This document shows positions 1-64,000 of a stretch of 64,000 nt of DNA, piece after piece. This stretch comes from an uncultured bacterium. GTDB taxonomy: Bacteria; Babelota; Babeliae; Babelales; Babelaceae. The stretch lies in the NCBI GenBank assembly GCA_963722385.1, contig CAVRKK010000002.1, positions 1,152,001-1,216,000 on the forward strand. The letters run 5' to 3'. A program made the translations under genes and the position numbers. The notes below the pieces were generated by a model. That model was given only the letters and a program-made list of their open reading frames with translations, did no database searches and was not told the DNA's origin. Numbering within the stretch: the stretch's first letter is position 1; every line of letters begins with the position of its first letter.

Positions 1-307
1 TGTTGACCGGAGCAACAATTCCGCCAATTTGCCATATCGCGTAATAAGCGACATAGAAATTAATAGAATTTTCATAGAGGAGCATGACGCGGCTATCTTC
101 CGTAATACCAGCTTTGAGTAAGGCCGCGCTGACGCGCAAAGAGCGATGAAAGAGCTCTTTATAAGTAACCTGTTGGTCTTGGCAAATGACCGCTCTATGC
201 TCAGGCCACAAGCGTGCCGCACGTTCAAGCAAGAGCCCTGCGTACAGAAGTCGCTTATTGACCAAAAGAGCATTGTAAGATTCTTGATAGCGTTGGTGCT
301 CTGTCAT
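1..307 (-). CDS. Long-chain fatty-acid-CoA ligase / AMP-binding enzyme, N-terminal part (runs off window)
   Basis: Not in ORF track. Manual translation from ATG at 307: MTEHQRYQESY...LLERAARLWPEHRAVICQDQQVTYKEL...GITEDSRVMLLYENSINFYVAYYAIWQIGGIVAPVN, a typical adenylate-forming enzyme N-terminus. Confidence 0.85.
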   Translation of the reverse strand, partial: MTEHQRYQESYNALLVNKRLLYAGLLLERAARLWPEHRAVICQDQQVTYKELFHRSLRVSAALLKAGITEDSRVMLLYENSINFYVAYYAIWQIGGIVAPVN

Positions 308-381
308 AGTCTTGTTTTCCAAAAAGTTTGATACTTTAGTATACTTTTATTTAACATATCATAAAACGGGTGCTTTAAACT

Positions 382-1026
382 ATGGAATGCTTGTCAGGTG
401 GTTTTCTTATCGCTCTAGAAGGGATTGATGGCTCGGGTAAAAGCACGTTAGCGAGCAATCTTGGGCGCTTGTTGCAAGAAAATGGTATTCCGGTTCTTTT
501 AACCAAAGAACCGGGTGGAACGCTGCTTGGGGTCGAAGTTCGGCGCATTGTCCAGGGGTCGCCGCATGCGATAAGTCCGATTGCTGAGGCGTTTCTTTTT
601 GCTGCTGACCGGGCACAGCATATAGCGCAGGTCATTAAGCCAGCGCTCGCGGATGGGCAGGTTGTAATTTCTGATAGGATGGCTGATTCTACCCGTGCAT
701 ATCAGGGCTTTGGCCGTGGTTTGGACGCTTCTTTTCTAGAATTGGTAATTGCCGGAGCATTAGATGGTGTAGTGCCTGACCTTGTTTTGTATCTTGCGCT
801 TGATAGCAAAACGGCATTAGGCAGGCTTGCTTCGCGAAGCTTGCGTTTGAGCCGGTTTGAGAAGGAACGTCCTTCTTTTTATGATGATGTTATGAGAGGC
901 TTTGATACTATATTTGCTCAATGCCCTTATGCGAAAAAGATTGATGCGGGCGGTTCGCCTGATGATATAGCCCGGCAAGCTTATGAGCAGGTGCTTGATG
1001 CGCTTAAGAAAAAAAATTTAGTATAA
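382..1026 (+). CDS. tmk: Thymidylate kinase
   Basis: LEGIDGSGKST P-loop, KEPGGT, LFAADRAQH, ISDR..DST.AYQG. Confidence 0.97.
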   Translation: MECLSGGFLIALEGIDGSGKSTLASNLGRLLQENGIPVLLTKEPGGTLLGVEVRRIVQGSPHAISPIAEAFLFAADRAQHIAQVIKPALADGQVVISDRMADSTRAYQGFGRGLDASFLELVIAGALDGVVPDLVLYLALDSKTALGRLASRSLRLSRFEKERPSFYDDVMRGFDTIFAQCPYAKKIDAGGSPDDIARQAYEQVLDALKKKNLV

Positions 1027-1036
1027 AGGTAGGTAT

Positions 1037-1771
1037 ATGAGTAACCTGGATCATCCAGCGTGTCTTGTAGTAGGGCCACGCTCTGCAGCAATTCGCCAGG
1101 TCGAAGAGGATCTGAAAAAAATCTGGTGTCCCGAGCAGGGCTGTCGGCGCTGTTCGGTGTGTTTGGGAGTAGCAGCGCGTCAGTATTATTTACTGCATTG
1201 GATGGTGCCCGGCAAGCAGGCCTATACGATGGCCCAAGTTCATGAAGTTTTACAGGTACTTTCTTTTTTGCTTGATGAACATGAGCAATGTTATTTTGTT
1301 TTTGAGTGTGCTGAGTTGTTATCATTCAATTCAGCACCGGCGCTGCTCAAGGCGCTTGAGGAGCCGCCCCCTGGGTATCATTTTGTGCTTTTGACCGAGT
1401 CGGTTGAGGTGCTTTTGCCGACCATCGTTTCGCGTTGTGTTGTGCAGCAGGTTTTTGGGGAGCATGAGTTGGGCCAGTGGGATGCGTTTCTTGCATTTTT
1501 TTGCGCTCGCCAGCGGTCCGATTTAAAAGCATTTGAGCGGGAGTGTGAGCGCGGATCGCCTGCTGAATATGAGGCGCGTAAGTTCGTGGAAGTGATTATG
1601 GCCTACTGGCATGGGAAGAGCCGGGTCTTTGTTGGCGTTGGGGATGAGCAGCGTGCTGTTTATGCGCGGCAGCGTTTGGAGATATTGCAGGAGGCGCTTG
1701 GGGTTTTGCCAATGCCCGGTAGCGCGAAGCTGTTTTGGCGCACGCTGTTCTTAAAGATGGTCTTTCTTTAG
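1037..1771 (+). CDS. holB: DNA polymerase III delta-prime-like subunit (short)
   Basis: GCRRCSVC zinc motif, ALLKALEEPP, LPTIVSRC; follows tmk as usual. Confidence 0.85.
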   Translation: MSNLDHPACLVVGPRSAAIRQVEEDLKKIWCPEQGCRRCSVCLGVAARQYYLLHWMVPGKQAYTMAQVHEVLQVLSFLLDEHEQCYFVFECAELLSFNSAPALLKALEEPPPGYHFVLLTESVEVLLPTIVSRCVVQQVFGEHELGQWDAFLAFFCARQRSDLKAFERECERGSPAEYEARKFVEVIMAYWHGKSRVFVGVGDEQRAVYARQRLEILQEALGVLPMPGSAKLFWRTLFLKMVFL

Positions 1772-1815
1772 TTTGCTGAATCAAGTCGTCTGCTTGACCA
1801 GCGTTTAGAATCGAA

Positions 1816-2136
1816 TCGCCTGCGCGGCTGGCGCCAAAGGGGGTTACCCCCTTTGGGATCCCGTAGCGTTGTGCTTACCGGCTTGGTGAGTAGTTATCGT
1901 CCGCAAAAGCGTACGATAACTTACGCCGTTATCATGTCGCTGCACTCCATGATAAAAATTTAATATCGCTTGTCTATTTTCCGTCAGGAAAATTGCGGTA
2001 GCCATAATCATGCGCCCCGCATGGTTACGGCATTGAAAGAGAAAAAGACAGAGCAATTGAGCAAAAATAACCAAGCAATGGGTGCAGGGCCGCCGCCCTG
2101 CTGCCCGCCGCACAGGCGCGCCAGCCGCGTAGGCGA
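1816..2136. repeat. Structured intergenic repeat element, copy 1 (MITE-like or ncRNA)
   Basis: 19-bp terminal inverted repeat (TCGCCTGCGCGGCTGGCGC / GCGCCAGCCGCGTAGGCGA, 18/19), five internal hairpins, inverted homolog at 4385-4780. Confidence 0.85.
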
Positions 2137-2272
2137 CATTATAGCTTTCAAGTGCAAATTAATAAAACTCGGGCTAATTAATCATATAAAAAAGCAAATT
2201 TGCCAAAAATAGCTAACTGTGCTACGGTGTAAAAAGTTAGATAACCGTTATACTGATGACGAAGGAAATACT

Positions 2273-2854
2273 ATGAAAAAAATTATTGGCGCAATTATAG
2301 CGCTTGCGCTTGCCAGCGCTGATAGCTTACAAGCTCGCTGGGTTACCTTTATTAATCACAGCTCAGACCGCTTGGGTCTCGTGACCCTTAATAAGCCATT
2401 TAAGAGAGCCCACGTGCCTTCAGTGTCGCTTACGTGGCTTGAGCCTGGCGAGGAGATGGAGTATAATACACGCGGAAGGCTGGTTGGTTGGTACCAACGA
2501 GGTATGCCGGTCAATTATACGGTGCTTGGCGATTATGATCGAATTATTGGGTTTGTTGAGCACGCTGGCGAAATAAAATCGCTCCATGGTGCACCGCGCG
2601 AAAGATTCTTTTCGAATGACAATTATAATCCTCTTATGATCGAGACTAAAAACCCGAATTCTGGCGCCCAGGATTGCCGCGACTGCGCCGAAAATTGCTA
2701 CGATCGTTGGGGTAGCGTTGCTCATTGCTCCTGCCTTGATTGGTGCTGGGACAAAACGCAAGATATGAAATGGATACTCAACCCGGGAAGAAGTATCGAC
2801 GTCATCGTTGCTTCAGGAGCTAAGCTCGGTTTGTCAGAACTGTATTATGAATAA
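2273..2854 (+). CDS. Hypothetical secreted protein with Cys-rich segment
   Basis: MKKIIGAIIALALASA signal peptide; CxxCxxxC...CxCxxWC cluster. Confidence 0.7.
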   Translation: MKKIIGAIIALALASADSLQARWVTFINHSSDRLGLVTLNKPFKRAHVPSVSLTWLEPGEEMEYNTRGRLVGWYQRGMPVNYTVLGDYDRIIGFVEHAGEIKSLHGAPRERFFSNDNYNPLMIETKNPNSGAQDCRDCAENCYDRWGSVAHCSCLDWCWDKTQDMKWILNPGRSIDVIVASGAKLGLSELYYE

Positions 2855-2859
2855 ATTAG

Positions 2860-3339
2860 GTGATAAAATCGTTAAAAAGGAAAGTAGTTTTTAGCGTGAC
2901 AAAATTGGTCAAAGAGGTACTGAAGAGCATTTTTGAATCATATGATGACTGGCGGTTTAAGCTCCTTAAAAATTGGGACGTTTGTATCGGGCCTGTATCA
3001 GCACACGTGCGCCTTGAGCGAATTTGTCAGGACGTTCTGGTGTTAGGGGTATATGACCGTATTTGGATGCATGAGTTATATGCGCTTTCTTATAGCATGG
3101 TAGCTTCGATTAATGAGGCTCTAGGCGGCGCGTACATACGTGAGCTTAAATTTTGCTTGGTCGAACGGTCACGGGTACGCCATCATGTCATGCACTCTAC
3201 CCCGTTACAAAGAACCACGAGAGAGCGGCAGCTTGCTTCTAACGAACGTAAGGCGCTCGATCGTATTAGCGACCCTCAGCTCAAAGAAGTTCTTCATGCT
3301 TTTCTCATGAGAATTTCGGAGACAGCTCATGGACAATAA
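2860..3339 (+). CDS. DUF721/DciA-family protein
   Basis: LLKNWDVCIGPVSAH...LVLGV..IWMHEL...IN..LG...IREL pattern; C-terminal ISDPQLKEVL. Confidence 0.7.
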   Translation: MIKSLKRKVVFSVTKLVKEVLKSIFESYDDWRFKLLKNWDVCIGPVSAHVRLERICQDVLVLGVYDRIWMHELYALSYSMVASINEALGGAYIRELKFCLVERSRVRHHVMHSTPLQRTTRERQLASNERKALDRISDPQLKEVLHAFLMRISETAHGQ

Positions 3340-4381
3340 GCAACAACCTATCTGCCTCGTAGCTGGCTTGTCGGGAGGACATCTCTTGCCGGTCTTTGCT
3401 TTAGCAACAGCGATGCGTAAGGATGGCACTGTACCAGTTATTCTTTTTTCTGCAACGACCGCTCTTGACCATACCATTGTCAAGCATATTGGTGGTATTG
3501 ATACGCACTATACGCTTGGCATTAATCGGTTGTGTGCTCGGCGTTGGTATACCTACCCTTTCGCTTTATTAGCGCTAGCCAAGGACTTTGCGCAAAGCTG
3601 GTGGCGACTTCGAAAGGTACATGCTCAATGTATCATCACGACGGGCGGGCTTATTGCTGTTCCCGTTTGCTTGGCGGGGTGGCTTTTGGGTATCCCGATA
3701 ACCGTTTACGAGCTCAACGCCCTGCCGGGGCGTGCCGTATCATTTCTTGCTGGCTTCGCGATGCGCCTTTGTATATGTTTTGAAAGCGCTCGCATGCACT
3801 TCAGCTCGGCAAACCAAGAAAAGATTGTCCACGTGGATTACCCGATTAGATTTAGTACTGCCGACAAGCTTACCAGCCTGCAAGCACGAACACAGCTTGG
3901 TTTAGCGCCTACGGCTAAAATTTTGCTTATTGTGGGTGGCTCGCAAGGCTCCCAATTTCTTAATGCTGTCGCTCAAGCGTATCTTCGCTATCGCATGCTT
4001 ATGCTCGCCGAGAGTGACCAGAAGCTTATTGTTTTTCATCAAGCCGGCCAGGCGCAGCAAGAAGAAGTTGAGCAGTTTTACAAAAATTATGGTATTGCGG
4101 CCACCGTATTTTCGTATAAGGCCGATATAGCGGTCTATTATGCTGCTGCTGATGTGGTCATAGCCCGAGCTGGTGCAGGCACCGTGTTCGAGCTCGCATT
4201 TTTTGACAAGAAATCGATTATTATCCCGCTTGAAGGCGCCGCGGCGGGGCATCAAGTACATAATGCTCTTGCAATTGCCGCGCAGTACCCGCATTTATTT
4301 ACCGTCTATCGCCAAGAAAGTATCGAGAAAAGTCCAAGTGAGCTCTATAGCTATCTCGATAGCCTGCTATCGCCGGCGTGA
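3329..4381 (+). CDS. murG: Lipid II GlcNAc transferase MurG
   Basis: AGLSGGH, TGG, YELNALPG, VGGSQGS, HQAG, ARAGAGT, HQVHNA motifs. Confidence 0.93.
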   Translation: MDNKQQPICLVAGLSGGHLLPVFALATAMRKDGTVPVILFSATTALDHTIVKHIGGIDTHYTLGINRLCARRWYTYPFALLALAKDFAQSWWRLRKVHAQCIITTGGLIAVPVCLAGWLLGIPITVYELNALPGRAVSFLAGFAMRLCICFESARMHFSSANQEKIVHVDYPIRFSTADKLTSLQARTQLGLAPTAKILLIVGGSQGSQFLNAVAQAYLRYRMLMLAESDQKLIVFHQAGQAQQEEVEQFYKNYGIAATVFSYKADIAVYYAAADVVIARAGAGTVFELAFFDKKSIIIPLEGAAAGHQVHNALAIAAQYPHLFTVYRQESIEKSPSELYSYLDSLLSPA

Positions 4382-4384
4382 GCG

Positions 4385-4780
4385 GCCTTCGCGGCCAGCG
4401 CGCCTGTGCGGCGAGCACACTTACGCAGTGGGCGGCAGAAGCCAGCTTCTGCACTTGTTACCTTTATCATCGTTGCTTCAGATGTTTATTTTTGATTTAG
4501 GTAAATGCCGATAACCATGCGGGGCGCATGATTATGACTACCGCAATTTTCCTGACGGAAAATAGACAAGCGATATTAAATTTTATCATGGAGCGCAGCG
4601 ACATGATAATGGCGTAAGTTATCGTACGCTTTGGCGTATGATAACTACACAGACCAAGCTTATAAGCACAACGCTACGGGATCCCAAAGGACATAGCGAT
4701 GCGGAGTAGCGCAACGCTTGTCCGTAGCGGCTTTTTGTAAAGAAAGCGATCAGCGGAGGCGGGCGCTAGCCGCGCCCGCC
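4385..4780. repeat. Structured intergenic repeat element, copy 2 (inverted relative to copy 1)
   Basis: 4504-4690 is a near-identical reverse complement of 1850-2034; 4385-4413 matches the reverse complement of 2106-2134; right boundary approximate. Confidence 0.85.
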
Positions 4781-4989
4781 TTGTAGGCACTTAAGGTTCC
4801 GCGGAGCAAGCGATTCAGCTTTCTAGCGTTATTTCGGGTTACAGGATTGGCCAGCGCAGAAAATTACATAGTAATTGCCGCTGCCCATACGTCCTGGAAC
4901 TTTTCCGCCTTGCCAATTAAGTGGCCAATAGCGGTTGACTTAATCATGACGCTGCCAGCCGGTAATTCAAATTCTTCAAGGCAATTAGA

Positions 4990-5331
4990 TTACAGTTTGA
5001 GGCCGCAGGACCTGCCATTGCAAAAGGTTACTTGGTTCCTTGTTCCAGGAATGTCGTAGCTACCAATAGCATTGCTAAAGATTGTCCAAAGAGGACCTAT
5101 ACCACGTTTACCCGTTTGCATGCCTATATGTGTGCTAACAACGTCAAAAGTATTTCTGTCACAGTCAACAACTGGTCCAAATTCAGTTAGCTTGTATGAG
5201 CAGGTTTTGTCAGAAAGCTCCAGCTCTTTGCTTGCCTGGGACGTGTCAATAGGAAGCTTAGTTAATTGCGCCGAACAACCGAGGAATGATCCCAAGGCAA
5301 CTACCAATAAACTTAAGGTTAAATATTTCAT
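4990..5331 (-). CDS. Hypothetical secreted/lipoprotein
   Basis: MKYLTLSLLVVALGSFLGC signal/lipobox-like start. Confidence 0.65.
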   Translation of the reverse strand: MKYLTLSLLVVALGSFLGCSAQLTKLPIDTSQASKELELSDKTCSYKLTEFGPVVDCDRNTFDVVSTHIGMQTGKRGIGPLWTIFSNAIGSYDIPGTRNQVTFCNGRSCGLKL

Positions 5332-5366
5332 ATACGTCTCTTTGATTATAATTAAAGGTTTTTTAC

Positions 5367-5708
5367 TTATTGAGCCATGACAAGGGTTAGTGTATTCACT
5401 ATTGTGCCATCAGGGGCTACTGTTGATGATGGAAATTTGCCTACGTAATTTGGGCTTCCTTTCAATGTCGATGCTCTGGTAGGGACAACAGTTTTTGAAG
5501 TAACGTTAAAAAAGGGTCTGTGATACTCACACGTTACCGAGCTGCTTGCTGTTGTTCCTAAAATACTTACGTTATAAGTACACGAATCATTGGCTTCTAT
5601 ACCCACTCTGTTATTTCTTGTGTCAAGTGGTGTGCTAAAATTAGCACCTAAACTTATTTGCCCTGATACTAGTAGAGCTAATACAACGAAATTTCTAACT
5701 TTTACCAT
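5367..5708 (-). CDS. Hypothetical secreted protein
   Basis: MVKVRNFVVLALLVSG signal peptide preceded by AGGAG; weak similarity to downstream neighbour. Confidence 0.65.
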   Translation of the reverse strand: MVKVRNFVVLALLVSGQISLGANFSTPLDTRNNRVGIEANDSCTYNVSILGTTASSSVTCEYHRPFFNVTSKTVVPTRASTLKGSPNYVGKFPSSTVAPDGTIVNTLTLVMAQ

Positions 5709-5860
5709 ATTCTTTCTCCTTTTCTTATTTAAGTTCACTCTAGCAGGATTTATTTTAAATTGTCAATATTTAAGTAAAAAGCGCTCAATAATTCTACGAT
5801 AGAAATATTAACGATATCGTCAGCTCGTTAAATACTTTACGAGATAGGTGATCAAGGCAT

Positions 5861-7753
5861 TTAACTCGGCCAATTTTTAGGTGTGCCAGCCAAATACACA
5901 TTGGAGCCTGGCTGCATCAAAAGAGGAGGCGTTGATAAGCTGATGGGGCCGAGCAAAATTAAATAAAGAGCTTGAAGTCCTGCTTGACTAAAAATTCTTT
6001 GGGAAGGCGCGGCATTAGGGTTATTGAAAAGCGTTGGTGCGCCTTTTGCACGGAGATAGGCAGACAGGTCGGGCACCAGGCTCTCAAGCTTTGTGGCAAA
6101 GGGTGCTAGGTTGTCCAAGGTGATAGCCTGAAGAGGAATCGTTTTTTTGTTTGCAGAAAATGTAGCCAGCCAGCCGACAATATTCTGCTGAAATTCAGCC
6201 GTTGCTTGCGCACTTTTTTCTTGCTTGGTCCCTTTAAATGCATCGGGTGCTAAGTGCGCCGTTACGATGCTGGCAAATGTGGCATCCGCCTTGAGTATTG
6301 CTGGTGAAATTTGGTAAAAGCGTGGTGTTAGCTGCCCGCCACCATAGGCCAGAAAGGTGTCGGTTAAGAGCAGCGTACCAGTTATGCCTGATATAGGCTC
6401 AGTAATAATAGCATTGGTGGGCGCTTGCATTGCCTTGTGAACAGCAATCGCTATATCCTCGGTGCTCATCGTTGCCGGGTTTTTAATCGACGTTTTTACG
6501 ATTGTCTGTACCAGATTGGGGTTTTTTATAACGTTCGAAAGAAATGTACGAGCTTTTGCTTGATTGTCCGTGCCTACTAAAAACAAATACAGCTGGGCAG
6601 CTTTCTGGCTTGCCGGTGGCCGTAAGATCGCAAACGAACTTACTGCACCTGATGGTAGCTCCTGTTGAAGCAGGTAATCTTTGACCGCATAAGCAGCCCA
6701 GAGCTGTCCCGGTAACGCGAGTGGTATCAGAGAAGGGTCTGGCTTGCCATTTTTGCTGAGCTCCTCAAGGTACTGCTGTGGCGAGGTATTCCAGACCTTG
6801 CATATCACCGGGTTAATGTCACGGACTTTGGCAAGTTGCGCAGGAGCCTCAGATGCAGCAACGTCGCGGACACCTATTTGGTTATGATTGCCCATGTTAA
6901 AACCTTGGATGCCAATAGCGAGACTGTCCCTATCCTTGCCTACAATTTCGTAGGTATAGGTCAACGGGACGAGAGATTCTTTTTTGGTCGTACGGTCATG
7001 GTAAATTTGACCGAGGCCTTTTGAGCTAATCGGTATCTTCACCGTGTTATTTGGCAAAATAAAGCTAAAAATGCTGTTGGGGCCGCGTATCGAGTTTGAC
7101 TGCATTGTGTCAGAGCTTAGTAAGCTAAAGGAATCTGCCTCAAGAATTGCTTTGAATGATTGGGTATTTTTGGTAAAGCCGAGAGAGATATCATATGCCG
7201 TGTTGTTAAAAAAAACGCCCTCAAAATCAGTCGATTGCGTATAGGGACCACCGTACCAGCCAGGGCCCATGAATTCACCTTCGTAGTTGCCATCGAGCAC
7301 ATAGCCATGATAGAAGTATTTATTTTTGTCGGTTTTTGATATATCAACCGGATGATTAAAAAATTGCTTGGTTGGTACCTGCCTACCCATAATGGATTGC
7401 GCACCAACAAGCTTAAGACGAATAATTGCATGGCAAACATTTAAGTTGGTAAAGGGGGCGTATTGATACGGCTGGATATTTTGCGAGGTCGTGGTTTTAG
7501 AATTAAACTTCGCTCCCTGTACTTGTACAATGCTTTGAACATCAACGTTTATTTCCTGAGGAATATCATTCCAAACTTCCATATTGTAATCGTAATCTGA
7601 AGGACAGTAGCCGAAGCTCACGGCAAATTGCTCTGGCAGTCCCTTCATGCTTGACAAGGCACTATTTATATCAGAAGAGACCTCATTTGCAAACAGAGGT
7701 GGCCAAAGAGCCAGCAAAGATGCTAGAAGCGCAAGGATCCAGGGAGCTCGCAT
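5861..7753 (-). CDS. Hypothetical secreted protein (630 aa)
   Basis: Long ORF with hydrophobic signal peptide; no recognised family. Confidence 0.8.
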   Translation of the reverse strand: MRAPWILALLASLLALWPPLFANEVSSDINSALSSMKGLPEQFAVSFGYCPSDYDYNMEVWNDIPQEINVDVQSIVQVQGAKFNSKTTTSQNIQPYQYAPFTNLNVCHAIIRLKLVGAQSIMGRQVPTKQFFNHPVDISKTDKNKYFYHGYVLDGNYEGEFMGPGWYGGPYTQSTDFEGVFFNNTAYDISLGFTKNTQSFKAILEADSFSLLSSDTMQSNSIRGPNSIFSFILPNNTVKIPISSKGLGQIYHDRTTKKESLVPLTYTYEIVGKDRDSLAIGIQGFNMGNHNQIGVRDVAASEAPAQLAKVRDINPVICKVWNTSPQQYLEELSKNGKPDPSLIPLALPGQLWAAYAVKDYLLQQELPSGAVSSFAILRPPASQKAAQLYLFLVGTDNQAKARTFLSNVIKNPNLVQTIVKTSIKNPATMSTEDIAIAVHKAMQAPTNAIITEPISGITGTLLLTDTFLAYGGGQLTPRFYQISPAILKADATFASIVTAHLAPDAFKGTKQEKSAQATAEFQQNIVGWLATFSANKKTIPLQAITLDNLAPFATKLESLVPDLSAYLRAKGAPTLFNNPNAAPSQRIFSQAGLQALYLILLGPISLSTPPLLMQPGSNVYLAGTPKNWPS

Positions 7754-7966
7754 ATCTTTTTCCTTACCCGTAAAGCTTTTGCTTACTCTAGAAAATTAGG
7801 GTTGCTCGATGCAATAGTAGGGCTCTTTAGCTAACTTCCTCAAATATTATGGCACAGTTCATAAGGTGCTTTATTAACATAGAGATGCAAAAATACTAAA
7901 ATAATTCCTAACTTTATAGTAGAATACCAAAGTAGCAAAGTTACTTGCATTTTAAGGGATAGAATA

Positions 7967-8215
7967 GTCAACTAACCAGCGGCCTAAAGGCCGCGGCTTG
8001 TAGAAGCCCGGGTTGACCAGCTTCAGCCGGCGTAGCTCTTGAGCGAAGACGGCTACGTTATAAGGGAGGGCTTAAGATCGCACCTTGGGATGCGTGCCAG
8101 TTCCAAGTTCTGTAACTAAAGGGTTAAACAGACCGAGGGTTTAAGTCAGTGCTTTTTAGATACGCCGCCTTATAACATGAGCGAGGCAAACTTTACCCCC
8201 TTATGGGGAGATTTT
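7967..8215 (+). ncRNA. omegaRNA (HEARO-type) scaffold of IscB
   Basis: GTCAACTAACC...GCGGCCTAAAGGCCGC...GTTGACCAG...CTACGTT...CACCTTGGGATGCGTGCCAGTTCCAAG...CGAGGCAAACTTTACC immediately upstream of iscB, characteristic HEARO blocks. Confidence 0.9.
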
Positions 8216-8225
8216 TAGGAGTGTC

Positions 8226-9509
8226 ATGTCCTTAGTGTTTGTCATAGACAAGAATAAGCAACCCTGTAACCCCTGCCATCCGGCGGCAGCAAGAACCCTG
8301 CTCAAACAAGGCAAAGCTGCTGTTTTCAGGCACTTTCCTTTCGTTATCATTCTTAAATACGAACGCATACTTGAAGTTCGCTTATTGAGGCTTAAATTAG
8401 ATCTTGGCTCTAAGGTTACAGGACTTGTTGTCCTTGATGAGAGCACTGGCAAAGTAGCCTTTGCGGCAGAGATTGAGCACCGAGGAAACACCATTCGCGA
8501 CCAACTTCTTACCAGAAGAAGTCTTCGTAGAAATAGAAGGAATAGAAAGACGCGATATCGCCAACCTCGATTTGATAATAGAACTCGGCCTTCCGGCTGG
8601 CTTGCCCCTTCATTGCAGAGTAGGATAGATAATACCATAACATGGGTCCATAAGCTTATACGTTATTGTCCTATCGGCGCTATTAGCCAGGAATTGGTAC
8701 GTTTCGATACGCAGCTTATGCAAAATGCCCACATTACGGGTGTCGAATATCAACAAGGAACCCTGGCTGGCTATGAAGTTCGCGAGTATCTGCTCGAAAA
8801 GTTTCACCGATCTTGCGTCTATTGTAAAAAGTCTGGGATCCCTCTTGAAATAGAGCATATAATACCAAAGAGCAGAGGAGGAGGCAACCGTATTTCAAAT
8901 CTCACTCTTGCGTGTACTTCATGCAATCAGGCAAAAGACAATAAGACTGCGCAAGAATTTGGTCATCCTGAAGTACATGAGTTAGGCAAGACGTCACTCA
9001 GAGACGCAGCAGTGATGAACAGCGTTCGCTGGCATCTTTACCATGCATTATGCTCTCTCGGTTTACCCGTAGAAACAGGTACCGGTGGAAGAACTAAATA
9101 TAATAGAAATCTGCAAAACTTACCCAAGGCTCATTGGCTCGATGCCGCTTGTGTTGGTGCATCTACACCATCGCAGCTCATGGTTAATCATGTTAATCCG
9201 CTCCTGATAAAAGCAATAGGTCATGGTAGCCGACAAATGTGTAGAGTAGATAAGTATGGTTTTCCTCGTACCAGCTCAAAGTCTGCCAAAAAATGTTTTG
9301 GATTTCAAACAGGCGATATTGTTTGGGCTCGCGTACCACAAGGTAAAAAGAAGGGGAAATACCTCGGAAAGGTTGCTATCAGAACAAGCGGTTCTTTTAA
9401 TATCGCTACCTCTTCCAAAATAGTTCAGGGAATTAGTTACCGCTTCTGTAAAACAATTTCAGCTGTTAATGGTTATAGTTTTAATCAGGGCATTTTCTCT
9501 GCGCTCTAA
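8226..9509 (+). CDS. iscB: RNA-guided endonuclease IscB
   Basis: PLMP-like N-terminus (VFVID...PCNPCHP), RuvC-I LKLDLGSK, Arg-rich bridge helix, RuvC-II QELVRFD, HNH (CVYC...EHIIPKSRGG...NL...CTSCN), RuvC-III HWLDAAC. Confidence 0.96.
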   Translation: MSLVFVIDKNKQPCNPCHPAAARTLLKQGKAAVFRHFPFVIILKYERILEVRLLRLKLDLGSKVTGLVVLDESTGKVAFAAEIEHRGNTIRDQLLTRRSLRRNRRNRKTRYRQPRFDNRTRPSGWLAPSLQSRIDNTITWVHKLIRYCPIGAISQELVRFDTQLMQNAHITGVEYQQGTLAGYEVREYLLEKFHRSCVYCKKSGIPLEIEHIIPKSRGGGNRISNLTLACTSCNQAKDNKTAQEFGHPEVHELGKTSLRDAAVMNSVRWHLYHALCSLGLPVETGTGGRTKYNRNLQNLPKAHWLDAACVGASTPSQLMVNHVNPLLIKAIGHGSRQMCRVDKYGFPRTSSKSAKKCFGFQTGDIVWARVPQGKKKGKYLGKVAIRTSGSFNIATSSKIVQGISYRFCKTISAVNGYSFNQGIFSAL

Positions 9510-9548
9510 AGAGCCCAGTTTCCATGCCTTTTCGGAGGAACAGTTAGA

Positions 9549-12500
9549 ATGATTAAGTATATGAAACTGATAGCATTAATAGGCTGTTTTTTGATTATGC
9601 CTGCTTATGGAATGGAACGACCGAGAAGAAATAAGCTTTTTGAGTATTTAGAAAAGGGTGATGTAAAAAGTTTAAACACTTTTCTGAGCTATAAAAAATT
9701 GACAGATAGGCTTAATTTAAGCGTATCTGATAGTGCTGGCTGGCAACCAATCCACCATGCTATAAAGAGTGGCGATAGGGAAAAAATAAAGCTTCTTATC
9801 GAATATGGTGCAGATGTAAATGCGCAAATAAAAGATAGCCAGGGGGAGCGACCGTTGCACATAGCAGCTCGAGCTGGGAATGAAGAGATTATTCTCGATC
9901 TCGTAGCAGCAGGAGCTCAACCAGATTTGGCTGACAATAATGGAATATTGCCTATTTACTATGCTGGAAATATATTGCCTTTATTTGTTGATTCTCCAGG
10001 TAATTCAGTAAATATGCATTGTGCTATGGGGCATGAGTCATCAGAGGTAAATAGATTTATAAACTTGAGTAAGCACGTGAGCACTTTATCGATAAGTGAT
10101 CAGTTTCTATTGTTGAGTCCGGCAAAGAAGAATGAAAGACCAGAAAACGCTGATAAGCAGATAAAAAGAGAAACAGCAGCAGGCAAGCTTTCTAGTGAAG
10201 AATGCAATCAAAGGCTTCTTAATGCCCTTTTACGTGGTGACCTTGAAGAAGCGCAATTATTTTATGCGGAAGGAGCCAACGTAAATTTCCGAGATGCTGT
10301 TGGTAATCAGCCTGTACATCATATAGTAAATCAAGGTTTAATGCCGACTCTTGAATGGCTTCTTATGCATGGCGCAGACATAAATGCAAGAGACAGAGAT
10401 GGTAACAGACCGGTACGTATAGCGGCTCTTAGAGGGCATGTTCAAGTTGTACCATGGCTCATTAAGCAGGGAGCCAATCGTAATGATCAAGAAGATCAAA
10501 AGCAAAAGGTTGAGAAAGAAACAAGTCAGCATTTCTTTTCTGAGAATAATGTTTGTTCGTCATTGATCTCGGAAAATGAGGTAGAGAAGCAAAAAGAAAA
10601 GGAAAGAGAGGAATCTTCTAATCAGCCTACTCAGGAAGAACTTAATAATAGGTTATTGAGCGCGGCTCAAGCTGGCCGTTTATCTGAGGCAAAGAGTTTA
10701 GTTAATCAAGGTGCTCATGTTAATGCCCAAGATAATCGAGGCTGGCAGCCTCTACGCCTCGCTGCTCAATTTGGGCATTTAGAAGTAGTTAAATATCTTG
10801 TTGAACATGAAGCTTCCATCAATGCTCAAGATAATGATGGCAGACAACCTCTTCATTGGTCTGTTTTTAATGGGCATTTAGAAGTAGTAAAATGGCTTGT
10901 TGAGCATAACGCTGGTATCAATGCCCAAGATAATTCTGGCAAGCTTCCTCTCCATTACGCTGCCGGAAGAGGGCATTTAGAAGTAGTAAAATGGCTTGTT
11001 GAGCATGGTGCTGGTATCAATGCCCAAGATAATTCTGGCAGGCTTCCTCTCCATTCAGCTGCTCTCAATGGGCATTTAGAAGTGGTCAAATGTCTCGTGG
11101 AGCATGGTGCTCATGTTAATGCTGTAAATAGATTTAATCAAAGACCTATTGATGTAGCTGCTCAGAATAATAAGCAGAATATCGTTGATTGGCTTTCTAA
11201 AGTAGCTGAGAAAAAGGAGGCTAAAGAAAAAGAGCCTGAGAATGAAAGGGGGAATCATTCTCATCAGACTAGCCAGGAAGAACTTAACACGAGGTTATTG
11301 AGTGCTGCTCAAGCTGGCCGTTTGCCTGAGGTAGAACGTTTAATTAATCAAGGTGCTCATATTAATGCCCAAAGCCGTTTGGGCAGGCAGCCTCTCCATT
11401 CTGCTGTTTTTGGTGGGCATTTAGAAGTAGTCAAATGGCTTGTTGAACATGGCGCTTCCATCAATGCCCAAGATAAGCATGGATGGCGGCCTTTACATCT
11501 TGCTGCTCAAGAAGGGCATTTAGAAGTAGTAAAATGGCTAGTTGAACATGGTGCTACTATCAATACCCAAGGTAAGGACGGTAGGCAGCCTCTCCATTTT
11601 GCTGTTCTCCGCGGGCATTTAGAAGTAATCAAGTGGCTAGTTGATCATGGTGTTCCCATCGATGCGCAAGATAATGGTGGCTGGCAACCTCTTCATGTAG
11701 CTGCTAACCGCGGGCATTTAAAAGTAGTCAAATGGCTAGTTGATCAAAGCGCTGCCATCAATGCCCAAGATAAGCATGGATGGCAGCCTCTTCATGATGC
11801 TGCTTGTGGAGGGCATTTAGAAGTAGTAAAATGGCTAGTTAAACATGGTGCTACTATCAATACCCAAGGTAAGGACGGTAGGCAGCCTCTCAATTTTGCT
11901 GTTCTCCGCGGGCATTTAGAAGTAATCAAGTGGCTAGTTGATCATGGTGTTCCCATCGATGCGCAAGATAATGGTGGCTGGCAACCTCTCCATTCTGCTG
12001 CTTTTATAGGGCATTTAGAAGTAGTCAAATGGCTTGTTGAACGTGGCGCTTCCATCAATGCCCAAGATAAGCATGGATGGCAGCCTTTACATCTTGCTGC
12101 TCAAGAAGGGCATTTAGAAGTAGTTCAATGGCTTGTTGAACACGGTGCTTCCATCAATGCCCAAAATAATGGTGGCTGGCAACCTCTTCATGATGCTGCT
12201 TGTGGAGGGCATTTAGAAGTAGTCAAATGGTTGGTGGAGCATGGTGCTGATATTAATGCTGTAGATAGATTTGGTCTAAGACCTATTGATTTAGCTGCTG
12301 AGAGTAATAAGCAGAACATTGTTGATTGGCTTTCTAACGCTGCGAACAAAGGAGAGAGTAAAGAAAAATTGCCTGAGAAAGAAAAGGAGAGAGAAAGCTC
12401 TCCTACTCAGGAAGAGCTTAACAATAGGTTATTAAGTGCTGCTTACGCTGGCCGTTTATATGAAGTAGAGAGTTTAATTAATCAAGGAGCTAATACTAAT

Positions 12501-13655
12501 GCTCAAGATAATAATGGTATGCAGCCTCTCCATCGTGCTGTTTTTGGTGGACATTTAGAAGTAGTTAAATGGCTTGTTGAGCATGGTGCTTCCATCAATG
12601 TCCAAGGTATTTATGGCAGGCAGCTTCTCCATAGGGCTGCTTGGGGAGGGACTTTAGAAGTAGTCAAATGGTTAGTGGAGCATGGTGCTCCTATCAATAT
12701 CCAAGATAATAATGGTATGCAGCCTCTACATTGGGCTGCTTATGATGGGCATTTAGAAGTAGTTCAATGGCTTGTTGACCATGGTGCTTCCATCAATGCC
12801 CAAAATAAGACTGGCTGGCAACCTCTCCATTGGGCTGCTTATGATGGGCATTTAGAAGTAGTTAAATGGCTTGTTGAGCATGGTGCCGATATTAATGCTG
12901 TAGATAGATTTGGTCTAAGACCTATTGATGTAGCTGCTCAAAAGAATAAGCAGAATATTGTTGATTGGCTCTCTAAGGCTGCCGAGAAAGGAAAGAGCAA
13001 AGAAAAAGAGCCTGGGAAGCAAAAAGAGAAAGAAAAGAAAAATCATCCAAATCAGCCTACTCAAGAAGAGCTTAACAAGAGGTTACTCAATGCTGCTGCA
13101 GCTGGTCATTTATCTGAGATAGAGAGTTTAATTAATCAAGGGGCTCATGTTAATGCTCAAGGTAATGATGGCATGCAGCCTCTCCATTTGGCTGCTTTGG
13201 GAGGGCATTTAGAAGTAGTTAAATGGCTTGTTGAGCATGGTGCTTCCATCAATGTCCAAGGTATTTATGGCAGGCAGCTTCTCCATAGGGCTGCTTGGGG
13301 AGGGACTTTAGAAGTAGTCAAATGGTTAGTGGAGCATGGTGCTCCTATCAATATCCAAGATAATAATGGTATGCAGCCTCTACATTGGGCTGCTTATGAT
13401 GGGCATTTAGAAGTAGTTCAATGGCTTGTTGACCATGGTGCTTCCATCAATGCCCAAAATAAGACTGGCTGGCAACCTCTCCATTGGGCTGCTTATGATG
13501 GGCATTTAGAAGTAGTTAAATGGCTTGTTGAGCATGGTGCCGATATTAATGCTGTAGATAGATTTGGTCTAAGACCTATTGATGTAGTTGCTCAAAAGAA
13601 TAAGCAGAATATTGTTGATTGGCTCTCTAACATGATGGTTGAAAAGACCTCGTAA
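9549..13655 (+). CDS. Secreted modular ankyrin-repeat protein (1368 aa)
   Basis: Signal peptide; more than 25 33-aa repeats G.QPLH.A...GHLEVVKWLVEHGA.INAQD; GGAGG RBS at 9534-9538. Confidence 0.96.
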   Translation: MIKYMKLIALIGCFLIMPAYGMERPRRNKLFEYLEKGDVKSLNTFLSYKKLTDRLNLSVSDSAGWQPIHHAIKSGDREKIKLLIEYGADVNAQIKDSQGERPLHIAARAGNEEIILDLVAAGAQPDLADNNGILPIYYAGNILPLFVDSPGNSVNMHCAMGHESSEVNRFINLSKHVSTLSISDQFLLLSPAKKNERPENADKQIKRETAAGKLSSEECNQRLLNALLRGDLEEAQLFYAEGANVNFRDAVGNQPVHHIVNQGLMPTLEWLLMHGADINARDRDGNRPVRIAALRGHVQVVPWLIKQGANRNDQEDQKQKVEKETSQHFFSENNVCSSLISENEVEKQKEKEREESSNQPTQEELNNRLLSAAQAGRLSEAKSLVNQGAHVNAQDNRGWQPLRLAAQFGHLEVVKYLVEHEASINAQDNDGRQPLHWSVFNGHLEVVKWLVEHNAGINAQDNSGKLPLHYAAGRGHLEVVKWLVEHGAGINAQDNSGRLPLHSAALNGHLEVVKCLVEHGAHVNAVNRFNQRPIDVAAQNNKQNIVDWLSKVAEKKEAKEKEPENERGNHSHQTSQEELNTRLLSAAQAGRLPEVERLINQGAHINAQSRLGRQPLHSAVFGGHLEVVKWLVEHGASINAQDKHGWRPLHLAAQEGHLEVVKWLVEHGATINTQGKDGRQPLHFAVLRGHLEVIKWLVDHGVPIDAQDNGGWQPLHVAANRGHLKVVKWLVDQSAAINAQDKHGWQPLHDAACGGHLEVVKWLVKHGATINTQGKDGRQPLNFAVLRGHLEVIKWLVDHGVPIDAQDNGGWQPLHSAAFIGHLEVVKWLVERGASINAQDKHGWQPLHLAAQEGHLEVVQWLVEHGASINAQNNGGWQPLHDAACGGHLEVVKWLVEHGADINAVDRFGLRPIDLAAESNKQNIVDWLSNAANKGESKEKLPEKEKERESSPTQEELNNRLLSAAYAGRLYEVESLINQGANTNAQDNNGMQPLHRAVFGGHLEVVKWLVEHGASINVQGIYGRQLLHRAAWGGTLEVVKWLVEHGAPINIQDNNGMQPLHWAAYDGHLEVVQWLVDHGASINAQNKTGWQPLHWAAYDGHLEVVKWLVEHGADINAVDRFGLRPIDVAAQKNKQNIVDWLSKAAEKGKSKEKEPGKQKEKEKKNHPNQPTQEELNKRLLNAAAAGHLSEIESLINQGAHVNAQGNDGMQPLHLAALGGHLEVVKWLVEHGASINVQGIYGRQLLHRAAWGGTLEVVKWLVEHGAPINIQDNNGMQPLHWAAYDGHLEVVQWLVDHGASINAQNKTGWQPLHWAAYDGHLEVVKWLVEHGADINAVDRFGLRPIDVVAQKNKQNIVDWLSNMMVEKTS
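12552..13630 (+). repeat. Near-perfect 425-bp intragenic duplication (12552-12976 = 13206-13630)
   Basis: Offset 654 bp (218 codons); one C/T difference seen by eye. Confidence 0.9.
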
Positions 13656-13743
13656 ATTGGGGCATCCCCTAATGTAGCTTGTGCTTAACGAACGATTGTT
13701 TTAGCTCAAGAAAAGATTCCCCGAAATAAGTGTGAAATACCAT

Positions 13744-15546
13744 TTATTCCTGGGGGAATATGCCAATAATTTTATTGTAATCGAGCCAGAGCGGAAAGGC
13801 AGTGTTACTTGAATAAACATTTTTGCCCAGTGGCTGGTTATTGTCGCACCCAATATAAACTGCAGTGGTAAAAGAAGGTGTCGAGCCCGCAAACCAGCAG
13901 GTCCTCGCTTGATTGGTGGTTCCCGTTTTTCCAAAGAAGGGAACATCGGGCCAGCGCTGCGCATGCTTTTGCTTAAACCGGTCAAGGCTTGGAGAAAGGA
14001 TTTGAGTAATCTTGCTTGCCGTTTGCTCGCTTAAAATGGTCTTATGTACATCCTTATGCTTTGCTATTTTTTTACCCCAGGCATCTTTTACCCATTCAAT
14101 GAGGTAAGGCTGGTGATATATTCCTTTATGGGCAAACATGGTATACATCGCTACCGTGTTAAGTGGTGTGGTATCTATACACCCGAGTGCGAGGGAAGGA
14201 TAAGGCTCGATTGCCATCGCTAAATTGAGCTTTTTAGCATAATCAATAATTTTATCGATTCCTGCATGGAGAAGTACTTTAATGGCAATGGTGTTCTTTG
14301 ACGTAGCAAGCGCATGAGCTAACGTCATGGGCCCTTCAAATTTTTTATTGAAATTGTGAGGGTTCCAAACTTGATGGTGATCAGTAATCGTGACTGGCTC
14401 ATCAAGAGCGATGGTATCTAAATCAAGGCCACATTCTTGCAAAGCGATAGCATATATCAATGGCTTAAATACCGAGCCCATTTGTCGTTGTGCCTGGACA
14501 GCACGATTAAATTGTGACACCGTAAAATCGTAACCACCGACGAGCGCCTTAATAGCGCCATCTTTAACCGCAAGCGTGACAAGCGCGCCATCAGTGTCTG
14601 CCGGCAGCTTAGTGCGGAGCCCGCGTAGGTGCTTTTTAAAAGTATGTTCTGCTGCTTGTTGCATCGAAATATTTAAGGTCGTCTGGATAGTCAGGCCTCC
14701 TGTGTAGAGCTCCTTTCTACCCACCATGCTCTCCACAAGGGAGCGTATATATTCTCGGGCATGGCTTGCAAGCGGCTGTTCATCGACATGGAGCTTAACC
14801 GTGACTTGCTTTTGCAAAAGTTGCTGGTAATCATCGTCGGCGAGTAGTCCTGATGAGCGCATGAGCTTTAAGATGTGGTTGCGGCGAGTTTGCGTTTTGT
14901 GAGGGTTGATAAGTGGGCAATAGCGAGCGGGTGAGGCAATGATGGCTGCCAGTGTTGCTGACTCGTCAATGGTGAGGGTGCCAACGTCTTTGTTCCAAAA
15001 ACGTTGGCTGGCTGATTGAACACCGTAAATGCCACAACCAAAGTAGAGGTGGTTTAAGTAGGTTTCAAGAATGAGTTCTTTGGTAAATTGCCGCTCGACG
15101 GCTAATGACAAGAGCTGCTCTTTTATTTTGCGGTGGAATGTTTTGCGCTGATCGAAAAAGAGTAATCGTACGAGTTGCTGGGTAATAGTGCTAGCGCCCT
15201 GGACGCGGCCTTGACGCGCTAGATTTACCATAATGGAGCGTGCTATACCCTGCAAAGAGAGGCCACCGTGTGAGAAGAAATGACGGTCTTCGGCAAGGAG
15301 AAAAGCGTCGATAAGGTGCTTGGGCATGTCGCTTAATGAAACAGGCACGCGGCGGTCTATTTGAAACCGGCCCCATTCATTCCCCTGATCATCAAGAATG
15401 ATCGATGGCTTGCCTGGGTCATAGTGCTCCAAGACCGATAGGTCAACCCAGGGAACATGGGTGAGGTAAAAGAGCATACCAGAAGTGTACGTGCCTATCA
15501 GTGCTAAAAATATAAGCGCGTTTGTTACAAGTTTCATAATAACCAT
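13744..15546 (-). CDS. Class A penicillin-binding protein (PBP1A family)
   Basis: Transglycosylase EDRHF..H.G, GASTITQQL, RKIKE; transpeptidase SVFK, SKN, KTG. Confidence 0.95.
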   Translation of the reverse strand: MVIMKLVTNALIFLALIGTYTSGMLFYLTHVPWVDLSVLEHYDPGKPSIILDDQGNEWGRFQIDRRVPVSLSDMPKHLIDAFLLAEDRHFFSHGGLSLQGIARSIMVNLARQGRVQGASTITQQLVRLLFFDQRKTFHRKIKEQLLSLAVERQFTKELILETYLNHLYFGCGIYGVQSASQRFWNKDVGTLTIDESATLAAIIASPARYCPLINPHKTQTRRNHILKLMRSSGLLADDDYQQLLQKQVTVKLHVDEQPLASHAREYIRSLVESMVGRKELYTGGLTIQTTLNISMQQAAEHTFKKHLRGLRTKLPADTDGALVTLAVKDGAIKALVGGYDFTVSQFNRAVQAQRQMGSVFKPLIYAIALQECGLDLDTIALDEPVTITDHHQVWNPHNFNKKFEGPMTLAHALATSKNTIAIKVLLHAGIDKIIDYAKKLNLAMAIEPYPSLALGCIDTTPLNTVAMYTMFAHKGIYHQPYLIEWVKDAWGKKIAKHKDVHKTILSEQTASKITQILSPSLDRFKQKHAQRWPDVPFFGKTGTTNQARTCWFAGSTPSFTTAVYIGCDNNQPLGKNVYSSNTAFPLWLDYNKIIGIFPQE

Positions 15547-15751
15547 GCTAATATTATAATATCTTAAGTTAATTATAGCCACGCACTGCAATCGAAAAGC
15601 CATTAATCGCTTACTCTTTTGGCTGGTTTCTAAAATTTGGTTTTCAAAGCTTTCATGAAGGCCAAACCCATTTGGCTACATTAGCAATAAAAAAGATTTT
15701 ATGATACACTAATAACCATCTGTATTGGCAAATATCAAGAGGCAAAGAATT

Positions 15752-17092
15752 ATGTTTGATTTTCTATCAAGCAAATTTTCTTCTATTTTTTCTGCATTGC
15801 GTGGTTCAGGTCGGCTGACCGAAGAAGCTGTTCAGGGGGCGCTTGGGCAGGTGCATGACGCGCTGCTTCAGGCTGATGTGCCCTATGACGTAGTCCAGAG
15901 CTTTGTGGCAGAAGTAAAGTCGGGGGTAACCGGAAAAAAGCTGATCGGGTCGCTCAAGGCTGACGAGCAGCTCATGAAGATTGTCCATGATAAGCTTTTG
16001 CAATTTCTCGGTGGAAGCGCATCAAGCGAGACCGTTGTTGCTTTTGATATACCATCGGTGATACTTGTTATGGGTCTTCAGGGGTCGGGTAAGACGACGA
16101 CGGTTGCCAAATTGGGCCATTATATCAAAGATGCGGCAGCAAAGCGGCATAAGAACCGGAAGATACTCTGTGCTTCGGTTGATTTTTATCGTCCGGCGGC
16201 GATCGACCAGTTGCAGGTAATGGCTGAGCGGGCAGGTATCGATTTTTATCGAGCTACTGCTGAAACACCTGTCAAGGCTGCTCAAGAAATTATAATTTTT
16301 AGCGCTAAAAATCAGTACGAAATTCTTTTGCTTGATACAGCTGGCAGACTTCACGTAGATCAGGAGATGCTGAGTGAGCTCAAGCAGATTGAAAGTTTGG
16401 TAAAGCCAAAATATAAATTTTTAGTTTTGGACGCGATGACCGGCCAGGAGTCGCTGGCGGTAGCGCGTGCATTTGATGCCTCGGTCGGGTTTTCGAGCGC
16501 AATTTTGACCAAGATGGACAGCGAGGCACGTGCCGGTGCGGCTTTTGCGTTTCGCTATGCTCTCAAGAAACCCATTACGTTTGTTGGGGTCGGGGAAAAG
16601 ATAGGAGACCTTGAGCTCTTTAAGCCCGAGCGCATGGCAAGCAGAATACTTGATATGGGTGATATTCTAACACTTGTCGAAAAGGCGAATGCAAAAATAG
16701 GTGAGGATGAGCAGAAAAAGTTATCAAATGCTTTTGAGCACGGTAAGCTTACCCTCGAGGATTTTGCTTATCAGCTTGATATGATGTCCAAGCTTGGCTC
16801 GCTCTCGTCGCTCATGAAATACTTGCCTGGAGTTGGCTCGCTTTCGTTATCATCGGACACCCTTGCCCAAGGTGAACGTGACATGAAGAAATATAGAGCT
16901 ATTATTGGATCGATGACGCCTAAAGAGCGCCGCAATCCCCAATTGCTGAGCATATCAAGGAAGGGACGTATCGCGCAAGGAGCGGGCGTTAAAGTTGCTG
17001 ATATAGATGGTTTATTAACGAAGTTTGAACAAAGTCAGCAATTTGTTAAGCTTTTTAAGAAGATGGGTCGTACTAACTTTTTTTCTCGATGA
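15752..17092 (+). CDS. ffh: Signal recognition particle protein
   Basis: GLQGSGKTT, DTAGR, TKMD, Met-rich M domain. Confidence 0.97.
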   Translation: MFDFLSSKFSSIFSALRGSGRLTEEAVQGALGQVHDALLQADVPYDVVQSFVAEVKSGVTGKKLIGSLKADEQLMKIVHDKLLQFLGGSASSETVVAFDIPSVILVMGLQGSGKTTTVAKLGHYIKDAAAKRHKNRKILCASVDFYRPAAIDQLQVMAERAGIDFYRATAETPVKAAQEIIIFSAKNQYEILLLDTAGRLHVDQEMLSELKQIESLVKPKYKFLVLDAMTGQESLAVARAFDASVGFSSAILTKMDSEARAGAAFAFRYALKKPITFVGVGEKIGDLELFKPERMASRILDMGDILTLVEKANAKIGEDEQKKLSNAFEHGKLTLEDFAYQLDMMSKLGSLSSLMKYLPGVGSLSLSSDTLAQGERDMKKYRAIIGSMTPKERRNPQLLSISRKGRIAQGAGVKVADIDGLLTKFEQSQQFVKLFKKMGRTNFFSR

Positions 17093-17113
17093 TGCATATA
17101 AAAGGAATATTGA

Positions 17114-17368
17114 ATGGCGGTAAAAATTAGATTATCTCGTATTGGAACTAAGAACGCTCCTGTGTTCCGTATCGTAGCTATTGACGAGCGTGCTAAGAGA
17201 GATGGCGAGGCGCTTGAGATTTTGGGCACGTATAACCCTTTATCAGGCTCTTTGGTCAACCTTCATGCAGATCGTATGCAAACGTGGGTAGCGCAAGGTG
17301 CTATTGTGACTGATGCGGTCAAAAGAATTCATAAGCTCTATCGTAAGCAACAGGCTCATCAAGGGTAG
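17114..17368 (+). CDS. rpsP: 30S ribosomal protein S16
   Basis: MAVKIRLSRIG...RDG..LEILGTYNP. Confidence 0.97.
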   Translation: MAVKIRLSRIGTKNAPVFRIVAIDERAKRDGEALEILGTYNPLSGSLVNLHADRMQTWVAQGAIVTDAVKRIHKLYRKQQAHQG

Positions 17369-17376
17369 TGCTCGTT

Positions 17377-17610
17377 ATGCTGATGCAACTTATTAGTTCA
17401 ATTGTTAAAAAATTGGTAGATAAACCAGATGCTGTCACGGTACAGGAAGTCGAATCTGACGGTAAAGCGGTGGTGCACATACAGGTTGCTCCCTCAGATA
17501 TGAGTCGTGTTATTGGCAGTGAAGGAAAAACATTTAGAGCTTTGCGAACGCTCGTGCAGATTATGTCCCGCGGGCAACCGAAAGATCTTGTTGTTGATAG
17601 CGGCGAATGA
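17377..17610 (+). CDS. khpA: KH-domain RNA-binding protein (KhpA/YlqC)
   Basis: LVDKPDAV...DMSRVIGSEGKT..ALRT; position after rpsP. Confidence 0.88.
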   Translation: MLMQLISSIVKKLVDKPDAVTVQEVESDGKAVVHIQVAPSDMSRVIGSEGKTFRALRTLVQIMSRGQPKDLVVDSGE

Positions 17611-18947
17611 ATATCTCTATTCTAACCTTGTTTCCTGACCTTTATACGTCGTTTTTGGAGACAAGCCTGATAGGGCGCGCCCGTCAGCAAGGCAACCTGC
17701 ACTGTAATGTGTCGAGCTTATTTACCTACAGTTTGCCTAAAGAGCGCATAGACGCGCCTACTTTTGGCCATGGTAGTGGTATGCTTATTCGCCCTGACGT
17801 AATTGAGCGCGCCATTGATGCCCATGAAACAGCACAGGGGCCCGCTTATAAAATATTTTTTTCACCTCAGGGGCAATTGCTTGACCAGGACGTGCTCAAG
17901 GACTTATACGCGCAGGTCATAAGCCGCGGTGGGCATCTTATGCTGCTACCGGCGCGCTATGAAGGGATGGATGCCCGTGTTGAGGATTATTATGCGGATA
18001 AGCTTATTTCGTTGGGAGATTTTGTGCTGATGGGAGGCGACTTGCCAGCGATGGTGCTTATTGAGGGTCTGGTTCGCTTGATCCCTGGTGTCGTGGGAAA
18101 GCAAGAATCGATTGAGCGCGAGTCGTTCTCGGGAGCATTTGTTGATTACCCCGAATATACGACGCCCGTAGTATGGAAGGGTATGGCAGTACCTGACGTT
18201 GTTCGCTCGGGTAATCATAAGGAGTTGCAATCGTGGAGGGAACGCCAGGCCGCGACCAAAAGCGTTTTGAGCCACTTTGAATGGGTCCGGAGCCATGAGC
18301 TCACCGAGGAGCAGGAAAGGCTTGTTGGTCACCTTATCCCGCCCCATTACGCGGTGCTTATGCATACCAACGTCATGGTGCCGGGTATTAACGAAGGGAC
18401 TACTTCGGTGACATCGCTTGATATTCACGATATTGCTCGGTCAGCGCGGACCTTTGGATTAAAGGGCTATTTTGTGGTAACGCCGTTAGCTGATCAGCAG
18501 AAGATTGTTCATAAACTTTTAAGCTTCTGGCGCTCTGACGCTGGCATAGGGTATAATGGGCAGCGCCATGATGCCTTGCAGATCGTAAATACGGCAACAA
18601 GCTTTGATGAGGCGGTCGCTGCGATAGAGGCGCAAGAAGGCGCCGCGCCGCTGATTATAGGGACATCGGCTCGTCAAGCAGAGCATCAGCAGCATGCTCA
18701 ACCGATTACGTATTATGACCAAAAAAGAGTCTGGCATCCTAAACGGCCGGTAATTTTTGTTTTTGGCACGGGGTTGGGACTGGCTCCATCGATGTTGGAA
18801 CGCTGCGACTTTATGCTCCCGCCGATTGGTGGATTTAGCTCGTTTAATCATTTATCAGTGCGTTCAGCAGCGGCCATTGTTTTTGACCGCTGGCTTGGGA
18901 GCAACAAAAAGAAAATTCATTATGTGAAGGGATATCATGAAAGCTAA
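17607..18947 (+). CDS. trmD: tRNA (guanine37-N1)-methyltransferase fused to a second SPOUT-type RNA methyltransferase domain
   Basis: N-terminal TrmD motifs ([32 protein letters not shown]); C-terminal [18 protein letters not shown]...FGTGLGL...[16 protein letters not shown]. Confidence 0.93.
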
Positions 18948-19317
18948 GAATTATACGAAAGAAACAGTTCGAGAGGCTGGCATTGTTGATCGCGGCTTTG
19001 CGAAATTTGGCGTTGGCGATACCATCGCTATTGACCAAAAGGTTATTGAGGGCGATAAAAGCCGTATCCAAACTTTTGAGGGAGATGTTATAGCGATGCG
19101 CCGTAATGGCGCTTCAACAACCTTTACCGTCCGGCGTATTGGTGCCCATGGCGTTGCTGTAGAGCGCATATTCCCCTATTATTCGCCGCTTGTTGATACT
19201 ATTCGGTTGGTGCGAAAAGGCGAAACTCGTCGGGCCAAGCTCTATTACGTGCGCGGTCGTGTTGGCAAAGCTGCCCGTATCAAGGAAAAAGTTATTACTA
19301 AGGCTCAGGGAGAGTAA
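18937..19317 (+). CDS. rplS: 50S ribosomal protein L19
   Basis: RIQTFEG, TFTVRR, VERIFP, RRAKLYY. Confidence 0.97.
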
Positions 19318-19318
19318 G

Positions 19319-19840
19319 ATGCTTGCACGCGGCTGGCTTCTTGCCGCGCTTGCGTGCTTGCCTGCGTGTGCACCGCGTCAAAGAACAAGAAGAGTGACGC
19401 TTGGCGAGCAGGTAATGCTTCCTGAAAGAGAGCCTTTTATTGAGCAGCCTAAGGCCGAGCCCATACCAACGAGCGCCGATACAAGTATCGATATTTACGA
19501 AGCGCGGTGGGATGTACCGCTGCCTTTTGATGCTCGTCGCAATCGAGCGAATACGCGTCAAAGCGTTGATGGTACAAGCTGCGTTTTTGTTTTTCAGACG
19601 AGCTTATCGGAAGCTGCGTGCGGTGACTTTTACCACAGTGAAATGGAGCGTTTGGGCTGGCAAGAAGCTGCGGTGTTTTCTTTTACGCCCCATGAGCTGC
19701 TGCTTATGTATGAAAAGCCTGCTCAGCGAGCGGTGGTTTATATTGTGCCTGAGGGAAATTCCTGCCTAACCGTGCGGTTATACGTAGGAATCAAGAACCA
19801 AGGGCACGCTGAGCATGCCCTTGGTGAACAACACTATTAA
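19319..19840 (+). CDS. Hypothetical lipoprotein
   Basis: ATG directly after rplS stop; MLARGWLLAALACLPAC lipobox-like. Confidence 0.65.
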   Translation: MLARGWLLAALACLPACAPRQRTRRVTLGEQVMLPEREPFIEQPKAEPIPTSADTSIDIYEARWDVPLPFDARRNRANTRQSVDGTSCVFVFQTSLSEAACGDFYHSEMERLGWQEAAVFSFTPHELLLMYEKPAQRAVVYIVPEGNSCLTVRLYVGIKNQGHAEHALGEQHY

Positions 19841-20340
19841 AGAACTTCGATTTCTGCAATCTCTGGTCCCTTAGTGAGATGGACAGGTGCGCATGAGCGC
19901 CGTTGTGCTTCGATATTTTTAAGCGATTGCTTACGAATATCGATAGCGGTTTCCGTATCGGCAAGCTCTTGTTCGATAGCAACGATGCGGCGCTCAAGAG
20001 AACGCTTTTTTGCTGACAAGTCTTGGATCTGCTCAATCAGGCGGGAAGCTTCACGCTCGAGAAGCGCTAGTTTTCCTCTTTTGGGTGAGCGAACATGCTC
20101 GATAACATGTACTCGATCTACCGGTACTCTCTCTTCATATATTACTTCTTTAACGATTGGGCGTCGGCTGCTTGGTCGCGGGCTGGTTACCACGTTGCCT
20201 ATGATCGTTCCTGCTGTTGATCCGAGGGCTGAACCGAGCGCTGTCGCGGCAACCGTTTCGCCAAAGTCAGCGCGAGCCATACATGCTGCACTGAGCACAA
20301 GTGGCGTTATAAGGCTTGCGAGCGTAATGCGATATACCAT
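19837..20340 (-). CDS. Hypothetical secreted protein with Gly/Ala-rich helix and coiled coil
   Basis: GGAG RBS, signal peptide, glycine-zipper-like segment, heptad-rich C-terminus. Confidence 0.75.
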   Translation of the reverse strand: MVYRITLASLITPLVLSAACMARADFGETVAATALGSALGSTAGTIIGNVVTSPRPSSRRPIVKEVIYEERVPVDRVHVIEHVRSPKRGKLALLEREASRLIEQIQDLSAKKRSLERRIVAIEQELADTETAIDIRKQSLKNIEAQRRSCAPVHLTKGPEIAEIEVL

Positions 20341-20410
20341 AAGGTTCTCCTAAAAATATACATATAATGCTAATTATTATTATGAGCTTAAAATAGTCAA
20401 AAATCAACTC

Positions 20411-21814
20411 CTATTGTTTATTTGCATTTTGCAGGGTATCAGCGAGCTTATTTACCTTGCCGGCGCCGAGTAATAAAATAAGATCGTCTTCTTGAACAAC
20501 GCCATCAAGTGCCTGCTGAATGCTTGCAAACTGCTCATCTTGAGGAATATAGGTGACCGATTGATCGGCTTTATTGGATTGAAGTTCCTGCGTTAGTCGT
20601 GCGCTCGTAATGGTTGGTATGGGCGCTTCGCTTGCGGCATGTATATCCGTTATGATCAAATGATCGATCGGATGGTGGGTGAGTACTTTAATAAAATCTT
20701 GCCAGAGGTGATAGGTGCGCGAATAGCGATGGGGTTGAAATATGACGATAAGCTTTCTTTTTGTGCGTTGTCGAGCAACTAAAAGGGTGTTATGTATTTC
20801 AACGGGATGGTGCCCATAATCGTCAAAAACATCAGCGCCTTTATAGGTTCCTTTAAAAGTAAACCGGCGATCGACTCCTTTGAAATTGGCAAGGGCTTGG
20901 GCGATGTTATGAAAAGGTACCTCGAGTTCTAATGACAGGGTTGTCGCGGCGAGGGCATTGAGGAGGTTGTGCCTGCCGGGCATCTTGACCATAAGGTTGC
21001 CTATATGCTTGTTTCCACGTGAGCGCCAGAGCGAGCAGGTGGTGTGCGTTGGATACAATTCAATATCATGGGCAAAGATATCTGCTTGCTGTGAAAGCCC
21101 GTACGTGATGGCTTTTGCATGACTGAGGGGAAGAAGCGAGCGGGCATGTTCATCATCGTGACAAATGATTGCTCTGCCATAAAAGGGCAGATTGCTGAGG
21201 AATTGCCTGAACGTTGCTTTAACGTCATCAAGATTGGTATAGGTATCAAGATGTTCACGGTCAACATTGGTTACGATGGCTATCGCCGGCGAGAGTCGGA
21301 CCAATGATCGATCACTCTCATCAGCCTCAGCTACCAAAAAGTCACCTCGGCCCAAGTGCGCATTGGTTGAGATACTTTTTAAGTGGCCGCCAATAATAAC
21401 GGTTGGATCATAGCCTGCTTCCATAAGCACGTGTGCTACGAGCGATGTCGTGGTTGTTTTGCCATGGGCACCTGCAATGGCGATGCTGTACTTCATGCGC
21501 ATGAGCTCTGCGAGCATTAATGCTCGCGGGATTGTAGGCAGCCCTAAACTCCGTGCTCGCATAATTTCTAGGTGGTCATCCTTGATATCAGAAGAATATA
21601 CGACGATATCAATTGAAGTATCATGGCATTGGGGAGTATTATTGCCCTTAGATACCGGACAGCCGAGCTGGGTCAAATCAACGACACTTTTTTGTTCAAG
21701 ATCTAGGTCGCAGCCCGAAATAATATATCCTTGATGCTTAAGAATTTTGGCGATACCACTCATGCCGATACCACCGATTCCGACAAAATGAATATGAGCT
21801 TTTTTATTGTACAT
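20411..21814 (-). CDS. murC: UDP-N-acetylmuramate--L-alanine ligase
   Basis: HFVGIGGIGMSG, GAHGKTTT, EADESD, DDYGHHP, FQPHRYSRT. Confidence 0.98.
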   Translation of the reverse strand: MYNKKAHIHFVGIGGIGMSGIAKILKHQGYIISGCDLDLEQKSVVDLTQLGCPVSKGNNTPQCHDTSIDIVVYSSDIKDDHLEIMRARSLGLPTIPRALMLAELMRMKYSIAIAGAHGKTTTTSLVAHVLMEAGYDPTVIIGGHLKSISTNAHLGRGDFLVAEADESDRSLVRLSPAIAIVTNVDREHLDTYTNLDDVKATFRQFLSNLPFYGRAIICHDDEHARSLLPLSHAKAITYGLSQQADIFAHDIELYPTHTTCSLWRSRGNKHIGNLMVKMPGRHNLLNALAATTLSLELEVPFHNIAQALANFKGVDRRFTFKGTYKGADVFDDYGHHPVEIHNTLLVARQRTKRKLIVIFQPHRYSRTYHLWQDFIKVLTHHPIDHLIITDIHAASEAPIPTITSARLTQELQSNKADQSVTYIPQDEQFASIQQALDGVVQEDDLILLLGAGKVNKLADTLQNANKQ

Positions 21815-21921
21815 GTTTTTATTGGTCTAAATGGCGCAAATGTAATGGTTGTCAATTAAGTGTATACCAGATTTTTCATGTGCTCAACAAGCCTTTTAAC
21901 GCTCACGATGATTTTGAGGGC

Positions 21922-22236
21922 TTAAGACCCTGGAAAGCGTTGCCGTGAAAAAAAGGATAGAACATCATTTTCCTGAATTGAATAATCCTTTAATGTTTTG
22001 TTATCGTCTAATACTATACCTTTAAAAGCAAGCCGTTGGGCATCTACGGGAACCTCCTGAAGGCCTTGTATTATTTGCTGTGCTTCGAGAGCTTTTTTGA
22101 CCATGTTAATGGTAGCTGATGGTGGTATATCTAATTTTAGCTCAGGTCCCTCTATATATTTGATAACAACGGGCATTGATAAGGCCGGGCTGGCGAAAAA
22201 AATAATTAATAATGACAGAGCGAGAAAAAGCTTCAT
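21922..22236 (-). CDS. Secreted eukaryote-like ubiquitin-domain protein
   Basis: AGGAG RBS; 20-aa signal peptide, then MPVVIK...PSATINMVK...PVDAQRLAFKGIVLDDNKTLKDYSIQENDVL aligns with ubiquitin PSDTIENVK...[31 protein letters not shown]. Confidence 0.92.
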   Translation of the reverse strand: MKLFLALSLLIIFFASPALSMPVVIKYIEGPELKLDIPPSATINMVKKALEAQQIIQGLQEVPVDAQRLAFKGIVLDDNKTLKDYSIQENDVLSFFSRQRFPGS

Positions 22237-22517
22237 CGCAATTCTCCTTTTTTAAACTTATGAGATAAATACAAAATAATATTATCACGTTGAGCATTTC
22301 AGCCGCAATGGTTTTGATTGCGCGAGATCAATATATTTGCTAGCAGGCCTTAAGCTCTACAGCGGTCTTAAAAAACCGTGGGCAACAATCTGCTACCTCT
22401 CTTAATCAACGGCCTATTTTTAAGAGTTATTTTCAAGATATAAGGATGTCACCGGTCAATCGTTGCATAAACTGAAGTGATAGGGCGCTTTGTCTGATAG
22501 CATCTCAATTTTAGACC

Positions 22518-22546
22518 TTGACCAATGGTATCGAATTATGATACTA
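22518..22546 (+). promoter_or_regulatory. Putative hicAB-1 promoter with overlapping palindromic operator
   Basis: TTGACC-N16-GATACT; inverted repeat GTATC-N7-GATAC. Confidence 0.55.
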
Positions 22547-22570
22547 TTGAGAATATAACAAGAGGGCGTA

Positions 22571-22825
22571 ATGAACAATAAACATAAACGTACTCTAGAA
22601 AGCATCTTTAGGCTACCTACACAAACCTCTATTAAGTGGAAAGATGTTGAATTATTGTTTATACATTTAGGAGCCAAAGCGACTGAAGGAAACGGCTCGC
22701 GAATACGTGTGATACTAAATAAGGTTCCAGCAAACTTTCATAGACCGCATCCACGCCGTGAAGCAACTCAAGGTGCCATTGAAGCAGTACGTAGGTTTTT
22801 AAAAGATGCAGGAGTTAAAAAATGA
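22571..22825 (+). CDS. hicA: HicA-family toxin
   Basis: IKWKDVE.LF..LG...EGNGSR...FHRPHP. Confidence 0.92.
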   Translation: MNNKHKRTLESIFRLPTQTSIKWKDVELLFIHLGAKATEGNGSRIRVILNKVPANFHRPHPRREATQGAIEAVRRFLKDAGVKK

Positions 22826-23145
22826 TTGAATATAAAGGATATAAAGGAATAATTACCTACGATAGTAAATTAAAAGTTTTTCATGGGGATGTTATAGGAT
22901 TGCGACACGTTATCACCTTTGAAGGAACAAATCCTGAAGAAATTGAGAAATCTTTTAAAGAGGCTATCGATGATTATCTTGATATGTGCAAACAAGAAGG
23001 TATAAAGCCTGAAAAAACTTTCTCAGGAAAGTTCATGATAAGGATTTCTCCTAATCTTCACGCTGAACTTTTTAGCGCAGCGAAACAAAACAAAAAAAGT
23101 TTAAATTTATATATAGCAGAGGCGTTAAGCGCAAGACAAAAATAA
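22822..23145 (+). CDS. hicB: HicB-family antitoxin
   Basis: YKGY.G...FHG.V.G...VITFEG...FSGKF..RI...LH...SLN; ATGA overlap with hicA. Confidence 0.93.
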   Translation: MIEYKGYKGIITYDSKLKVFHGDVIGLRHVITFEGTNPEEIEKSFKEAIDDYLDMCKQEGIKPEKTFSGKFMIRISPNLHAELFSAAKQNKKSLNLYIAEALSARQK

Positions 23146-23196
23146 ATATCTATGCGCTACTAATCTAATGATTTTATACTTATCGTAAAAAAGATA

Positions 23197-23452
23197 TTGG
23201 CTACTTCTCAAGATTGTAGTAAATGCCATCTACGAGGTAATCGCCAGGGTAAATTATTTAAGTGTCCTCATTGTAGGCACGTTGATCATGCTGACGTAAA
23301 TGCTTCATTCAACATAGCTATGCGTCATGGGCAGAGATCAATTGGACGCAGACAGAGTTGCGTTCAACGGGCTCACTGAAATCCCTAAAAGGGCTACGCT
23401 GCTTGAATGACCGCGACCCTAGAACCTCCGGCTTTTAAGCCGGCGTTATTCA
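23197..23452 (+). pseudogene. tnpB: TnpB C-terminal remnant with IS605-type right end
   Basis: TSQDCSKC...[18 protein letters not shown] (zinc ribbon plus RuvC-III), followed by hairpin CCGGCTT-TT-AAGCCGG and TTCA. Confidence 0.85.
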
Positions 23453-23460
23453 GTCGATGT

Positions 23461-23650
23461 ATCCCACAGCGTTCCTCAAGCTATAGTACCCATGCTCACC
23501 TTGATATACCATATGTGGAAAGGTGCTTTGTAGAGTTAGTCTGGAGCAGCCACTCGTGAGACGCTGTGTTTTACTGCGACATATTAACCGTTCAGGCTCG
23601 TCCGAACTTGGGTTTTCTTTCAAGCGACCTCAAACGACGAACCAGGGGCA
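23461..23650 (+). ncRNA. Candidate 6S RNA
   Basis: ~190-nt non-coding rod-like fold: CCC..GTTC pairs with GAAC..GGGG, ACCCA with TGGGT, CCTTGA imperfectly with TCAGG, unpaired central bubble; judged by eye only. Confidence 0.4.
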
Positions 23651-23805
23651 ATAATCTGCAACAGAGATAGCTGTGTCCTGTTTTACATAAAATATTGCTA
23701 TTAGTATGCAAAAATTGTTATAATTTACGCAAGTTGGGTAATCATATCTTACCTCAGCATTGGTTTTTCAAGTACATTTTATTGTCATATTAAATAGGAG
23801 TAATC

Positions 23806-24765
23806 ATGAATAAATTTGCGAAACTGCTTATTTTAGGTTTAATTCTAGCGAGTATCGGAAATCTTGCAAAGGCTCAAGAAAAGGCTATGGATCTAGCTTG
23901 GCATACGCTACAAGAAACATACAAAAAAGAGGGAATGAAAGGAATTGCGACCGATGTCATTAAAGCTTCCTGGGACTGGACCAAAAGTTCTACGGTCGTT
24001 ATTGTAGAAAATGCAAAAAAAGCAGTAAACTACACTATTGCCGAGCTTCCGTCAGATATACGTGAGATCGCCGAGCTTATAACACCAGAAGAAAAAGAAC
24101 AACTGCAAACGGCACTCGAGAGTGCAAAAAATCAATCTATTGCTGTTAATATCAAGGTGGCGCAATATTTTGGCTTGCCGCAGGACGTAATGGCAGGTAT
24201 TTTGATAGCTTCAGGATTGGTAGGTCTACGTGCGGCGGTTCCGCCACTTGTCCGCGCTATCCCAATGGTGCCTTATGCCGTTCAGTATGGTGCGCTTGCT
24301 GGTGGGACATATGCCGTAGGCAAAGCCATTTTACCATATGTTCCCTATATGCCTTTCCTAGCGTCGAACGTTGACGTAAAGCAAGTATTTTCTAGCGTAA
24401 AAGATGCGATTGTTTCAGCAAATGAAAATATAGCAAATAAACTAAGCCTTTCACCTTATGCCACCGGCTTATTAGGAGTAACCTTGGCAACGGCAGGGGC
24501 TGGATGGATGTACCGTACAGCTGCTACCACCTTGCGTTGGGCGCGAAATGGCGTCTATCTAGCGCTTGCTTGGCCATTGTTCCAATATTCCTATAGTTTT
24601 GCACAAGAGGCATATAGCAGGTTGAGTGCACAGCGTCTTTCAAAAGCACAAGCGCAAGCGCTTGTTGATGAAGCAAATAGGCTTGCTGATCGATCAAGCC
24701 AAGTAGCAAAAACCCTTGCTGCCGATGTTGCGCAGGAAGCTGCCGTTCTTAAAACAGAATTATAA
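23806..24765 (+). CDS. Hypothetical secreted/membrane protein
   Basis: AGGAG RBS, signal peptide, several Gly/Ala-rich hydrophobic helices. Confidence 0.8.
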   Translation: MNKFAKLLILGLILASIGNLAKAQEKAMDLAWHTLQETYKKEGMKGIATDVIKASWDWTKSSTVVIVENAKKAVNYTIAELPSDIREIAELITPEEKEQLQTALESAKNQSIAVNIKVAQYFGLPQDVMAGILIASGLVGLRAAVPPLVRAIPMVPYAVQYGALAGGTYAVGKAILPYVPYMPFLASNVDVKQVFSSVKDAIVSANENIANKLSLSPYATGLLGVTLATAGAGWMYRTAATTLRWARNGVYLALAWPLFQYSYSFAQEAYSRLSAQRLSKAQAQALVDEANRLADRSSQVAKTLAADVAQEAAVLKTEL

Positions 24766-24783
24766 GGTAATCTTAAGTTCGAA

Positions 24784-24808
24784 GCTCCAGTAATAAGCTG
24801 GGGCTTTT
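24784..24808 (+). terminator. Rho-independent terminator
   Basis: GCTCCAG-taataag-CTGGGGC-TTTT between convergent genes. Confidence 0.7.
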
Positions 24809-24825
24809 GAACGCTACTTAGGTGA

Positions 24826-25203
24826 TTATTTTCTTTCTAGACGAGTATCAATATATTCGTCAATAAGCTGGTTTAAAGATTTTGATCGTCTTGTTGCTTC
24901 GCGTGCTAACAAATAGTGCCTGCGGCTTGTTGTACGGTAGGCAATATTTCCTTTAAATTGCTTTTCATCAATTGGCTCGGGAACTATCTCGCCATGTTTG
25001 ATATAAAGTTCAAAGGTAGCGATCATAGCTTCTTTGATAGCTTCCATTCCTTCTGCAATAGTGAGTGCATCAGTGCTTATACCCGGTAGCTCGTTAACAT
25101 GTATGATATAATAAGGCTTATCTTGATCTTTTGCTGTTTCAATGGTGTAAGTCCAGGGAAGCTGCAAATAATATTGTATATTCTTTTTTTTGTTAGTAAC
25201 CAT
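24826..25203 (-). CDS. hicB: HicB-family antitoxin (second module)
   Basis: YY..LPW...ELPG..T...EAM...G..VPEP...FKG...H..L..EA...SLNQ. Confidence 0.9.
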   Translation of the reverse strand: MVTNKKKNIQYYLQLPWTYTIETAKDQDKPYYIIHVNELPGISTDALTIAEGMEAIKEAMIATFELYIKHGEIVPEPIDEKQFKGNIAYRTTSRRHYLLAREATRRSKSLNQLIDEYIDTRLERK

Positions 25204-25807
25204 GTTTAATAAGCACCTCTTTTAAAAGCTTTACTTGATAAGTAACGCGAATTCGATCTAAGCCGGTAAGCCAAAAAAAAGAAAATCGCTTGCGAGAGAG
25301 GGCTTTTTTTGCCTAAATGAGTAAGCAACTAAGGCAGAAAAGATGGAGTACAATAATAATCTTTAAACGTTTTACAACTCAGAATAATGATAATAAATCA
25401 TAATGGTCATAATCTCGCAGAGTCGCATTCTACTCTTTCTTTTTCGCTTTTTTCACCTTGCAGAGCCGCCAAACAGCCATTTTTTTCAAGGTCTTTGCAA
25501 AAGTTTGCAACGTGGTAAAATATTGTGACGAGCATTGTCGTTTCTCCTTTTTTTGTTGAATTTTGAAAAAAGGATAGTACTTTGCTCGTTTTTTTCTACT
25601 TTTTCTTACGTCGAACTCGCGTTAAGTAAGTAGTTCAGGCCTTTTTTTTAACGATACATGAAGTTCGAATCCTGCTTTCTTAAAAATATGATGAGATCCT
25701 CTCATATGTAGGTTAAATCCAAGATTCAACAAAAGCTTTTCAGCTTCATCGAAGGAAACCGAGGAATAGTTATATATCTTTCTTATAATTTTTTCTTTAT
25801 CGCCCAT
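25193..25807 (-). pseudogene. hicA: HicA-family toxin split by mini-IS982
   Basis: Removing 25245-25622 and one TAAGTA copy restores MGDKEK...GSHHIF...RPELLTYQVKLLKEVLIKHGY*. Confidence 0.9.
25245..25622 (-). mobile_element. Internally deleted IS982-family element (378 bp)
   Basis: Terminal IRs ACGCGAATTCGATCTAAG / CTTACGTCGAACTCGCGT; 6-bp TSD TAAGTA; transposase relics MLVTIFYHVANFCK and SALVAYSFRQKKPSL. Confidence 0.88.
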
Positions 25808-25824
25808 ATTGCTACCTCTTAAAC

Positions 25825-25853
25825 ATGATATCAAATTAGATATCGTGTGGCAA
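25825..25853 (-). promoter_or_regulatory. Sigma70 promoter and palindromic operator of hicAB-2
   Basis: TTGCCA-N17-TATCAT on minus strand, overlapped by GATATC-N6-GATATC. Confidence 0.65.
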
Positions 25854-25871
25854 AGATTTTGGCGTCAAAGG

Positions 25872-27119
25872 CAGGGCCGGCTCATCTAAATTTGATTGAC
25901 AATTAATTCCAAAGTGCTAGGTTGCCAGCAAGACAGCTTTCGAAGACATTTGATACTGATGTACTTATCAACCAATGGCTGGGCTCGTTTGAGCAAGTTA
26001 AGCGCCAAACTTTTGATGGTCGCTACATTTTGAGGAGCATTACCTTTTCGAATTCTCGATTGATCATCATTAAAGCAAACATCGAGTACCCAATGCATCG
26101 AATTCTCTATTAACCAGTGACTTCTTGCGGCGCGCAATATTCTTTCTGCTGATGCAGGAATACTTGTTATGTAGTAACGTTTTTCTATAGTCTTATTCTT
26201 ACCAATCAATCGCTCTGATTGTATACAGGCAATGCTCTTTATTGAGACCCAATCATTTTTTTTAGAAAGCCAGCCTATTTGATCGGTTGTTGTACAAGTC
26301 CTAATCTCAATTCGACCATGCCCTTTTTCTGTTTCTGAAAATGTATCATGCTTAATATTGATATATTTTGATTCGCTTTCTATTTCAAAGAAAGTTTTTA
26401 TTTCTTCAAGAAGATCACCTTGATTGCCCTTTACATTAAGCAAATAATCCCCTTTTTTGTCAATAATCTTTTGAGCAATTTTTTTCTGGGTCCCTATTGC
26501 ATCAATCGTCACTATCGCATCGCAGATATCAATTAAGTCCAAGAGCTGCGGGATAGCCGTTATTTCATTCGATTTTCCTTCTACCTTTTTTTGACAAAGG
26601 ACCATTCTAACATCTGTCGCAAATGCATTGACTAGATAAAGAGGCTCTTTATCTTCTGTTTCACCCTGATCAAACTTCTTTTTGTCACTTTCCCATCTAT
26701 GGCTACTGTTCTTGCATCATCAGTGTCTCTGTTATCCCTTACTGATGCTACTAAATCGCTTACCCATTTTACAAATATTTTAGAAAACTCATTAGGATCA
26801 AGTGCTCTAAAAAATCTCCTTAACGTATCATCGCTTGGTACCCCATTTTCAAATGGTAGATACTTTTTAAGTACGTCTAATCGAGCTTTTCCGTAGTATT
26901 CGATATCTTTCCAACCCTCGCACCCACTTATAACCCCTACCAGAGTTAAAAAAAGAATATCTGCCATTGAATGCAGTTTTCCTCTTTCAATTCTTGGGTC
27001 TTCTAGTTCACCTATATAATCCAAAAAACTAATATTTCTGTCTTCCATCTTGGTTCTCCCGGTTTTTTTTGAGAACCATTATATCTTAGTTTTTTAATTT
27101 TTTAAGTGAGCCGGCCCTG
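25872..27119 (-). mobile_element. ISAs1-family IS, copy 1 (frameshifted transposase; ORFs 26632-27048 and 25886-26605)
   Basis: IRs CAGGGCCGGCTCA; 10-bp TSD GCGTCAAAGG; motifs DPR, AIDGK, SNEI, DAIG, KGNQ, HGRIE, HW.IEN..HW.LD. Confidence 0.96.
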
Positions 27120-27127
27120 GCGTCAAA

Positions 27128-28589
27128 GGGTGCAATTAAAAGTGGTGGTTAGCAAATATCGTATGTTTTATGTGCTTCCCAATAGCCATTCCAACCATTA
27201 TTCGCTCTTGTAGTTAGCATTGCAAGCATAAATTGGCATTTTCTTCACACCACCAACCGCCAGGAATTTTAAGACGTTTTTGTATAACCGACTTATGAGC
27301 GCCCTCTATCTCTCCTGATCCAATCGACAAATCTCGTTCAAGAGCTCCTTTGTAATCGAATTGCTTCATCCTTTTGATCATGTATTGATAGCACTTTTGG
27401 GCTCCACATTGATGTTTTGGTATTTTTGTTTCATCAAGATGGTTTTTTAGATTTTTTAAAACAACATCAAGTTTATTTTCTTTCATCAATTTTTGTTGAA
27501 CATGAAACCAGTTTATCGAATTGTTTGGGAAACAGCACAATGAAGCTTGATTCAGATATTGGCTCAAGTGATAATAGTCTATTAAGTAATTGGCATCGTC
27601 ACCAAAGACCTTCTCGATTTGTTCTGCTATCCATAGCGCGCCATCACCTAGAGCATGAATACGCGTTTTAGGTCCACGGTTAGCATCTCTGACGAGCTCT
27701 GCGAGCTGATCGCCTACCTCATCGGGCGATCCTAATGTTGCTCGATAAAAAGTAGTTGTACTTCCTTTGTGATAAGCCAGTGCAAGTCGAGCTTCGCGCC
27801 ACAATGTCTTCCGGGACTTTCTTCTGTCACCAGTATTTTTTGGATCAAAAGTTACTATAGGAATCATACTTCCATCAGATTCTGCAATCACGAATTCTGC
27901 TGGCTTTTTCACAACTTTTTTTGCTTTAGGGGCACCTTGGTTCTTTGCCATGTTGTATGCATGTTTTTCTACAATTAATCTGATCGTGCTTGCAGGCAAC
28001 TCTATCCCATAGTGCTCTTTCATTTTTTTTGATGCAGATTCAAAGGAGACGTCTGTTTCAAAATCAGAAATATAGCGAGATTCTTTAAGTGATGCACGAA
28101 TATGGCATTATAGCTTTGTGCTGAGATTAAAATGCTCGGCATAGTGAGCATGGCTTAATGCATTACGCTATAGCACGCTGCAACGGCATCGAATACCCTC
28201 GACATTTGACGTTTGCTGAATAAGCAAGAGGCCTTGTACGCCTTCCTTGACTAACCAAAATTCGTTCTTTAATTTCTACAGTCCCGTAGGTAGTTTGCCA
28301 TTCAAGTTTTTTTTGAATGAAGCTTTGAATCAGGGTTGTTCAATCTGGTGGCTTGGTGTTTCTTTTCTTCTTGGTTTGTTGCCCATGTGGTCAGTAATTT
28401 ATTGCCTATTTTTCTAATTTCCACAATCAATTGCTCTTCTGCATCATCAGCTCTGTCAAGTCTGCCTGACGAGTTTTCTGCTATTTCCAATAATGCTTCA
28501 ATCCGGGATTCCAAGTGTGGATATTTTTCTAATCGTTTTACTTGTTGCTTAAATCTCGTCAAGATTTACCCACACTTTTGTTTACACCC
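27128..28589 (-). mobile_element. ISKra4-family (UPF0236) IS, degenerate, copy A
   Basis: IRs GGGTGCAATTAAAAGTG / CACTTTTGTTTACACCC; DGSMIP, GDGALWI, IDYYH, IGSGEIEGAHK..RLK..G.WW; upstream orf 28302-28562. Confidence 0.9.
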
Positions 28590-28672
28590 CCTGCCTTTTT
28601 TGATTTTGACTTTGAATAAAATATTTTCTAAAATGGAAGTCATTTCAAAGAAGACTGCATTGGGAGTAATTT

Positions 28673-31600
28673 ATGTCCGCTTATTATCTTAAGTATTTTT
28701 TATTAGGCATCTTGTTTTTATGTACTACTCAGTTGCAAGCAGTACTCTGCAGGCTGACAGGGACAAGTTATGCTTCGTCTGCTCAATTAGATCCAACTTC
28801 TGTAGCTTTTTCTCCTAATGGTTCTTATGCGGCTACCGCTAACGGGGGCTCAGATGGTGTAACATTATTTACGATAGGAGCTGGAGGCGTGGCGAGCAGC
28901 CAAAATTCGTATGCATTGCCAAGCGGCTCAAGTGCCCCTATCTCAGTAGCATTTTCACCTGATGGGTCTTATCTTGCTACCGCTAATTTTGAGTCAAATG
29001 ATGTAACGGTATTTCAGGTAGGAGCTGGTGTACTATCAGAGGCAACATCATATGCACTACCAAGTGGTTCTTCAGATCTTTATTCAGTAGCGTTTTCACC
29101 TGATGGGTCTTATCTTGCTACTGCTAATATTGGGTCAAGTGATGTAACGATATTTCAAGTAGGAACAGGAGGAATGTTATCAGGAGCAATTTCTTATACA
29201 TTACCAAGCGGTTCTAGCGGTCCCGCTTCGGTAGCATTTTCACCTAATGGGTCGTATCTTGCTACTGCTGACTACGGCAATTATAGTTATGGTGGTGGAA
29301 CTACAGTAACAATATTTCAAGTAGGAACAGGGGGAACTTTATCAGGAGCAATTTCTTATACATTATCAAGCGGTTCTAGCGGTCCTGGCTCAGTAGCATT
29401 TTCACCTAATGGGTCGTATCTTGCTACTGCTGACTACCGTGATAATGATGGAATTACAGTAACGATATTTCAGGTAGGAGCGGGAGGAGTGTTATCGGGA
29501 GCAGTGTCATATGCATTACCAAACGGTTCTACTGGTCCTTATTCAGTAGCGTTTTCACCCAATGGTTTATATCTCGCTACTGCTAATTATTCAGGTAATA
29601 TAACAATATTTCAAGTAGGAACAGGAGGAGTGCTATCGGGAGCAGCGTCATATGCATTGCCAATCGGTTCTAACTCCCCTTTATCAGTAGCATTTTCACC
29701 CAATGGAGCCTATCTCGCTACCGCTAATGAAGGGTCAAATGATGTCACCATATTTCAGGTAGGGGCTGGCGGAGTATTATCGGGAGCAGTGTCATATGCA
29801 TTGCCAATCGGTTCTAACTCCCCTTTATCAGTAGCATTTTCACCCAATGGAGCCTATCTCGCTACTGCTAATCTTGACAGTAATGTAACAATGTTCCAGG
29901 TAGGAGCGGGAGGAGTGTTATCGGGAGCAACATCCTATGCATTACCAAACAGTTATTCTGTCCCTTACTCAGTAACATTTTCACCAGATGGATTCTACCT
30001 TGTTACTGCTAATAGCAGCTCAAATGATGTAACGATATTTCAGGTAGGAGCGGGAGGAGTGTTATCGGGAGCAACATCGTATACTTTGCCAAGTGGTTCT
30101 AGCGATCCTTGGTCTGTGGCCTTTTCACCGGATGGGTCATATCTTGCTACTGCTAATAGCAGCTCAAATGATGTAACGATATTTCAGGTAGGAGCGGGAG
30201 GAGTGTTATCGGGAGCAGTTTCATATGCATTACCAAGTGGTTCTGGTGGCCCTCAATCAGTAGCATTTTCACCCAGTGGCTCATATCTTGCTACTGCTAA
30301 CTACGATTCAAATGATGTAACAATATTTCAGGTAGGAGCAGGAGGAGTGCTCTCGGGAACAACTTCTTATGCATTACCAAGCGGTTCTTCCGTACCTGTT
30401 TCGGTAGCCTTTTCACCTAATGGATCTTATCTTGCTACTGCTAATAGTTATAACCCTGGAGATGTAACACTATTTCAAGTAGGAGCAGGAGGAGTGCTAT
30501 CAGGGGGAATATCGTATGCATTACCAAGCGGTTCTACCTATCCTTATTCAGTGGCATTTTCACCTGATGGCTTATATCTTGCCACAACAGGCTCAAACAA
30601 TGTAACAATATTCCAGGTTGGAGTAGGAGGTATTCTAACAAGACCAGCTTCCTACGCTTTGCCTGGTGGCTATAGCCGTCCTGTTGCAGTAGCATTTTCG
30701 CCCAACAGCTTGTATCTTGCTAGCGCTAATAACGATCAATTCTTCTTCGCGTATAGCAACAAAATAGTTACCATTTTTAACTGTGGCAGTTTTTCAAGCA
30801 CCTTTACGTCGGTTTCTTTACCTCCAGACTCTAAAAATCCAGCGGCAGTTACTTTTTCCAACAATGAACAGTATTTAGCAACAGCAAACCAAAACTCAGA
30901 TGATGTAACTCTTTTTCAAATAAACCCAGTTAATGCTACAAAACTTCTCTCTCTTGGAGTATCGTACCCATTGCCAATAAGCTCGCTTGGCCCCGTAGGA
31001 ATTACATTCTCGCCAAACAGTATATACCTTGCAACAGCAAACAGTAACTCAAGTGACGTAACTCTTTTTAAAGTTTCAGGAGGACAGTTAGCAGGAGCAA
31101 GCTCTTACGCGTTACCAGGTGGTTCTATAAACCCTCATGCCATTGCCTTTTCTTCCGACAATAACTACCTCGCCACAGCGAACAGTGGTTCAAATGACGT
31201 CACCCTTTTTAACTTTGTAGCAGGAATTCTCAACAATCCTCTTTCCTATTCTTTACCAATTAACTCTACTCAGCCAGTGGCGTTAACCTTTACGCCAGAT
31301 AATAGCCATCTGGTTACCGCAAATGCTCGATCATACGATGTAACTCTTTTCAAATTAACAAATGGCATACTCAGCAACGGCATGTCAAAGCCACTGCCAA
31401 AAATATCATCAGTGCCTAGTTCTGTTGTCTCGTTCGTAGATACTAATGAAAATACCGTTATTGTTGTTGCTAATAGTGGCTCCGATGATATTACGCTCTT
31501 TGCTATTGTTGGTGGCGCTTTATCAGAAGGACAATCACGCCAAATAGCCCAAGGCAATGCCCAGCCAGGATCCATTAGTCTGTCAGCCGATGGTTCTTTT

Positions 31601-32029
31601 CTTGCAACCAGCAATAGTGGCTCTGACACGATCGCTCTCATTGAATTGTCAAAAGACGCTGTTTTGGGAAATCGTACGACGCATATTTTACCTGGCAATT
31701 CTACCTACTGTGTATCAATAGCTTTCTCTCCAATTCTTTCAGACACGGGAAATGCTCTCCTTGCTACTGCCAACTTCTACTCCGACGATGTATCAATCTC
31801 CCAAATTTTTGGATCAAGCAGCACGGGAGGATATTCAGGAGATGGTAGTGGTAGCTCTCCTAATATTGGCATCATCATAGGGCCTATTATCGGTGGTGTT
31901 GGCGCTTTAACAGGCGTTGTGATAATTGGCATAGCCGCTTACTTTGCCTGGAAGTACTTTACTCGCCATCGTGGTAGAGGTAGCGTTAATTACTCGCCAG
32001 ATGTAGCACCTGTGGGACAAGAGTTATAA
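28673..32029 (+). CDS. Single-pass membrane protein with 21 beta-propeller blades (lactonase/WD40-like)
   Basis: Signal peptide; 14 near-identical ~46-aa repeats YALPSGS..P.SVAFSP.G.YLATAN..S.DVTIFQVG plus 7 divergent ones; Gly/Ser linker; TM helix; short tail. Confidence 0.93.
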   Translation: MSAYYLKYFLLGILFLCTTQLQAVLCRLTGTSYASSAQLDPTSVAFSPNGSYAATANGGSDGVTLFTIGAGGVASSQNSYALPSGSSAPISVAFSPDGSYLATANFESNDVTVFQVGAGVLSEATSYALPSGSSDLYSVAFSPDGSYLATANIGSSDVTIFQVGTGGMLSGAISYTLPSGSSGPASVAFSPNGSYLATADYGNYSYGGGTTVTIFQVGTGGTLSGAISYTLSSGSSGPGSVAFSPNGSYLATADYRDNDGITVTIFQVGAGGVLSGAVSYALPNGSTGPYSVAFSPNGLYLATANYSGNITIFQVGTGGVLSGAASYALPIGSNSPLSVAFSPNGAYLATANEGSNDVTIFQVGAGGVLSGAVSYALPIGSNSPLSVAFSPNGAYLATANLDSNVTMFQVGAGGVLSGATSYALPNSYSVPYSVTFSPDGFYLVTANSSSNDVTIFQVGAGGVLSGATSYTLPSGSSDPWSVAFSPDGSYLATANSSSNDVTIFQVGAGGVLSGAVSYALPSGSGGPQSVAFSPSGSYLATANYDSNDVTIFQVGAGGVLSGTTSYALPSGSSVPVSVAFSPNGSYLATANSYNPGDVTLFQVGAGGVLSGGISYALPSGSTYPYSVAFSPDGLYLATTGSNNVTIFQVGVGGILTRPASYALPGGYSRPVAVAFSPNSLYLASANNDQFFFAYSNKIVTIFNCGSFSSTFTSVSLPPDSKNPAAVTFSNNEQYLATANQNSDDVTLFQINPVNATKLLSLGVSYPLPISSLGPVGITFSPNSIYLATANSNSSDVTLFKVSGGQLAGASSYALPGGSINPHAIAFSSDNNYLATANSGSNDVTLFNFVAGILNNPLSYSLPINSTQPVALTFTPDNSHLVTANARSYDVTLFKLTNGILSNGMSKPLPKISSVPSSVVSFVDTNENTVIVVANSGSDDITLFAIVGGALSEGQSRQIAQGNAQPGSISLSADGSFLATSNSGSDTIALIELSKDAVLGNRTTHILPGNSTYCVSIAFSPILSDTGNALLATANFYSDDVSISQIFGSSSTGGYSGDGSGSSPNIGIIIGPIIGGVGALTGVVIIGIAAYFAWKYFTRHRGRGSVNYSPDVAPVGQEL

Positions 32030-32399
32030 AAGTTTCATGAGGTTAGCATCGCCTTACCTATGCGTATATTGTGTCGCCTATAGGAGGCAGGTGCTGCTAG
32101 GGCCCGGCCCGAGGTGTCCTGCATTGTCGTGGTTGTTGCGCTAGGCAAATACAAAAAGAGCTTTTTTAACGCTTATTCTCTTAATAAAGTTGGTTAACTA
32201 AAATGTCTTTGAGCTATGCCTGTTAAGATATCGCCAAGCATTTCGATATTATTCATGGATAGTTTAGATTTACCTGCCAAAATCTTTTTCCAGGCTTGAA
32301 TACAGTTATCTAAAGAAACTATGGTATAAGGTGGGCAATCGAGGTAAATATACTCGTTGTTAAGATTCTCAAGGTACTAATTCAGGAGCACCAGGAATA

Positions 32400-32500
32400 G
32401 TGCTTACACCATTTAAAAGCAGCAATCCTATTATACATAACGCTGGTCAAGCAAATGCTGTAGCTGTACAAAAGGATGGTAAAATCCTTCTTGCAGGATC
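32400..32500 (+). pseudogene. Fragment of a delta-60-repeat protein gene
   Basis: QANAVAVQKDGKILLAG, joined directly to transposase relic. Confidence 0.6.
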
Positions 32501-33657
32501 AAGATGTGAGCTAATAGAAACATGGGGAATGGAGCAAGAAAAGCAAAAAGCAGATGAAGCGCAGCTGAATAATTCGCAGCTGAGACGACATTCAAAAAAA
32601 ATTATACTGGCAAATAAAATGTGGCCAAGTAACAGTTAAAGAAACGATATTTATCGAAAACGGCAAAGTAAGAAGGCTTTTTTCTGAATCAGCGCGAGTA
32701 ACCTGTAGGGGTATTCAGGGCCATTACAGCGGTATTGGTAGACTTTGGCGCAGATGTGTCATTTGCTGATGCTGCCAAAAAAAATCAAAGAGCATTATGG
32801 CATCGATATTCCAGCAAGTAGTATCAGGCTTATTGTAGAAAAGCATGCATATGAAATGGCGCAATCAAACAATAATCCAGTAAACAATAAGTAGGTTCAG
32901 AGCATATCATAGGAAAATTGGATGGTAGTTCCAATAGTAACAATTGGACAAGCTGAAGATAAAAGAAAAGCGCAAAAAACAGGATGGCAAGAAGCAAGGT
33001 TATCACTTGCATACGCAAAAGGAAGTATATCGCCTATATACCGAGCAACATTGGGCTCGACTGATGATGCTGGTAATCAGCTAGCAGAAGTTGTTGATGC
33101 AGCCGGAAGGAACGAATCAACTTGCATACACATCGTAAGCGATGGTGCGCCATGGATAGCGGAGCAGGTTGAAAGAGTCATTGGAAGCTCAGCGTATTAT
33201 CTAATAGACTTTATCATCTAAGTACATATCTGAGCGAAGCGGCGAATTGCTGCGCCCCATCGGAAAAAGATAGTTGGCTTAAGCTAAAACAAGCTCTTGT
33301 TAAAGAAAACAAAGCCGAATTGATCATACAAGAGCTTGAAGAGCATATAAAACAAGATCAGGAAGGTTCTCATATCTGTGGTGTTAAAACATGCTATCAG
33401 TACATGATAAAGCGCATGCATCAACTTGATTACCAAAGCGTGCTAGCATCCGATCTGCCAATTGGATCAGGAAGCATAGAAAGCGCGCATAAATCTATTA
33501 TTCAGAAGAGGCTTAAGCTTTCAGGCGCCTGGTGGCTAGAATGCAACGCGTAGGCTATGCTTTCTATGCGTACTGCTCGAGCTAACGGCGCTTGGAACAG
33601 TTACTGGGCACAGCGCTCTCCTAGCTCTCGCTTTCACTAACACTTTTGTTTGCACCC
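32500..33657 (+). mobile_element. ISKra4-family IS, degenerate and 5'-truncated, copy B
   Basis: WQEARLSLAY, SDGAPWI, LPIGSGSIESAHK..RLKLSGAWW; several frameshifts; terminal CACTTTTGTTTGCACCC. Confidence 0.9.
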
Positions 33658-34008
33658 GGCGTCAAACGAGGCAAATTGAGCCTGCGTATAATAGACAGCC
33701 CATTGGCCAGGATTTTTGTTCTGCTGTGTTAAAAACTAAAAACTAATTTTTAGATATTTTTTGTCTTTGAGTTGGTCAGGCAAGAAGGATCGCTGGTTTG
33801 CATCATCAAAGACAATCGTCAATGATATGGCGAGTAAACATTTTCCACCTGCTTATTGTTTTTTCTTCAAGCAGCCCTGCTGCGTCTTCGCGTTTGCGTA
33901 AATTCAAATGATACGATAAACTTACCAATAAAGCCTTAAAGGTCAAGTTTGACCTATCTCTGGCCAACTTCATGCTTCTATTTTCGATCAAGGAAGGATC
34001 ATCGCTGT

Positions 34009-35544
34009 ATGAAATTTAAAGATCTGCTTATACCGCTTGCCCTATCATTAGTAACGGCATGGGGAATTCATTATTTTATTTCCCGCAATGCCCAGAAAGA
34101 GGGCTCTGTCTTGCGCCCTGGGCAAAGCTTTACCGCCCTTACGCAGGAAGAAATCAATCAGCAGATAGCCCAGCCTCTTCTAACAACGGTATCATTTCTC
34201 CCCCCTACGGGCACTGCTGAGAAAATAACCATAAATACCTCTTATGGGGTTGCCCAGTTTACTACCGAGTCCGGATCATTGGACATGCTGAGTTTTAGGC
34301 GTATGCTGAGCGGTAAAGAGCGCGTGCTTATTCCTGTTGATGCGCAACAAAATATTGAGCGGGCTGGATTTATGGTGGCGTTAGATAGCCAAACGCCGCT
34401 CACGTACGCTTTGACTGACAAACAAGAGGCTGCCGACCATACACGTCTGACATATCGTGGTCAAGGACCTACGGCCCATATCACCAAAGAATTTACCGTT
34501 TATAACGATGTGCCTCGAATAGACGTACGGCTCACGATCGAGCCACAAGAGAGCGCTGGCGTCCGAGCACGTATCATGGTGCCTTCGCCCCTGGTGGCAG
34601 AAGCCGACCAAGATTATGTTCCGCAAGGGCTTGTCTATACTGACCGGCAGCGACTCCAGAAACAAAAGATAGGTCAATTAGTTCACCAGTTCTGGTTTGC
34701 GCCCTCATTGCTTGGTGCTGAGGATCGCTATTTTATTAATGCCCTTGTCAGTGACCCCGATAGCTTTACGCGCCGTGCGTATTATACCGGTGCAACGCCA
34801 GAAACGTTATCATTTATTCTCGAAGGCTCTGTTGTTAAAGAACCACGAACATGGAATCTATCATTTTATTGTGGGCCCAAAGACGCCCATGTCATGGAAA
34901 AAGTTGATAAGCGACTCGATGCTGCGTTAGATTACGGGTGGCTGTCACCGCTCGTTAAGATACTCTTAAGCGCGCTTAAATTTCTGTACCAGTATGTTAA
35001 AAATTATGGCTGGGCCATTATTTTGCTGACCTTGCTTATGCGCTTATTGCTGATACCATTAACGTTTAGAAGCAGCAAGGCTATGGAGAAGCAGAAGGAA
35101 TTCCAGCGCAAAATGCAGTATATTGAGCAAAAATATAAGAATGATCCGGATGCCCTTAATCGTGAACGTATGGAGCTTACCCGGAAGTATGGCCTTACCA
35201 ATGTTCTTGGGTGCCTGCCGCAGCTCGCTCAGTTGCCGATTCTGCTTGCTTTAAATAGGCTTTTGTCCACATCGGTGGAGCTTTACCAAGCGCCTTTTGC
35301 GGGATGGATCACCGATCTGTCAGCTCGTGATCCATATTATGTGTTGCCGGTGCTTGCTGGCGTGGGCTTGTTCATTCAGGTGAGTACTGATGCAGATGCA
35401 CGCCGCGGTATTACCATGCTTTTGTTTGCTGCATTGCTTGTCGCGCTGACAGCACATTTATCAGCAGGATTAACGCTGTATTTGTGTATTAGCACCTGGT
35501 TAAGTATTGGGCAGACATATCTCCAAAAGGCTTTGAAGATATGA
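34009..35544 (+). CDS. yidC: Membrane protein insertase YidC
   Basis: FYCGPK, LDYGW, NYGWAII.LT...R..L.PL, GCLP...QLPI, WITDLSARDPYY.LP. Confidence 0.95.
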   Translation: MKFKDLLIPLALSLVTAWGIHYFISRNAQKEGSVLRPGQSFTALTQEEINQQIAQPLLTTVSFLPPTGTAEKITINTSYGVAQFTTESGSLDMLSFRRMLSGKERVLIPVDAQQNIERAGFMVALDSQTPLTYALTDKQEAADHTRLTYRGQGPTAHITKEFTVYNDVPRIDVRLTIEPQESAGVRARIMVPSPLVAEADQDYVPQGLVYTDRQRLQKQKIGQLVHQFWFAPSLLGAEDRYFINALVSDPDSFTRRAYYTGATPETLSFILEGSVVKEPRTWNLSFYCGPKDAHVMEKVDKRLDAALDYGWLSPLVKILLSALKFLYQYVKNYGWAIILLTLLMRLLLIPLTFRSSKAMEKQKEFQRKMQYIEQKYKNDPDALNRERMELTRKYGLTNVLGCLPQLAQLPILLALNRLLSTSVELYQAPFAGWITDLSARDPYYVLPVLAGVGLFIQVSTDADARRGITMLLFAALLVALTAHLSAGLTLYLCISTWLSIGQTYLQKALKI

Positions 35545-36164
35545 TCGATAAGCTACCAACGCTGACAAACCTGCTCAAGCAGCTCCAGCAGGTGCCTTAT
35601 TTGGCATCAAAGCATTTTTACCGTGTTGCTAACCACTTCTTGGAAATGAGCCCTGAGCGGATTGAACAGTTTTGTAGTCTTTTGATAGCGGCGCGCAAGC
35701 AGCTTGCTAAATGCGCGACATGCTGGAGTTGGAAGGAGACTTCAGCAGCTTGTATTTTTTGTTCAGATGCTAAGCGTAATCAGCGCGTGGTATGTGTTGT
35801 GGAGACGTGGTATGATCTTTGGGCATTAGAACGTGCTGGCGGCTATCAGGGGGTCTATCATGTGCTTGGTGGTTCGATTTGCCCTTTGGACGGCGTAGGA
35901 CCTGAAGACTTGACGATACAGCATCTCATTGAACGGGTAGCACGTGGCTGCGACGAGATTATTTTGGCATTGAGCCAGACACCTGAAGGCGAGGCGACAG
36001 GTGCTTTTATAGGGCGCAGGCTGGAACAGAGTGCAACCCTTGACGGAATTACCACGTCTACAAAAATTACCTGCTTAGCACGCGGTATTCCCGTTGGCTC
36101 ATCATTGGAGACGCTTGATCGGTTAACGCTCCATAAAGCGCTGAATGAACGACGACCATTTTGA
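35541..36164 (+). CDS. recR: Recombination mediator RecR
   Basis: CxxC...CxxC, VCVVE, YHVLGG.I.PLDG.GP, EGEAT, LARGIPVG. Confidence 0.96.
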   Translation: MIDKLPTLTNLLKQLQQVPYLASKHFYRVANHFLEMSPERIEQFCSLLIAARKQLAKCATCWSWKETSAACIFCSDAKRNQRVVCVVETWYDLWALERAGGYQGVYHVLGGSICPLDGVGPEDLTIQHLIERVARGCDEIILALSQTPEGEATGAFIGRRLEQSATLDGITTSTKITCLARGIPVGSSLETLDRLTLHKALNERRPF

Positions 36165-36195
36165 TTGTTAATTATTTTTTTTGAGAGTGGTAGCT

Positions 36196-37521
36196 ATGCA
36201 AAATCAGCACAAGCAACATGAAATGTACAAATTGAGGCGCCAAAATCTTGTTAAGCTTATCAAAGAGCAGTACCCGGATGTCCGCTCCGGGGTTATTATG
36301 CTTATCGCAGGATTTGAGCAGTCACGCTACGAATTTCGTCAGGAAAGTTCCTTTTATTACTTTACGGGCATAGAGGAGCCTGGCATAATTTTGTTGATTG
36401 ACCTGGATGGACAAACAACGCTGTATGCGCCCCACTATGCGACCGATCGGGCCCAATGGGCATCCGACAGCGTAGCGCCTGGTACCGGTCAAGCTGAAAA
36501 GCGAGGAGTTGATACGGTTGAATTTTTAGGCAAATCGGTGGATGGGTATGTTTTTCCCTTACTTTTTAATAATGACCATGTGGCTTTTTTGGTCGAAAAA
36601 CTTAAGCATGTCAGCCAGCAAGGCGGGGTGATATTTTCTCTTAATAACAGCAATCCACGTGCTTATACTGAACAAAAGATAGCGCTTGAACGCTTGCAAA
36701 GCTTTATGGCTACTAAGCAAGAGGTAAAAGATATAGCGGCCATGGTTGCGCGGCTGAGAAGGGTCAAATCGCGTTACGAGATTGAGCAACTTTACAAAGC
36801 GGTTGAGCTTACCATGATTGCGCAGGAGGGAGCGGCAGCGACGCTCGAAGAAGGCAAAAAAGAGTATGAGGTTCAAGCTGGCATTGAGTATGTTTTCCGC
36901 GAAGGGAATGCCCGCTTAGCTTTTTCCTCTATCGTAGCAACGGGCAGTAATACGGTGGTTTTGCACTATAGGGCGGGCACGCGCAGCATGAAGCCCCAGG
37001 ACCTTGTTGTCATTGATATCGGGGCCGAGGTTAATTATTATTGTGCAGACCTAACGCGCACGTATCCTGTGTCAGGAACTTTTACCAAAAGGCAACGTGA
37101 GGTCTATAATATCGTGCTTGATGCTCAAGAATATATCGCGAGTATCGCAGCGCCGGGCTACTGGCTTAATAATAAAAAAGAAGAAAAAAAATCGCTCAAT
37201 CATTTGGCGCAGGAATACTTGGGCAAAAAGGGATATGGCGCCTACTTTTCCCATTCTATCGGGCATTATTTGGGCCTTGATGTACATGATGTCGGTAGTT
37301 ATGAGGAGCCATTACAAGAGAACGATGTTATCACGATTGAGCCAGGCATCTATCTACCCGAGGAAGGCTTTGGTATACGTATCGAAGATGATTACTGGGT
37401 CATTAAAGATAGTGTTATGTGCCTAAGTCAGGATTTAGCAAAAGATGCAGAAACTATAGAAGAGATGGCACAAGCTGAATTGACCTTAGGTGAGGAAGCG
37501 GACGAAGAGGGATTTCATTAA
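36196..37521 (+). CDS. pepP: Xaa-Pro aminopeptidase (M24B)
   Basis: FRQES.FYY.TG, DIGAE..Y.ADLTRT, HSIGHYLGLDVHD, TIEPGIY, GIRIEDD. Confidence 0.95.
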   Translation: MQNQHKQHEMYKLRRQNLVKLIKEQYPDVRSGVIMLIAGFEQSRYEFRQESSFYYFTGIEEPGIILLIDLDGQTTLYAPHYATDRAQWASDSVAPGTGQAEKRGVDTVEFLGKSVDGYVFPLLFNNDHVAFLVEKLKHVSQQGGVIFSLNNSNPRAYTEQKIALERLQSFMATKQEVKDIAAMVARLRRVKSRYEIEQLYKAVELTMIAQEGAAATLEEGKKEYEVQAGIEYVFREGNARLAFSSIVATGSNTVVLHYRAGTRSMKPQDLVVIDIGAEVNYYCADLTRTYPVSGTFTKRQREVYNIVLDAQEYIASIAAPGYWLNNKKEEKKSLNHLAQEYLGKKGYGAYFSHSIGHYLGLDVHDVGSYEEPLQENDVITIEPGIYLPEEGFGIRIEDDYWVIKDSVMCLSQDLAKDAETIEEMAQAELTLGEEADEEGFH

Positions 37522-37694
37522 GCCTTTTTCATGAGCTCGAGAATAAGTTTAGTACGCTTGGGCGGGTTTGCGTGTCTGCTCATGCATGCACGTGAGTTGG
37601 TTCATGGCCAGGAAATTGGTTACCGTTATTGTCCAAGCGCTCGCTTAAGCTCTCAATCAACAAATTTATGCTCACCGTAGTGTAGAGAAGCTGT

Positions 37695-38456
37695 TCAAAA
37701 TCGCAATTCGCGGGTTGGCCTAGGAGTGAATTCGGCTAATAATTTTTCAAGTGCATGAAGCGCATTCGCAAAATGTTGTTGAGATAAGTGCTGATCCTGA
37801 ATATGTTGCCTACATTCTATTAACGTATATAAATTATGAATAACACCCGTGTTTAACAGTAGGCCACCAATTATAGAGGGTATGGCGCGGTGCCGGAAGG
37901 AATCAGATCTATAAGCGAACCAGAAAAGGTACGTTGCCATGACGGTGCTCGCAGCGCCGAGAGTAAAGCTTGCACCCATGTTTATTTTGGTTCTTGTTAT
38001 ACTTTTCTCGGCTTCTGTTGTTTTTTTAAGGCACCATTCCTTGAGCTCTTGAAGCTTTGTCGATGAAAGCTTTTCGCGGTTCTCGTTTCCTGATACCACG
38101 TCGTAGAATAGTTTGGTTTCGAAGAGCTTATCAGAGTCGTCATAGGTAGCTTGTGCGCCAAAGAAAGAATAGATCAAATCCCAAAAACGGTTTATTTCTC
38201 GCTCGCTATTATCTGGAATATCGCCAAGGCGTAAAGGCTTAAGGCCGTCAAGCCAAGCTTTCTGAATTTGATCATAAGTAAACAGCCATAGATCATCTGG
38301 ATCTAGCTGGGCGACGAGTGCATTGCTCTCAGAATCTAACGTGATTTCAGCTTTAACAATCTCTCTATTCACATTTTTTGATTGATCATAGAGTTTGTTA
38401 TTACCAAGCAGAGGATGCGTAGACAAAAATAGGGCAAAAAGAATAAGTTTTAGCAT
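37695..38456 (-). CDS. Hypothetical secreted/membrane protein
   Basis: MLKLILFALFL signal peptide; two C-terminal hydrophobic helices. Confidence 0.75.
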   Translation of the reverse strand: MLKLILFALFLSTHPLLGNNKLYDQSKNVNREIVKAEITLDSESNALVAQLDPDDLWLFTYDQIQKAWLDGLKPLRLGDIPDNSEREINRFWDLIYSFFGAQATYDDSDKLFETKLFYDVVSGNENREKLSSTKLQELKEWCLKKTTEAEKSITRTKINMGASFTLGAASTVMATYLFWFAYRSDSFRHRAIPSIIGGLLLNTGVIHNLYTLIECRQHIQDQHLSQQHFANALHALEKLLAEFTPRPTRELRF

Positions 38457-38639
38457 GTGTATCCTAAAGTTATGCGATATATCAATCAATGATAATAAAT
38501 AAGTGCAGTTGCGGAATATAATAGAACAAGGGTAAGAGCTTGTCAAAACAGTATTTAATCTTATATGGCTAAGATGATCAGATATCTTAACTTTGTTGTT
38601 AAGTAATTCTGTCCGTTACGGTTAAAAACGAGCTTTTAT

Positions 38640-39026
38640 TTAGATTGCTTCTATCGCGTCTTTAACGAAATTTAGGATTTTTTCCGCATCTTGAATACAT
38701 TTTTCGACTACCGTAAGATTAGGTACTATGAAGGCATCTTCTGGGTAGCGACACTTTATCGCATAAGGATTTAAATTTAAGGCTTCATCAAGTAAAGATT
38801 GAAATTCTTGATTAACCTTTATGCAAGATCTTAAAAGATCAAGGAGATTATGTGTCTTTTCTATTTCGCAGCCGTGAATAACCAGATAGGCTTTTAATGC
38901 TTTCTCGGCCGCCTGCTGGGTAAGAAAAACGGTGGGTATTACAATTATGTCATCTGATTGTATGGCTTTTTTTGCTAGTTTTAGCTCTTCTGAGCTTATC
39001 AAAAGCCATTCTTCATGCCTTTGCAT
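38640..39026 (-). CDS. HEPN-domain protein
   Basis: QQAAEKALKAYL, KTHNL..L, RYP. Confidence 0.92.
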   Translation of the reverse strand: MQRHEEWLLISSEELKLAKKAIQSDDIIVIPTVFLTQQAAEKALKAYLVIHGCEIEKTHNLLDLLRSCIKVNQEFQSLLDEALNLNPYAIKCRYPEDAFIVPNLTVVEKCIQDAEKILNFVKDAIEAI

Positions 39027-39333
39027 AGATTTTTATACCTCTATGTCTTATCTTAAAACTCAGTCGAGTTACATCTTGTGAATATGTTTCAAATTCTTGT
39101 TTTGTCAAAATGATTAGGTCCTTTGAAAATTCCAAGTCGAAAAGCTCTCTATGCCCAGCTATGAGCATCTTGTGTTTGTCGATAACATCTTCATCAACAA
39201 TAACGGCAAGATCTAAATCACTATTTTCCCTGGGTTGCCCCCAGGCGTAGGAACCAAAAAGATATATTTCTAATGGATCTAAAGCTTTAATAAGCCTTTT
39301 TTTCGCTTCTTCTATTGCTTGCCTACTTATCAT
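39013..39333 (-). CDS. Minimal nucleotidyltransferase (MNT)
   Basis: IYLFGSYAWG...SDLDL; overlaps HEPN gene. Confidence 0.92.
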   Translation of the reverse strand: MISRQAIEEAKKRLIKALDPLEIYLFGSYAWGQPRENSDLDLAVIVDEDVIDKHKMLIAGHRELFDLEFSKDLIILTKQEFETYSQDVTRLSFKIRHRGIKIYAKA

Positions 39334-39566
39334 CGGTTACCTCACTTAACTATTTATATATTAATATTGTACATCTATCATGAGCTATTACTAGTGTTTA
39401 TAAGGTCCTTAGTAAAAAGAGGGTTTCTTGGATCGAAGTTTTCAAACAACTTAAGCCATGAATGCAGACAACGTAAACAACAAGGGCCCTTAAGAAGATT
39501 TATCACGGTTGTTGTTTGACCTAAAGCTGTTATACTTTCTGTGCAATAAGCTAACGAAAATATATC

Positions 39567-40613
39567 ATGCATAAACCTGCTCTTTTGATCACTGGTGGTG
39601 CCGGCTATATCGGATCACACTGTGCTTTTCATTTAGCCAGCCAGGGCTATCAAGTGGTAGTTCTTGACATAGCTCGAACAAAGCCCATGGGTGCTTGGGC
39701 GACTTTTGTCCATGGCGACTTTTCTGATACGATTCTTGTATCAGAGCTTTTAAGGGCGTATAACATTCAAGCGGTAATTCATTGCGCTGCATTTATTCAG
39801 GTGGGTGAGTCAGTAAGCGATCCGCTTAAGTACTACATGAATAACGTTGCTAAAACTATAGCGCTCCTGCAAACAATGCTTGCCCATAACGTAAAAAAGC
39901 TCATATTTTCGTCGAGCGCTGCCGTTTACGGAACACCCTCAATGCCCTTATTAGATGAAAATCACCCACCAAGCCCCATTAATCCCTACGGCACAAGTAA
40001 GCTCATGATCGAACAGGTCATGAGCGATATGTACCATGCCTACGGCCTTAATTTTGTGGCATTGCGGTATTTTAATGTCGCAGGCGCATGGGCCGAGCAT
40101 AATTTAGGAGAGTGCCATATACCGGAGACACATATTATTCCCCTGATGATTCAAGCATGCGTACAAGAAAAACCCTTCACGCTCTATGGCGCGGATTATG
40201 AAACACCCGACGGGACCTGCATAAGGGATTACGTACATGTGGGCGATGTAGCTTATGCTCATGAGCGCGCGCTTGCATATCTTTTGGCAGGTCAAAAGTC
40301 CGACTTTTTTAATATAGGCACCGGCCAGGGCCGCTCGATAAGGGACCTCGCCAATATCGTACAACAAGTGGTGGGCAAACCTTTAAAACTGATCAAAGGG
40401 CCGCGAAGAGCGGGGGATCCATCGATGCTGGTAGCCAGCATCCAAAAAGCACAGTTACTCCTCGCATGGGAACCTCTCCATCGTGACCTAGACCAGGTAA
40501 TTTCAAGTGCTTATGCTTATCAGAGGCTCAGGGCTATCCCAGAAAACGCCTTAACGTTTTCTGCTTCGCATATAGATAACCACCATACATGCTATCAACC
40601 CGACGATAAGTGA
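39567..40613 (+). CDS. galE: UDP-glucose 4-epimerase
   Basis: TGGAGYIGSH, VGESV..PL.YY.NN, SSSAAVYG, YGTSK, LRYFN, DGTCIRDYVHV. Confidence 0.96.
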   Translation: MHKPALLITGGAGYIGSHCAFHLASQGYQVVVLDIARTKPMGAWATFVHGDFSDTILVSELLRAYNIQAVIHCAAFIQVGESVSDPLKYYMNNVAKTIALLQTMLAHNVKKLIFSSSAAVYGTPSMPLLDENHPPSPINPYGTSKLMIEQVMSDMYHAYGLNFVALRYFNVAGAWAEHNLGECHIPETHIIPLMIQACVQEKPFTLYGADYETPDGTCIRDYVHVGDVAYAHERALAYLLAGQKSDFFNIGTGQGRSIRDLANIVQQVVGKPLKLIKGPRRAGDPSMLVASIQKAQLLLAWEPLHRDLDQVISSAYAYQRLRAIPENALTFSASHIDNHHTCYQPDDK

Positions 40614-42164
40614 AACAGAGCATCGTAGCCAAAAAGGACTTTGGTGTAAAAAGCCGACACACAAGAAAGCAAGCGCAGCACCCGTTAACGGGGCAAGCGA
40701 ATAGCCGGCTTGTGTTTGGACATGGTCCAGATGATAAGATTGAGCACTCGTCGAGGCCATGACGGTGGCATCAGTGATAGGCGATAAATGGCTCCCAGCT
40801 ATCGCCCCTGACAAGAGAGCTCCTATAACAGGCGCAATCTGATAGAGGTCGTCCAGCGAAACGAGTGGAGGATTGCCCAAAAATTTAACAATCAATGGTA
40901 ATGCGAGGGGCATAAGCAGCATAATGCTTCCCCATGATGATCCTGTGCTGGCGGTAGTTAAAGCACTTGCCAGAAAAACAATTACGGGTATAAGCGTTAA
41001 ATCAAGCGTATTTGAAAGTAAGCGTGCTACGTATTCACCGGTATGCAGATCTGTCTGGAGCATGGTTGATAATGTCCAGGCAAGCCAAAGAATAATTAAT
41101 GAATTTTTCATGAGCATAAATCCCTGCCAGCTTAAACTGACCAGCCGGGAAGGCGTTACGGTTTTTTTGAGGGTGATGCTCAAAGCGATCATTACGGTCG
41201 CGCATACGCTGCCAGCGCAGAGGGCGAAGATACTATTACCGCTCATAAATGCCGCTGATAGTGATGACGTTCCGCCAAAAAGGGTATAATGCCCGGTTGC
41301 CAAGAGTACGGTAACGCAGACGATGATAAAAATGATCAATGGCAATATAACATCCCAGATTGAACCTGTTTGAGCCGAATCGGGCAGCTCCTTGTGCATT
41401 ACGAGTTCAGTTTTTCCGCCAAAAAGGTTGCCATCGCGAAGACTTTGCTCTTCATACCGATGCATGAGGCCGTATGAAATGTTACGTGTCACAACGTACC
41501 ATGCAGCGAAAATGCTCAAAATCGGGTAGAAGAGGAACGGTACAATATATAAATAGAGGCGAAAGGGGTCGGTAATAATCAGGGAGCCCGGGATTGCCAT
41601 TTTATGTACCCCCGAGGCTTCCAATTGTGTTAAGATCATGCCTACCCAGCTGCTGGCTGGTACAAGCACCGCTAAAGGAGAGCTCACTGAATTGAGCAGA
41701 TAGGCGAGCTTTGCCCGGGGAACTTTGAAATGGTCGGTTATAGGACGCATAATAGACCCCACCATGAGGGCGCTGAGGTAGTCATCGACAAAAAAACAGC
41801 ATGAAAGAGCTAAAGATGCCATCTGCGCTGTGCGACGAGTGGTAAGGCTCTTGAGTAAGGCTCTGGTGAATATCCGGAGCCCTCCGGTAAATGTCATACA
41901 CTCAATAAGAATCCCCAGAAAAATAAGAAAGCCAAACATGAGGATTTTGTCATATGAGCCCGTATGGTAGAGAACGTCAGGAATGCCCGTTTGTTCGATC
42001 AAGCGGCTCGTGACCAGCCCAAGAGCAGGTAGTACGGAAAAATTGGTAGCGATTAATCCTGCTGCAAGAATGCCCACCAGCAACGAAATGAGCACATTGC
42101 GTGTCAGGAGGGCTAAAGCGAAAATAAGACAAGGAGGTACAAGTACGAGAGCACTCGGATTCAT
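40551..42164 (-). CDS. NhaC-family Na+/H+ antiporter-like transporter
   Basis: FFVDDY, RAKLAY, P.SSW, STGSSWG, GSHLSPITDAT..AS..HV.TQ; many TM helices. Confidence 0.88.
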   Translation of the reverse strand: MNPSALVLVPPCLIFALALLTRNVLISLLVGILAAGLIATNFSVLPALGLVTSRLIEQTGIPDVLYHTGSYDKILMFGFLIFLGILIECMTFTGGLRIFTRALLKSLTTRRTAQMASLALSCCFFVDDYLSALMVGSIMRPITDHFKVPRAKLAYLLNSVSSPLAVLVPASSWVGMILTQLEASGVHKMAIPGSLIITDPFRLYLYIVPFLFYPILSIFAAWYVVTRNISYGLMHRYEEQSLRDGNLFGGKTELVMHKELPDSAQTGSIWDVILPLIIFIIVCVTVLLATGHYTLFGGTSSLSAAFMSGNSIFALCAGSVCATVMIALSITLKKTVTPSRLVSLSWQGFMLMKNSLIILWLAWTLSTMLQTDLHTGEYVARLLSNTLDLTLIPVIVFLASALTTASTGSSWGSIMLLMPLALPLIVKFLGNPPLVSLDDLYQIAPVIGALLSGAIAGSHLSPITDATVMASTSAQSYHLDHVQTQAGYSLAPLTGAALAFLCVGFLHQSPFWLRCSVSLIVGLIACMVVIYMRSRKR

Positions 42165-42345
42165 ATAATTCCCGGTTTAAGTTGACCAATGTTTGCTTTT
42201 CATTTAATATTGTAACATAAATCCTTGTGCTGTAACGGTCAAGTTAGTTTTTTTGTACTCAAGGTACCCAGAGGGCTGTGCTCAAAAAGTGCTTGATGGC
42301 TAGTGTAGGGTAACGTATTATTTTATGGTGAGGGGCCGAGTTTTT

Positions 42346-42786
42346 ATGAATATGAACAAAATATTTTTTCTTAGAACTGAAGATAGAAACCCACGCTGGC
42401 ATGTCATTGATGCTAAAAATAAGGTGGTGGGTCGTCTAGCTACCGAAGTTGCGGACATTTTACGTGGCAAGGTAAAGCCTTCATATACTCCCCATTCGGA
42501 TGCAGGGGACTATGTCGTGGTAATTAATGCTGAAAAGATTGTTTTTACCGGCGATAAGATGAGAGACAAAGAATATGTTTGGTACACCGGTTACATTGGC
42601 GGTCAGAAAAGCCTTACTGCTCGTCAAGTGATGGCAAAAGATCCAGCACGAGTATTCATGCATGCGGTTAAGGGCATGATGGGTTCGACTAAGCTGGGCA
42701 AAGAACAACTTAAAAAGTTGAAAATTTACGCAGGTGCTGAACATCCACATCAAGCCCAAATTGCAACACAAGAGCAAAAAGCTTAA
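42346..42786 (+). CDS. rplM: 50S ribosomal protein L13
   Basis: WHVIDA..VGRLA...LRGK.KP.YTPH.D.GD.VVVINA; HPH.AQ. Confidence 0.97.
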   Translation: MNMNKIFFLRTEDRNPRWHVIDAKNKVVGRLATEVADILRGKVKPSYTPHSDAGDYVVVINAEKIVFTGDKMRDKEYVWYTGYIGGQKSLTARQVMAKDPARVFMHAVKGMMGSTKLGKEQLKKLKIYAGAEHPHQAQIATQEQKA

Positions 42787-42789
42787 AAG

Positions 42790-42963
42790 CTAGGGCATCG
42801 TGCTACCAAGAAATCGTAACAAAATTGATACGACAAAAAGCACGATAAAAATATAGAAAATAATTTTTGCCATGTTGCTTGCGGTAGCAGCAATGCCGCT
42901 GAAGCCTAAAACGCCAGCAACGATAGCGATAATTAAGAAAATTATTGCCCAATTGAGTAACAT
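42790..42963 (-). CDS. DUF1328 (YtjA) small membrane protein
   Basis: [29 protein letters not shown]. Confidence 0.9.
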
Positions 42964-43033
42964 TTTTCTCCTGATCTCGTTAAGTAATTTTGACACGAAC
43001 GGTTCCTGGGTTACTCTAGGAACCGTTATTATT

Positions 43034-44323
43034 TTATTTCAGAAAAAGCCCGAGGTAAACTTGTTCTTGCAGTGGTAATGGTAATTCAGGCACGCGCTCT
43101 AGGATGCCGTGGTATAGTTCTCTCAGGGGTACCTGTTGCCACAAGAGCGATCTGATTTCTTCAAGACGGTTTTGATCAGATGCACGTCTTGGGCGAATCA
43201 TTAAGTGATCGCAAAAATCAATAAGGGATATAATATCGAGTGGCGCAATATAGTTTGATTCAGCGAGTTCGTTAGCGATCTGAATAATAAGTTCAACTAT
43301 TTTTGGCTCACGTCGTGCTATTGCTATTCGCAGACCACGAGTTAAAACAGCATGCCATTGAGACCCTACCGTAAGCCAAGGTTTATTTGCCTTGATGGTG
43401 AATAGTTCAAGAGTAGCGAGGTCTGTATGAAGGATAGCGGTTTGAAACGCATCATAGCGTGTTTCTTCCGTTAAATCCCAATTGTTGGTTAAAAAATCTA
43501 TAAGCTCATGGTTTTGGGTAGCCACGGCCAAGGTGAACGCGTAGTTTAGCAGCTTAATATAGTTTTCATAGGGGATTGCTTGCTGTTGCGCGGCTGAAAT
43601 ATATTCTTGCAGGAGCTTTAAGGCTTTTTTTGTCTTGCCATAAATAATGAAGCCATGGAACTTGAGCATAGTGTTAAATGGTTGAGTGCCAAACTCAGGC
43701 GTTGTGAGAATCCCTTTGGTCATGATGTATTTTAGGAAGGGGATTGTTTTAGGGTCGCTGCTAAAATTAAAATGGGTAAGCAGCCAGACGATCATTGCCG
43801 ACGTATGGGCTGCTTCTCGTGAGCCAGGGGTAGTGCGCATATGATGACGGACAACATAACGGAATAGTGTTGGCATCAGATACGTGATATTATTAAATTC
43901 TATTAACACGATAAAGGCGGTTAGATTTAAGCTCTGCATAAGCGAGGCCAGATTTTCACGCGAAATCTTTGCGCCATATTCAAGAAGCAGACGGGCTGCT
44001 TCAGCCCCATTTTTTTGGAAGACGCACATGAGTGGTGATGGGCAATCAGGCCATTCTTCTAATCCTTGCCATGACTGAGCATTGGCGCCATGCTCAAGAG
44101 CTTGACGTACTTTGTTCTGGTCAATAGGGCTTTCACGCAAGGCATCATAGAGAGCTTTTTGCGCTTCTGTGAGCGAGACGGCAGGCGCCGTGGGTTGTTG
44201 TGGTTTCGTTTCTTCCTCTTCTTCTTCTTCCCCTCGGGCCCGTTTTCGCGGCGGCTCCATGGCGACGACATCGGAAAATAGGCAAAAAGTAAGAAGCAAG
44301 CGCCATAGAAATATATTTTTCAT
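43034..44323 (-). CDS. Secreted helical/ankyrin-like protein with NLS-like motif
   Basis: Signal peptide then MEPPRKRAR; degenerate ankyrin units ([12 protein letters not shown]...LLLEYGA). Confidence 0.8.
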
Positions 44324-44631
44324 AAAAAACCTCTAATTTAATAATTATATTACTTACGTAGAATATACTACAGAATTAAAGCTCTAATAGTCAATAAAAA
44401 TTTACGATAAGTATCTATTGGATTCAGAGAGTTAATGAATTTTGAAGAGGGCCGGTTTTGCTTGCACCGTTATTAATATTATTTGTTGTTGACGTCAATT
44501 TTTATAAAAGTAATATGAAAAATAGATGATTGATAATGCATGGGGCAAAAGCTTTATTATAAACCCTATTAAAATTTGATGAACACATCATAAGCTATTT
44601 AGGGAACAATACATCAAATAAAGGTCTACAA

Positions 44632-45819
44632 ATGAAATTGAGAAGCTTTATCGTGATCTTGCTTGGCTTGATAGCTTTGTTTACGTTATTTAAGCGATCG
44701 TTGCCTGAGGATGCGCAAGCTACTGCTCAACATATTCTTGATGCCGCTGATATCAAAATTAATGGCCAGCGTTCGTGGGATATTACGGTGCACAATCCTG
44801 CTCTTTATGCGAGAGTTTTGCGTGATGGTTCGCTTGGCTTAGGCGAAGCTTATATGGAGGGCTGGTGGGATTGCTCGGCGCTTGATGAGTTCTTCTTTAA
44901 GCTTTTACGATCGGAAACTGGTGGTCAGGTGGGACTTAATTGGCGGCTGATGTGGGATTTTATGAAAGCAAAGCTCATAAATTTGCAGTCAAGATCGCGC
45001 TCCACCCAGGTGGGCAAGCGGCATTATGACCTTGGTAACGATCTCTTTAAGGCTATGCTTGATAATCGCATGATCTATTCCTGTGCTTATTGGCCCAAGG
45101 CTCGCTCGCTTGATCAGGCACAAGAGAAAAAGCTCGATCTAATCTGTAAAAAGCTCGACCTTAAGCCCGGCATGAAGGTGCTTGATATTGGTTGTGGCTG
45201 GGGAGGTTTTGCCCGCTATGCTGCAGAGAAATATGGGGTTGAAGTTGTTGGTATCACCATATCGAAAGAACAGGTCGCCCATGGGCAGGATTATTGCAAA
45301 GACCTGCCTGTCGCGATACGAATGCAAGACTACCGAAACTTGAATGAGATATATGACCGCATTGTTAGTGTTGGGATGTTCGAGCACGTCGGGACTGATA
45401 ATTATAAAACGTTTATGGACATAGCCGCTCGCTGTCTTAAAGATGATGGGCTATTCTTACTGCATACGATAGGTGGCAATAGCTCAACGACGATTCCAGA
45501 TGCCTGGATTAACACGTATATTTTCCCCAATGGCATGCTTCCTTCTATGAAACAAATAACCGAGGCTGCCGAAGGAACTTTTATCATCGAGGATTGGCAT
45601 AATTTTGGGCCTGATTACGATAAAACGTTAATGGCTTGGTTTGACCGTTTTGATAAGTCGTGGCCCATGCTTAAGTCACACTATGACGAGCGCTTTTATC
45701 GTATGTGGAAGTACTATCTCCTGTCATGTGCTGGGTTATTTAGAGCCCGCGGTGCACAATTGTGGCAAATAGTGCTTTCTAAAAAGGGAAAACTCGGGGG
45801 CTACCTACCCGTCAGATAA
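44632..45819 (+). CDS. cfa: Cyclopropane-fatty-acyl-phospholipid synthase
   Basis: GLGEAYM.GWW, HYDLGNDLF, VLDIGCGWG, SVGMFEHVG, YIFPNG, RMW.YYL. Confidence 0.97.
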   Translation: MKLRSFIVILLGLIALFTLFKRSLPEDAQATAQHILDAADIKINGQRSWDITVHNPALYARVLRDGSLGLGEAYMEGWWDCSALDEFFFKLLRSETGGQVGLNWRLMWDFMKAKLINLQSRSRSTQVGKRHYDLGNDLFKAMLDNRMIYSCAYWPKARSLDQAQEKKLDLICKKLDLKPGMKVLDIGCGWGGFARYAAEKYGVEVVGITISKEQVAHGQDYCKDLPVAIRMQDYRNLNEIYDRIVSVGMFEHVGTDNYKTFMDIAARCLKDDGLFLLHTIGGNSSTTIPDAWINTYIFPNGMLPSMKQITEAAEGTFIIEDWHNFGPDYDKTLMAWFDRFDKSWPMLKSHYDERFYRMWKYYLLSCAGLFRARGAQLWQIVLSKKGKLGGYLPVR

Positions 45820-45844
45820 GAAAGCTGTCATAACTGCCAAAGAT

Positions 45845-46957
45845 TTATCTGGGCGCTAAGTAACCAAAAATGTGCTTAAGATCTTTCATGCTCAAATAAG
45901 CTACGAGCAAGAGAATAGCAATCCAGCTTACATAATGAATTCCCATACGAACGTTTTCGGGTAGCGGTCGACCAGCAAGAGCTTCAATGGTGTAAAAAAC
46001 TATTTGGCCGCCATCGAGTATGGGAAGTGGTATAAGATTAAGGATTGCTAAGTTAATACTAATAAGTATGAGGAGAAAAAGCCAGGCCTTGAATCCTTGT
46101 TGGGCGCTTTGCGTTATTTGCGAGATAATCAAGAGGGGTCCGCCCATCCCAGCGGTGCTTTTTTGACGAAAAATAGCGATAAAGCCTAATGCAGTAGCTT
46201 TAATAAGACGGTTGGTCTCAGCAATGCCTGAGGAGAGCGCTTGGCCGATGCCTTGGCGGGGAAGATCCTGGGATTTGAATTTGCTTATGCCGAGTTTGCC
46301 TCTCGCTTCTTGGCCCTGGCCGATAGAGTCAAGGTGCACGGGCAATGAAAGCTGCTGGCTATCTCGAATAATACCGAGCGTTACTTGTTTGTTGGGCGAT
46401 GATCGTATGTGGGAAAGCAAGCTGCCCAGATTATTACGAATATTCTGACCATCAAACGTGACCAAAGTGTCACCAGAATGCAGTCCTGCTTGTGCTGCCG
46501 CGCTATTTTCTTCTACGGTCTCGATTATCGTTGTAGGCTTGGGAGCGCCCAGCGCATAAAGTAAGATGAAAGCGATATAAGCAAATAATAGGTTGAACAA
46601 AATGCCACCGAACATGATGAGCATTTTTTGATAATAAGGCTTTACGGCAAAAGACCCCTCGTCCTGCCGGTGGGCTTCTTTTTGTTCCCCTTGGCCGACC
46701 TCAGCAGCGCCTGCCATTTCAACATACCCACCAAGCGGGATGGCTGAGATACGAAACATGGTATCGCCTAATTTCTTTTGAATGATAGCGGGACCAAAGC
46801 CCAATGAGAAGGAGGGCGTGCTAACTCCAAACACTTTGGCAAAAAAGAAATGGCCGAGCTCATGAAAGCCAATTAAAAAGCCAATGCCAATAATACCTGC
46901 TAAAACATAATACAGGGTGCTAAAAAGCGAGAGAATCGAGGTGCTTTGAACTGCCAT
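45845..46957 (-). CDS. rseP: RseP-like site-2 metalloprotease with PDZ domain
   Basis: HELGH, IPLGGYV, PDZ, NLIPLPILDGG. Confidence 0.95.
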   Translation of the reverse strand: MAVQSTSILSLFSTLYYVLAGIIGIGFLIGFHELGHFFFAKVFGVSTPSFSLGFGPAIIQKKLGDTMFRISAIPLGGYVEMAGAAEVGQGEQKEAHRQDEGSFAVKPYYQKMLIMFGGILFNLLFAYIAFILLYALGAPKPTTIIETVEENSAAAQAGLHSGDTLVTFDGQNIRNNLGSLLSHIRSSPNKQVTLGIIRDSQQLSLPVHLDSIGQGQEARGKLGISKFKSQDLPRQGIGQALSSGIAETNRLIKATALGFIAIFRQKSTAGMGGPLLIISQITQSAQQGFKAWLFLLILISINLAILNLIPLPILDGGQIVFYTIEALAGRPLPENVRMGIHYVSWIAILLLVAYLSMKDLKHIFGYLAPR

Positions 46958-47082
46958 TTGAAGAGCTCCTTGCTAGAGTATTCTATTAAGCTATATCAAC
47001 ATAAGGACGCTTATATGATACCTAAGTAGGCAAGGTACATCAAGTTTAGCATGATTTTTCAGATAATTTTTATAATTAACGC

Positions 47083-47310
47083 TTATATTTTAGGTGCAAC
47101 CAGGTTAAATACTGAAAGAGCTTGCTCGATACTTTCTTTTGCTGCCGCTAGATCGGGTATGTAAAAATAAGTATCTGGATAACGGCTGCCATGCACATAT
47201 GGGTTTAATTCAGTAGCTATATCTAATACGATGCTAAATTCGCTATCCAGCTCTATACAGGATTTTACCAAGGCGATAAGGTCGTGAGTTTTTTGAGGGT
47301 TTTTTCCATT
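47083..47310 (-). pseudogene. HEPN gene remnant (3' part)
   Basis: PQKTHDLIALVKSC...LNPY...RYPD..F.IPDL resembles 38640-39026; 5' end and MNT partner missing. Confidence 0.75.
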
Positions 47311-47467
47311 GGTATGTAGCTTTTAAACAGCTTCTTGGCTCTAATACTGCAGGAACGAGCTTAGGAGGGCAGCTCCTCTAACGTAGGAATTATTGCAAGA
47401 ACAGTAATTAGTGGTACTGCTGCCTTATCCCAAGAATGAACAATTTTTTCATGTAGTCTTGGTGGTT

Positions 47468-49164
47468 TTAAAGATCGTCTACTGATGATTTGTTGTCAAA
47501 ATTAACACTTGCGGTAGCACGATGCTGATATTGGCGGTACTTATAGAATAACAGAAGAGCACCTACGGTGGCTGCTGTTAAAACAGTAAGGCCAAGGGGA
47601 ATACCTACGGTAGTACCTATAATTACTCCGAGAGGTAAACTGCTACTTGATCCATCACCATCGCCCTGCGAGCTTCCGAGTAAGATTGGTATGAGTGATA
47701 CATCATTTGAAAAGAGGTTAGCTGTTAGTACGTAAATGCCACTTGGTGAAAAGGTGATGCTGACACAGTGGGTTGAGTTAGGGGGAAGTGAAGATGTTGC
47801 TGCTTGCTGTAGTGTACCTCCCGTAGCATTAAAGAAGGTAACACTGCTTGAATTGCTATTAGCTACAGCGAGATACTGACCATTTAATGAAGAAGCAATA
47901 GACTGGGATTCATTGTATTCTGTGGTAGCAGATAGGAACTACCGTCAGCAAGAGTGTCATTGTTCACTGTAAAGATTGTTACATCATTTGATGCACTATT
48001 AGCAGTTGCAAGATAGAGGTTGTTATTGTTAGCAAAAAAAGTAATTGATTGCGGCTCTGTAGACCCTGCTGGAAGAGCATGTGAAAGAGCATTGCTTAAA
48101 GTGCCTGCCGTTACCTTAAAGAGTGTTACATCGCTTGAATGTGCATTTGCTGTTGCAAGATATATCCCTTTTGGAGAAAAAGAAAGGCCGACAGGATATA
48201 AAGATCCTGCAGGTAATGGATAAGAAAGAGCACTTTGTAAAGATCCTTCTACGACGTTAAATACAGTTACATCGTTTGAATCGCTGTTGGCTACTGCAAG
48301 ATAAAAATCGTTGGGTGCAAATTCTACTGAAGCTGGTTTTGTTGACCCTGCGGGTAAGGTATACGAAGTACCTGCCACGAGTGCATCATTTACTAAGGCG
48401 AAGAGTGTTATATCGTGTGAATTGCTATTGGCAGTTGCAACATAGGAATTATTAGTTGAAAAAGCAATGGAAGAGGGATTAAGTGATCCTGAAGGTAGTT
48501 TATAGGATATTCCTGATACAGAAGAAGTACTGTTCATAGTAAACAAGGTTACATCGCTTGAGTTATAGTTTGCTGTTGCAAAATGCTTATTATCAGATGC
48601 AAATGCTATTGAATCAGGCTGTGTAGAGCCTGGTGGTAAGGGGTAAGAAATTTTGGTGGTTTGTTCCACTTGAAATATTGTTACATTGTTTGAGCCGTAA
48701 TTAGCAGTGGCAAGATATGAACCGTCGGGCGAATAGGCTACTGAGGAAGGCTCACTAGAACCGCTTGGCAATGCATATGACACTGCTCCCGATAAAACTT
48801 CTCCTGCTCCAACCTGGAATATTGCTACATTTGAGTAATTAGCAGTAGCAAGATATGAACCATCGGGCGAAAAGGCTACTGAGCAAGGCAAGCTAGAATC
48901 GCTTGGCAATGCATACGACACTGTCCCTGATAACACACCTCCTGCTCCAACCTGGAATATTGTTACATTGGCTGAGTTTTCATTAGCAGTGGCAAGATAT
49001 GAACCATCGGGTGCAAATGCGACTGAATAAGGCTCGCCAGAACCACTTGGTAACGCATAAGAGGATGCTTCTGATAAAGTTACCGCGTTGGTATGGATGC
49101 TTGTTAAAATGGTCAGAATTGCGCTGAGCAGAAGAGTGTAAAAATGACCTGTGTGTAATGACAT
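47468..49164 (-). pseudogene. Frameshifted paralog of the beta-propeller membrane protein
   Basis: Same repeats; frameshift near 47910, then NGQYLAVANS...THCVSITFSP...LGVIIGTTVGIPLGL TM and tail ending at TAA 47468. Confidence 0.88.
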
Positions 49165-49403
49165 ATATTATCAGCCCCCATATTTTTTGAATTTTTAAGT
49201 CAGCAAAGAGCATAAATGACATTTAAGATATTTGCAATCTACATTCTGCGGGGTCTACATTTATCCTCTTCAAAAATGGTATTTGAAATGTTTAACGAGC
49301 TTCTTTTGCTAGTATACGGGTCTGTGGTGCCACGATAGCCTTGCCGATTGACTTTAGGCGTATTATATTATTCATAAATGTTTAAATTAAGGCGGGATCT
49401 TTT

Positions 49404-50507
49404 GTGTTTATTAATAGCTATTATTTTTTATGCTTTACTATAGTAAGCGGCTTGAGTGTAAGTCTCTATGGTATGGAACATGACAATGTAAGCTTTGTTG
49501 GTACAGAAAACAGGTCAAGCCAAGCGGATGATAATTTGCAAACTATTATCCGTGCTTTCGAGCTATTTGATTGGCCCGATTGCGCCATAAAGCTTTTCCA
49601 AGGTGAGGCTGATGAAGCAAAAAAATGTGTGATAAGAGATATTATTTTCTTTACCGCTGTACGCAACGGACATCTGCGCACCGTTGAGGCCCTTTTAAAA
49701 CTTGGGGCACAAGCGAATGGTTGTGATGAATTTGGTAATAGCGCTGTAAAACTAGCAGAACAGTCTGGAAATAGCGAAGTAATGGTACTTCTTGCTAATT
49801 CTCTAGCAGCAGGCGACTCTGGAGAGCATACTCAAAGTTCAGACAGCTGCCCTGTTACGCCTATTGCCACACACCCGGGGCAGTCAATGCTTGATCTGTC
49901 CTCGCTGAAATTAAGTGAGCTTGATCGTAAAGCATTGGAGTTTTTTGATTGGCCCAATACAGTGCGGTTCCTCATTGAAAATGAAAAGTGTTTGTATAGA
50001 AAAAAGATATTAACATTATTTATATTCTTTACGGCGGCATCTAATGGCCATATTGAAACAGTAAAATTCCTGCTTCTTGCAGGGCTCGATGGTAATATTG
50101 CCGACGACAATGGGGATACGGTGCTCCATAAAGCGGCAGGAGGAGGACATTACGAACTCGTGAAGCTTCTGCTTTGCTCTGGTGTGCGAGCGAGTGAGAT
50201 AAACTACAATGGTCAAACACCTCTTGAGCTAAGCTTGGCTCGGGGGCGAGGAACCGAGATTAATCAGCTTCTTCGGAGCTCGGGCGCTTTGACAAGTGAA
50301 GAGCTCGCAAGAGAAATGACTGATTTAACGACAAGAAAGTTAAGGTTGCCTCTTTTGCCGCCGATAACTGTCGACTTAACCGAGCAGCTCGATTTGCTTG
50401 ACGAAGTCATAGATGTGATTGAGGTGTTTGAGGCTTCTAATGCTTCTGAGCCTATCGCCTCGTCTCGAGAGCAAGACTTAGGGAATGCGTATATTTACGT
50501 GGATTAG
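49404..50507 (+). CDS. Secreted ankyrin-repeat protein
   Basis: Signal peptide ending LYG-ME; duplicated FDWP...FFTA..NGH..TV..LL unit; GDTVLHKAA, GQTPL. Confidence 0.9.
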   Translation: MFINSYYFLCFTIVSGLSVSLYGMEHDNVSFVGTENRSSQADDNLQTIIRAFELFDWPDCAIKLFQGEADEAKKCVIRDIIFFTAVRNGHLRTVEALLKLGAQANGCDEFGNSAVKLAEQSGNSEVMVLLANSLAAGDSGEHTQSSDSCPVTPIATHPGQSMLDLSSLKLSELDRKALEFFDWPNTVRFLIENEKCLYRKKILTLFIFFTAASNGHIETVKFLLLAGLDGNIADDNGDTVLHKAAGGGHYELVKLLLCSGVRASEINYNGQTPLELSLARGRGTEINQLLRSSGALTSEELAREMTDLTTRKLRLPLLPPITVDLTEQLDLLDEVIDVIEVFEASNASEPIASSREQDLGNAYIYVD

Positions 50508-50542
50508 CAGCACTGTCCTTACGGTGCTCTAACCCAAATAGG

Positions 50543-50715
50543 GGTCTGTCAAGAAGTTTGTGTAAACGGACTAATATCATAAAGCAAGCTTACTCTCGAA
50601 GTGAACAGCAAACTGCATTAATGCCAGCCCCCAATTCTGTATCGGCCTAGTCTATCTCCGTGAGGCATTTTTTAATGCAAGATATATTTGTTTGAGAGCT
50701 GCCTCATCTGATGGT
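50543..50715 (-). mobile_element. IS256-family remnant (transposase C-terminus and right end)
   Basis: DEAALKQIYLALKNAS...PIQNWGLALMQFAVHF followed by TTACACAAACTTCTTGACAGACC. Confidence 0.8.
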
Positions 50716-50899
50716 TTTCTCAATGTTGCGATGGTAGTCCAGGCCCTAAAGTCCTGTGGCTTGGCTTTCGAGCTTTATCGTACATTACTCAAACTTACCT
50801 TATCTTCCACTTTAAAGGTAGGTAAAGGATTGACTGAAGTCGAGGGCTTCTAGCTTCAGGTAAAAGCAAGCTGTTAGTTAATAAGCTGAGTGTGTTCGT

Positions 50900-51160
50900 C
50901 CACCCTATGATGAGAAAAGTATCTTTTAAGAAAGAATGCAGCACAGGCCATGGCTGTTATAAAAGCTACCCCACTGCTAACGCTGATTCCTATTATACAA
51001 TCAGTGTTGCATAATGTATTGTCCGAGCTACCTTGTTGTTGTAAAGTTGCTATAGTAACGCTACCTAAGGTCTCATCACCAGACTGATATGATCCGGCAG
51101 CAGCAAGATATGCTCCGTTAGGTGAAAATGCTACTGAATTAGGATTTAAGGCCGTGTTAT
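50900..51160 (-). pseudogene. Third beta-propeller-family relic, interrupted by ISAs1 copy 2
   Basis: Minus strand reads LNPNSVAFSPNGAYLAAAG; boundaries approximate. Confidence 0.6.
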
Positions 51161-51170
51161 TTCAACAGGG

Positions 51171-52417
51171 CAGGGCCGGCTCACTTAAAAAATTAAAAAA
51201 CTAAGATATAATGGTTCTCAAAAAAAACCGGGAGAACCAAGATGGAAGACAGAAATATTAGTTTTTTGGATTATATAGGTGAGCTAGAAGACCCAAGAAT
51301 TGAAAGAGGAAAACTGTATTCAATGGCAGATATTCTTTTTTTAACTCTGGTAGGGGTTATAAGTGGGTGCGAGGGTTGGAAAGATATCGAATACTACGGA
51401 AAAGCTCGATTAGACGTACTTAAAAAGTATCTACCATTTGAAAATGGGGTACCAAGCGATGATACGTTAAGGAGATTTTTTAGAGCACTTGATCCTAATG
51501 AGTTTTCTAAAATATTTGTAAAATGGGTAAGCGATTTAGTAGCATCAGTAAGGGATAACAGAGACACTGATGATGCAAGAACAGTAGCCATAGATGGGAA
51601 AGTGACAAAAAGAAGCTTTGATCAGGGTGAAACAGAAGATAAAGAGCCTCTTTATCTAGTCAATGCATTTGCGACAGATGTTAGAATGGTCCTTTGTCAA
51701 AAAAAGGTAGAAGGAAAATCGAATGAAATAACGGCTATCCCGCAGCTCTTGGACTTAATTGATATCTGCGGTGCGATAGTGACGATTGATGCAATAGGGA
51801 CCCAGAAAAAAATTGCTCAAAAGATTATTGACAAAAAAGGGGATTATTTGCTTAATGTAGGGCAATCAAGGTGATCTTCTTGAAGAAATAAAAACTTTCT
51901 TTGAAATAGAAAGCGAATCAAAGTATATCAATATTAAGCATGATACATTTTCAGAAACAGAAAAAGGGCATGGTCGAATTGAGATCAGGACTTGTACAAC
52001 AACCGATCAAATAGGCTGGCTTTCTAAAAAAAATGATTGGGTCTCACTAAAGAGCATTGCCTGTATACAATCAGAGCGATTGATTGGTAAGAATAAGACT
52101 ATAGAAAAACGTTACTACATAACAAGTATTCCTGCATCAGCAGAAAGAATATTGCGCGCCGCAAGAAGTCACTGGTTAATAGAGAATTCGATGCATTGGG
52201 TACTCGATGTTTGCTTTAATGATGATCAATCGAGAATTCAAAAAGGTAATGCTCCTCAAAATGTAGCGACCATCAAAAGTTTGGCGCTTAACTTGCTCAA
52301 ACGAGCCCAGCCATTGGTTGATAAATACATCAGTATCAAATGTCTTCGAAAGCTGTCTTGCTGGCAACCTAGCACTTTGGAATTAATTGTCAATCAAATT
52401 TAGATGAGCCGGCCCTG
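51171..52417 (+). mobile_element. ISAs1-family IS, copy 2 (frameshifted transposase; ORFs 51242-51874 and 52080-52403)
   Basis: Same IRs as copy 1; 10-bp TSD TTCAACAGGG; near-identical to 25872-27119. Confidence 0.96.
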
Positions 52418-52699
52418 TTCAACAGGGTTACTTCCTGGTAAACCTAATGTTAAATTACTAGCATTACCAATTAAGTAGATGTTATCCATAAGAATCTCCT
52501 TTAATTAGATAAGGTACCCAACATCTTTCTGTCTATTATAAGCATTGTTTTCAATTTATCAAGAGGGCTTTGTCAACTGGCAGGGGCTCCCGGCAAGCTG
52601 GGTATGAGTGTTTAAAGTTTTAAGCTAAACCGGTTTTGCTTTCTTAAAAAGTTTGGTTATACTTAATGAGCAATATAATTTTGCGGTTTTTTGGAAATC

Positions 52700-52975
52700 A
52701 TGAAAATACGTTTTCTTATTTTGATTTTCTCTCTCAATGCCTTTTGGCAAAGTCAAGTGGCTATTGCTCAGGCTCCTTCGGTCCAATCAGGCAACCCTGA
52801 TTGCGGTTGCCAAGAATTTTATCGGGAAGAATGGATGGTCGAGAGCGTGCCTAACAAATTATTTGATTTTCTTGAGCGCCATGAAGATCAAGTAGTGCCT
52901 TTGGCTATCGTTGCAATGTTTAGCATTGCTCTCTATCAGTGCTATCAGCATTACCGGCAAGAAAGTGCTCGATAG
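52700..52975 (+). CDS. Small hypothetical secreted/membrane protein
   Basis: Signal peptide and C-terminal TM helix. Confidence 0.6.
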   Translation: MKIRFLILIFSLNAFWQSQVAIAQAPSVQSGNPDCGCQEFYREEWMVESVPNKLFDFLERHEDQVVPLAIVAMFSIALYQCYQHYRQESAR

Positions 52976-53126
52976 GTATAATTTGCAAAAATTGGTAAAA
53001 ATGGTATCTTAAATACTAAACCGTCTTAATGGTTTGAGCAAATCGTTTGTAGATCATCATTCCTTGCCGTAATTTTTAAGAAGCTTAGGGTTAGGATTTT
53101 ATATACTAAATATAGGGATTATTCAG

Positions 53127-53507
53127 ATGCCCACGACAAATCAGCTGTCTCGCGCTGAGCGAGTAAATGCAAAAATTAAATCGAAGAGTCCGGCGCTTAA
53201 GGCTAAGCCGCAAGCGCGGGGTGTATGCTTGAGGGTTTTTACGCAAACGCCAAAAAAGCCCAATTCAGCATTGCGTAAAGTTGCCCGCGTTAAGCTTTCA
53301 ACGGGCCTCGAAGTAACCGCTTATATCGGCGGCGAAGGGCATAATCTTCAGGAGCACTCGGTCGTGCTTGTGCGTGGTGGCAGGGTTAAAGATTTGCCAG
53401 GCGTAAAATACCACGTTGTACGCGGGGCGCTTGATACAGCTGGTGTAGCTAATAGAAAACAAGGCCGTTCTTTATACGGTGCTAAGCGCCCAAAGGCTAA
53501 GGAGTAA
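53127..53507 (+). CDS. rpsL: 30S ribosomal protein S12
   Basis: [20 protein letters not shown]. Confidence 0.99.
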
Positions 53508-53516
53508 AGGTAGATT

Positions 53517-54002
53517 ATGGCAAGACGTAAAACAGTCTCTTTCATACGCGATATTGGCGCTGATGCTCGTTATGGATCAAGAGATATTCAAAAGCTTATT
53601 AATGTCATCATGGAGCGGGGAAAAAAAGAGATTGCTCGTGGCATAGTATATGAGGCGTTTGATGTTTTAAAGCAGCGCGCTGGAAATGATGAAGAAAAAG
53701 CCCTGCAGGTCTTCAGAAAGGCCCTCGACAATATAACGCCAGCTATTGAAGTTCGCCCTCGACGCGTAGGAGGCAGTGTGTATCAGATTCCTACCGCCGT
53801 ACATGCTCGCCGTGCGCAATCGCTCGCTATGCGCTGGCTTAAAACAGCGGCAGCAACGCGCCGTCAAGATAAAAGCATGGGTATGCGAATTGGCAACGAG
53901 CTTTCTGAAGCAGCCGAAGGCAGAGGAAATGCCGTGAAGAAAAAAATTGATATGCATAAGATGGCAGAAGCTAATCGCGCCTTCTCGCATTATTCCTGGT
54001 AA
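53517..54002 (+). CDS. rpsG: 30S ribosomal protein S7
   Basis: RRVGGSVYQIP, HKMAEANRAFSHY. Confidence 0.99.
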   Translation: MARRKTVSFIRDIGADARYGSRDIQKLINVIMERGKKEIARGIVYEAFDVLKQRAGNDEEKALQVFRKALDNITPAIEVRPRRVGGSVYQIPTAVHARRAQSLAMRWLKTAAATRRQDKSMGMRIGNELSEAAEGRGNAVKKKIDMHKMAEANRAFSHYSW

Positions 54003-54011
54003 AGGTGTGAT

Positions 54012-56099
54012 ATGAGTATCCCTCTCGAGCGATTTAGAAATATAGGTATAGCAGCACATATAGATGCGGGCAAGACAACCGTTACTGAGCGAATATTATT
54101 TTACACGGGCGTTTCTCATAAAATAGGCGAGGTCCATGAGGGAGCGGCTACTACCGATTGGATGGAGCAAGAAAAAGAGCGTGGTATTACTATTACGGCC
54201 GCTGCTATTAGCTGTGTCTGGAAAAACTATCAAATTAACATTATTGATACGCCTGGTCACGTTGACTTTACTATTGAGGTTGGTCGGTCATTGCGCGTCC
54301 TTGACGGTATGATTGCTGTTTTTTGTGGCGTAGGCGGTGTGCAGCCTCAGTCTGAGACCGTATGGAGGCAAGCTAATCGCTATCGCGTTCCTCGCATTAT
54401 TTTTGTTAACAAGCTTGATCGCATTGGCGGTGACTATTTTAAAGTATTGAGCGATATCAATGCTAAGTTGCATGCTAATGCTGTTGCCATGCAGATACCT
54501 GTTGGTGCATCGGATCAGTTTAAGGGCATTATTGACCTGCTCAGCCGCAAAATGGCGAACTTTGGCGAGGGCGAAGATAGGGGAATTACGATTACGTGGT
54601 CGGATGTGCCTTCTGAATATAAAGATCAGGTTGAAGAATGGCGCCTGAAGATGGTTGAAAAAGCTTGTGAAGTCGATGAGCGCCTTATGGACAAGTTCTT
54701 AAACGAAGAAGAAATCACCGTTGATGAGATTAAGGCGGCATTGCGTAAAGGTGTTTTAGAGAGAAAAGTTACGCCAGCTTTTGCGGGATCGGCTTTTAAG
54801 AATAAAGGTGTCCAGCTTGTCCTTGATGGAGTACTTGATTATCTGCCCTCGCCATTGGATATACCGCCAGTTAAGGGAGAAAATCCATCTACCGGCAAAT
54901 TCGAAGAAAGAATTACTGATCCTAAGGCCCCCTTCGCTGGGCTCGTTTTTAAAATCATGACCGATCCATTTGTTGGTATGCTCAGCTTTGTGCGAGTCTA
55001 TTCGGGGACGCTTAAGTCCGGGTCATACGTTTTTAACCCTATTAAAGGGGTTAAGGAGCGGGTGAGTCGCTTGGTGCGCTTGCACGCCAATAAGCGGGAA
55101 GAAATAGATGAGCTGAGTGCAGGTGATATTGGCGCCGTGGTTGGCCTCAAGGACCCAAATACGGGGGATACGATTTGCGATGAGCAAGCGCCGGTTCTGC
55201 TTGAAAAAATTGATATACCAGCCACGGTGATTTCGGCATCCGTTGAGCCTAAATCAAAGACCGATTATGAGAAAATGGTGGCGGGATTAAGAAAGCTTAT
55301 GCAGGAAGACCCTTCTTTCCAGTTTAGTTATGATAAAGAGACTGGCCAGACGGTTATTCGTGGTATGGGTGAGCTTCATCTTGAGATCGTGCTTGATCGT
55401 CTTAAGCGCGAGCATAAGGTCGATGTAACCCAGGGCAAGCTTCAGGTGGCCTTTAAGGAAACCATTCAGAAGCCTGCTGAGGCTGAAGGGAAGTTTATTC
55501 GTCAAACGGGCGGGCATGGTCAGTATGGCCACGTGTGGCTATCAATCGAACCGCTTGAGCGCGGTAAAGGTTATGAGTTCGAAAGTAAGATTGTGGGGGG
55601 AACCATTCCGCGAGAATATGTCCCTGCTATTCAGAAGGGGCTCGATGAGGCGCGGCTTACCGGTATTTTAGGTGGGTACCCTGTGGTAGATATTAAGGCA
55701 AGCCCATTTGAGGGCTCTTACCATGAGGTTGACTCTTCTGAAATCGCATTTAAGATCGCGTCAATACTTGCTTTTAAAGCGGCGATGGCCAAAGCGGATC
55801 CCGTCCTGCTTGAACCGATTATGCGTGTTGAGGTAGAGACGCCTGATGAGCATATGGGCGATGTCATGGGGGACTTGAACGCTCGTCGTGGCCGTATATT
55901 GGGCATGGATGCAAAGCCCGGTGGTCAAAGCATTGTTGCAGAAGTTCCGCTTGCAGCAATGTTTGGTTATGCGACGCAATTGCGTTCTATGACGAAAGGG
56001 CGAGCGAGTTACTCAATGGAGTTTCAATGCTATCGCGAGGTGCCAAAGCATGTTCAAGAAGAGGTACTGAGCGCAGCTAAAACATCACAAGGCGGATAA
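54012..56099 (+). CDS. fusA: Elongation factor G
   Basis: [37 protein letters not shown]. Confidence 0.99.
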
Positions 56100-56125
56100 T
56101 AGTTACATGTTGTTTGGAGATAACG

Positions 56126-57316
56126 ATGGCAAAAGGTGTATTTGAACGTACGAAGCCTCACGTTAATGTTGGAACTATCGGTCACGTTGACCATGGTAAG
56201 ACAACCCTGACGGCGGCGATTACAAAGGTTCTTTCAAGCAAGGGTCTTGCAGAAGCGTTAAAATTTGATCAGATTGACAAAGCCCCTGAGGAAAAAGCGC
56301 GTGGTATTACGATTGCGATTTCTCACGTAGAATATGAATCTGCCAAGCGGCACTATGCGCACGTTGACTGCCCTGGGCATGCCGACTACGTTAAGAATAT
56401 GATCACGGGTGCTGCTCAGATGGATGGGGCAATCTTGGTCGTTTCAGCAGCAGACGGTGCTATGCCGCAAACGCGCGAGCATATTTTGCTTTCCAAAAAC
56501 GTAGGTGTGCCGGCCCTTGTCGTCTTTTTAAATAAAGTCGATATGGTTGATGATCCTGATATGGTCGACATGGTCGAAGAAGAAATTCGGGATCTTTTGA
56601 ACAAATACGACTTCCCGGGCGACAAAATACCGGTTATTCGCGGATCAGCATTAAAAGCGCTTAATGGCGATCAAGGTCCGCTTGGCGCCGAAGCGATTAT
56701 GAAACTGATGGACGCGCTGGATTCATATATTCCTGAACCTGTTCGGGAAGTTGATAAGCCATTCTTAATGGCGGTTGAGGGCGTATTGAGCATCTCTGGC
56801 CGTGGAACCGTGGCTACCGGGCGTATTGAGCGTGGTCGTATTAAGGTGGGCGAAGAAGCTGAGATTCTTGGCTTTAGCGCGAATATGAAAACAACGGTTA
56901 CCGGTCTTGAAATGTTCCGTAAGAGCCTGAACGAAGGTGAAGCTGGCGATAATGTCGGGCTTCTTTTGCGCGGCGTTAAGCGTGAAGAAATTGAGCGAGG
57001 CATGGTGGTAGCCAAACCGGGCACCGTTAAGCCACACCGGAAGTTTAAGTGCTCTGTGTATGTCCTAAGTCAGGACGAAGGTGGCCGTACGACGCCATTC
57101 TTTACGGGTTACCGTCCTCAATTTTACTTTAGGACGACTGACGTGACCGGCAACGTGGCGTTGCCAGCAGGGCGTGAAATGGTTATGCCTGGCGACAACG
57201 TTGATCTTAGCGTTGAGCTGATTGCGCCTATTGTTATGGAAAAGGACGTTCGTTTTTCAATCCGTGAGGGTGGTAGAACGGTTGGTTCTGGTGTAGTTAC
57301 TGAAATTATAGAATAA
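56126..57316 (+). CDS. tuf: Elongation factor Tu
   Basis: [34 protein letters not shown]. Confidence 0.99.
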
Positions 57317-57330
57317 TAGGTTGTCACGCG

Positions 57331-57636
57331 ATGAAAAAGCAAAAAATTCGTCTGACCTTGCGATCGTTTGACCACCAGCTGCTTGACAAAGCTGTCAGGC
57401 AAATAGTGTTGACGGTAAAAAGAACGGGCTCGCCTATGGTGGGTCCTGTTCCCTTGCCTAATAAAAGGCGCTGTTTTACGGTGCTGCGATCGCCTCATAT
57501 AGATAAAAAATCACGTGAGCAGTTTGAATTAACAACGCATAAGCGTATTCTTGACATTGTCACGCCCTCAGATCAGACAATGGACGCGCTTATGAAGCTG
57601 AACATATCATCGGGCGTTGATGTTGAAATTAAGTGA
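57331..57636 (+). CDS. rpsJ: 30S ribosomal protein S10
   Basis: [20 protein letters not shown]. Confidence 0.98.
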
Positions 57637-57642
57637 GGGATC

Positions 57643-58263
57643 ATGATCAAGGGTATTTGGGGTAAAAAAATTGGCATGACGCAGGTTTTTTCAGAGAACC
57701 AGGTCGTACCCGTTACCGTGATTGACGTTTCCCGTTGGCTTGTTATCCATATTAAGACGAAAAGTACTGATGGGTATAATGCGGTGCAGTTAGGCCGTGT
57801 GCGTGATGATTTTACGCTTGAGTCTTTTTCAGCAGAATGGCTCAAGGACGGCAAAAAATACTTTAGCACCGTTAAAGAAGTCTCGTTGCCTGATGAAGAG
57901 CATGCATTGGCCGTTGGTCAGGCTGCTGATATTGGTGACATTCTTGCTCAGGGTGATAATGTTGACGTGACGGGAATAACGATTGGCCGCGGTTTTCAGG
58001 GTGCTATGAAGCGCCACGGATTTTCGGGAGGACGAGCAAGCCATGGTTCTAAGCTTGGAAGGAAGCCAGGATCGTTGGCTGGTTTTAGGCGGCAAGGCCG
58101 TGTTCCACCGGGCAAAAAAATGCCGGGACACATGGGTGTTGAGCGGCGCGTCATGAGAAACTTAAAAGTGGTTAAGGTCGAGCCTGCGGCGCATATTCTC
58201 TTTATAGGGGGATCAGTGCCTGGTAAATCTGGATCGTTGGTATTTGTGCGTAAACGCGGGTAG
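57643..58263 (+). CDS. rplC: 50S ribosomal protein L3
   Basis: GKKIGMTQVF, GFQG..KRH.F, KMPGHMG. Confidence 0.98.
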   Translation: MIKGIWGKKIGMTQVFSENQVVPVTVIDVSRWLVIHIKTKSTDGYNAVQLGRVRDDFTLESFSAEWLKDGKKYFSTVKEVSLPDEEHALAVGQAADIGDILAQGDNVDVTGITIGRGFQGAMKRHGFSGGRASHGSKLGRKPGSLAGFRRQGRVPPGKKMPGHMGVERRVMRNLKVVKVEPAAHILFIGGSVPGKSGSLVFVRKRG

Positions 58264-58266
58264 GAT

Positions 58267-58914
58267 ATGGTTAATCAAGAAAAGAAAGCGCCGATACAAA
58301 ATATAAGCCGTGTCGTCTCATTGGAGGAGCTTGGGTATACGGCTGAGAATCCCGTCCTTGCAGATGCGGCATTTTCGGATTATGTGCGGGCTCTGATGCA
58401 GAATACGCGACAAGGTACGGTTGCGACCAAGACACGGGGTGAAGTGGCTTTTGCAAACAAGAAGCCGTGGAAGCAGAAAGGAACTGGCCGCGCTCGTGCA
58501 GGAAGCCGGCGTTCGCCATTGTGGCGCAAGGGGGGAGTAACATTTGGGCCCCAGGCACGCGTGAGAACGCTCAAGGTATCTCCTGCAACTAAGCGAAAAG
58601 CGCTTGCAGCACTCCTTCGGCAAGGTGTCGAGCAGGGTAGAATTATTTCGCTTAATTGGGCACTTGATGCTGACAGGCCAAAGACTGCGCTTGCTTATCA
58701 GGCGCTTAGGGATGCTGGTTTGCATGATAAGAGAGTTGTTCTCTTTATTGGGCGCGATGATTACCAAACGCAAGCCTCATTTAACAACCTGAGCGATGTG
58801 TATATGCTCTTATTTGACCAGCCCAACGCGTACGCTTTGGCTTCCGGCGATTACTGGGTTTTCTTATCAAAAGATACCGAAGCTTTTAAAAATATGGTTG
58901 GCGCATGGATTTAA
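58267..58914 (+). CDS. rplD: 50S ribosomal protein L4
   Basis: [18 protein letters not shown]. Confidence 0.97.
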
Positions 58915-59225
58915 GTATTTATAATGTTATAAAAGGGCCTTGGGTCACATCTAAAGCATATGGGCTTAATCAGAAGCTGAAGCAACTGGTACTTGAAGTT
59001 CATCCTCAGGCTAATAAGCCTATGATTGCTCAAGCGCTCAAAAAGCTCTTTAATGTTGAGATAGAGGATATTCGTGTCGTGCTTTTAAAAGGAAAGAGAC
59101 GCCGCGTAGGCCGCCACACGGTGTTTGGCAAAAAACGCAAAAAAGCCGTGATAGCACTTAAGAGCGGGTATTCGGCCGATCTCACCGGTTGGACTTCCGC
59201 TGCTGAAGAAGCTCAGCGAGCATAG
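58905..59225 (+). CDS. rplW: 50S ribosomal protein L23
   Basis: ANK..I..A...LFNV, KKA.I.L; operon position. Confidence 0.95.
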
Positions 59226-59251
59226 ACGGTAAGGGAAAAGGAAAAACAACA

Positions 59252-60067
59252 ATGGGTATTATAGCAAGAAAGCCGCGAAATCCTTCGCTTCGGTTTCAGA
59301 CGTTTGTCGATACGAGCGATATTACCAAGAAAGAGCCGGCGCGCCGGCTGGTACGCGGTATAAAAAAGAAAGGCGGACGCAATGCCTATGGTAGAGTAAC
59401 GGTACGTGGTCGGGGCGGTGGTGCAGTGCGAAAGTACCGTATTATCGATTTTTCGCGTGTGGTGCGTGATCTACGCGGTCGCGTAACCTCAATCGAATAT
59501 GACCCAAACCGCAATGTGCGTATAGGGCTCGTGGCTTACGAGAATGGCGCGAAGCATTATATGCTGATGCCTCAAGGGTTGCAGGTTGGTGATTTTGTGA
59601 TGGCCGGTCGCAATGCTGAACCCAAGATAGGAAGCAGCTTGCCGTTGCGTAATATCCCTGTTGGGTTTGTGGTGCATAACGTTGAGATGACGCCGGGTTC
59701 CGGGGGCAAGCTTGCGCGGAGTGCTGGTGTGGGCATACAGCTTACAGCCAAGGAAGGTGATTACGCCACCCTTAAGATGCCATCAGGAGAAATACGCAAA
59801 GTTCATCTTGAATGTTGGGCGAGTGTTGGTTCGTTGGGTAATGCTGACCAAAAAAATATAACGCTTGGTAAAGCTGGGCGCACGCGCTATCTGGGATTTC
59901 GGCCGATTACCCGTGGTATCGCGAAAAACCCCGTTGACCACCCGATGGGCGGTGGTGAGGGACGATCTAAGTCTGGCAAGCATCCGCAATCACCTACGGG
60001 TAAGGGAAGCAAGGGAACCAAGACGCGACGTCGGGAAAATCCATTGATTCTCAAGAGAAGAAAATAA
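59252..60067 (+). CDS. rplB: 50S ribosomal protein L2
   Basis: IEYDPNR, NPVDHPMGGGEG. Confidence 0.99.
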   Translation: MGIIARKPRNPSLRFQTFVDTSDITKKEPARRLVRGIKKKGGRNAYGRVTVRGRGGGAVRKYRIIDFSRVVRDLRGRVTSIEYDPNRNVRIGLVAYENGAKHYMLMPQGLQVGDFVMAGRNAEPKIGSSLPLRNIPVGFVVHNVEMTPGSGGKLARSAGVGIQLTAKEGDYATLKMPSGEIRKVHLECWASVGSLGNADQKNITLGKAGRTRYLGFRPITRGIAKNPVDHPMGGGEGRSKSGKHPQSPTGKGSKGTKTRRRENPLILKRRK

Positions 60068-60092
60068 GTTACGTTAAGTGGGGAAATAAAGA

Positions 60093-60380
60093 ATGGCTCG
60101 ATCTGCCAAGAAGGGTCCTTTTGTTGAGGAGTCACTTCTCAAAAAAGTGAACCGTATTAAAACATCTGGCAAAAGAGAAGTGATCAAGACATGGTCACGT
60201 TGTAGCATGGTTACGCCTGATTTTGTTGGCCTGACGTTCGCTATCCATGATGGCAAGCGGTTTATTCAGGTTTTTATTACTGAAAATATGGTTGGGCACC
60301 GCTTGGGTGAGTTTGCTCCAACGCGTATCTTCCGGATGCATAGCGGTCAGCGTAAAACAGGTGCTGCGCCTGCCTCCTAA
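60093..60380 (+). CDS. rpsS: 30S ribosomal protein S19
   Basis: [21 protein letters not shown]. Confidence 0.98.
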
Positions 60381-60469
60381 CGAAGATATGAGAAAGAACA
60401 TGAGAAGGCTAGTTGATGCTTGTGGGTAATTAGTGTAGAATGGTAATAATGCTTTTATAAAGGTTCGCT

Positions 60470-60814
60470 ATGTATTTTGTTGCAAAAGCTTCGTATGTTC
60501 CTTATTCACCTTATAAGCTCCGGCCTCTTGCTAATGTGATACGCGGTAAGCCTGTTGCCTATGCGCTTGGCTGGTTGCACACCTATAAAAGTAGGCGGTC
60601 GCGACCATTAAGGAAGGCGCTTGAGTCTGCTGTCGCTAACGCTAAGCATTTAAAAAATATTGAGCCTCAAGAGCTTTCTATTAAAGAAGTTCGGATTGAT
60701 CAGGGGCCGTTTTACCGTTATTTTAAGCCAGGTGCTCAGGGGCGAGCGGTTATTCAGCGTAAGCGGCTGTGTCATATAAGTTTTACCCTTGAAGCTCGTC
60801 ATCAGGAAGTATAA
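60470..60814 (+). CDS. rplV: 50S ribosomal protein L22
   Basis: SP.KLR...IRGK, SAVANA, P.AQGRA. Confidence 0.97.
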   Translation: MYFVAKASYVPYSPYKLRPLANVIRGKPVAYALGWLHTYKSRRSRPLRKALESAVANAKHLKNIEPQELSIKEVRIDQGPFYRYFKPGAQGRAVIQRKRLCHISFTLEARHQEV

Positions 60815-60833
60815 ATATTAAGAGGAATTAATT

Positions 60834-61487
60834 GTGGGACAAAAGGTTAACCCAATCAGCTTTCGGGTAGGAGTTTATCGTAGCTGGGATGCTCGCTGGT
60901 TTCCCCGTAGTGCAGCTGCGTATGCGCAAAATTTTTTCGAGGACTTAGAGATTCGAGAATTTTTTGAAAAGAATTTTGCCAATGCCGAAGTTGAGCATGT
61001 TGAGATTGAAAAGACTGGGGATGCTTTGCGTGTGGTAGTGCATGCGGCACGACCGGGTGTTTTGATTGGCAAAAAAGGCCAAGAAATGGATGCGATTCGT
61101 AAAAGGCTTGCTGGTCGTCTCAACCGAGGCAATGTCGAAGTATCTGTCCAGGAGGTTAAAAATCCCGACCTCTCTGCTCAGCTTATAGCACGGCGTATTG
61201 CCGATCAGCTTGAAAGACGCGGAAGTCATAAAAAAGCTATGAAAAAAGAGGCATCGGGAGCGATACGTGCTGGTGCCCAGGGGATAAAAATACGTGTTGC
61301 TGGTCGTGTAGGTGGTGCTGAAATTGCGCGTGACGAATGGGTGCGTATTGGCAAGGTGCCGTTGCATACATTGCGTGAGGATATTGATTATGGCTTTCAA
61401 GAAGCGCAAACGACGTACGGCAAAATTGGCGTTAAGGTGTGGGTAAGTAAGGGAAAATTTAAATCTATCCGAGACGAAGCGAGGTAA
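60834..61487 (+). CDS. rpsC: 30S ribosomal protein S3
   Basis: GQKVNP, RPGVLIG, PLHTLR.DIDY; GTG start. Confidence 0.98.
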
Positions 61488-61491
61488 TGCC

Positions 61492-61929
61492 ATGTTAATG
61501 CCGCGCAAAATAAAATATCGTAAAGTTCAAAGAGGCAACAGGGCTGGGCGTTCTAAGGGTGCCCGTGATGTTCAATTTGGCGAGTATGGGTTACAGGCGC
61601 TTGAGCCGGTATGGCTGACGGCGCAGCAAATTGAAGCGATGCGGGTTACGATTTCACGTAAGCTTAAGAAAGTAGGAAAGCTTTTTTTGAGAGTTTTCCC
61701 CGATAAGCCAATTACCAAGAAGCCTGCGGAAACGCGTATGGGTAAAGGTAAGGGCGGCGTCGAACTTTGGGCTGCGGTGGTAAAAAGAGAACGCGTCATA
61801 TGCGAGGTTGGCGGCCTTGATGAGGCGACTGCCAAGGAAGTATTGCGTTCAGCAGCTTATAAGCTTCCTATGAAAACCCGTATTGTTAAAAAAGAGGCGG
61901 CATCAATTGCCCCCGAGGCAGGTGTGTGA
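61492..61929 (+). CDS. rplP: 50S ribosomal protein L16
   Basis: [20 protein letters not shown]. Confidence 0.99.
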
Positions 61930-62144
61930 TGAAGGTTAAGCTACTTAAGGAAGAGCTGAAACAGCTTTCGGTTAGTGACCTTGAGGCTCGTATTGAGGAG
62001 TTTCGACGGGAGCTTTTAACCCTGCGTTTGCAGGCGGCAACGTCGCCGGTCAAGTCATTGGCTTCGACCAAGCGCGGTCTGCAATATGCAATTGCATGCG
62101 GATTGACGTTTTTAAATCAAAAGAGTAAAGCAATGAGTGTATGA
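61926..62144 (+). CDS. rpmC: 50S ribosomal protein L29
   Basis: Size, EL..LRLQ.A, position between rplP and rpsQ. Confidence 0.9.
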
Positions 62145-62443
62145 TGGAAGAGCAACGTACAATAAGCTCTGAGACGGCTGAGAAAAAGCATGTGCTGATC
62201 GGCAAAGTTGTCTCAGACAAAATGACTAAAACGGTTGTTGTCCGCGTAGAAAGGACGTACCTTCACCCGCGCTTGAAAAAAGTGGTGCGTACGAGCAAGA
62301 GCTATAAAGTGCATGATGAGCATGCAAGGGCGCACAAGGGTGACGTCGTTAAGATTTATGAAGGGCGGCCGCAATCGAAGACTAAATATATGTATTTGGC
62401 CGAGGTGATCCAAGCGGTTAGCTCGCCAGATACGACAACGTAG
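62141..62443 (+). CDS. rpsQ: 30S ribosomal protein S17
   Basis: [22 protein letters not shown]. Confidence 0.98.
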
Positions 62444-62453
62444 AGGTAGCGCT

Positions 62454-62825
62454 ATGATTCAAAAGGAATCATCTTTAGAGGTTGCTGATAATTCTGGGGC
62501 AAAATTGTTAAAGTGCATTCACCTTGTGGGCAGCACTGGCAAAAGGTTTGCCCGTATTGGTGATCTGATTCGGTGTTCGGTAAAGAGCGCTATTCCTGGA
62601 GGCCAAGTTAAAAAGGGCGATGTTGTTACGGCCGTGATTGTGCGTACCGTTAAAGAATTTCGCCGTGAGGACGGGAGTTATATTCGGTTTGGCGAGAATG
62701 CTGCAGTTCTTATCAAATCGGTTGATGATCTTACGCCGCTTGGTACACGTATTTTTGGTCCGATAGCACGTGAAATTAAAGCTATCAGTCCGAAGATACC
62801 TTCGTTAGCGCCTGAAGTATTGTAA
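62454..62825 (+). CDS. rplN: 50S ribosomal protein L14
   Basis: [22 protein letters not shown]. Confidence 0.99.
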
Positions 62826-62837
62826 GGATATTGTTAT

Positions 62838-63152
62838 ATGATGCGCGTAAGAAAAAATGATACGGTGGTGGTTTTGACCGGTAAAGACAGAGGCAAGCGT
62901 GGTAAAGTGTTGGCGGTGAATCCTACGACGGGCAGGGTGATGGTCCAAGGCGTAGCAATCGTGACGCGTCATACGAAAGCACGTCGTATGGGTGAAACTT
63001 CTGGTATTCGTAAGAAAGAAGCTTTTATTGATCTGTCAAAGGTTATGCCTTTTTGTGCTGCTTGTCAGAAGCCAAGCCGTGTTAACTTTAAAGTTTCTGA
63101 CGATCGGGCGCACAAAGTGCGCATATGCAATCGATGTAAGGGTACATTATAA
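62838..63152 (+). CDS. rplX: 50S ribosomal protein L24
   Basis: D.V.V..GKDRGK.GKV KOW motif; CxxC...CxxC. Confidence 0.97.
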   Translation: MMRVRKNDTVVVLTGKDRGKRGKVLAVNPTTGRVMVQGVAIVTRHTKARRMGETSGIRKKEAFIDLSKVMPFCAACQKPSRVNFKVSDDRAHKVRICNRCKGTL

Positions 63153-63161
63153 AGGATAACT

Positions 63162-63701
63162 ATGCCAAAGCCTCGTTTAGAAGAGCTTTATGTAAAAACT
63201 ATTAGGCCTGAATTAAAAGAAAAGCTTAAGCTTAATATTATGGAAGTGCCTAAGATTACCAAGATTGTATTGAACGTTGGGGTCAAGGAAGCAGTGGCTG
63301 ATAGCAGAGCGCTGCAATCGGTTGCGCAGGTTCTTGGATTGATTGCTGCTCAGGCACCGGTCAGACGGGCTGCGCGGAAGTCTATTGCGGGATTTAAGAT
63401 TCGCGAGGGCATGCAGCTTGGTGTTATGGTAACGTTGCGCGGTCAACGCATGTATAGCTTTCTTGATAAACTTATTAGTTTGGCATTGCCAAAGGTCCGT
63501 GATTTTCATGGAGTGCCGACGCGCTTTGATGGCCGCGGTAATTATAATTTAGGAATTAAAGATTGGACCGTCTTTCCAGAGGCTGATTCTTTGTCGGCTG
63601 ATAAAAGCCATGGCATGAATATTACCATCGCAACGTCAGCAATAAGCGACGAGCATGGGTTGGAGCTTCTGAAGAGTTTTGGCATGCCGTTTCAAAAATA
63701 A
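63162..63701 (+). CDS. rplE: 50S ribosomal protein L5
   Basis: [23 protein letters not shown]. Confidence 0.98.
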
Positions 63702-63718
63702 TAAAGCAAGGAATATTC

Positions 63719-63904
63719 ATGGCTCGTAAAGCTCTTATAGAAAAATCAAGACAGACGCCGAAATTTAAGGTTCAGCATAGAAACCGCTGTATGCTCTGCG
63801 GCAGGCCTCGTGGCTACATCCGAATTTTTAAAATGTGCCGGCTCTGTTTTCGCCATAATGCGTCGTTCGGGCTGCTTCCCGGTGTCAAGAAAACTAGTTG
63901 GTAA
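63719..63904 (+). CDS. rpsN: 30S ribosomal protein S14, zinc-binding type
   Basis: 61 aa; RCMLCGRPR...MCRLC; ends SW. Confidence 0.97.
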
Positions 63905-63919
63905 CGAGAGAGGATTGTA

Positions 63920-64000
63920 ATGTCAGTTGATGCGATTGGTGATTTTTTAACGATTATTCGCAATGGGATTAGGGCTTCGCGCCCCTCAGTGAAGGCCCCT
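63920..64000 (+). CDS. rpsH: 30S ribosomal protein S8, N-terminal part (runs off window)
   Basis: MSVDAIGDFLTIIRNG; operon position. Confidence 0.93.
   Translation, partial: MSVDAIGDFLTIIRNGIRASRPSVKAP

Follow-up and report, generated by a model that had tools for sequence, protein, structure and literature searches.

A predicted exported ubiquitin-like protein without the C-terminal di-glycine in a Babelota genome

The open reading frame and its locus

The stretch of DNA analysed here (the window) comprises 64,000 nucleotides, positions 1,152,001 to 1,216,000 of contig CAVRKK010000002.1, of a Babelaceae genome (G000; 1.6 Mb, 93% complete). Its ribosomal protein L19 has its relatives in Babelota, a phylum of protist parasites also named Dependentiae or TM6. 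On its reverse strand, positions 21922–22236 hold an intact open reading frame of 104 codons, whose 104-aa product we refer to as P0001. A ribosome-binding site, AGGAG (22244–22248, reverse strand), can be recognized in the sequence 7 nt 5′ of the ATG. The product starts with a predicted Sec signal peptide (residues 1–20; 22177–22236, reverse strand), which ends in Ala-Leu-Ser and is followed by Met, and continues as a mature ubiquitin-like domain of 84 aa (21925–22176, reverse strand), assigned to the β-grasp fold by profile, alignment and predicted structure. Using a dicodon model built in this analysis, we obtained a score of 0.18 for this frame, compared with medians of 0.20 for genes of 80–150 aa and −0.09 for non-gene ORFs. 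Dicodon use is thus gene-like, while GC content is 38% against 43% for the genome and GC3 lies at the 17th percentile. The AGGAG site, the native-type signal peptide and the gene-like codon use appear to show that the gene has been domesticated. With the intact frame and the Pfam match described below, these features also bear out the earlier note on this DNA in taking the ORF, its signal peptide and its ubiquitin-like mature chain to be real.

The gene is not an assembly artefact, because the exact protein is present in several sources (NCBI, Logan and ENA) and a second assembly encodes the same mature chain. The protein from that assembly, P0002, differs from P0001 in only three residues, all within the signal peptide, which may reflect either sequencing error or a non-exported allele. 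Logan contigs from two studies, one of which may be the source of the assembly, span parts of the ORF with zero differences; none of the Logan contig pieces shown bridges the tail junction discussed below. No RNA source containing P0001 is listed, and a promoter and terminator scan near the gene returned chance-level results.

The 20-aa signal peptide, and with it the probable export proposed earlier, was recovered both by inspection and by our own heuristic. The earlier note had also pointed to the Met at the position of ubiquitin M1. This Met is present directly after the signal peptide, but it is typical of the lineage rather than special: a small residue followed by Met and by Glu, Asp, Gln or Asn occurs at residues 15–30 in 64 of 368 signal-peptide-like soluble proteins of this genome versus 12 of 936 others (shuffles: mean 9.6, maximum 18), and small residue-Met alone is found in 93 of the 368. 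These counts rest on our own gene calls and our own signal-peptide heuristic, according to which 417 of 1328 proteins of this genome have signal-peptide-like starts. Met at +1 therefore looks like a genome-wide signal-peptide habit, not specific to P0001. Across the genome Met-Glu follows many signal peptides, often as M-E-x-P (e.g. window 9549–13655, forward strand), and the small residue-Met-[EDQN] pattern after the signal peptide also recurs in 15 of the 41 ORFs of the phylum set described below. N-termini of the eukaryotic cytosolic type could matter for N-terminal acetylation or for escape from N-degrons. Mature proteins starting with Met-Glu could resemble eukaryotic cytosolic proteins, or mark an export route. 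In Chromulinavorax, 44% of proteins carry signal peptides according to the available part of its description (PMC6561590).

The conserved neighbour on the downstream side is murC (20411–21814, reverse strand). On the other side lies a variable island (22571–33553) that reaches towards a yidC-like gene at 34009; murC and the yidC-like gene stand in order in G000 with this 12-kb island between them, and the island is absent from the corresponding place in the congener G009. It contains hicA/hicB pairs, DDE and UPF0236 transposase genes and a secreted WD40 propeller. Two hicA/hicB-type pairs lie within 22571–28514, together with more transposase fragments, a 250-bp repeat of which three other copies exist, and a DDE transposase that is split into two ORFs and has six or more near-identical copies at other places of the genome. 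Secreted WD40/lactonase-like propeller repeat proteins are encoded at 28673–32029 (forward strand) and 47884–49164 (reverse strand) and belong to a large family with many genomic paralogues.

The 3′ end of the gene has a second copy in the genome. The last 13 codons and the stop (21922–21962, reverse strand), encoding the second half of strand 5 and the tail without GG, belong to a block that continues through the murC upstream region and the first murC codons (21763–21921, reverse strand; ~84% identity to the second copy). As a whole, window positions 21763–21962 are 84% identical to positions 554482–554683 of contig C2 of the same genome, where the copy is non-coding, stands behind a gene for a 332-aa protein and ends in a decayed murC start. 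In G009 the orthologue of the 332-aa gene lies 93 bp upstream of murC; the rest of the 30 family loci yielded none, and by eye about 19 of the 30 have a MerR-like gene upstream of murC instead. G009 also has a MerR gene near murC, for which no counterpart was found in G000. A 22-bp motif overlaps the start of the shared block and also precedes the 332-aa gene, these being its only two copies at up to four mismatches. The 332-aa gene itself (L275, C2:554482–555802) has no Pfam match, looks hydrolase-like by eye, has an imperfect 22-bp direct repeat on either side and stands upstream of ftsQ-ftsA-ftsZ-like genes.

Two histories of this end may be considered. The simplest, which we regard as somewhat probable, would be that the ubiquitin-like (UBL) gene landed here and took its 3′ end from old intergenic DNA. 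Of open intergenic frames, 13.5% show at least two identities to ubiquitin over positions 68–76, the number P0001 has. In the reverse history, the copy at 554k would be what is left of a UBL gene that was duplicated and decayed, which requires one further deletion. In its favour, only 0.57% of such frames have Arg at both 72 and 74, as P0001 does, and in the predicted model strand 5 is well completed by the tail. Selection may have retained the tail even if it was captured. The earlier note described the end as LRLRGG turned into SRQRFPGS; the absence of GG stands, but with a non-coding second copy of its last 13 codons in the genome, descent of the tail from LRLRGG is open to doubt. We made no use of a hairpin within the 554k copy, whose z was −2.7 over a short window picked afterwards and −1.1 over a longer one.

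A diverged ubiquitin-type domain

P0001 matches the ubiquitin profile PF00240 with 52 bits (E = 6e−14; curated cut-off 25.4) and is the sole PF00240 match in the genome. Rad60-SLD (E = 1e−8) and the rad23 model (E = 3e−10, far below that model's cut-off) match as well. Residues 21–99 align with ubiquitin end to end with a single 6-residue gap, as had been claimed; the corresponding insertion of about 6 residues lies at the end of helix 1 (22057–22074, reverse strand), its placement varying by aligner (the helix spans 23–36 in the model). Identity to ubiquitin amounts to 28 of 76 positions, 26 of them within positions 1–67 and two within 68–76. At 19 positions which we take to form the ubiquitin core, 12 residues are identical and 18 similar, compared with 16 identities at the remaining 57. 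The substitutions described earlier (I44 to Ala, K48 to Ile, K63 to Glu, no GG) are all correct in the alignment, where G75F/G76P, L8I, H68S and V70F are seen in addition; R42, R72, R74, K6 and K27 are kept. Positions 75–76 are Phe-Pro, the chain ends in Gly-Ser, and the mature chain contains no cysteine. The I44, I36 and F4 patches are all altered, with the I44 face (Ile8, Ala44, Ile48, Val49, Phe70) reshaped but not polar.

AlphaFold run with a 51-row alignment returned a β-grasp model with pLDDT of 91, whereas the single-sequence model (pLDDT 55) was discarded. Superposition on ubiquitin gives TM ~0.8 and Z ~15, and among solved chains ubiquitin and its variants come closest (36–38% identity, Z ~15), followed by OASL, Dsk2, Rad23 and SUMO, a ranking that is partly circular because the alignment is rich in ubiquitins. 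Fold and profile are thus of the ubiquitin type, and together with the missing ThiS match in the genome and the lack of a terminal glycine they led us to reject a ThiS/MoaD identity, raised earlier as one of the ways in which the assignment could fail.

ThiF, Prok-JAB and ThiS had no match in this 93%-complete genome in profile searches whose positive controls matched; UQ_con (E2) likewise had none, although its control also matched nowhere. The statement of the earlier note that no E1, E2 or JAB genes are nearby can therefore be extended to the genome, for E2 with a silent control. We rejected a bacterial Bil/Bub-type conjugation system for the lack of a ThiF, JAB partner or UQ_con match in the genome and of a terminal glycine. 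From the GG-less tail and the missing conjugation enzymes it follows that P0001 is predicted to be non-conjugatable as a type I modifier.

To what extent these changes are unusual can be judged from other eukaryote-type UBL domains. Among the 530 domains in the matches of a search of representative sequences, 117 domains from 43 proteins are 30–45% identical to ubiquitin; 13 of them retain I44, 40 K48 and 6 K63, while a single one is followed by GG. Loss of I44, K48, K63 and GG is ordinary for UBL domains this diverged, and the donor domain may never have had GG. Of the ubiquitin mimic proposed earlier, the true ubiquitin fold without GG stands, but the patch and lysine losses are not distinctive at this divergence. 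By sequence, P0001 conforms to the definition of a type II UBL, that is, a UBL fold without GG whose core is kept and whose surface is free to change. Like P0001, type II UBLs (Rad23, Dsk2, UBL4A, OASL, diverged tandem repeats; VIA Z 12–14.6) combine the β-grasp and a kept core with a changed surface, and they act through non-covalent binding, as stated in the accessible text of PMC11354881. In contrast to P0001, a stand-alone bacterial protein predicted to be exported, they are cytosolic eukaryotic domains, mostly within larger proteins, and the identity of P0001 is still highest to ubiquitin itself rather than to them. MUB/UBL3 proteins are likewise small, GG-less ubiquitin folds, and their non-covalent inhibition of the cascade (as described in part of PMC4996978) offers a working model for the mechanism proposed below. 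We nevertheless rejected a MUB/UBL3 identity: MUBs have an expanded α2–β5 lap-bar loop and a CaaX box (PMC4996978), whereas in P0001 that loop has ubiquitin's length, the insertion lies at helix 1, Cys and CaaX are absent and PF13881 gives E = 0.076, under its cut-off.

In an unconstrained tree, P0001 pairs with a GG-less tandem UBL repeat (support 99/94) and is separated from a Babelota clade described below, but an AU test does not reject joining the two (p = 0.286). This tree of 72 columns has long branches and references chosen by their likeness to the query, and it names no donor. The phylogenetic check suggested earlier thus places the protein beside a eukaryote-type tandem repeat while leaving its separation from other Babelota sequences weakly resolved. 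The probable acquisition from a eukaryote, also proposed there, agrees with the profile, structure and tree comparisons, which all point to a eukaryote-type domain.

The precedent named in the earlier note was BfUbb of Bacteroides fragilis, which has a counterpart, BoUbb, in B. ovatus (PMC3352274, PMC5705921, PMC11467351; PDB 8hm3). In these proteins, as in P0001, a signal peptide directly precedes a eukaryote-type ubiquitin fold without C-terminal GG, no own E1 or E2 is present, and the gene has a patchy, low-GC location. However, BfUbb is 63% identical to ubiquitin (PMC3352274, as far as its available text goes) with E1-contact residues kept, and the BUbbs are ~60% identical to ubiquitin and to each other, whereas P0001 is 37% identical to ubiquitin and 30% to BfUbb (8hm3_A). 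BfUbb has a C-terminal disulfide; P0001 has no Cys and carries the 6-residue insertion. Their producers are also different, a gut anaerobe and an intracellular protist parasite, respectively. The precedent therefore holds for the architecture only; membership in the BUbb family was rejected on the missing disulfide and the two identities, and 30% identity to BfUbb points to a probable independent capture.

Ubiquitin-like proteins across Babelota and beyond

At E = 0.001, PF00240 matched 23 of the 261 Babelota genomes, of which 14 exceeded the cut-off and one was a false match, and a profile built from 14 small members (signal peptides and P0001 included) matched 26 of 261. From 30 PF00240 loci and 16 new loci of the second profile we took 26 and 15 ORFs, respectively; L009, L017, L020 and L176 were dropped for want of a clear start, and L026 duplicates L016. 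Of these 41 ORFs, 38 look exported (24 of 25 among those picked by PF00240 alone), with start codons of relatives chosen by us in a way that favours signal peptides. None of the 38 ORFs with a visible C-terminus ends in GG, and three others run off their locus. After removal of three false or weak rows (L022, an S49 peptidase; L169 and L171, too weak), 38 ORFs remain, and exported GG-less UBL proteins occur in 31 of the 261 genomes.

These proteins differ widely in their distance from ubiquitin. In genome G232, two exported tandem paralogues (L002:1372–2379 and L024:1141–2229) carry internal domains with 56/70 and 52/72 identities to ubiquitin (~72–80%). The exported protein of G144 (L003:1417–1989), 43/76 identical, has GG at positions 75–76 followed by a C-terminal extension, so that a host deubiquitinase (DUB) might cleave it; its ORF is one of the three that run off their locus. 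Several Babelota UBL domains sit within longer proteins. At the other end stands a clade of 20 stand-alone signal peptide–UBL proteins, mostly of 110–150 aa, with an aromatic insert after strand 3 (support 95/89). This insert of ~10–16 residues is absent in P0001. The family has dN/dS of 0.20, 0.24 and 0.31 in three of six pairs, the other three being saturated, and appears to be under purifying selection. It reaches up to three copies per genome in several Babelota families (L006, L011, L012, L014, L018, L023, L025, L027, L030, L154–L156, L161–L165, L167, L175). An orthologue of P0001 was found in none of 40 members of its family, so selection on it is not measurable; three other Babelota genomes match at 25–42% identity.

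Close relatives of P0001 were restricted to the near-identical P0002. The representative search was dominated by multi-domain polyubiquitin-like proteins. A metagenome scan gave nine loci, all distant or short matches, some of which resemble Rad23 or Ddi1 UBLs by eye, and two ESM Atlas searches, both scored under 0.9, gave leads only. None of 24 candidates from the viral scan and no phage matched P0001. The plasmid scan had one match, a Ruminococcus albus plasmid gene annotated as a ubiquitin family protein and 36% identical to P0001 (L276:2432–3172). Among 80 ubiquitin loci of viral contigs (L186–L265), complete GG is missing in 18, most of which end right after R74. In the literature covered we found no paper on Babelota ubiquitin-fold proteins; some might be listed in the annotation tables of PMC4378268 or PMC4776705, or among the homologues collected in PMC11467351.

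Possible functions

All cultured Babelota members infect protists, according to the part of PMC12172432 available. A type II secretion system has been reported for TM6 (PMC4776705, PMC4378268) and is the sole secretion system described for Babela (PMC4378268), again from partial texts; the two secretins of G000 match this system. The same source lists secreted C19 DUBs as well as F-box, RING and Ulp1-like proteins in Babela, and we found F-box matches in 49 of 261 Babelota genomes. Effectors of amoeba-associated bacteria that act on the ubiquitin system (those of Babela and the chlamydial F-box/BTB proteins; PMC4378268, PMC4209131, both in part) would resemble P0001 in being eukaryote-derived, exported, aimed at host ubiquitin and subject to gene birth and death, but they are enzymes or ligase adaptors and P0001 is a ubiquitin fold. 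In the available portions, PMC4209131, PMC11696984 and PMC4776705 name no ubiquitin-fold effector, nor does PMC4378268 for Babelota.

We tentatively favour, as the leading of several candidate explanations, that P0001 is a UBL binding module which is delivered to the host, is not conjugatable and has been reshaped at its surface. Its origin would lie in the capture of a eukaryote-type UBL domain, probably a type II repeat already without GG, to which a native signal peptide was joined. Together with the two secretins, this signal peptide suggests that the protein is exported by Sec and might be released into the protist through the type II secretion system or vesicles. There it would bind non-covalently through the still-hydrophobic face around positions 8, 42, 44, 48, 49, 70 and 72 and would occupy or redirect one host protein that reads ubiquitin or UBLs (DUB, E3 or proteasome receptor), a target predicted from the fold, the lifestyle and the other ubiquitin-system effectors of the phylum. 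The surface seems too diverged for a general ubiquitin decoy, and the reshaped hydrophobic I44 face, which may be likened to engineered ubiquitin variants, presumably suits one partner better than general mimicry. The kept fold and core under a changed surface and the phylum-wide occurrence of exported GG-less UBLs argue for such a module. Against it, the I44 patch used by canonical readers is altered, the tail is possibly an accident of rearrangement, the gene has no orthologue, and the genome itself has no F-box, F-box-like or C65 match (the F-box-like control matched nowhere).

The same tail makes a relic the next candidate, if a rather unlikely one. A formerly longer signal peptide–UBL–cargo effector, or a GG-ended ubiquitin, would have been cut in strand 5 at the edge of the island and would now read into old intergenic DNA upstream of murC, still folding but having lost its job. 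This would account for the non-coding second copy of the last 13 codons and murC upstream region, for the 332-aa gene whose orthologue lies near murC in G009 alone, for the two-copy 22-bp motif and for an identity over positions 68–76 that many intergenic frames reach, and it accords with UBL domains embedded in longer Babelota proteins and with an orphan gene beside IS elements. The pair of arginines at 72 and 74 is harder to obtain by chance and the modelled strand 5 is complete; the ORF, ribosome-binding site and signal peptide are intact, and a captured tail may be selected. No longer fused form was found among 516 candidates, which is a weak test. Improbable, to our mind, is a decoy on host ubiquitin enzymes as put forward in the earlier note, in which R42, R72 and R74 would dock P0001 where ubiquitin sits on USP-type DUBs or on the host E1, and Phe-Pro at the Gly-Gly positions, neither activated nor cleaved, would make it a competitive inhibitor. 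In ubiquitin these three arginines serve recognition by E1 and DUBs. All three are kept, the protein is predicted to be non-conjugatable, ubiquitin and its variants are its closest solved relatives, and BfUbb inhibited ubiquitination in HeLa extract (PMC3352274, available part). BfUbb, however, has 63% identity to ubiquitin against 37% for P0001, in which each of the I44, I36 and F4 patches is altered and a Cys that could form the disulfide proposed to link BfUbb to E1 is missing; if the tail was captured, R72 and R74 may have arisen by chance. Moreover, host ubiquitin is abundant, so a weak competitor would do little.

Two further readings leave the host aside. The UBL fold might serve the bacterium itself as a small, stable periplasmic or surface protein, which we consider more doubtful still: a Sec signal alone reaches only the periplasm, and delivery to the host cytosol is reported for no Babelota protein in the portions of the literature covered, but the patchy, orphan distribution and the island location fit housekeeping poorly, and the domain is of eukaryotic type. 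Least likely of all is the antibacterial toxin suggested earlier, which would enter competing bacteria and block a periplasmic PPIase in the manner of BfUbb. The architecture is similar, BfUbb and BoUbb are proven antibacterials in the accessible text (PMC5705921, PMC11467351), the former killing B. fragilis (PMC5705921), and protist cells can hold competing symbionts. But the C-terminal disulfide is crucial for BfUbb and its uptake requires the Bacteroides transporter ButCD (PMC11467351, in part); P0001 has no cysteine, is closer to ubiquitin (36–38%) than to BfUbb, and belongs to an intracellular parasite.

Returning to the binding module, a wider and more speculative extension, to which we give only limited credence, is that Babelota repeatedly capture host ubiquitin folds, add signal peptides and diversify the surfaces into selective non-conjugatable binders, each for one DUB, E3 or proteasome receptor. 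The phylum would then display a gradient from the near-exact copies of G232 through P0001 to the old aromatic-insert family. If true, these proteins would form a class of effectors that mimic the modifier and not its enzymes; among known bacterial effectors acting on host ubiquitination, ligases, adaptors and DUBs prevail, and the exported ubiquitin folds of proven function in the literature covered are the Bacteroides antibacterial toxins. Host-directed mimicry would thereby extend to the modifier, with natural counterparts of engineered ubiquitin-variant inhibitors. UBL proteins are small and easily expressed, so that function can be tested without culturing the bacterium. The phylum-wide exported repertoire is more interesting than the orphan P0001, which, having no orthologue and possibly an accidental tail, lends itself less well to testing than the conserved family or the near-exact G232 and G144 copies. 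Alongside these exported proteins there is a small UBL-like family (L005 of G012, P0152, P0155–P0158) without a classical signal peptide, whose basic N-terminal extension looks organelle-targeting by eye.
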